Source: Bilabrum cf. latius (lineage: Eukaryota). Taken from it: a stretch of DNA of 29,662 nucleotides. Positions 1-29,662 of this stretch are shown piece after piece. How positions within the stretch are numbered: the stretch's first letter is position 1; each line of letters starts with the position of its first letter. The notes beneath the pieces are model-generated. The model ran no database searches and was not told the origin of the DNA. It worked only from the letters and a program-made list of their open reading frames with translations. Position numbers and translations under genes: made by a program. The stretch spans positions 1,426,001 to 1,455,662 of the forward strand of contig OZ237741.1 in the NCBI GenBank assembly GCA_965178125.1, written 5' to 3'.

Positions 1-1
1 T

Positions 2-2604
2 GATCTGATTCAGCAGCGCAACATCGAAATTCAGTAGCTGCGCGAAGCTATTGTGCAGCTTCAGGCGGACGCAGAGGGGACCACCTTAGACTCGTCTCGT
101 CGCGCACTGCAGGACGCCGGCGGCGGATCCGACGAGCGGGACAGTGGCGAGCTGCGGTCGCCTGCCAATGCGAGAAGCCTGGGTGCGTCTCTTGACCACC
201 CGAGGTACTTGACGGTCGACATCGACCTGGACGACGGCCCCTGGCAGCCGAAGTACTCTACCGTGCTGTTCCACCGCCCTAGGCCGCAGCCTGGTTGGTT
301 CAACCTGAACGACACGGAGCAGCTGTCCGAATGCCCCGAGCTTTTCCGCATCGAAGATCGTGCGTAGTGCGTCGTGCCTTGTGACCCTATATGGGCGTGT
401 ACCGGGGACAACTTCTGCGCCACAGGCTACAGAAGCGTCGGTCCCGAGTGGAGATGCAACGCCTGCGACGAGGGCTACTACCGCCGGGCTGGGGAATGCG
501 TAGAGTGCCCCGACAATCCGTGGATCCTGATCGCAGTATTCATCATCATCATGATCTGTGGCGTGGGGTTCGTTTACTTTCTGGCCAAGTACAACATCAA
601 CCTGGTTCTGACCACACTGGGAATGGACTTTTTCCAGGTACTCGCTTTATTCGCCCAGTCACGGGTTCCCTGGCCCCCTGTGCTGGAGGAGATCCTGCAC
701 GTGCTGTCCGCGTTCAACCTCAACATTGAGATCACCGCACCCGAGTGCACGGTGCCCGACCTCAGCTACATGTCCAAGTGGGTGTTCATCATGATGCTGC
801 CCGTAGCCGGTCTCGTGTGCCTCTCGCTCGTGTACTTCAGCGTGTCCGTGTACGAGCACTGCATCAAGGGCAAGACCAGGACCGAGGCATGGTACGGTCA
901 GCACCTGAACAGGTGCATCTCCATGTTCCTCGTTGGCGGGTACATCTTGTATCTCATCCTCTCCAGGACGTCCTTTGACGTGCTCAACTGCTAGGTGAGG
1001 CGCTTGAGTTTGCTGCTGCCTGTTGCTTTGACCACTTTGTGCTTGCCTGTGTACCGTGACTCTATCGCGTCGTTCGAAATTCCCGTATCTCGCAGCCGAC
1101 GACCCCTCCAGATGGCCGCCTGTACCTCCAGGTTGTGTTCGAGCCGTGCAGCAAGCCCGGCGGGGTGCATCGCACGCTTCTTGGCCCCGCCATTATCACC
1201 ATGCTGGTGTACGGCTTGGGGTTCCCCGCGATCGTGTTCTACGTGCTGTACACCAACCATGACCTCATCATGGAGGACCAGCTGCTGCGTGCCATGAGGA
1301 TGGGCGAGGACACTGTGACAAACCCTCACGCGCACACGATTCGCAGGAGGTACTCTAAGATGTACTTCGCATTCAAGCCCATCGGTTACCGCATCTACTG
1401 GATGCTGGCGCTGATTGCTCGCAAGTTCTTCTTCGCGCTGACGTCACTGCTGTTCGTGCGCAACGCGGTGATGCAGCTGTCCATGTCTCTCCTCGTGATG
1501 TTCGCCGCCTTCGCGGCTCAGACGAGGTTCCACCCTTTCATGTCACCGGACGAGATGGAGGACACGCTTAGGCAGCACAAGCGGCTGTCATTCGACCCCA
1601 GCTCGCCCCACTCCAAGCTGGCAGCAACCATCAAGTCGGTGGTGCAGAAGGGCAGGAAGCGGGCCACGTACGGACAGGGCTTCCAGAGGCTGACCGAGTC
1701 ACCCAACCTGCTCGTGCAGTTCGGTGGCACAGTGATGGGGGCCGCCATTAACTACAACACCATCGAGTCCGTGCTGCTAGGATCTGCCGTGCTGGTCAAC
1801 CTGAGCGGCATTATGTTCAGCTCGGGCCAGCTTAACACGGACGAGACGGGTGAGTACTATGCTGGGTACAGGGACACTCTCATCGCGCTGACTCTGGTGA
1901 TTATTTTCGGCACACTGATCTACTTCTTTGCGGTGTTTGCGTACGACATCTACACGCTCTGTGCGTCGGCCCAGGAGGCAGAGGCAGGGGCCGGGAAGAG
2001 TGGAAAGAAGGGGAGGCGCAGCTCCAGCGCACCCGGCTCAGGGGCAGCGGCGATGCGCGCAAAGGGCTCTGGATTTTCAGCTGGCTTGCCCGGCGAGGAC
2101 GACCAGATGGTTGGTGTGATCGAGCAGCAGACCAACCCCGTGTTTGCCCAGGCTCATCGCAAGAGCTTGATGACCGACTCTTTAGACGCCGAGGAGGCCA
2201 TGCAGGGCATGAAGGCGCTGCCTGATGAGCAGCAGTGGGCGGTCTTCAGGGAGCAGTACGGCATCCTGCAGCAGCAGGTGAAGGCCCTGACGGAGCAGGC
2301 GCAGGCTGCCAGGGAAAGCTCGGACCGAGCCGAGCTGGCGGAGCAGTCGAGGCCCAGCTCCTCCACAGAGGCGGCAGCCGCGGCGGCGTCTTCAGGTGGG
2401 GGGGTTCAGCGGAACCCGATGGGTAGGCGTGGCCAGCGCAGAGGCCGCAAGAGCATCTTCAGCCCGACGACTTCGGCCAGGGGGGCACTGCAGGCTGGCT
2501 CAGGGATTGAGCCTGGGGCTGGGGCTGGGGCGGGCGAGACTGGGTCTTCTCTGGCTGATCTGCGCAAGGGGGCGCGAGGTCGGTTGGGTGGGACCAAGGC
2601 CTGA
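2..2604 (+). CDS. 5'-partial multi-pass membrane protein with Cys-rich extracellular region and low-complexity/coiled-coil C-tail; exons <2-994 and 1096-2604; needs UAG=sense
   Basis: One frame from position 2 is broken only by TAG at 35 (EIQ*LREAI), 365 (EDRA*CVVPCDP) and 992 (DVLNC*). The TAG at 992 is followed directly by a GTGAGG donor. Intron 995-1095 ends CGCAG and rejoins in frame (PTTPPDGRLYLQVVFEPC). Cys-rich CNACDEGYYRRAGECVECP precedes many hydrophobic helices. Ends TGA 2602-2604. Confidence 0.85.
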
Positions 2605-2992
2605 GGGGGTATTTCATTGTTTATTTGGTGCGTTATATTTGGTCGAACGGGTGCATGGAGCGGTATCACGTGCGACAGGAACGGCAGCTGTCTCCCCAGT
2701 GGAGTCCCCACTGCTGCAACCTCTCCCGCGCGCGAGATGGGTCGGTCGTAAGCAATGTCGAGTGGCATGTGTTACCCAACCAGCACACAGTGCACGCCAT
2801 ACAAAGGAAATTTGCTAATTACTTCTTTGCTTTGCTCATCTCCCGATGATTAATCAATCGTGAATTCATGATCCGTCGCGGGAGAGACGCGATCGCTGCG
2901 GCGCTGCGCATGGTTCCCTGGCTGGAGGTTCCGCTGGCGCGTGTCTGCCGGGCATCAACCACCGCCGCTGTCTCTGCCAAAGCCTGCACAAC

Positions 2993-4231
2993 ATGCATTC
3001 GATTCGCTCTGTGTCCCGATCTGCCCTCCGAGCTGCCTCCGGGATCCGGTCGTTCTCTGCTTCCGCTGCCGCCGTGAGATCTGCTGTGCGACGCTACGAC
3101 CGCACGCCCCGATTTTGAGTGGATCTTCAGTTCTTGTGCCTGATCCGTGACATAATCACGAGAGATAGTTTTAATGTAGTTTACCTGTGAATTGCGGCGT
3201 GTTGTGTGAAACTGAAGGGTGGGCCTGCGCTGATCTAAGACTTACGCAATTCTCAAGGTTGCAGAGCCCTTCCTACATGTTTTGCGCAGGGCAAGCGAGT
3301 AGCGGTGCTGGGCGCATCTGGAGGTATTGGTCAGCCAATGTCGTTGCTCCTGAAGCTCGACCCCAACGTCTCGTCTCTGTCGCTGTACGATATCCAGGGA
3401 TCGCCAGGCGTTGCGGCTGACATCGGCCACTGCTGCACTGCCGGCACGGTGGAAGGCTTCGCCGGGGCTGACCAGCTTGATGCTGCCCTCAAGGGTGCGG
3501 ATCTGGTTATTATCCCTGCCGGAGTGCCACGAAAGCCCGGCATGACGCGTGATGACCTGTTCAACACGAACGCGAGCATCGTCAAGCAGCTCGCAGAGGG
3601 ATGCGCCCGTGCCTGCCCCGAGGCTGCCATTGGCATCATCTCCAACCCCGTGAACTCGACTGTTCCGATCGCTGCCGAGGCGCTCAAGGCCGCCGGTGTC
3701 TACAACCCGAAGAAGCTCTTCGGCATCACCACGCTGGACGTGGTGCGCGCCAACAAGTTCGTCGGCGACTCGCAGGGCTGGGACCCCAAGGATGTCGAGG
3801 TCACCGTGGTGGGCGGACACGCGGGCAAGACCATCCTGCCGCTCCTCTCCCGCGTGCAGAACGCGCAGTGGGACCAGGAGACGCTCGAGAAGCTGTACAA
3901 CCGCATCCAGTTTGGCGGGGACGAGGTGGTGCAGGCCAAGGACGGGGCAGGGTCGGCCACCCTCTCCATGGCCTACGCGGGGGCACGGTTCGCCAACTCT
4001 CTGCTGCGTGCCATGGGCGGCGAGCAGGGCGTTAGCGAGTGCGCCTTCGTGGAGTCCTCCGTGACGGAGGCTCCCTTCTTCTCTACCAGGATCGAGCTGA
4101 CCGAGGAAGGCGTGGGCAAGATCCACGAGGTGGGGGAGCTGTCCGAGTGGGAGCAGGCCAACTTCGACGAGATGCTGCCTGTGTTGCAGCAGCAGATCCA
4201 GAAGGGCATCGACTTCGCCAAGGGCAACTGA
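2993..4231 (+). CDS. MDH2: Mitochondrial NAD-dependent malate dehydrogenase (340 aa); exons 2993-3073 and 3290-4231
   Basis: Motifs [66 protein letters not shown] and [15 protein letters not shown]. Exon 1 encodes an Arg/Ser/Ala presequence [27 protein letters not shown]. Phase-0 intron 3074-3289 (GTGAGA...GCGCAG). Ends TGA; no TAG codons. Confidence 0.96.
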
Positions 4232-4421
4232 GCGCGATGGGCTGAGTAGCTCGGTCCCACGGCACCGCAGTGAAGCTCAGCAGCCATGTCTGAATAGCCG
4301 CGTGGGTCAGACGACGCTTGGCATAACTATCCGGTCACTGAGCGAAAGATGGCGTGACTAGCAGTGCATTCCGCTTGTACAGAACGTTCCATGATCAAAA
4401 CTCCCGCGCCACAAGCCACCT

Positions 4422-6107
4422 TCAGACATCACCCCCACCGCTCCCCTCCGCCCTGCGCTCGCCCTCCTGGATGCTCCCGATGGAAGCACCGACACGGACC
4501 TGAGCGTCCCCACCCGCATCCAGACCCACGCTGCCACCCCTGCCTCCCTCCTCCTGCGCGCGTGCGTGCACCAGCAACAGCGGCTCCCGCGCGCCCATTT
4601 CTCCTCCGCCATCCGCGCCGATCGCAGCCGCCCCCGCCCCCTTCCTGCTCTCTAGATCCCCATGCCCTGGCCCCGGGCCCGCCCCGGTGTCTGCCAGATT
4701 CTTGGAGCTCCGCCGAATCGCTGCCGATGACAACGCATCCCAGTCACTGATCAGCACGAAGTAAGCAGCCGTCAGCGTGATGGTGGCATAGCCCGCCACG
4801 AGCGCCCCCCACAGCGCCTCCAGCCCCAGGTGCAGCACCAGCACAAACACGAAGGCCAGCGGCACAGACACGCCCCACGCACCAGGCAGGAAAGATGCCA
4901 TAATGGCCAGCGAGCGCGACTGCCCCTGCAAAATTGCCACCGACACAAAGAATATTGCCAACAGAAAGTACGCAGGACCCACCAGGCGCGACAGCTGCCC
5001 GATGTAATGCAGCACATCGGGGTCTTGGGTGAACACCTGGCCCAGGTGTTGGCCTGCCCCGATCAAGACAGCCGCGATGATTGATCCGATGCAAACGGAC
5101 ACAACAAGGTTAAGCCAAGCGACGAACCGAGCCGCTTGTACCTGGCCTGCACCCAAGTTGTGCCCCACCCGGACCGTCGTGGCAGACACCAGCCCGTACA
5201 GCCCCGACGTCAACAAGAAGAAGACCTGCAGCATCACCTAGTGAGCTGCTAGTGCATGAGGGCCCAGCTCTGCCCCGAGGAAAGACACCAGCTGCAGCTG
5301 AGCGTTCTGTAGCAAGTTGCCAGCCATCAGAGGCAGCAGCCGCTTCACGTGCAGCTCGTACCAACGCGAGGCAATCCACACGTCGGAACCCCCCAGCCCG
5401 CAGAACACGGCGGCTCGGTCCTCCCCGCCCTTCCAAGCCACGTACACCAGCACCATGACAAAAGAGGCCCAACGAGTGACCGACGTGGCGATCGGAGACC
5501 CAATGAACCCGAGACCCTCGAAGCCGAATGCACCAAATATCAGCACGTAGTTGAGCCCAGCATTCACAGCAAGCAGCGAAACGTTGATGACCAATGCTGG
5601 CAATGCGTCTCCACGCCCTTGCAGGTAGTTCTAGATGCACACTCGCCACATCATTGGTGGCAAGGAAACCATAAACCACCGGTTGAACAACCCAGCCTTC
5701 GAGCTCTCCTCGGCTGCATACCCAATGCCGAGCAGCACGTCTTCCGTGTATAGCCATGCAATCATCACTGGCACCAAAGCTGCAGTGCATGAACCCATGG
5801 CGATCCACAGCCAAGAACCTGCGAGCTCCCAGTTGCCGGCGCCCACAGCTTGCGAACAAAGGGCCTTGATGGTGGCTCCATAGGACTGCCACAAGCTGGC
5901 TGATGTGAAGTCTACCCAGACTAGAGCGAGGGCTGCCGAAGCTAGCTCAGATACCCCCAGGTGGCCCAAAAATGCATTGTCAGTCGTCTCGATCCCAAGT
6001 CGAGCCATCAGTGCGATTGCCATCGGCAGGCCAATGCTAACCCATGACACTGCTTCATTCAGCTGCTCCGCGTTCCATCGCTTACAACACCATGAAACGC
6101 TAGACAT
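4422..6107 (-). CDS. MATE-family (multidrug and toxic compound extrusion) transporter, copy A, 561 aa with two in-frame TAG
   Basis: ORFs 5631-6140, 5238-5603 and 4422-5237 share a frame and are separated only by TAG at 5631 and 5238. MATE motifs: FLGHLGVSELASAALA, LCSQAVGAGN, NYVLIFGAFGFEGLGFIGSPIATS, LAAH*VMLQ, VRVGHNLGAG. Ends TGA. Confidence 0.92.
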
Positions 6108-6228
6108 CACTGCATCAAATAAGCAGACACTACGACACAAAGTCTCTCATCTGCCGTAGAGTTACGATCCACTATTGATGGGTTGTCTTCATCTTCGCTT
6201 CAAGTTGCCAGACAAGTAATCTAATTGC

Positions 6229-6298
6229 CTTCGACAAGATGCTGCCTGTGCTGCAGCAGCAGATCCAGAAGGGCATCGACTTCGCCAAGGGCAACTGA
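6229..6298 (+). pseudogene. Duplicated 3'-terminal fragment of the MDH gene ([22 protein letters not shown])
   Basis: Copy of 4162-4231 with two substitutions and no upstream MDH sequence. Confidence 0.85.
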
Positions 6299-6488
6299 GC
6301 GCGATGGGCTGAGTAGCTCGGTCCCACGGCACCGCAGTGAAGCTCAGCAGCCATGTCTGAATAGCCGTGTGGGTCAGACGACGCTTGGCATAACTATCCG
6401 GTCACTGAGCAAAAGATGGCGTGACTAGCAGTGCATTCCGCTTGTACAGAACGTTCCATGATCAAAACTCCCGCGCCACAAGCCACCT

Positions 6489-8174
6489 TCAGACATCACC
6501 CCCACCGCTCCCCTCCGCCCTGCGCTCGCCCTCCTGGATGCTCCCGATGGAAGCACCGACACGGACCTGAGCGTCCCCACCCGCATCCAGACCCATGCTG
6601 CCACCCCTGCCTCCCTCCTCCTGCGCGCGTGCGTGCACCAGCAACAGCGGCTCCCGCGCGCCCATTTCTCCTCCGCCATCCGCGCCGATCGCAGCCGCCC
6701 CCGCCCCCTTCCTGCTCTCTAGATCCCCATGCCCTGGCCCCGGGCCCGCCCCGGTGTCTGCCAGATTCTTGGAGCTCCGCCGAATCGCTGCCGATGACAA
6801 CGCATCCCAGTCACTGATCAGCACGAAGTAAGCAGCCGTCAGCGTGATGGTGGCATAGCCCGCCACGAGCGCCCCCCACAGCGCCTCCAGCCCCAGGTGC
6901 AGCACCAGCACAAACACGAAGGCCAGCGGCACAGACACGCCCCACGCACCAGGCAGGAAAGATGCCATAATGGCCAGCGAGCGCGACTGCCCCTGCAAAA
7001 TTGCCACCGACACAAAGAATATTGCCAACAGAAAGTACGCAGGACCCACCAGGCGCGACAGCTGCCCGATGTAATGCAGCACATCGGGGTCTTGGGTGAA
7101 CACCTGGCCCAGGTGTTGGCCTGCCCCGATCAAGATTGCTGATATTACGAACCCGATGGCAACAGAAACGACAAGATCTAGCCAAGCGACGAACCGAGCC
7201 GCTTGTACCTGGCCTGCACCCAAGTTGTGCCCCACCCGGACCGTCGTGGCAGACACCAGCCCGTACAGCCCCGACGTCAACAAGAAGAAGACCTGCAGCA
7301 TCACCTAGTGAGCTGCTAGTGCATGAGGGCCCAGCTCTGCCCCGAGGAAAGACACCAGCTGCAGCTGAGCATTTTCCAGCAGATTGCCAGCCATCAGAGG
7401 CAGCAGCCGCTTCACGTGCAGCTCGTACCAACGCGAGGCAATCCACACGTCGGAACCCCCCAGCCCACAGAACACGGCGGCTCGGTCCTCCCCGCCCTTC
7501 CAAGCCACGTACACCAGCACCATGACAAACGAGGCCCAACGAGTGACCGACGTGGCGATCGGAGACCCAATGAACCCGAGACCCTCGAAGCCGAATGCAC
7601 CAAATATCAGCACGTAGTTGAGCCCGGCATTCACAGCAAGCAGCGAAACGTTGATGACCAATGCTGGCAATGCGTCTCCACGCCCTTGCAGGTAGTTCTG
7701 AACGCATATGTACCACATCATCGGGGGTAGCGAGAGTAGATACCACCGGTTGAACAACCCAGCCTTCGAGCTCTCCTCGGCTGCATATCCAACGCCGAGC
7801 AGCACGTCTTCCGTGTATAGCCATGCAATCATCACTGGCACCAAAGCTGCAGTGCATGAACCCATGGCGATCCACAGCCAAGAACCTGCGAGCTCCCAGT
7901 TGCCGGCGCCCACGGCTTGCGAACAAAGGGCCTTGATGGTGGCTCCATAGGACTGCCACAAGCTGGCTGATGTGAAGTCTACCCAGACTAGAGCGAGGGC
8001 TGCCGAAGCTAGCTCAGATACCCCCAGGTGGCCCAAAAATGCCGTATCAGTCGTCTCTATCCCTAACCTTGCAACTAATGCGATCGCCATCGGGGTTGCA
8101 ATGCTAACCCATGACACTGCTTCATTCAGCTGCTCCGCGTTCCATCGCTTACAACACCATGAAACACTGGACAT
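6489..8174 (-). CDS. MATE-family transporter, copy B, 561 aa with one in-frame TAG
   Basis: Paralogue of copy A offset by 2067 bp. Single TAG at 7305 (LAAH*VMLQ). It has CAG at 7698 where copy A has TAG. Ends TGA. Confidence 0.92.
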
Positions 8175-8392
8175 TACAACATAGCTAACCCAAGCATTAT
8201 CGCCTTACGACTTTTGGAGAAACCAGGTAACGCAGGGAACTCTAGTGAACGTTCATGGTTTTTTGGTTTTAATGCATTGCACTGTCGTGCTGATACGTTT
8301 GCAGTTCTGGTCAGTTTGCTTTCGTAGCGATTCGACGCATCTCCCCTGTTTGCATCCCGAGGCTTGGGTTTGTACGCGTTGATCGATTTATC

Positions 8393-9544
8393 ATGGAGCT
8401 GGACGATGGACCGCCGGGTCTTATTCGGGACAAGTCCGGCCCACCATCTGCAGGCTCGAAAAACAACGGCACTGCTCAAAATGCAGCGAGAGGAAAAGCA
8501 AGCAACGATACATCAGCAAAAGGGATCTCAGCTAAGCCAGTATCTCCATAGGGGCGGCGTATTAGCCTGGTGGCTGTCGTACATTCTATTGCGGCATTCG
8601 CAAACAAAGTTGGCACGGCATTCGCTCCAGAGGATGGCGAGTCTCATCTCATCGGTAGCGATGAAAGCATCAGTGACAGCAAGTAGGATGGTAAACGAAG
8701 GGGCTTGAGAAGTACTTCATCGAAAGGGGCCCATGACATGCGGCAGGGTATGAACAGAAGGCATTCTGACGACATAACCGCTATGGAACGGGGTAAAGCG
8801 TCAGAGCATATGAGAAATCGGCATGTTAGTGTTGATGCAGGTATTTCGCACGAAAATTTTGATTCAGGGCGATTGAGAATCACCCGGGCTTCAATGCCAG
8901 CAAGCACAGCTGCACGCTCCGCTCGTTCGACTGCCAGGATACCGTTCGCCGAAGTGTAGGCAGGCCAGCAAACAGAATCAGGTGATAGCAGTGGTGTGAC
9001 GCCATCAGAGCCGATTCGATAGGCCTGGGCAGGACCAGGCCCGGCTGGAAGCACGGCAGCCTCGATCGACCCGGTGCAGAGGATGATGGAGGGTCTGCAT
9101 GCAGGAGGGGGAGCACCAGTAGGGGGATAGGGAGACCGCGAGACATCCCCATCTGGGCTGGTCGCCCCATGCCCCGGGCGATCCATTACGTCTGATGCTG
9201 CCGAGCGCAGCTACCTTGGGCGGGCAGGGACAGGGACGGAGGGGGGGTTAGCTTGCGCAGGCGAGGCCACTACCTCTTCACCGCGCGAGCGGTCTGGGGG
9301 TGGCGGTTCGACACTCGACCCGAGCAGAGTGGCCCCGCTTGGATACGGCGCGCAACGCGGGCGGAGAGGCAGCTCGCAGGGACGTCGACATCGCTCATCT
9401 GCAGCGTCACTCAAGGGAGGTACAGAGGTGCGGCCAGCTCGACTGGCCTCTTCCACCATGTCGTACGATCCAGGAGATGACTGCTGCGGGGACGCCTGCC
9501 AATGCTTCCTGTGGGGGGAAGACTACGGCGAGACTTACCACTGA
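8393..9544 (+). CDS. Hypothetical low-complexity protein, 383 aa, with Cys-rich C-terminus; visible only if UAG is sense
   Basis: ATG 8393 (MELDDGPPGL) to TGA 9542-9544. In-frame TAG at 8549, 8684, 8957, 9020 and 9128, and no TAA/TGA. It fills the gap between MATE-B and the giant gene. Ends MSYDPGDDCCGDACQCFLWGEDYGETYH. Confidence 0.72.
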
Positions 9545-9620
9545 TTTGCCCACATCCACAGAAATGCATGTTAGAAGAAATCCGCACTTGCTCCCATGTC
9601 TATTCGAGTACTCAAATTCA

Positions 9621-12600
9621 TCAATCACCAATGGTGGGCATGCCGAACCCACCATCGCCGCCACCGCCGCCCGAATCCCCCCATGATCCCATGTCCTACC
9701 AATCATCGTTCCCTCCGTCTCCACCGGCAGGTGGACCAGCGGATGCAGCGTTGTCAAAAGCGGCATCCTGGGCGCCGGCATCAACGCCCCAACCTGTGGC
9801 TGCGCCATCCGCCCCAGAGGCATCGTCGGCACCCTGCTGTGCGCCCCAACCGCCACCATCCTGGTCTCCAGAGGCGTCACCACCGCCAGCTCCCCAGTCC
9901 AAAGGTGCTGCCCCACCATCATCCGCCCCGCCACCGGCTAGCGCGTCACTCCATCCCGTGTCTCCCCCATCATCGTTGGCCAGCCAGCTAGCCTCACCTG
10001 CAGCGGCCCCAGAACCATCCCCTGACTCTCCGGCGCCCTCTTTCGGTATGGCCTCCAGACCCCAACCCCCGCCTCCTCCACCGCTTGCAATGGCGCCGAG
10101 CCCGGGAATCCCACCTTGCTAGTCTTCCACTCCGCCTGCGGCAGGCAACGGCGTGTCACTCGGTTTCGTCGGCAGCCTGTCTTTGATAGCGAAGACTTCT
10201 GTAGTCGGGTACTTGTAACCACTGCCATCGCTTTTCTTTTGGAGTGCAATCTTGTCCCACACCTTGAATCCTTTCTTGTCAAATATCGTCGCAATCTTTG
10301 CTGGGGTCTTGGATCCAGTTGGGTCTCGATTGTCTCTCTAGTAGAAAGCCAACAACTCCCGCAGGTGCATCTGAACCTAGTCAGGTCTAAGACCATGCAA
10401 ATTGAAGCTGGAATCATACGGAATGTCATCCGGATGCGGCGCAGCAGGGGAGGGTGCTGACTCTGGTGCTGGGGCGGGCGCTGGCTCTGGTGCTGGGGCG
10501 GGCGCTGGCTCTGGGGCTGGGGCTGGGGCTGGCTCTGGAGCCGGGGCTGGGGCTGGGGCTGGCTCTGGAGCCGGGGCTGGGGCTGGGGCTGGGGCTGGCT
10601 CTGGAGCCGGGGCTGGGGCTGGGGCTGGTGTGGGCGCGGGTGCGGGCTCTGAACCCGGGGCTGGGGCTGCTAGCTCCGTATCAGGCGCTGGAGCTGACGG
10701 TTGCGGGGCCGGAGACTCTTCATCTGGCTCAACTCTCTCAGTCTGTTCAACAGAGCTAAGCTGGTCACCGACTGATGCCTACCTCTTCATCATGGCAGGC
10801 TGAACGTCCACCGCGGGGCTGTCTCCCGGCTGATTCCCCGATTCTAAATCAATGCCAGGCATAAGGACGTTGAGAGCGTTCCCCTGCTCGGCAGATGGAC
10901 CAGAATCCACGACCATACCTGGTGGAGCTGGAGGCAGCGGCAAAGCGTCGTGTTGCACCCGAAGTGTTGACACAGTTAGCAGCTCTGCATGCCGGGTGGC
11001 TGCGCGCGCTTCGCGCTCAATAGCGTGCAGGACCTGAGCAGAAGGCCTCACTCTAGAGCCGACGTCCCCCGAGCCGCCCTGGTGCTTGCCTACGAAAACC
11101 CCGGCAGTGCGATCAGCGCGCCGTTGACGAGTCTCTGGCGCCCATGACACACACTGCGCCGAAGCTAGCTGTGCCACAACGTGCATGGCAGAGATTCCAC
11201 TCGCACCTGAATGAGCTGCGCCAGCATTCAGCTTGCTCAGCCGTTGCAGCTGTGAGGAACTCCTCTTGGCCCTTCTGCGCGACCTTCGAGAAGTAGCAGA
11301 TCCTCGGCTAAACTCGGCTAATCTTGCATTCTACTTGTGTGCGGTGACTTGGCCCTGTTGATCGGTGGGAAGCACCAAATCGCTTGGTTTCCGCAACACA
11401 GGTGGTTGCCTGGCTGCTGCCAGGCTCGCAACAGCAGCGGCGGCCCTCCGGGTCGCATCACATCTCCGCAACACATGCGTCGCAGCATCCATCGCTTTCG
11501 AAGAAGCTGGCACAGCCTCCTGTAGCTGGCGGTGCATCGATAGCAGCAGCACTGCCTGGCGTCGGCTCGTAGCCAAGTCCCGCCCTACTACTGGCTGCAT
11601 GCCGTCGCGATCGATTGAGCTTATGGCAGCGCGAAGTCCGCCCAGATAGCGCTGCACCGTTGCACATTCAGCGCTTGCAATCGGTAGCTCCTAGCCGGCG
11701 GTCGAAATGGAGGTTTGAACGCTGTTGAGCTGGCGCTTTAGCCGGAGGTGCTGGTCGTCACTACTGGAACCACCAGACTGCCAGGCGGCGGCATCCCCCT
11801 AGATTTCCGCGATCCGGTGGACCACGCCGGACACTGCATGCTTTCGGGTTGCAACCAAAAGCTCCCCACGTGTCAACCCGCGGTACAGCCGTTGCAGCTC
11901 ATGGTGCACAAGACCTGTGCTCAAGTCTGCCCACGCGTCCAGTTGCTAGGCTGCTTCACTCTGATGCGAGGTAATGGCCGCGTTGATTGCCATTTCGGCC
12001 GATGCAAAGCGTCTTGCACCCTGCTTTAACTGGGATCGAGCTGGATCAGATTGCCCATCGACGTGCCTTAATCTACCAAGTAGCTCGTCAGCGAGCTTCA
12101 CAATAGCTTCTCGGCCTCGCTCGCTAGCAGTGTGCAGCGGAGAGGCCAGGGCTTCCATCGAGCCATGCGATGGCACGGAGAGCACTTGCCGGAGGCCATC
12201 ATTGATCCTCTTGAACTCGATGCCGAGAACGGGCTCGATTGCTGCTGCAAATCGCCCCTAGGACTCGGCACCACGGGCGACAAGGCCACCTTCGTCTGCA
12301 CTGCTCTCAATCTGGCTTGGCTACTCATCATCCTACAATGGTTGCGCAGGTGAAAGAGCAAGCTGGCCACCATTTTCAGACCAACCAGACGGAAGCACTG
12401 CTCCCCTTTGAGCGGCTACCGTGGCAACACCAACGGCTCTTGATCGCAGAATAGTTGCCGCGCGCTCTTCATCAGCCGCCTGCGCAGCACAAGCCCGTGC
12501 ACTCTGCACGTTCTCTTGATACCGATCGACGTACCGGCGGTAGTGATACGGCGCATCTCTGGCAGCAAGCTACTCCTGGTCGCTCATGCGTCTTCCGTTG

Positions 12601-15600
12601 GCCGCCTTGTCTTGGACCTCGTCAATCCACGCTGCCTTGTACTGCGCCTCCCGGGCCATGTGCAGATACCGGGACTCGCTCTCTCGCAAGGACCGTGCCT
12701 GTGATGCTCTCCCAATTGCTTGCAGCCTGAGCACCTCCGCAAACTCCATCTGTTGAGCAGGGTCATGCAATGATATGTTGACTTGCTGCGCTGGAGGCAA
12801 CTGTGCAATCGCACCGTTCTCGCCAGCTGCACCTGAGTCTGGCAGAGGGTTCTTACCGGCGGGCTGCTTTCTCGGGGCATCGGATGGCTACCCAGCCGCG
12901 GGAGATTGAGCAGCAGGCGCAACTGCAGAAATTCCTGCTGCTGGATTCGCTGCAGCCGCCGCTGCTGCTACTGGATTCGCTGCAGCCGCTGCTGCTGCTG
13001 CTGCTGCTGCCGGAGCTACACCAGATACTGCCCTGGCATCGGCTGGCGCTAGGCCTGCCTCAGACTCCCCGGACGGACGAGCACCAGCGATTGTCCTAGC
13101 TGCTCCTTCCCCTGGGTGTGCACCTGAGGCACTCAGCAGCCTCTCTCGCACAGCTGCAGCAATGGGGATCAGCGGCGCTGTGATGCTGGCATGAGTCAGA
13201 TCTGTTCCCATACACAGCATACTGCTAAGGTCCTCAGGAATAATGGCAGGGTCTAATGCGCTCTAGCGTCCGATCGCTTCTACTAGCTTCTCGGGCACGA
13301 CGATGCCGGCATCTGACAGCTCAACGCGGCCGAGCCAACTCCTCAAAGCAGCGGATGCAGCAGAAAGCCTCATGCTCAAAATGCTTGCAGGCCCCCTACG
13401 CGCGATGAGTCGCTTCGACTAGATTACGCCTTGTGACGACATCATGAGCATCTGCATTGTAAGCGGCGCTCTCTGCTCGGCTTGAGCGAGGCTGGCGGCG
13501 TTCATCTCATTCACGAAACCACCTCTGCTCAACCACGACGACAGCGCGGAAGGGACAACAAAACTCTGGCCATCCGAGCGAACCGCCACTCGGAAAGGAT
13601 CCAAGTCTGTACCGGGCTGGACCAGCGATGGCGTGCCGCCTTCCACATGCATGGAACGTACGTGATCAGCCAGAGATTGCTGGGACGCGCACATCAGGCC
13701 GCATACGCGGCAACGCTCGGCGGCATCACTGGCAGCTGCCTCATCGGTGCTGCATGAAGCTTCCAGCCACCTTAGCTCAGCAGCGTCATCCGGCTCCTTG
13801 TCGTCGAATTGGTTCTGCTGCGGCTTGGTGCCGAGTGCAGTCGTCGAGGCAGACATGTCGAGGGCTTGAAGCGCTGCTAACCGTGTGCAAACGACAGGAT
13901 CGCCTTGGCCTTGCACTGAGTGGTGCAAAACCGAGCTTGGCTTGCGAGGCTGCATGACCATTGCTACGCCGACCACCCGAGGGAAAACTGAGACGGTTCG
14001 ATGTCCAAGAAGAGTGCTTCTGGCATCATCACACCTGACTGGTTGCCACATTGCGTGCTCGCGTTCGTACATCGCTTTGCCCCTGCTCGCCCATTGCTTC
14101 TTGTTGTCTTCCGGTTCCGTGCCCTCTGGTATCAAGTCGCTGCGAAACCGCTGCCCCGCATCACCGTCATCCCACTCAGTCCCAATTTCATGGGAGTCCG
14201 CGGCAACCTCGTATTGCATCCACGGGTGCACGTCATCGTCTTGCTCAGGGCCCAAACCTGGAGGTGTTGCAGAGCGTTGGGTCCCTGCGTACACTTCATC
14301 ACCAACATCGAGAGATGCCCTTCCGTCGCCGTCCCCATCTGCATCTTCTTCGCTCTCCCGGCCCGCTTCCTACCGGAGAAACTGCACGGCGCCTATGGCT
14401 TCCGGTGGAGCCCCTGCCATCAGCATACGTCCTTCAACAGTAGTCAGCGACTGCCTCCAACGCCTGGCAACCCATGCCAATAGTTGCTCCGATTCAATCA
14501 GGTGGGATATCTCGTCGCTACCACTCGCAAACAACTAGCGGCTGCGCGCGATGGCTGTCCCGCCCCCTGCTGCAGCTATAGCATGAGTTCTTCCACCCGC
14601 GGTGCCACCGCTGGCGTGCAACCCAGCTGCCATGAGGCGTTGGCGCAGAAGCTGGACGTATTTTGGACGCTCCAGCAAAATCGGGGCTGGGGATCCAGAC
14701 GACGCCCCAGCAATCATGCCCAGTGATGGATAGTACTCGAGCTTGTAGGACAACGCCAAATGCCTGCGGAGTTGCTCTGAGCGAGGGTCCAGCCAGCCGC
14801 TGCCTGTACTTCCAGCTTCCCACATTTTACGCTTCAAGTTGAGAATATCGGACTTCATGCACTAAACGTCCTCACCTGCGCCCCAAATCACTGTTCTCCT
14901 CCAGTTGTGTGATTTATGAGGCTGTACCAACTGCCGCTTCCATTTCTCGTAGTCGGTGTTGATCAGCAGACGGGCATCCTTCCCCTACGGCCCAAACCAC
15001 TTTTTGGGAGGTCCAACAGGGATATTGCACAACTCAATCACTGCAAGACAGTGATTGTGCTAGGTTGCTGCAGCTTGCCTCCACTCCTCCATCGATTGCT
15101 TATCCTCGTCCTCGTCCATTTCGAAAGGCCAAAACTTGAAGCCGTACCGCTCCGCATCCGCACAGACCTGTTTGCCCCGCTCTTCCAGCTGTCTGATACG
15201 ATCAGCATTATCTGCACTGCCTCGCAGGGAAGCGTACTCATTCGCGATGCCAGCCACAGCTGCCCCAATTTCATCCGGAAGCCTCCGCCTCCATCCAGCT
15301 AGCAGCATCGTAGTGCTTTGGTTGGACCTGCGCCGCAGGTACTTGGATAGCTGAGCCATGTATGCGCTCCACTCTGCGCGAACTGCAGAGGTGTGTTCAA
15401 AACCTCTGTCCTTGGCCTCAGAGGGCGTCCCCACTGTGTGAGAGCTATGCGCATCGGGGCCATACGCGGCGACCAGCTTGCGAATGGCCTCGTCCTTGGA
15501 CGAAACCGCCCTCTTGCACTCATCGAGCGCTTGAGACAAAGATCTCGGTCCTGACCACGCGAGAACGGCCTGCTCGGACTGCACCAGCCGCTGAACTTTC

Positions 15601-17645
15601 GCATCATCGATGCTGAATCGCTCTCGCACCCACGGGGCCGCACCTGTCGTGGAGTTGGTGCGCAACCAATCTCTGAATCCCGCATCAAGGTGGTCGTCAT
15701 CAGTGCGACGGGCGCGCTCAGCCCGTACCCCCTCGGCATTGAGTGCAGAGACAAGCCCAGCAGGCTCAGCGCCATCTTGCGCATGCGATAGACTATCGAT
15801 AGCTGCGTCAGAGGCCCCACTCCTGCCCTTCATGGAGGCCTTGAGCTCCTCGAGGTCCTCCTTGCTCCATCGCTCAATCGCTCCAGCTTCATCGGAACCC
15901 TTATCCTAGTGGAAAGGGTCATGCAGGTAGTGGCACTCGTAGATCGGGGGCTCGGCCTCAAGCTCTGCTGCCGGCTGAGGGGGCAGCGGGGGGCTCAGCA
16001 GAGGTATGAAGTGCTCGGGCAACACTCCCGCCGCAGTCAGCATGCTGGCCTGGCCCCGTTGCAAGCCTCCTCTCAGAGTCTGATAGATGGGCATGTACCC
16101 CACTTCTCCAGTCTGCAGGCCGATCCACATGCAGTCCGACGTCTTCTCACTGGCATTAAGTGAGTGCTTGCCTGCAGGGGCCAGGCATGCTGCAGATAGC
16201 CCAGGAATCCGCATTGTTAGACTTGGCCACATGGGCTTGCTCGATTCAAACACACCGCCACCCACCGGGGTAAAATCGTGCCGTGCAGCCACGGCGGGCA
16301 CTTGAAAGAGCCACACCGTCTCGTGCTATGCGCTGACCGCAAGCAACGTGTGTGGCTCGCTCGACTCATCAGGCGGGGCACCCTTGCGCGCCAGATGAAG
16401 CTTAGGAGATATTTGGGCGTTGGAGCACAGCTGAATGGAGCTGAGCTCCCCGGTAGCCTGCATGAACTCAAAGGTCCCGTCTTGGCGCACCGGCAACTCT
16501 GGCACTGGCAGCTGGCAGCGTACCCGGATTGCGCCCGGCCATCCAGCTTCAAGCGAGCCAGGCAAGCCGATGCAGAACAAGTCCAAGCATGCATGAATTG
16601 CCATGGATTGCGCTGCGCCAGCAGCTGCAGCTCCGCCCGTAGCAACGCGCGTGCCAGCTGCGGCAATCCAGTGCGTACCGCTGAGCTTGGCGAGTCCTGC
16701 AAAGTTTGCGCGGGGACTAGTGCCCCGGGCTATGTCCCTGCATAGCTAATCAACACCAGCTTGGTCGCCAGAGGGCATTGATATCGCAGAGACCCGTGAT
16801 ACCACGCACGTATCACCTCCTGAGCACGGCAAATGCATGCAGTACGCGCCTGGCTCCTCATCGGGAAGGTCGGAATCGCGTTGTACAGATGCCTATGCCA
16901 CGCCAATGGGATCAAATTTCACTTCAGTGTTCTTTTGTCGCGTTTCGATCGCTTCAGGGGCGAAGGCAGCGATCGGGAGAAGTTTGACGCCTGCGTGAGG
17001 GACAGAGGCATTCGGGCTACACAAGCGTTAATATGCGTGTTGTACCTCATATAATAAAATGAACTAAAATCACTTACCGGACTTGCTCGCGCATGCAAGC
17101 ATTCCAGCGCTTCGCAGCAGCGACATGCCATACACTCCGCCTTCCCCGGAGGGCTTCGAAAAGCTATGCAGTGGTGCTGGCCCCGCATCAGACAGGGTAG
17201 CAAAACAAGACTCCTGCTCATCAGCACCGATCATAACAGGGCACTCATGTTGCTGCATGTATACCCTAGCTTTTGGGGCAGCGACCGATACAGGATCTGA
17301 ACCACATGCGGTCTCAACCCTACCAGCTGTGCCTCTTGGCCCTTGATGGGATCCTTCAGCAGCTCCTGAAATGAGTCTTTCGTCACTTAGCTCTCCTACC
17401 CGCAAGGCTTCCTCGAAAGCAAGCGATTGGACTGCCTGATTCAGCCGCATGCTGGGCAGCCCAACTGAGTGCTGCTTGCCAAGCGGTGAGCAAACTCGAA
17501 GGACCGCTTCACGCTTCTTGGGTCCAAAATAAAGCTTTCCGAACTCTGGTGCTGCATTTTGGGCCTATGCCATGGTGTGATGAGGTACTGGGCTGAGAAG
17601 TGCCTGACCGGTCATCGGGCAAGGCTCCTTGAAATCGTGTTCCAT
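9621..17645 (-). CDS. Giant hypothetical protein (~2,645 aa): C2H2 zinc finger, Pro-Ala-Glu linker, Gly/Asp/Trp-rich tail; exons ~17645-17078 and 16990-9621; start uncertain
   Basis: A 7.37-kb single frame (16990-9621) contains 25 TAG, no TAA and no TGA until tandem TGA-TGA at 9623-9618. One more TAG lies at 17565 in exon 1. The 87-nt intron 16991-17077 (GTAAGT...CACGCAG) removes the only in-frame TAA/TGA and joins CASKSG|VKLLP. Confidence 0.85.
10460..10670 (-). repeat. Coding minisatellite encoding (PAPAPE)n linker
   Basis: GGGGCT/GGCTCTGGAGCC repeats on + read as PAPEPAPAPAPEP in the frame of the giant gene. Confidence 0.85.
13647..13712 (-). other. C2H2-type zinc finger motif within the giant protein
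   Basis: CRVCGLMCASQQSLADHVRSMH matches C-x2-C-x12-H-x4-H. Confidence 0.7.
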
Positions 17646-17723
17646 ATTCGGAATTTGATAGTTTGAGCATCACATCGGGATGGAGCCAACGACATAAAGT
17701 TGACATGGAGCAATGTATAATGT

Positions 17724-19905
17724 TTATGTATCGGGCCTGATGCTACTAGACCTTTGCATGCCCACAGCTGTCGCTCCATCAGCTTGAGCCCCGCAAGGCT
17801 TGGCTGGCACTGGGCCGCAGCCCACCATTGGTGAGCTGCCACGAGGCCGTCCAGCACCCGTGAAATGCCCCCCAGACCTGTGTACTGCTAGATGCTGAGA
17901 TTTCGCCGCATGCAGCAAAAGGCTACCATCCGTGGTCGATCCTGCCGACACACTACCTACCGCACGACCGTGAGCGGCGAGTGGCAGGCCCACAGCACCT
18001 GTCCCTGTGCTGCTCGTGCCAGCGGAGGCTGCTGCATCTCCGTTAAAGCCTGTGTGCGATGCAGGCGATGTGTGCGAGCTAGGAATACCCCCTGAGCCAG
18101 AGCTCACAGATGGCAAGGGCAGTGCAGGACGTACCCCAGTGCCGGTAACTGTGCCATAGTGATGGGAGCTGCCGGTGCCTGCCGTAGCACCTGCGCGCGG
18201 ACAAGAGCCCCAGGTTGTCCCGTCGCTGCTCCCGCTGGTACTGGCTGGTAATGGTTCGCAAGCTGTCGGTGAGTGTGCGCTTGATCCTGTGTCCATCGGC
18301 ATGCTGGCAGCGGGCAGCAGCGGTGCCGTGCAGCTCACCGCATGGGTCGAACCAGCATCAGGTGAGGCCACGGTACTTCGTGGAGCAGAGCCCGCGTCAA
18401 TGGCAGCCGCACGCTCGTCTCTGCCCGCTGCTACTCCGCTGCTTCCCTTTCGTGCACGTGCACGCGCGCGCTGCTGCGATGCATTCATGCCACACCACGG
18501 CGGGCATGTGGACTCGGCGGGGCGCCCTGCAGCACTGGCCTCTCGAAAGGAAGAGGCCCTGCGCTAGCGGTAGGAAGAGGATCGGCACCACAGGATCAAG
18601 TTGGAACGAGACCCTGTTCGGATGGGAAAGGCCCCGTGCCTGTGCCTGCCAAGGTGCAGCACGGCCCAGCCCGGCCGGTGCTTGTAGTCGTACCGCTCCC
18701 CCTCACCTGGAGGACTCTGCTGGTGTGCTTCGCAGCGAGTCCCCCGGAAGAAGAGATCGCCGCCTTCAAACACATCGCCTAAACATAAATTCAGCGTTAC
18801 CTCGGCGTCATCCACGTGGAACCCCAATGACTTGTCTTTCCTCGGGGCGTACTGCACCACGAAGCCGTGGTGCGAGTCCAAGTCTATCTTGCCCTTCGCA
18901 TCCCCAAGTGAAGGGAACGCGGCCTCCGCAAGTGGGCTAACTATTAGATTCGTGAGAATAGACAAGGACTCGTTCAAGCCTATATCGTCCAGGACGACAC
19001 CAAAATTCTGCGGTGATGTAGTTGGAGGTGGTGCAACCTTGCAGGCGTTGGGACTGTCTCTTCGGCGCTAGCAGCGGCACGACAATAACTATTCTTCGTG
19101 TATGCACAGCCTGCTTGACCGCGGCGAGAACTTAAACGCACATTCATGGAATTTGGGCGGTTGACGTGCAGCCCGCTCGTCTTTGCCCAAGACTCGAACT
19201 ATCCGACCTCCTCGAGCAACCTTGCACACACATGAGGTGGGAAGCAAGGAAACGCGTATATTCCTGGATGCAGCTGCTGCATGAACCCAAGTTTGTCGTC
19301 TTGAGTGCCCGATAGAGCTTCAGCTAGCTCGTCGCAGAGTTGCAAGCCGCCGTGGGTTCGCAGCGCTGGGTGTAACGGTGTGTAGTTCGCGGCGATGAAC
19401 TGCGAAACAGATTTAATTATTCGAATGAAACCATCGTGTGATATTTTCTGGGCATCCCGCAGTACATAAATGGTACTACTTACGTCTCTGTACTGGTCAA
19501 GCAACCTATGAACCAGTGTATCTCTTGCCGCCCGCTCATGGGCAGCGTGCTGCTAATAGCGCGCATACACTCGGCGCAAATATGCAATCTAGTCATGTTT
19601 TGACCCACTCTGCGCACGTAATTGTAGTTTGTTCGCTAATCTCCAGAGAGTTTCCGATGCGCCACGTGATTCCATCTTTCTGGCGCTACATGCAGTCTCA
19701 CTAAGACTTCAGGCGGAAACGTTCTCTGAAACTTGACCCAAAACTCATCCGGTCGCAGGAAATCGGGTGCACGACCCACTGGAGGCTTTGAGGCTTCCAT
19801 AAATCGCGCTGATGTACCAGCGATTGCCGAGCCGCTGCCCATAGCATTACCGGAACTACGAGCATCAATCTGGTGTGCTCCTCCGCAACCGCCGGACCGA
19901 CACAT
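17724..19905 (-). CDS. 2-oxoglutarate/Fe(II)-dependent oxygenase (PKHD-type/OGFOD2-like) with long disordered C-tail; exons ~19905-19571, 19505-19142, 19007-17724; start and first intron less certain
   Basis: RPNSMN|NFGVVLDDIGL is joined by intron 19008-19141 (GTGCGT...CCGCAG). Motifs HHGFVVQY, HxD in LGFHVDDAEVTLNLCLG, distal His in HRHGA, and GSRSNLILWCRSS. In-frame TAG at 19636, 19199 (LLEEVG*FESW) and 18564 (SSYR*RR...CPPWCG). Ends TAA 17724-17726. Confidence 0.85.
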
Positions 19906-20398
19906 TGGAGAGCCTTCAACAATGAATTAAGTATAAGTAGATAATACACGAGACGTACAGGTTCGGAGACGCACATAGTCCACCTCAATAGCTTCTCAGG
20001 GCTCGCTAAACCATAGCCACCGCCCCCCCCAACATAAGTGCACTCAACTTCCTAAAAAGCAGACTCCTACACGCCCGTTGGAGGTTATCTTGGGTTTCGA
20101 CAACTGCAATTAACTGCGCCAACACGATAGCCCTGGTCGAAATTATTGTTGGATATAGCATTCTTCATAGGTTTGGTGTCATCAGTTGCTACCATGGACT
20201 CCAGCAATCGATTCAGCTTGAGGTGAGTCGCTCGCATGGAGCAGCCATACATGTACCATGCTCCACCACGATCCATGTATTCTGCACTGCATTTTAATGG
20301 AATCCATGTTGAATTGTCGGCCATACGAATGTATCCTGTCCTACCATGGCATTGCCCCTCAAATCTTCGCGTGCAGTCCTGGACGCGAGGCTGCTGCT

Positions 20399-23300
20399 AT
20401 GATCATGAGCCAGTTGAGCAGCCCTGACGTAGGGATATTGCGATAGGTATGTTAAACGTATTCTCTGAATTGCTCACATCCCTGGGCTTCCTGTCGTGCA
20501 ACCGAGCTGTTAGCAACCGTTCGGTCCGATTGCCACGCGCAGGCAAGGAAAGGAAACACAGACGGGCTAAATAGTGAAGTTGACGACGTGTTCTTTCCTA
20601 GGCGCGCTGCCTTAGCGAGCCTTGCAGACAATTACACAGGGGTTTCGAACTCTCCAAGCGGCCCATTGCGCCAAGGTCGCGAGGCGGATAGAAGCATGGG
20701 GCAACAGCCTACGGTTGCGAAGATTCACGGCTCCAGCATCTCGATGGGAACCCAATAGCATCCCTCTATTGGGCCAGAAAACCATCTTGTGCAGGTACCT
20801 GCTGGTTGGGGAGCACCACCTGCCACCGCTGCTGCGCACCATGCCCCGGCTACTAACGGCAGCGCCGCGCGGCCAGAAAGGCCCGCGCTGGGCAGCAGCA
20901 CAGCGAAGAGCGGCCCCGGTAATAGCAGCAGCAAGGACGTATAGTCTGCTTTATATTCTCAAGGGCCCAGCACGGCGCTCGCCTACAGGCCCGCGCACCA
21001 GCACCAGCACCAGCAGGCACAGGTGTAGGCCGGAGGGGGGCCGGGCCAGAGCCGAGCGGCGGTCAGCATCCAGTCGGTGGCTCCTAGTGACCGGCCGACG
21101 CTGGCTCAGCGCATCGGTGTGCTCGATGCGGCCATTGAAACCGACCGCGCCCATGTGTGTGGCTCCATCGTTGTAGCGGGGGTCAGCGTCCCGGCCCCCC
21201 CTCGGCTGGTAGCTCCAACTCACGCACTGCCAACTTTGGCAGACGTGGTACTTGCAATTCCCCACGCAGATTTCACTGATGCAGTCTCAAGAGCAGTTAA
21301 AAAGCTACCCGCTGCCGCTAGAGAGTCGCTGTCATCAGCAGCTGCAGGGATTCAGCCTGCCCAGCAAGGCGCCGAGCAGGTGCGCGGGCTGGATGTGTGG
21401 CGCCCGCATCCGTGCGTGCTGCCTGGAGGTTGCGACGAGGCCATGACTTCCAAGTGCAGGGCCGTGACTGGCGGTGCGGTGCTGGAGCGCAAATCAAATG
21501 AGGCATTTGGTACATGCGGGGCCATGGGGGAGGGTGCTGATGGTCTCTCGCAGGCATCGCTGCAACCCAGCGCATCGGCAGCCACCGGCAGAACGAGTCT
21601 CGGAGGCACTTCTAAGGCAAGTCGCAAGGACAAAAGCCTTGGGTTGTTGTGCGAAAAGTGAGATGGATCATTCGTAGTCGCGCTGCTTGATGTGACCGGA
21701 CTCTTGCTTCCTCCTGCACTCGCTGCCGTAATATGTTGCCACGTGTTTTTGATTCATGATGGATTGACCACCCCCCCCTCGCAGTTTTCTCGCACATTTT
21801 GGTCGCGGGGAGATTCTGGAGTTCTAGCTCGACGATGTTGCCACGGTTCTGGACGTGGAGCGCAGGCGTGTGTACGACGTCATCAATATTCTTGAGGCGC
21901 TGCGGATGACTTCACGAAAGGAGAAGAACAAGTACGTGTGGCACGGTACAGGCGGTCTTCCTGCTGTGCTCCAGCATCTGCAGAACCAAGCCATGCAGGA
22001 TGGCAGCAACGTGCTCCCAGGTAGCCCCGATGAGCCTCCACAGCCGCACTCTATGCACTGCCGCGTGCAAACCGCCCCGGGCATGCACATCGAGGTGTTT
22101 GCAGAGGAGTCTGCAGATGCACCTTGTTCCACCAATAGCAACCTAGGATCAAAAAGGGGCAGACAGGGGACTACGGTTGGAGACTGCCCGGATCCCAAGC
22201 GAAGAGCGGTTGGGGAATCTGGTTTGTCGAAGCAGAACGACGAGGACCCACCGGCAGTCGAGGTGGACTGCATTACCGAAGCGGATCAAGACCTAATGCC
22301 ACCTGATAAGCTCCGGCAAAGTGCCAACATTTGCAGCCAAGCATGTGTGGCTGCTTCCGTTGCGAGGGCTACACTGAGCTGGAAGAACGACGTGCTCTCG
22401 TTCCGGGACTCGAGGGCCGAGTCGGATGCGGCCTCGAGTGCCAAGCGGGACAAGAGCCTCGGCACCCTGGCCCAGCGCTTTGTACAGCTCTTTCTTGTGG
22501 GCAGGAGCGTGCTGGCCCTGGAACACGCCGCCAAGATCCTCATGGCTGCATCGGGGCTGGACGCCTCCTCAGTGGATCCCACAGAGGCTGCCTTCAAGAC
22601 CAGAGTACGGAGACTGTACGACGTTGCCAACGTGCTGCAATCCCTACGGTTGGTCACCAAAGTGACATTTGCAGAGACATCATGCGCTCGAAAGCCTGCA
22701 TTCGCATGGCGGGGCCTGGGTGCTGTGCCTTTGTTACCTGGGCGAGCAGCACTGGCGGTTCGTGATGAGATTCGAGATGTGGCTGCTGGTCGGGCTTCAA
22801 GCGATGGGTCGGGGATTTGGCGATCCAACATAGCAACCTCTGCCAAATTAGCCCAAAGAGTTGGCCCTAATTCAGCGCGGTGCGCTGTAAGCGGCAGTGC
22901 AGGCTAGCCCGCGAGTCGGCAGCACACATCATCGGCTTCAGTCGTAAGCATGCCGCCAAACGACTCAGCGCGGGCGTATGCACTGTCTCACAAAGCAGTT
23001 CCATTGCCAGCAACTGCTGCGGGCGACGCAAGGCTGCTGGGTGGCGGGCACGGCTGCTCGAGTGACTCGCAGGGCAGCACCGTCGTGCAACCTGCTTAGG
23101 GTTTCGGCAACCTCAGTCTCGAGTAGAAGTTCGAGATGGGCCGTAGAATCGCAAACGAGGAGGCCCACACGTGCATGTCGCCTGCACCAGTTGGTTCACC
23201 GTCATCTCGATCCACATCGAGACGTACTGCGAAGGGCAAGCTATCGTATGAAGGGATCGATGCGACTCCATAGCAACTGCAGGCCATCGGGTCTAGCCCA

Positions 23301-24224
23301 TATGGCATGCCAGGCAGCGCAGTACCCGCTTCTGCCCTTGGCCGTCGGCTCTTTGGCGGTCGCTGGCAGCCTCCAGGATTCCGCACGAGCCACTAGTCCA
23401 CACCAATGACAACAGGCAATTCCGTTGGGACAAAGCCTTGGAACAGAAGTGCCCCTGGGACAACGACTGGCGCTATTGCTGAAGAAAGAGCTCCTAGCTT
23501 CAACCCCAAGCAGGACCCCGAGGACGCACAGAGCCCCCAACTCAACCTCTCGAGCATGCTTGAGAAGGAAGCGGCGCAGGCTGGCTTTAAGGAGAATGCG
23601 TCTCATCAGGAATCAGTGCAGCGATAGGAGCAGGGCAGCGATTTTCCCGACCAAGAGCTTGTTGATGTTGACCCGGCAGCGCGTGAGAGCTCCGCAAAGC
23701 CAGCATCCGTTCTCACCGTCTTTTTGAAGAGATCGCAGTCTCGCACGGGGGGGCGTGGAGAGGAACGAGAGGCAGGGCTGTAGTCGCCCTCCAGCCCTCG
23801 AGCTGTTCGTGCACCTTCAGCTTCGACGGATGACCGCGAAGACCAAGAGCTCGAGGAGGGTAGTCTATGTGCAGTGCAGCCGGCAGCGTCATCATCTACT
23901 GGTAGGAGTGCATCAAGCTCGGGGCAGGTGCACTCAGCCGGGCAAGGGCCTCAGCAACTGACATCAACAAGCAGCTCAGTCGGTGCACTCGTGTCAATGC
24001 CTAAGCCTGAGAGCGCTTCTTCGGTAGCCTACAGGACAGTCAAGATGCATGCTGCAGCTCGTGGTGTGTCAGTAGAACAGGTAATCGTTGCGATGCGGAA
24101 GCAACGAGACGATGCTCTTGCCGTTCTAGCAAGTGGCACAGCACTCTAGCCATCTCAGGAAGCCGTGATTACCCTTTTGCAGCAAATTGAGTCGGAGCAC
24201 CAACGCTCGACCGGGACGGAGTAA
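20399..24224 (+). CDS. Atypical E2F transcription factor (E2F7/8 / DEL type, two winged-helix DNA-binding domains), ~1,200 aa; exons ~20399-20446, 20543-21657, 21785-24224; start uncertain
   Basis: DBD1 is SRKDKSLGLLCE|NFL...F*LDDVATVLDVERRRVYDVINILEAL...YVWHG. DBD2 is KRDKSLGTLAQRFVQLF...FKTRVRRLYDVANVLQSL...KPAFAWRG. Introns 20447-20542 and 21658-21784 are GT-AG. There are 13 in-frame TAG, one inside DBD1 (21825). Ends TAA 24222-24224 with TGA two codons later. Confidence 0.88.
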
Positions 24225-24294
24225 AAGTGACTGTTTCGATGTTGCCGCGTTGGTAGAACTGGTATATTGTGAATGCATGTATTCAACGTCTTCT

Positions 24295-25679
24295 AGCGCT
24301 CGCTCCCGTAGCCTGCACACTCTCCAGCAGCATGGGTACCACCCTCATCCAGCGCTCGCTCCCGTGGCCTGCACACTCTCCAGCAGCATGGGTACCACCC
24401 TCATCCAGCGCTCGCAACCGTAGCCTGCACACTCTCCAGCAGCATGGGTACCACCCTCATCCAGCGCTCGCTCCCGTGGCCTGCACACTCTCCAGCAGCA
24501 TGGGTACCACCCTCATCCAGCGCTCGCTCCCGTAGCCTGCACACTCTCCAGCAGCATGGGTACCACCCTCATCCAGCGCTCGCTCCCGTGGCCTGCACAC
24601 TCTCCAGCAGCATGGGTACCACCCTCATCCAGCGCTCGCTCCCGTGGCCTGCACACTCTCCAGCAGCATGGGTACCACCCTCATCCAGCGCTCGCAACCG
24701 TAGCCTGCACACTCTCCAGCAGCATGGGTACCACCCTCATCCAGCGCTCGCTCCCGTGGCCTGCACACTCTCCAGCAGCATGGGTACCACCCTCATCCAG
24801 CGCTCGCTCCCGTGGCCTGCACACTCTCCAGCAGCATGGGTACCACCCTCATCCAGCGCTCGCAACCGTAGCCTGCACACTCTCCAGCAGCATGGGTACC
24901 ACCCTCATCCAGCGCTCGCTCCCGTGGCCTGCACACTCTCCAGCAGCATGGGTACCACCCTCATCCAGCGCTCGCACCCGTAGCCTGCACACTCTCCAGC
25001 AGCATGCGTACCACCCTCATCCAGCGCTCGCTCCCGTGGCCTGCACACTCTCCAGCAGCATGGGTACCACCCTCATCCAGCGCTCGCTCCCGTGGCCTGC
25101 ACACTCTCCAGCAGCATGGGTACCACCCTCATCCAGCGCTCGCAACCGTAGCCTGCACACTCTCCAGCAGCATGGGTACCACCCTCATCCAGCGCTCGCT
25201 CCCGTGGCCTGCACACTCTCCAGCAGCATGGGTACCACCCTCATCCAGCGCTCGCACCCGTAGCCTGCACACTCTCCAGCAGCATGCGTACCACCCTCAT
25301 CCAGCGCTCGCTCCCGTGGCCTGCACACTCTCCAGCAGCATGGGTACCACCCTCATCCAGCGCTCGCTCCCGTGGCCTGCACACTCTCCAGCAGCATGGG
25401 TACCACCCTCATCCAGCGCTCGCAACCGTAGCCTGCACACTCTCCAGCAGCATGGGTACCACCCTCATCCAGCGCTCGCTCCCGTGGCCTGCACACTCTC
25501 CAGCAGCATGGGTACCACCCTCATCCAGCGCTCGCACCCGTAGCCTGCACACTCTCCAGCAGCATGCGTACCACCCTCATCCAGCGCTCGCTCCCGTGGC
25601 CTGCACACTCTCCAGCAGCATGGGTACCACCCTCATCCAGCGCTCGCTCCCGTGGCCTGCACACTCTCCAACAGCATGG
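24295..25679. repeat. Subtelomeric 56-bp tandem repeat, 24.7 copies
   Basis: Unit AGCGCTCGCTCCCGTGGCCTGCACACTCTCCAGCAGCATGGGTACCACCCTCATCC. The last copy is truncated into the telomeric tract. Confidence 0.97.
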
Positions 25680-26286
25680 TTAGGGTTAGGGTTAGGGTTA
25701 GGGTTAGGGTTAGGGTTAGGGTTAGGGTTAGGGTTAGGGTTAGGGTTAGGGTTAGGGTTAGGGTTAGGGTTAGGGTTAGGGTTAGGGTTAGGGTTAGGGT
25801 TAGGGTTAGGGTTAGGGTTAGGGTTAGGGTTAGGGTTAGGGTTAGGGTTAGGGTTAGGGTTAGGGTTAGGGTTAGGGTTAGGGTTAGGGTTAGGGTTAGG
25901 GTTAGGGTTAGGGTTAGGGTTAGGGTTAGGGTTAGGGTTAGGGTTAGGGTTAGGGTTAGGGTTAGGGTTAGGGTTAGGGTTAGGGTTAGGGTTAGGGTTA
26001 GGGTTAGGGTTAGGGTTAGGGTTAGGGTTAGGGTTAGGGTTAGGGTTAGGGTTAGGGTTAGGGTTAGGGTTAGGGTTAGGGTTAGGGTTAGGGTTAGGGT
26101 TAGGGTTAGGGTTAGGGTTAGGGTTAGGGTTAGGGTTAGGGTTAGGGTTAGGGTTAGGGTTAGGGTTAGGGTTAGGGTTAGGGTTAGGGTTAGGGTTAGG
26201 GTTAGGGTTAGGGTTAGGGTTAGGGTTAGGGTTAGGGTTAGGGTTAGGGTTAGGGTTAGGGTTAGGGTTAGGGTTAGGGTTAGGGT
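25678..26286 (+). repeat. Telomeric tract 1 (internal), ~101 x TTAGGG
   Basis: Perfect TTAGGG array. Confidence 0.98.
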
Positions 26287-27945
26287 ATCTAATATAAAGT
26301 CAGGGACAGGGTCGGGGAAAAAAAAATTTCATCTTCATTTTTTGCATTAAAATTTGGAATTGAGATCTCGGCAACCACGGCAGATATGAAGATGATTCAA
26401 ACTGCATTTTGAAGGGGCAGGGGCATAGCATGATCCATTTGTACCTCAGATTCCGTTTTACTCGCGCGGCGCCGATATGGTCAATTGAAGATTTTCAAAG
26501 GCCAAAATTCGGAATTGAGATCTCGGCAACCACGGCAGATATTAAGATGATTCAAACTGCATTTGGAAGGGGCAGGGGCATAGCATGATCCATTTGTACC
26601 TTAGATTCTGTTTTACTCGCGCGGCGCCGATATGGTCAATTGAAGATTTTCAAAGGCCAAAATTCGGAATTGAGATCTCGGCAACCACGGCAGATATTAA
26701 GATGATTCAAACTGCATTTGGAAGGGGCAGGGGCATAGCATGATCCATTTGTACCTCAGATTCCGTTTTACTCGCGCGGCGCCGATATGGTCAATTGAAG
26801 ATTTTCAAAGGCCAAAATTCGGAATTGAGATCTCGGCAACCACGGCAGATATGAAGATGATTCAAACTGCATTTGGAAGGGGCAGGGGCATAGCATGATC
26901 CATTTGTACCTTAGATTCTGTTTTACTCGCGCGGCGCCGATATGGTCAATTGAAGATTTTCAAAGGCCAAAATTCGGAATTGAGATCTCGGCAACCACGG
27001 CAGATATTAAGATGATTCAAACTGCATTTGGAAGGGGCAGGGGCATAGCATGATCCATTTGTACCTCAGATTCCGTTTTACTCGCGCGGCGCCGATATGG
27101 TCAATTGAAGATTTTCAAAGGCCAAAATTCGGAATTGAGATCTCGGCAACCACGGCAGATATTAAGATGATTCAAACTGCATTTGGAAGGGGCAGGGGCA
27201 TAGCATGATCCATTTGTACCTTAGATTCTGTTTTACTCGCGCGGCGCCGATATGGTCAATTGAAGATTTTCAAAGGCCAAAATTCGGAATTGAGATCTCG
27301 GCAACCACGGCAGATATGAAGATGATTCAAACTGCATTTGGAAGGGGCAGGGGCATAGCATGATCCATTTGTACCTCAGATTCCGTTTTACTCGCGCGGC
27401 GCCGATATGGTCAATTGAAGATTTTCAAAGGCCAAAATTCGGAATTGAGATCTCGGCAACCACGGCAGATATGAAGATGATTCAAACTGCATTTGGAAGG
27501 GGCAGGGGCATAGCATGATCCATTTGTACCTCAGATTCCGTTTTACTCGCGCGGCGCCGATATGGTCAATTGAAGATTTTCAAAGGCCAAAATTCGGAAT
27601 TGAGATCTCGGCAACCACGGCAGATATGAAGATGATTCAAACTGCATTTGGAAGGGGCAGGGGCATAGCATGATCCATTTGTACCTCAGATTCCGTCTTA
27701 CTCGCGCGGCGCCGATATGTTTAAGTGTTGGGGACATGTCTGTATGATATGCATTTTTTAATGTAAGTAGTAGTATGGATGTGATGGATACAATTATGTT
27801 GTTTGATTGCATTGATAGCAGGTAGCTGTTGGCTTATAGTCAAGACTAAATTGAATGCCTCCTGGCTCCTACCGCCTGTCCTAACGGGTCACTGGCCGGA
27901 ACTTTGGCAAGCCCCTCTCACAAGCTGGCCCAGTTGCCACTGACC
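26287..27945 (+). mobile_element. Telomere-embedded non-coding element 1: leader + 155-bp satellite array + unique ~225-bp tail (putative non-autonomous element)
   Basis: Flanked on both sides by same-orientation TTAGGG tracts. The leader is shared with element 2. Mobility is inferred, not shown. Confidence 0.5.
26356..27719. repeat. 155-bp satellite, subfamily 1, ~8.8 copies
   Basis: GGAATTGAGATCTCGGCAACCACGG recurs at 26356, 26511, 26666, 26821, 26976, 27131, 27286, 27441 and 27596. Confidence 0.97.
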
Positions 27946-27946
27946 T

Positions 27947-28402
27947 TTAGGTTAGGGTTAGGGTTAGGGGTTTGGGTAGGGTTAGGGTTAGGGTTAGGGT
28001 TAGGGTTAGGGTTAGGGTTAGGGTTAGGGTTAGGGTTAGGGTTAGGGTTAGGGTTAGGGTTAGGGTTAGGGTTAGGGTTAGGGTTAGGGTTAGGGTTAGG
28101 GTTAGGGTTAGGGTTAGGGTTAGGGTTAGGGTTAGGGTTAGGGTTAGGGTTAGGGTTAGGGTTAGGGTTAGGGTTAGGGTTAGGGTTAGGGTTAGGGTTA
28201 GGGTTAGGGTTAGGGTTAGGGTTAGGGTTAGGGTTAGGGTTAGGGTTAGGGTTAGGGTTAGGGTTAGGGTTAGGGTTAGGGTTAGGGTTAGGGTTAGGGT
28301 TAGGGTTAGGGTTAGGGTTAGGGTTAGGGTTAGGGTTAGGGTTAGGGTTAGGGTTAGGGTTAGGGTTAGGGTTAGGGTTAGGGTTAGGGTTAGGGTTAGG
28401 GT
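27947..28402 (+). repeat. Telomeric tract 2 (internal), ~75 repeats with degenerate proximal units
   Basis: TTAGGG array with TTAGGGG, TTTGGG and TAGGG variants near 27960-27980. Confidence 0.97.
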
Positions 28403-29107
28403 ATCTAATATAAAGTCAGGGACAGGGTCGGGGAAAAAATATTTTCATCTTCACTTTTTGACAAAATCCTGCGGGATACGATCTCGGCAACCACAGGAGA
28501 TATGAAGACCGTTCAAATTGCGTTGAGACGGCCTAGGGCCACAACATTGGCCAAATGTTCCTCAGGTTCCGCTTTTGACGCGCGGCGCCAATATTGGGCC
28601 TTGAAGATTTTCATGCTGAAATCCTGCGGGATACGATCTTGGCAACCACAGGAGATATGAAGACCGTTCAAATTGCGTTGGGACGGCCTAGGGCCACATC
28701 ATTGGCCAAATGTTCCTCAGGTTCCGCTTCTGACGCGCGGCGCCAATATTGGGCCTTGAAGATTTTCATGCTGAAATCCTGCGGGATACGATCTCGGCAA
28801 CCACAGGAGATATGAAGACCGTTCAAATTGCGTTGGGACGGCCTAGGGCCACATCATTGGCCAAATGTTCCTCAGGTTCCGCTTTTGACGCGCGGCGCCA
28901 ATATTGGGCCTTGAAGATTTTCATGCTGAAATCCTGCGGGATACGATCTCGGCAACCACAGGAGATATGAAGACCGTTCAAATTGCGTTGGGACGGCCTA
29001 GGGCCACATCATTGGCCAAATGTTCCTCAGGTTCCGCTTCTGACGCGCGGCGCCAATATTGGGCCTTGAAGATTTTCATGCTGAAATCCTGCGGGATACG
29101 ATCTCGG
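28403..29107 (+). mobile_element. Telomere-embedded non-coding element 2 (truncated): leader + 155-bp satellite subfamily 2
   Basis: Same 37-nt leader and junction as element 1. The array breaks off mid-unit into TTAGGG. Confidence 0.5.
28464..29107. repeat. 155-bp satellite, subfamily 2, ~4.1 copies
   Basis: AAATCCTGCGGGATACGATCT recurs every 155 bp; the spurious ORFs at 28594, 28749 and 28904 show the period. Confidence 0.96.
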
Positions 29108-29662
29108 GTTAGGGTTAGGGTTAGGGTTAGGGTTAGGGGTTAGGGTTAGGGTTAGGGTTAGGGTTAGGGTTAGGGTTAGGGTTAGGGTTAGGGTTAGGGT
29201 TAGGGTTAGGGTTAGGGTTAGGGTTAGGGTTAGGGTTAGGGTTAGGGTTAGGGTTAGGGTTAGGGTTAGGGTTAGGGTTAGGGTTAGGGTTAGGGTTAGG
29301 GTTAGGGTTAGGGTTAGGGTTAGGGTTAGGGTTAGGGTTAGGGTTAGGGTTAGGGTTAGGGTTAGGGTTAGGGTTAGGGTTAGGGTTAGGGTTAGGGTTA
29401 GGGTTAGGGTTAGGGTTAGGGTTAGGGTTAGGGTTAGGGTTAGGGTTAGGGTTAGGGTTAGGGTTAGGGTTAGGGTTAGGGTTAGGGTTAGGGTTAGGGT
29501 TAGGGTTAGGGTTAGGGTTAGGGTTAGGGTTAGGGTTAGGGTTAGGGTTAGGGTTAGGGTTAGGGTTAGGGTTAGGGTTAGGGTTAGGGTTAGGGTTAGG
29601 GTTAGGGTTAGGGTTAGGGTTAGGGTTAGGGTTAGGGTTAGGGTTAGGGTTAGGGTTAGGGT
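29106..29662 (+). repeat. Telomeric tract 3 (terminal, runs to window end), >=92 x TTAGGG
   Basis: TTAGGG array with the G-rich strand running 5'->3' toward the end, as expected for a right chromosome end. Confidence 0.97.

Follow-up and report, generated by a model that had tools for sequence, protein, structure and literature searches.

The nuclear code of Bilabrum cf. latius very probably reads UAG as glutamine while UAA and UGA remain stops, with decoding by a putative tRNA(CUA), GlnRS and a diverged eRF1, in a bicosoecid host. The UAG-only Gln code is itself already known, and the host is an added lineage, near Cafeteria; that TAA is kept as a stop is the rarer feature of the code and, like the lineage and the decoding components, goes beyond the preliminary description of this DNA, which had proposed TAG = Gln from two sites in a pair of MATE genes.

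The window (the whole stretch of 29,662 nucleotides that was analysed) is best explained as a chromosome end from the nuclear genome of a bicosoecid stramenopile related to Cafeteria. In a dynein tree of 22 sequences, a single gene tree with few named bicosoecids in it, the host groups as sister of Cafeteria and one other relative (FastTree support 1.0). The best named homologue matches agree with this grouping and the best named eRF1 match is likewise Cafeteria, a standard-code relative with canonical eRF1; another eRF1 relative, P0391, is 88% identical. The assembly (48.6 Mb; GC ~60%) holds the candidate tRNA(CUA), GlnRS and eRF1 genes together, and sequence of B. cf. latius is present in sequencing runs filed under several organism labels. 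A metagenome scan for close relatives via eRF1 exon 3 gave 79 loci, the best showing 71% identity across the full exon, and TAG was absent from the eRF1 motif region in the 76 of these 79 that were parsed.

The tandem MATE genes

MATE transporter copy A: 4422..6107, minus strand, 561 codons with two in-frame TAG and a TGA stop
TAG at codon 159 of copy A: 5631..5633, minus strand, WRVCI-TAG-NYLQGRG, CAG in copy B
TAG at codon 290 of copy A: 5238..5240, minus strand, LAAH-TAG-VML, also TAG in the C30 paralogue (48% identical)
MATE transporter copy B: 6489..8174, minus strand, 561 codons with a single in-frame TAG and a TGA stop
CAG of copy B opposite TAG 5631: 7698..7700, minus strand, WYICV-CAG-NYLQGRG
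TAG at codon 290 of copy B: 7305..7307, minus strand, LAAH-TAG-VMLQ, same in contigs of runs X5 and X6
Tandem duplication, first unit: 4162..6105 (approximate ends), no strand assigned, malate dehydrogenase 3' end, spacer and MATE A
Tandem duplication, second unit: about 6229-8172, no strand assigned, partner of the 4162..6105 unit

The letters bear out both the TAG/CAG pair, read on the minus strand as claimed, and the TAG common to both copies in LAAH-TAG-VMLQ. With TAG read through, each copy is a full two-domain protein, and the MatE (PF01554) alignment proposed as a check gave matches for both (E 3e-42 and 3e-43; 144.5 and 147.8 bits vs a Pfam cut-off of 24.9; two stretches per copy). They resemble MATE/NorM proteins in their two MatE domains and in AAHQV, which aligns with NorM, but as ordinary members of the family they are relevant only as code markers. 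The copies, 95.8% identical across the CDS and spaced 2067 bases, differ in 49 of 562 codons (29 synonymous, 19 non-synonymous and one TAG/CAG), and most of these differences cluster in five patches. As the preliminary description had it, this is apparently a genuine duplication rather than two alleles assembled in tandem, because depth in run X3 doubles across the shared part (69, vs 35-41 at the A-specific junction and in the flanks). Over copy B, 6710-8202 and 6730-8149 are spanned by X5 and X6 contigs with 0 differences. The four runs gave no copy-A-specific contig over 4817-5848, so the TAG at 5631 has the support of this assembly alone; bubble-popped contigs are evidence of presence only, and the absent cover carries no weight as evidence.

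The preliminary description held that the two MATE sites together identify the amino acid as Gln, since MATE proteins of the NorM type carry AAHQ at codon 290. The amino acid proved right, but the sites are too weak alone because CAG-to-TAG is the commonest nonsense mutation and Gln is rare in the AAH column. The AAHQ motif holds in the solved NorM chains 3mkt and 9rsj (AAHQVAL) but not across the nearer family, which mostly has Asn (N 82, S 22, A 18, T 12, Q 3; n=150); the two closest homologues covering the column, P0001 and P0003, do have Gln. The codon-159 column is likewise variable among MATE homologues (Q 18/150), with Gln in the C30 paralogue, P0001 and P0016. The MATE columns, being too variable, were rejected as sole proof of TAG = Gln, and the TAG/CAG pair is best explained as one ordinary synonymous difference under a UAG = Gln code.

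Other genes in the window

Large membrane-protein gene, 3' part: 2..2604, plus strand, exon to 994, GT-AG intron 995-1095, exon 1096-2604
Malate dehydrogenase (MDH), main exon: 3305..4231, plus strand, TGA stop and no TAG, with a run X6 poly(A) at 4366
2467-codon frame: 9621..17024, minus strand, 25 TAG, no TAA or TGA, no Pfam match
E2F/DP-domain gene: 21855..24224, plus strand, 8 in-frame TAG, frame ends TAA (open-frame end only)

The membrane-protein gene has in-frame TAG at 35, 365 (CAG in the C3 paralogue) and 992, the final codon of its exon, while the two other frames across 9621..17024 contain 43 and 99 TAA+TGA. Contigs of runs X5 and X6 carry the joint 992-1094 across the 101-base intron with the TAG still in frame. 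Run X6 shows two intron-skipping joints and one poly(A) end, and from the joints our guess is that both runs are RNA. X6 contigs span TAG at 35, 365, 992, 7305, 9696 and 10119 without difference, and X5 contigs span those at 7305, 9696 and 10119 as well as the joint; TAG thus survives in spliced, RNA-like contigs.

TAG in conserved and paralogous columns

The genome-wide comparison used a dynein set of 39 segments of 18 loci (98,256 codons, 430 TAG) with 120 outside homologues, scored at columns that were >=70% conserved. TAG fell on 51 such columns, where the conserved residue was Q in 32, E in 8 and one of 11 other residues once each (Tyr 1, Leu 1), as compared with Q for 293 of 564 CAG and 34 of 69 CAA in the controls. 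Gln leads the next residue for TAG by 88 log units, and the same method recovered the standard meaning of 61/61 sense codons. UAG makes up about 9% of Gln codons in the dyneins. Of 78 TAG columns among 29 paralogue ORFs, 72 are variable; 57 of the 72 have Gln (CAG 55, CAA 7; CAA control 54/79), 5 have GAG and 1 has TAC, and TGG and TAA, likewise one transition away from TAG, occur in none. TAG and Gln codons thus interchange as synonymous across the genome, as the preliminary description had predicted. In-frame TAG is also present within Prp8 (only 3), GluRS, eRF1 and every dynein examined. Judged by homologue and paralogue columns TAG acts as Gln, and the best explanation of these comparisons is that UAG is a third, minor Gln codon while UAA and UGA stay stops.

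Gene ends and eRF1

Fourteen dynein ends map to homologue ends and close with TGA (12), TAA (2) or TAG (0), a sample too small to exclude rare TAG stops. TAA is a minor stop (2/14 dynein ends; 1/28 frame ends), no dynein examined is split by an in-frame TAA, and the eRF1 frame closes at TAA after its acidic tail. A TAG lying four codons upstream of TGA has CAA as its counterpart in a paralogue that shares the stop. Within the 14 dyneins TAG accounts for 2/41 Gln codons among the final 100 codons vs 71/1024 upstream, too few to show depletion.

At several conserved sites the eRF1 N-domain differs both from Cafeteria and from 180-210 homologues (human numbering); its changes include G29A and N30D next to the GTS loop, TAVNIKS in place of TASNIKS, and I35V, E107Q, F117P and K130H. 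GTS, E55, S70 and the YxCxxxF residues are intact, and no known UAG-specific eRF1 change is present in the host protein; we infer that a domain altered in this way would have lost most UAG recognition. The gene itself has two in-frame TAGs, both in the N-domain, and an eRF1 that stopped at UAG would therefore cut off its own synthesis. The first lies at human Q44 (Q in 180/194 homologues). The second lies at Leu69 (Leu in 206/210 homologues, Gln in 4/210) and counts against a Gln reading at that site; Gln also occurs there in 7/76 metagenome loci and in chain 8ip8.

Candidate decoding tRNA and its charging

UAG is probably read by a tRNA gene with anticodon CUA (G000:C23:907607-907679; 69.8 bits), the only CUA gene detected by an Rfam search that scored 63/780 candidates and yielded an incomplete inventory (Leu and His tRNA were not recovered). 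The putative tRNA would decode UAG, and its CUA anticodon would be unable to pair with UAA. No tRNA with anticodon UUA was present among the pattern hits scanned. The first set of NUA pattern hits (n=68) comprised 34 that were scanned with ARAGORN, 30 copies of two repeats and 4 known tRNAs, and none of the 34 scanned, which included one copy of each repeat, was a tRNA; in the second set (n=40), 4 new hits were examined and none was called as a tRNA, either at the default or at the 90% score. Charging would fall to GlnRS, of which one ordinary-looking copy was found, with no telling change from the human enzyme in pairwise view.

The tRNA(CUA) is 50/73 identical to tRNA-Tyr, 48/73 to Gln(UUG), 44/73 to Gln(CUG) and 43/73 to Trp, and is no nearer to tRNA-Gln than to tRNA-Tyr. 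The acceptor and anticodon stems agree with tRNA-Tyr at 10/12 pairs, the D stem and G73 with tRNA-Gln; C1-G72 is common only to tRNA-Tyr among 30 parsed tRNAs (Trp not among them). Eukaryotic Tyr determinants are listed as C1-G72, U35, A73 and G34 (PMC9976931), and A73 and G34 are absent from tRNA(CUA). The bacterial Gln determinants in the same table, whose eukaryotic Gln entries are blank, include G73 and G10, both of which it has.

Two Tyr-like stems alongside a Gln-like D stem and G73 hint at an origin of tRNA(CUA) as a tyrosine suppressor re-assigned to glutamine. In a tentative scenario, to which we give somewhat less than even weight, an independent stramenopile reassignment would have begun with a copy of tRNA-Tyr(GUA) gaining amber suppression via the single anticodon change G34C. 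Transfer from TyrRS to GlnRS would have come via A73 to G73 and a Gln-type D arm, and the two UAG codons in the stop-recognition domain of eRF1 would have locked in the change. The literature predicts, contrary to this origin, that such suppressors arise from tRNA-Gln.

Alternative explanations

Were TAG a true stop, the MATE copies, or copy A, would be pseudogenes with nonsense mutations, and CAG-to-TAG is indeed a single transition in a redundant copy for which the four runs gave no specific contig. Against this stand the TAGs inside Prp8, GluRS, eRF1 and all dyneins examined, frames of 2400-3300 codons free of TAA and TGA, the codon-290 TAG shared by three paralogues down to 48% identity, and the position of the TAG/CAG difference at the end of a patch in which 11/15 codons differ and the changes are conservative; this reading is vanishingly improbable, and the genome-wide comparisons have already refuted it. 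Alteration in RNA, with TAG edited U-to-C or removed as part of tiny introns, could draw on the two TAGs at exon ends adjoining splice donors, yet the X6 and X5 contigs keep every TAG named above as spanned by them and a cognate tRNA(CUA) gene exists, leaving it almost no chance of being right.

The common code in which both UAA and UAG are Gln (table 6), with TAA merely rare, gains something from the few cases in which TAA serves as a stop. This very improbable reading was rejected: in 2 dyneins TAA coincides precisely with the end of the homologues, it also terminates eRF1 after the acidic tail, it never splits a dynein or pairs with TAG (0/72 columns), and the hits scanned held no UUA tRNA. 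Ambiguous decoding, mainly as Gln with some Tyr or Glu, or with leaky termination, is unlikely, if less so than the preceding readings. It is favoured by C1-G72 and U35 in tRNA(CUA), both listed Tyr determinants, by the slight Glu excess at TAG columns (8/51 vs 57/633 for CAR; Fisher p 0.13) and by the lack of TAG in the highly covered MDH gene. It is opposed by the Tyr columns (1/51 vs 5/633 for CAR; p 0.37), by the single TAG/TAC swap in 72 paralogue columns and by the missing A73 and G34; TAG counts near dynein ends are too few to speak of depletion.

Comparison with known codes

A nuclear code in which UAG alone became Gln is known in Iotanema spirale (Panek et al. 2017, PMC5304391) and in the ciliates Hartmannula sinica, Trochilia petrani and Protocruzia tuzeti (McGowan et al. 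2024, PMC11687900). As far as the portions of these accounts covered here go, B. cf. latius shares with them UAG = Gln and UAA and UGA as stops (NCBI table 15), but it is an unrelated lineage, sister to Cafeteria with GC near 60%, and its stops are mainly UGA as against UAA in those three ciliates. Within the same portions no suppressor tRNA is reported for Iotanema, Hartmannula or Trochilia, whereas the host has a tRNA(CUA) gene, and Iotanema eRF1 has T32G, whereas the host has GTS intact with changes flanking it. UAG alone is read as Leu in the rhizarian exLh and three Tara phyllopharyngean MAGs, and as Ser in Scotinosphaera (PMC5304391, PMC11687900). In the covered parts of those papers these codes likewise uncouple UAG from UAA, and eRF1 position 69 is non-Leu in exLh (Ala) as in the host (Gln), but the amino acid differs and their own tRNA(CUA) resembles the cognate tRNA, while that of the host is Tyr-like in two stems. 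The table 6 code of Tetrahymena, Paramecium, ulvophytes and hexamitins also reads UAG as Gln via tRNA(CUA) but differs in UAA, which the host keeps as a stop. In E. coli, su3 discriminator mutants are tRNA-Tyr amber suppressors drifting to glutamine. Yeast tRNA-Tyr amber suppressor mutants are substrates of E. coli GlnRS at trace level, according to the part of that account covered (PMC1483225). In these laboratory suppressors the CUA anticodon supplies U35, as in the host tRNA, which carries G73 and G10; they are engineered, weak and bacterial, whereas descent of the host tRNA from tRNA-Tyr is only inferred.

No stramenopile with a UAG-only Gln code was found in the literature searched. Codes that separate UAG from UAA occur in a small number of eukaryotes, most of them uncultured or known from fragmentary data, and the decoding tRNA is unreported for the UAG-only Gln cases in those parts of the literature covered, whereas here a candidate is in hand. 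The host makes testable both how eRF1 drops UAG and keeps UAA and UGA with its GTS core untouched and whether a tRNA that switches amino-acid identity can take over a stop codon. Gene calling under the standard code will truncate proteins of Bilabrum cf. latius.

Meaning of TAG

The reading of TAG as Gln, proposed in the preliminary description from two sites in a tandem pair of MATE transporters, is correct and has firmer grounds in dynein columns and in paralogues. Eighteen dynein loci gave 39 segments with 98,256 codons (CAG 3608, CAA 641, TAG 430), and these were aligned to 120 outside homologues retrieved by searching with TAG written as X. Columns were retained if conservation was 70% or higher, 60 or more homologues covered them and the surrounding alignment was good, a filter passed by 51 of the 430 TAGs and failed by 379. 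Gln was conserved at 32/51 of these columns and Glu at 8/51, the others being one each of I, P, D, L, S, N, V, F, R, G and Y. Control codons fell on Gln columns in 293/564 (CAG) and 34/69 (CAA) cases, the standard residue was recovered for 61/61 sense codons, and Gln fitted the TAG profile better than Glu by 88 log units and than Tyr by 175.

The paralogue comparison proposed in the same description agrees. It covered 29 ORFs, drawn from the MATEs and from one large family of membrane proteins, four ORFs that were off-frame or without family partners having been removed before the count. TAG occupied 78 columns, 72 of them variable, and Gln was found in 57/72. Single-base partners of TAG were CAG (55), GAG (5), TCG (2) and TAC (1), and TGG, TTG, AAG, TAT and TAA were absent from the 72 columns; mutation bias does not explain the CAG partner, because TGG and TAA are also transitions. 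CAA behaved similarly to TAG (54/79 columns), unlike TAC (TAT 50/110, TAG 1/110). Proteins of the large family (57 matches; window 2-2604; loci L058, L265-L284) exceed 3000 residues, give matches to TIG, cadherin and sushi and have a membrane region at the C-terminus, and near-identical pairs are frequent.

The tandem MATE pair

The two copies are:
4422-6107, minus strand: MATE copy A, 561 codons with TAG read through, MatE
6489-8174, minus strand: MATE copy B, 561 codons with TAG read through, MatE

TAG at 5631 (copy A) facing CAG at 7698 (copy B), and TAG at both 5238 and 7305, were confirmed. The copies are 95.8% identical and the tandem unit of 2067 bases repeats the end of a malate dehydrogenase gene along with the MATE. 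In sequencing run X3 the shared part has a depth of 69, against 35-41 for the flanks and the A-specific junction, a doubling expected of two real copies. The patches peculiar to copy A were absent from the contigs of all four runs compared, in which bubble popping may drop them, so TAG 5631 is attested by this assembly alone. As proof of TAG = Gln the pair is thin, since nonsense mutations most commonly turn CAG into TAG and the columns are low in Gln: 18/150 homologues at 5631, and 3/150 (Asn in 82/150) at 5238/7305. On the supporting side, Gln stands at these columns in the nearest homologues (P0001 and P0016 at 5631; P0001 and P0003 at 5238/7305), and NorM has Gln after AAH (AAHQV). A third MATE paralogue (48% identity) also has TAG as codon 290, and in further MATE paralogues the columns under two TAGs hold Gln in 108/150 and 105/150 homologues.

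Differences between A and B are concentrated in five short patches (codons 26-44, 128-129, 145-159, 264-268 and 332-347) with long runs of identity between them, a pattern like that left by gene conversion. The A-type form of the 332-347 patch also occurs in P0003.

Termination and RNA-like contigs

In 14 dyneins the frame closes no more than one codon away from the homologue ends, 12 with TGA, two with TAA and none with TAG, and the eRF1 frame closes at TAA within its acidic tail. One TAG lies four codons upstream of a TGA, and a paralogue sharing that stop has CAA at the matching position. A 2467-codon frame in the window contains 25 TAGs and no TAA or TGA, compared with 43 and 99 in the other two frames. 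Gene ends at TGA or TAA and a TAG-rich frame free of both indicate that UAA and UAG are uncoupled, although TAG may still serve rarely as a stop, given the small sample of ends.

None of the runs that contain this sequence is recorded as RNA, but contigs of X5 and X6 are RNA-like: two GT-AG introns are skipped in them, and poly(A) follows malate dehydrogenase in X6. Across intron 995-1095 the joint reads TGC TAG CCG, continuous in frame with an exon of 503 codons. Six in-frame TAGs are covered by X6 pieces with no differences; removal of TAG by editing or splicing is unlikely. In two genes (window 992-994; L001 1418-1420) TAG is the final codon of an exon, immediately 5' of GT, where it is easily taken for a gene end.

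Release factor and synthetases

The genome yielded one eRF1 (contig C35), one GlnRS and one GluRS. In human numbering the eRF1 carries G29A and N30D (each 0/180 homologues), I35V (0/192), S60V and E107Q (each 1/210), and F117P and K130H (0/210), all positions at which the Cafeteria protein is canonical; GTS, E55, NIKS, S70 and YxCxxxF are intact. The passages on yeast eRF1 in PMC4381064 describe N30A as having no effect on readthrough, and L69A among changes that raise it, slightly more at UAG. The N-domain has TAG at Q44 (Gln in 180/194 homologues) and at L69 (Leu 206/210, Gln 4/210). The latter is the sole result pointing away from Gln, and Gln at 69 does occur naturally (7/76 metagenome loci; chain 8ip8). 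UAG codons within eRF1 may act as a lock on the code.

A tRNA with anticodon CUA and its origin

A candidate UAG reader, the CUA gene, lies on the gene-bearing nuclear contig C23 (907607-907679), scores 69.8 bits (rank 2 of 48 Rfam matches) and is single-copy by DNA search of the genome. Among the genome pattern matches scanned, none had anticodon UUA.

Its nearest nuclear tRNA is Tyr(GUA) (50/73, ungapped), compared with 48 for Gln(UUG) (free end gaps) and 44 each for Gln(CUG) and Glu(CUC), in an inventory lacking Leu, His and others. Within its acceptor stem and anticodon stem, a region picked post hoc after inspection, it shares 10/12 pairs with Tyr, six with Gln(CUG) and three with Gln(UUG); both differences from Tyr are whole-pair swaps, and 0/391 non-isoacceptor background pairs reach nine. 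C1-G72 is confined to the CUA and Tyr genes among 30 parsed tRNAs, and both have a five-base variable loop, against four bases in both tRNA-Gln. These features suggest an origin from tRNA-Tyr, a tentative reading that we hold at a little under even. The remaining probability is shared by descent from tRNA-Gln with chance resemblance to Tyr, the CUG isoacceptor being the source expected for such tRNAs in the relevant passages of Panek et al. (PMC5304391), and by a chimera. Against a Tyr origin, all four D-stem pairs (4/4) are those of Gln(UUG) (Tyr 1/4), the T loop and G73 likewise, and over all 21 stem pairs the Tyr score of 14 is reached by 5/391 background pairs.

As tabulated in PMC9976931, eukaryotic Tyr identity elements are A73, C1-G72, G34 and U35, and bacterial Gln elements include G73, G10, U35 and G36, the eukaryotic Gln entry being blank. 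The CUA gene has G73, G10 and U35 and has lost A73 and G34. By analogy with yeast tRNA-Tyr amber suppressor mutants, described in PMC1483225 as charged with trace Gln by E. coli GlnRS, a switch from Tyr to Gln would be chemically plausible.

There are two nuclear tRNA-Ile(GAU) genes (L020 on C32, L052 on C4), a type unusual for eukaryotes; Ala, Thr and Pro tRNAs use ANN anticodons, and Ile(AAU) was absent from the tRNAs recovered. A multi-copy tRNA(CAU) (L048, C3:1096678-1097064; L034, L044, L055-L057) has 6/7 acceptor pairs in common with the neighbouring tRNA-Pro(UGG), along with the variable loop. The two form the top-ranked pair among non-isoacceptors, possibly through another anticodon switch. 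A repeated element of 63 bases (L252, C9:4362-4424, and about 17 further places, mostly near contig ends) has A and B boxes like those of tRNAs, but neither ARAGORN nor Rfam called it as one.

The organism and its code

The window is the final 29.7 kb of contig C7 in a genome of 48.6 Mb and 111 contigs, and TTAGGG arrays at its end and GT-AG introns in its genes identify it as nuclear eukaryotic DNA. The chromosome end (24295-29662) comprises a 56-base repeat (24.7 copies) followed by three TTAGGG arrays with 155-base repeat arrays between them. Cafeteria roenbergensis is the best named match for one dynein (57%) and for the eRF1 C-terminal exon (69%), and a FastTree of 22 dynein sequences (1630 columns) places the organism as sister to Cafeteria plus one further relative (support 1.0). 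From this single gene tree, with few named relatives, we call it a Cafeteria-related bicosoecid.

The 18S genes are of two unlike kinds, copies of 1700 bases arrayed in tandem on C12 (L011, L012) and a single 1802-base gene (L010) on C95, a small low-complexity contig; the latter, which we take to be dinoflagellate-like, is probably a contaminant. At least half of the sampled words from window 4400-8200 occur in runs under four organism labels from four studies, which suggests a frequent passenger in cultures. The mitochondrial contig (C111, 38,401 bases; L263, L264) has tRNA(UCA) and in-frame TGA, and TAA closes 11/11 long frames ending inside the 20 kb examined.

The same code is listed for Iotanema, Hartmannula, Trochilia and Protocruzia in PMC5304391 and PMC11687900. 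Our search, outside which most subscription literature lies, found no report of a nuclear reassignment among stramenopiles, bicosoecids included. By term look-up, stramenopiles were without mention in PMC5304391, PMC10553269 and PMC12153298, the matching terms in PMC11412368 fell in the reference list alone, and the genetic-code passages seen in PMC6723347 and PMC6972860 concern mitochondria. The genome appears, on sequence grounds, to carry a new and independent case of a known but rare code, one for which the decoding parts are available here and in which the ancestry of the tRNA is puzzling.

Follow-up and report, generated by a model that had tools for sequence, protein, structure and literature searches.

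Nuclear genetic codes in which UAG is split from UAA have been known since 2017, from Iotanema, a rhizarian, phyllopharyngean ciliates, Protocruzia and Scotinosphaera (PMC5304391; PMC11687900). Such codes are few, and they show that one eukaryotic release factor and tRNA wobble can separate the two codons. In the fornicate Iotanema spirale, UAG is reported to encode glutamine, with only UAA and UGA left as stops (Panek et al., 2017; PMC5304391). The same reading of UAG, with UAA as a stop, is described for Hartmannula sinica, Trochilia petrani and Protocruzia tuzeti (McGowan et al., 2024; PMC11687900). UAG is translated as leucine in Rhizaria sp. exLh and the TARA phyllopharyngeans and as serine in Scotinosphaera (PMC5304391; PMC11687900). 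A CUA anticodon as the only one, with UAA kept as a stop, has been published for Iotanema and phyllopharyngean ciliates (PMC5304391; PMC11687900). Codes in which UAA and UAG both encode glutamine (UAR=Gln) are reported from many ciliates, hexamitid diplomonads, some ulvophytes, Streblomastix and Amoeboaphelidium (PMC11687900), and recoding of TAG to glutamine is reported in phages (PMC9523058).

Here we describe a window of 29,662 nucleotides, the whole stretch of DNA that was analysed, in which TAG is a sense codon, occurring often within coding sequence that is conserved, transcribed and spliced. Its likely source, probably a stramenopile, is a GC-rich eukaryote with a nuclear code in which UAG specifies an amino acid, most likely glutamine, and UAA and UGA are the sole terminators. 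An earlier, sequence-only reading of this DNA had stressed that UAG and UAA are mostly reassigned together; its background left out the documented UAG-only cases (PMC5304391; PMC11687900), and because UAG-only reassignment is documented in several eukaryotes, the case is less surprising than that reading implied.

Genes of the window and where they end

Part of the window was compared with three RNA runs (X5, X7 and X8) and one DNA run (X6) from other studies, X7 and X8 coming from different ones. A large gene of unknown family lies on the minus strand. Its last exon (9621..16989, minus strand), delimited by spliced RNA contigs and its open frame, has 2455 sense codons and a TGA stop at 9621-9623. 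It holds 25 in-frame TAG codons, no TAA and no internal TGA, and CAA is in regular use (50, against 65 CAG). The 25 TAG and zero TAA given for this 7.37-kb exon by the sequence-only reading are confirmed; the span given, 16990-9621, was right to within one base because the RNA splice joint is 16989/17077. The minus-strand frame at 9621..17027 is open over 2468 codons with 25 TAG, no TAA and no TGA. X5, X7 and X8 all have RNA contigs with this joint, which removes an 87-nt GT..AG intron (16990..17076, minus strand) through which an X6 DNA contig reads. The first exon (17077..17588, minus strand) is supported by an X5 RNA contig and by the spliced translation; the ATG occupies 17570-17572, and a TAG follows as third codon (17565-17567). 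Homologues of the large exon include ORF pieces in relatives and a co-linear open frame, with TAGs of its own, in L001, a metagenome relative with about 41% protein identity whose DNA was read directly.

Also on the minus strand is a gene for an OGFOD2-like 2OG/Fe(II) oxygenase (Pfam PF25238). Its last exon is unspliced (17715..19007, with RNA contigs spanning 17715/17716-19007). It has a single in-frame TAG (18564-18566), which lies upstream of, and in the same frame as, a CPPWCG stretch that aligns with a conserved WCG region in most homologues and is followed by a long tail rich in Ser, Gly and Ala. An internal exon (19142..19399, minus strand), supported by RNA contigs and homologue alignment, carries a TAG at 19199-19201 within the conserved stretch EEVG-TAG-FESW. 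The plus strand encodes an E2F/DEL-type protein with two winged-helix domains. An exon at 20541..21657 (plus strand), bounded in an X5 RNA contig by the joints 20444/20541 and 21657/21785 with GT..AG introns, has 3 in-frame TAG codons. The last exon, which runs to the limit of the RNA contig (21785..24277, plus strand; Pfam PF02319 at 1.2e-30), has 9.

Two copies of a MATE transporter gene (Pfam PF01554 for copy 1) lie on the minus strand and are 96% identical. Copy 1 (4422..6107) has TAG codons at 5631-5633 and 5238-5240 and ends with TGA at 4422-4424; copy 2 (6489..8174), identified by homology, has one TAG (7305-7307) and ends with TGA at 6489-6491. A malate dehydrogenase exon on the plus strand (3239..4231, by homology) contains no TAG and 1 CAA against 17 CAG, and it ends with TGA at 4229-4231. 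A membrane protein gene of unknown family (2..2604, plus strand) consists of two frames, 2-1057 and 1060-2601, with a presumed intron between them; 3 in-frame TAG codons lie near its start and its stop is TGA at 2602-2604. The window is the end of a protist chromosome and closes in long TTAGGG arrays, with satellite-rich subtelomeres.

TGA is the commoner terminator, at 5-6 of the 7-8 gene ends in the window; besides the five given above, a probable gene also ends with TGA at 9542-9544. At two of the seven clear ends the first stop other than TAG is TAA: the oxygenase frame reaches it at 17724..17726 (minus strand) and the E2F/DEL frame at 24222..24224 (plus strand). As the sequence-only reading had stated exactly, each is followed closely by an in-frame TGA, 18 codons on in the oxygenase gene (17670..17672, minus strand, beyond the RNA contigs) and 2 codons on in the E2F/DEL gene (24228-24230). 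The E2F RNA contig runs past both codons and therefore cannot discriminate between them. For the oxygenase, the RNA contigs of X7 and X8 reach to 17715 and 17716, passing the TAA by 8-9 nt and stopping 43-45 nt before the TGA, while an X6 DNA contig continues past 17715 and the summed depth there drops to the level of the neighbouring gene. That they end just past the TAA hints at termination there, contig ends being weak indicators of an mRNA 3' end: the X5 RNA contig ends at 17732, ahead of the TAA, and no poly(A) was seen. The 3' UTRs are apparently very short.

A TAG near a 3' end might sometimes terminate, because two genes, the large gene (ending in TGA) and the E2F gene (ending in TAA), carry an in-frame TAG 25 codons ahead of the terminal stop. 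Stop codons with a dual, context-dependent role occur in Condylostoma, karyorelicts and Blastocrithidia. If the same were true here, UAG would be sense inside genes and a terminator near mRNA 3' ends, with UAA and UGA also stopping translation, and the short 3' UTRs would fit. We consider this improbable. At no gene end in the window is TAG required as a stop, and the UAG-only phyllopharyngean ciliates are reported to show no such duality (PMC11687900); with only 7 gene ends, the window has no statistical power on the matter either way.

The residue read at TAG

Glutamine stands opposite TAG in all three MATE comparisons: copy 2 carries CAG at the position of the copy 1 TAG 5631-5633, and in the homologue P0004 (62%) both MATE TAG sites correspond to Q. 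In close relatives found in public assemblies (about 87-90% identical), the database ORF pieces break at TAG sites of the window, or where the window or another relative has Gln, and it is from these breakpoints, rather than from DNA, that their code is deduced. Five TAG sites are covered by three such Logan pieces on two contigs, with the residues Q, Q, Q, K and D, and one piece terminates exactly at a sixth. In the reciprocal comparison with L001, local identity is 8/14 or higher at 8 TAG sites; Q lies opposite 6 of these, the others being A and G. One TAG in this comparison lies opposite a TAG. At the four TAG sites of the oxygenase, the residues of a Cafeteria homologue are Q, Q, H and E.

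Could UAG instead encode lysine, glutamate, leucine or serine, with UAA and UGA as stops? Nuclear codes with UAG as leucine or serine do exist (PMC5304391; PMC11687900). Close relatives have K at two TAG sites and D at one, in most homologues of the oxygenase one TAG site corresponds to E and another to K, and among distant homologues T, A, N, H and E occur at TAG sites. Against this, Q is by far the commonest residue at well-conserved sites, and the 36 TAG sites aligned with L001 show Q 7 times, S 3 times and L, K and E once each, with S, L, K and E confined to places where local identity is 6/14 or less. An amino acid other than glutamine is thus unlikely, and UAG is most likely read as glutamine, an assignment that draws on plain alignment at a small sample of a few dozen sites.

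Codon counts and transcripts

The window has 11 coding segments backed by RNA or homology. In their 6634 in-frame codons there are 46 TAG, distributed over 9 of the segments and present in the MATE, E2F/DEL and OGFOD2-like domain genes alike, with no TAA and no TGA. Read in the +1 and +2 frames, these segments (6624 codons per frame) contain 17 and 23 TAA and 114 and 153 TGA, or about 2-2.7 TAA or TGA per 100 codons, whereas the coding frames are free of both for thousands of codons. Some segments were marked out by their lack of TAA and TGA, and their choice is not fully independent of the stop count; in three genes, RNA splicing set the exon limits independently. The claim of the sequence-only reading that in-frame TAA is confined to the gene ends at 17724 and 24222 is borne out by these counts.

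One may ask whether UAA is glutamine as well, as in the common UAR=Gln code, with UGA as the sole stop and TAA rare through GC richness. The in-frame TGA behind both terminal TAAs would fit such a code, as would the fact that most window genes end in UGA. The codon counts speak strongly against it. In-frame CAG occurs 202 times and CAA 92 times in the 11 segments, and because CAA makes up 31% of the 294 CAR codons, GC bias fails to account for the lack of TAA; if the TAA:TAG ratio follows that of CAA to CAG, zero TAA beside 46 TAG has P = 3e-8. The upper 95% bound on the frequency of a sense TAA from the same count is about 4.5e-4 per codon. L001, in which CAA is preferred (44, against 35 CAG; 56% of CAR), likewise has 20 TAG, no TAA and no TGA in 1734 in-frame codons (P = 8e-8 for zero TAA), although its off-frames contain 14 and 10 TAA. 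Nor would so rare a sense codon be expected at the very end of two of seven genes: at the bound just given, a sense TAA within 18 codons of the end of one gene and another within 2 codons of the end of a second have an estimated chance of about 0.008 x 0.0009. The oxygenase RNA contigs also stop ahead of the next TGA. We regard a UAR=Gln code as very improbable. Taken together, the absence of TAA here and in the CAA-preferring L001, its place at the end of two genes and the ends of the oxygenase RNA support the earlier claim that UAG is sense while UAA is not a sense codon and still terminates.

The RNA and DNA runs reproduce the window sequence, with no differences listed in the region compared. 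Of the 40 in-frame TAG codons in the RNA-compared region, 36 lie inside pieces of spliced X5 RNA contigs, with no other letters relative to the genome. As they are still TAG in spliced RNA, they are neither edited nor spliced out. That the TAGs are untranslated, through pseudogenes, wrong assembly, TAG-to-CAG editing or unrecognised introns, is hardly credible and is refuted as far as present data go, as nothing was found in its favour and it is contradicted by the four runs, the unchanged TAGs of the spliced contigs, the long frames free of TAA and TGA and the corresponding open frame of the distant L001, which has TAGs of its own.

With UAG as the only reassigned stop codon, a dedicated tRNA-Gln with a CUA anticodon, which cannot pair with UAA, would decode UAG, and the genome would lack a tRNA with a UUA anticodon; no tRNA genes were found in the window. 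Termination at UAG would have been lost or outcompeted, whether or not eRF1 has visibly changed, leaving UGA as the presumed usual terminator and UAA as a minor one. The sequence-only reading went too far in holding that an eRF1 change is needed, for the rhizarian exLh, with UAG as leucine, is reported to have no obvious changes in the conserved eRF1 motifs (PMC5304391); an eRF1 N-domain (GTS, NIKS, YxCxxxF) suited to weaker recognition of UAG is therefore not strictly defining of a UAG-only code.

Lineage and comparison with known codes

The nearest named homologues are from stramenopiles, and on this similarity the window organism is probably a stramenopile. No report of a UAG-only nuclear code in stramenopiles was found in the literature searched. 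The chances seem about even that a stramenopile clade without an earlier report, with at least three divergent forms (the window organism, its relatives at about 87-90% identity and L001), evolved UAG=Gln alone independently. If so, the clade would be atypical for its GC richness (about 59% in the window) and for having UGA rather than UAA as its chief terminator, which would argue against codon capture, with loss of UAG under AT pressure, as the route. A further independent case that is GC-rich and mostly UGA-ending would put to the test whether the capture of UAG depends on AT-driven codon loss, and it would add a pair of eRF1 and tRNA-Gln(CUA) for comparison with Iotanema and the ciliates. 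Chromosome-scale sequence and RNA data are available for the window organism. Gene prediction with the standard code shatters its proteins, and the database pieces of its relatives are already broken in this way.

How does the proposed code compare with those described? As in Iotanema, UAG alone is reassigned, apparently to glutamine, UAA is apparently kept as a terminator, and a tRNA-Gln(CUA) is deduced in both (PMC5304391). Iotanema differs in being an anaerobic metamonad known from its transcriptome, with UAA as its primary stop (PMC5304391), whereas the window has stramenopile homologues, about 59% GC, frequent GT..AG introns and TGA as the commoner stop. The phyllopharyngeans and Protocruzia share the code variant, with UAG widely used as sense and UAA not reassigned (PMC11687900). 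In those ciliates, however, UAA is reported to close 86.9-98.3% of genes, with UGA the rarest stop (PMC11687900); the window is dominated by UGA and has TTAGGG arrays with satellite-rich subtelomeres and homology to stramenopiles rather than ciliates. In exLh, the TARA phyllopharyngeans and Scotinosphaera, UAG is likewise decoupled and UAA retained as a stop (PMC5304391; PMC11687900), but the TAG sites of the window mostly correspond to Gln, with Leu and Ser hardly seen. The UAR=Gln lineages also turned stop into glutamine, yet they read TAA as Gln too, whereas in-frame TAA is found at 0 of 6634 codons in the window and 0 of 1734 in L001. Phages also read TAG alone as Gln, but they are viral and depend on bacterial translation with a different release-factor system, while the window is part of a nuclear eukaryotic chromosome with spliceosomal introns. 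The phage recoding is NCBI 'code 15'. The UAG-only code itself is thus already documented, and here it is apparently found in a new, GC-rich lineage.

In-frame TAG codons in transcribed genes

The analysis confirmed that TAG occurs in frame, and that TAA is absent, in the genes of this 29.7-kb window (GC ~59%). Pfam matches identify a malate dehydrogenase (MDH), a tandem pair of MATE transporters, a 2OG/Fe(II) oxygenase of OGFOD2-like type and an E2F/DEL factor that has two winged-helix domains; for the large protein encoded on the minus strand, no Pfam family was found. With TAG as sense, the frame of the large gene (minus strand, 9621..17027) is open over 2468 codons and holds 25 TAG, 0 TAA and 0 TGA, which upholds the count of the sequence-only reading. 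Segments defined by RNA or by homology amount to 6634 in-frame codons, with 46 TAG and neither TAA nor TGA. The off-frames of the same segments contain 17 and 23 TAA and 114 and 153 TGA.

Contigs of four public sequencing runs (X5, X6, X7 and X8) were compared with the window from 8300 to 24290. X5, X7 and X8 are RNA-derived because their contigs are spliced, skipping seven GT..AG introns, and X6 is DNA because its contig reads through the same introns. None of the runs listed for the window is recorded as RNA; the RNA nature is known from splicing, and stretches without RNA cover (e.g. 17589-17714 and parts of 20048-20540) were not counted as silence. The RNA joint 16989/17077 agrees with the exon boundary of the large gene earlier placed at 16990. 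RNA editing is rejected, since 36 of the 40 in-frame TAG of the compared region lie within spliced X5 pieces with zero differences from the genome, and no splice joint falls at a TAG site. Pseudogenes are rejected on account of the long frames without TAA or TGA, the TAG codons kept in spliced RNA and the matching open frame of a distant relative, which has TAG codons of its own. TAG is translated, neither edited nor removed. The last exon of the oxygenase gene is unspliced from 19007 down, and in this exon a TAG lies upstream of a CPPWCG stretch that aligns with the conserved WCG region in most oxygenase homologues.

In relatives, database ORF pieces are interrupted at positions expected of standard-code stops. 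An ORF piece of a ~87% identical relative terminates precisely at a window TAG site, a second ORF piece terminates at a site where a sister sequence has Q, and the piece of a 62% identical MATE homologue terminates where the window has Q. The gene that follows the oxygenase, which is the large gene, opens with ATG-GCA-TAG, the reassigned codon being the third.

TAA as a probable terminator

A code in which UAA and UAG both specify Gln (UAR=Gln) was weighed against one in which only UAG is reassigned. The 6634 codons include 92 CAA and 202 CAG, and if TAA:TAG mirrored CAA:CAG, the probability of finding 0 TAA beside 46 TAG would be P = 3e-8. The regular use of CAA that had been noted in the large exon is borne out (CAA 50 vs CAG 65). 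A metagenome scan with a narrowed alignment of the large protein found one contig, L001, from a divergent relative. The whole 5.2-kb contig (1-5204) is one reading frame homologous to the large protein, open over all 1734 codons, with 20 TAG, 0 TAA and 0 TGA. Its GC content is only 52% and CAA (44) is more frequent than CAG (35), so that the absence of TAA has P = 8e-8. UAR=Gln is therefore rejected, and TAA is not a sense codon in either the window or L001. Because L001 is homologous and open with TAG, the large protein is conserved at ~41% identity across a clade with a shared code. A C2H2-like CxxC...H motif region is kept in both proteins.

The first stop other than TAG is TAA in the oxygenase gene (17724-17726) and in the E2F/DEL gene (24222-24224). 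Of the remaining gene ends, five clear ones and a probable one have TGA, and none has TAG. It had been cautioned that an in-frame TGA follows closely behind both TAA codons, and this is so, at 18 and 2 codons downstream, respectively. The codon counts set an upper bound of ~4.5e-4 per codon on the frequency of sense TAA; at or below this frequency, sense TAA would be very unlikely to occur, among seven genes, both in the final 18 codons of one and in the final 2 codons of another. For the oxygenase, two RNA contigs, each from a different study, stop 8-9 nt past the TAA (at 17715 and 17716), with 43-45 nt left to the next in-frame TGA. Genomic DNA of X6 extends beyond these RNA ends, summed RNA depth fits zero cover at ~17589-17714, and the X5 oxygenase contig ends earlier, at 17732. 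The RNA ends match the expectation for a TAA stop with a very short 3' UTR and are a weak hint, as contigs cannot prove an mRNA end. The E2F RNA contig reaches 24277, beyond both TAA and TGA, and does not discriminate between them. The proposal that UAG is sense and UAA still a stop is supported by 46 TAG and 0 TAA in frame and by the two genes whose first stop other than TAG is TAA.

Spacing in this region (17588-17726) is very compact, and the RNA contig of the next gene starts at most ~126 nt beyond the oxygenase RNA ends. Beyond the CPPWCG stretch, the oxygenase has a tail of ~250 residues rich in Ser, Gly and Ala (17727-18480); the 14 aligned homologues all lack it. This tail should be translated because it lies within the unspliced, transcribed last exon and contains neither TAA nor TGA.

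Gene neighbourhood and chromosome end

The proteins of the tandem MATE genes (4422-8204) are 96% identical, their differences are grouped in a few short stretches, and they include one TAG/CAG site. Sequence comparison of the pair indicates a recent duplication or gene conversion. A probable extra gene lies on the plus strand at 8294-9544, with ~382 codons from the first ATG, five in-frame TAG and a TGA stop. Its codon-usage support is weakly positive, RNA contigs cover it and Pfam gives no match; it runs towards the large gene's 3' end in convergent orientation.

The window is a eukaryotic chromosome end, as it closes with a terminal TTAGGG-type array preceded by internal arrays, satellites and a tandem repeat. 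The subtelomere (24295-29662) is layered and comprises a 56-bp tandem repeat of 24.7 copies (24295-25679), a first internal TTAGGG-type array of ~101 copies (25678-26286), a 155-bp satellite (26349-27719), a second internal array of ~75 copies (27950-28402), a second and different 155-bp satellite (28464-29107) and the terminal array of ~93 copies (29106-29662). That interstitial telomere arrays lie so near the terminus suggests a chromosome end that has repeatedly been healed or has repeatedly recombined.

Amino acid at UAG, decoding and known codes

One TAG of MATE copy 1 is CAG in copy 2, and in P0004, the closest MATE homologue, the residue at each of the two MATE TAG sites is Q. For the large gene, close relatives (~87-90% identical) show Q at three of five TAG sites and K and D at the other two; at one oxygenase site they have K. 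The large protein and the L001 frame share 41% identity over 1706 aligned positions; among TAG sites in either sequence with a local identity of at least 8/14, the partner is Q at six of eight and A and G at the other two, and there is one TAG/TAG pair. In the oxygenase of Cafeteria roenbergensis, Q stands at two of the four TAG sites and H and E at the other two. The other amino acids to which UAG is known to be assigned, Leu and Ser, almost never occur at aligned TAG sites. Both TAG columns are variable (V, T, Q, S) in a PDB alignment of solved MATE transporters and are therefore mute on the amino acid. Distant ORF pieces of the large gene (P0125-P0127) have T at two TAG sites and N and A at two others, all in stretches of low conservation that are hence uninformative. 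As Q prevails in the MATE, close-relative, L001 and Cafeteria comparisons, and Leu and Ser hardly occur, Gln appears to be the best reading of UAG, on tens of sites and not hundreds.

TAG makes up ~13.5% of all putative Gln codons. Genes of very high GC3 (~0.8; MDH and the second part of a membrane protein, 1060-4231) have 0 TAG and CAA 1 vs CAG 46, and both TAG and CAA are present in genes with GC3 ~0.6 (9621-24224). TAG thus behaves as a non-preferred Gln codon, being absent where CAA is almost absent.

A tRNA-Gln with a CUA anticodon would decode UAG and not UAA. A UUA anticodon would decode both, hence it would have to be absent. ARAGORN found no tRNA genes in the window. The eRF1 would recognise UAG poorly or be outcompeted there. 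The same reasoning on CUA tRNA and eRF1 has been published for known UAG-only cases (PMC5304391; PMC11687900). The sequence-only reading held that a changed eRF1 is needed, which is stronger than the literature allows, as the account of the UAG=Leu rhizarian in PMC5304391 describes no obvious change in conserved motifs. That paper notes T32G in the eRF1 of Iotanema and L69A in that of exLh (human numbering).

The best named matches are stramenopiles for three of the three genes searched. Those of MDH are oomycetes, a diatom, chrysophytes and Ectocarpus (61-66% identity), those of MATE are oomycetes, and that of the oxygenase is Cafeteria roenbergensis (59% identity). Close relatives have ~87-94% protein identity to the window genes. 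The named matches suggest a stramenopile affiliation, from homology and not phylogeny. No report of nuclear UAG reassignment in stramenopiles was found in the open-access papers and preprints searched.

Reassignment of UAG alone is already known, having been described with UAA retained in Iotanema spirale (Gln) and Rhizaria sp. exLh (Leu) (PMC5304391), in Scotinosphaera (Ser), in Protocruzia tuzeti, Hartmannula sinica and Trochilia petrani (Gln), and in three TARA phyllopharyngeans (Leu) (PMC11687900). Judged by homology, the present organism is none of these. The window differs from the known UAG-only cases in being GC-rich. UGA is its common terminator, whereas UAA is the primary stop in Iotanema (PMC5304391) and ends 87-98% of genes in the phyllopharyngeans (PMC11687900). 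The code belongs to a known class and has possibly arisen independently in a new lineage.
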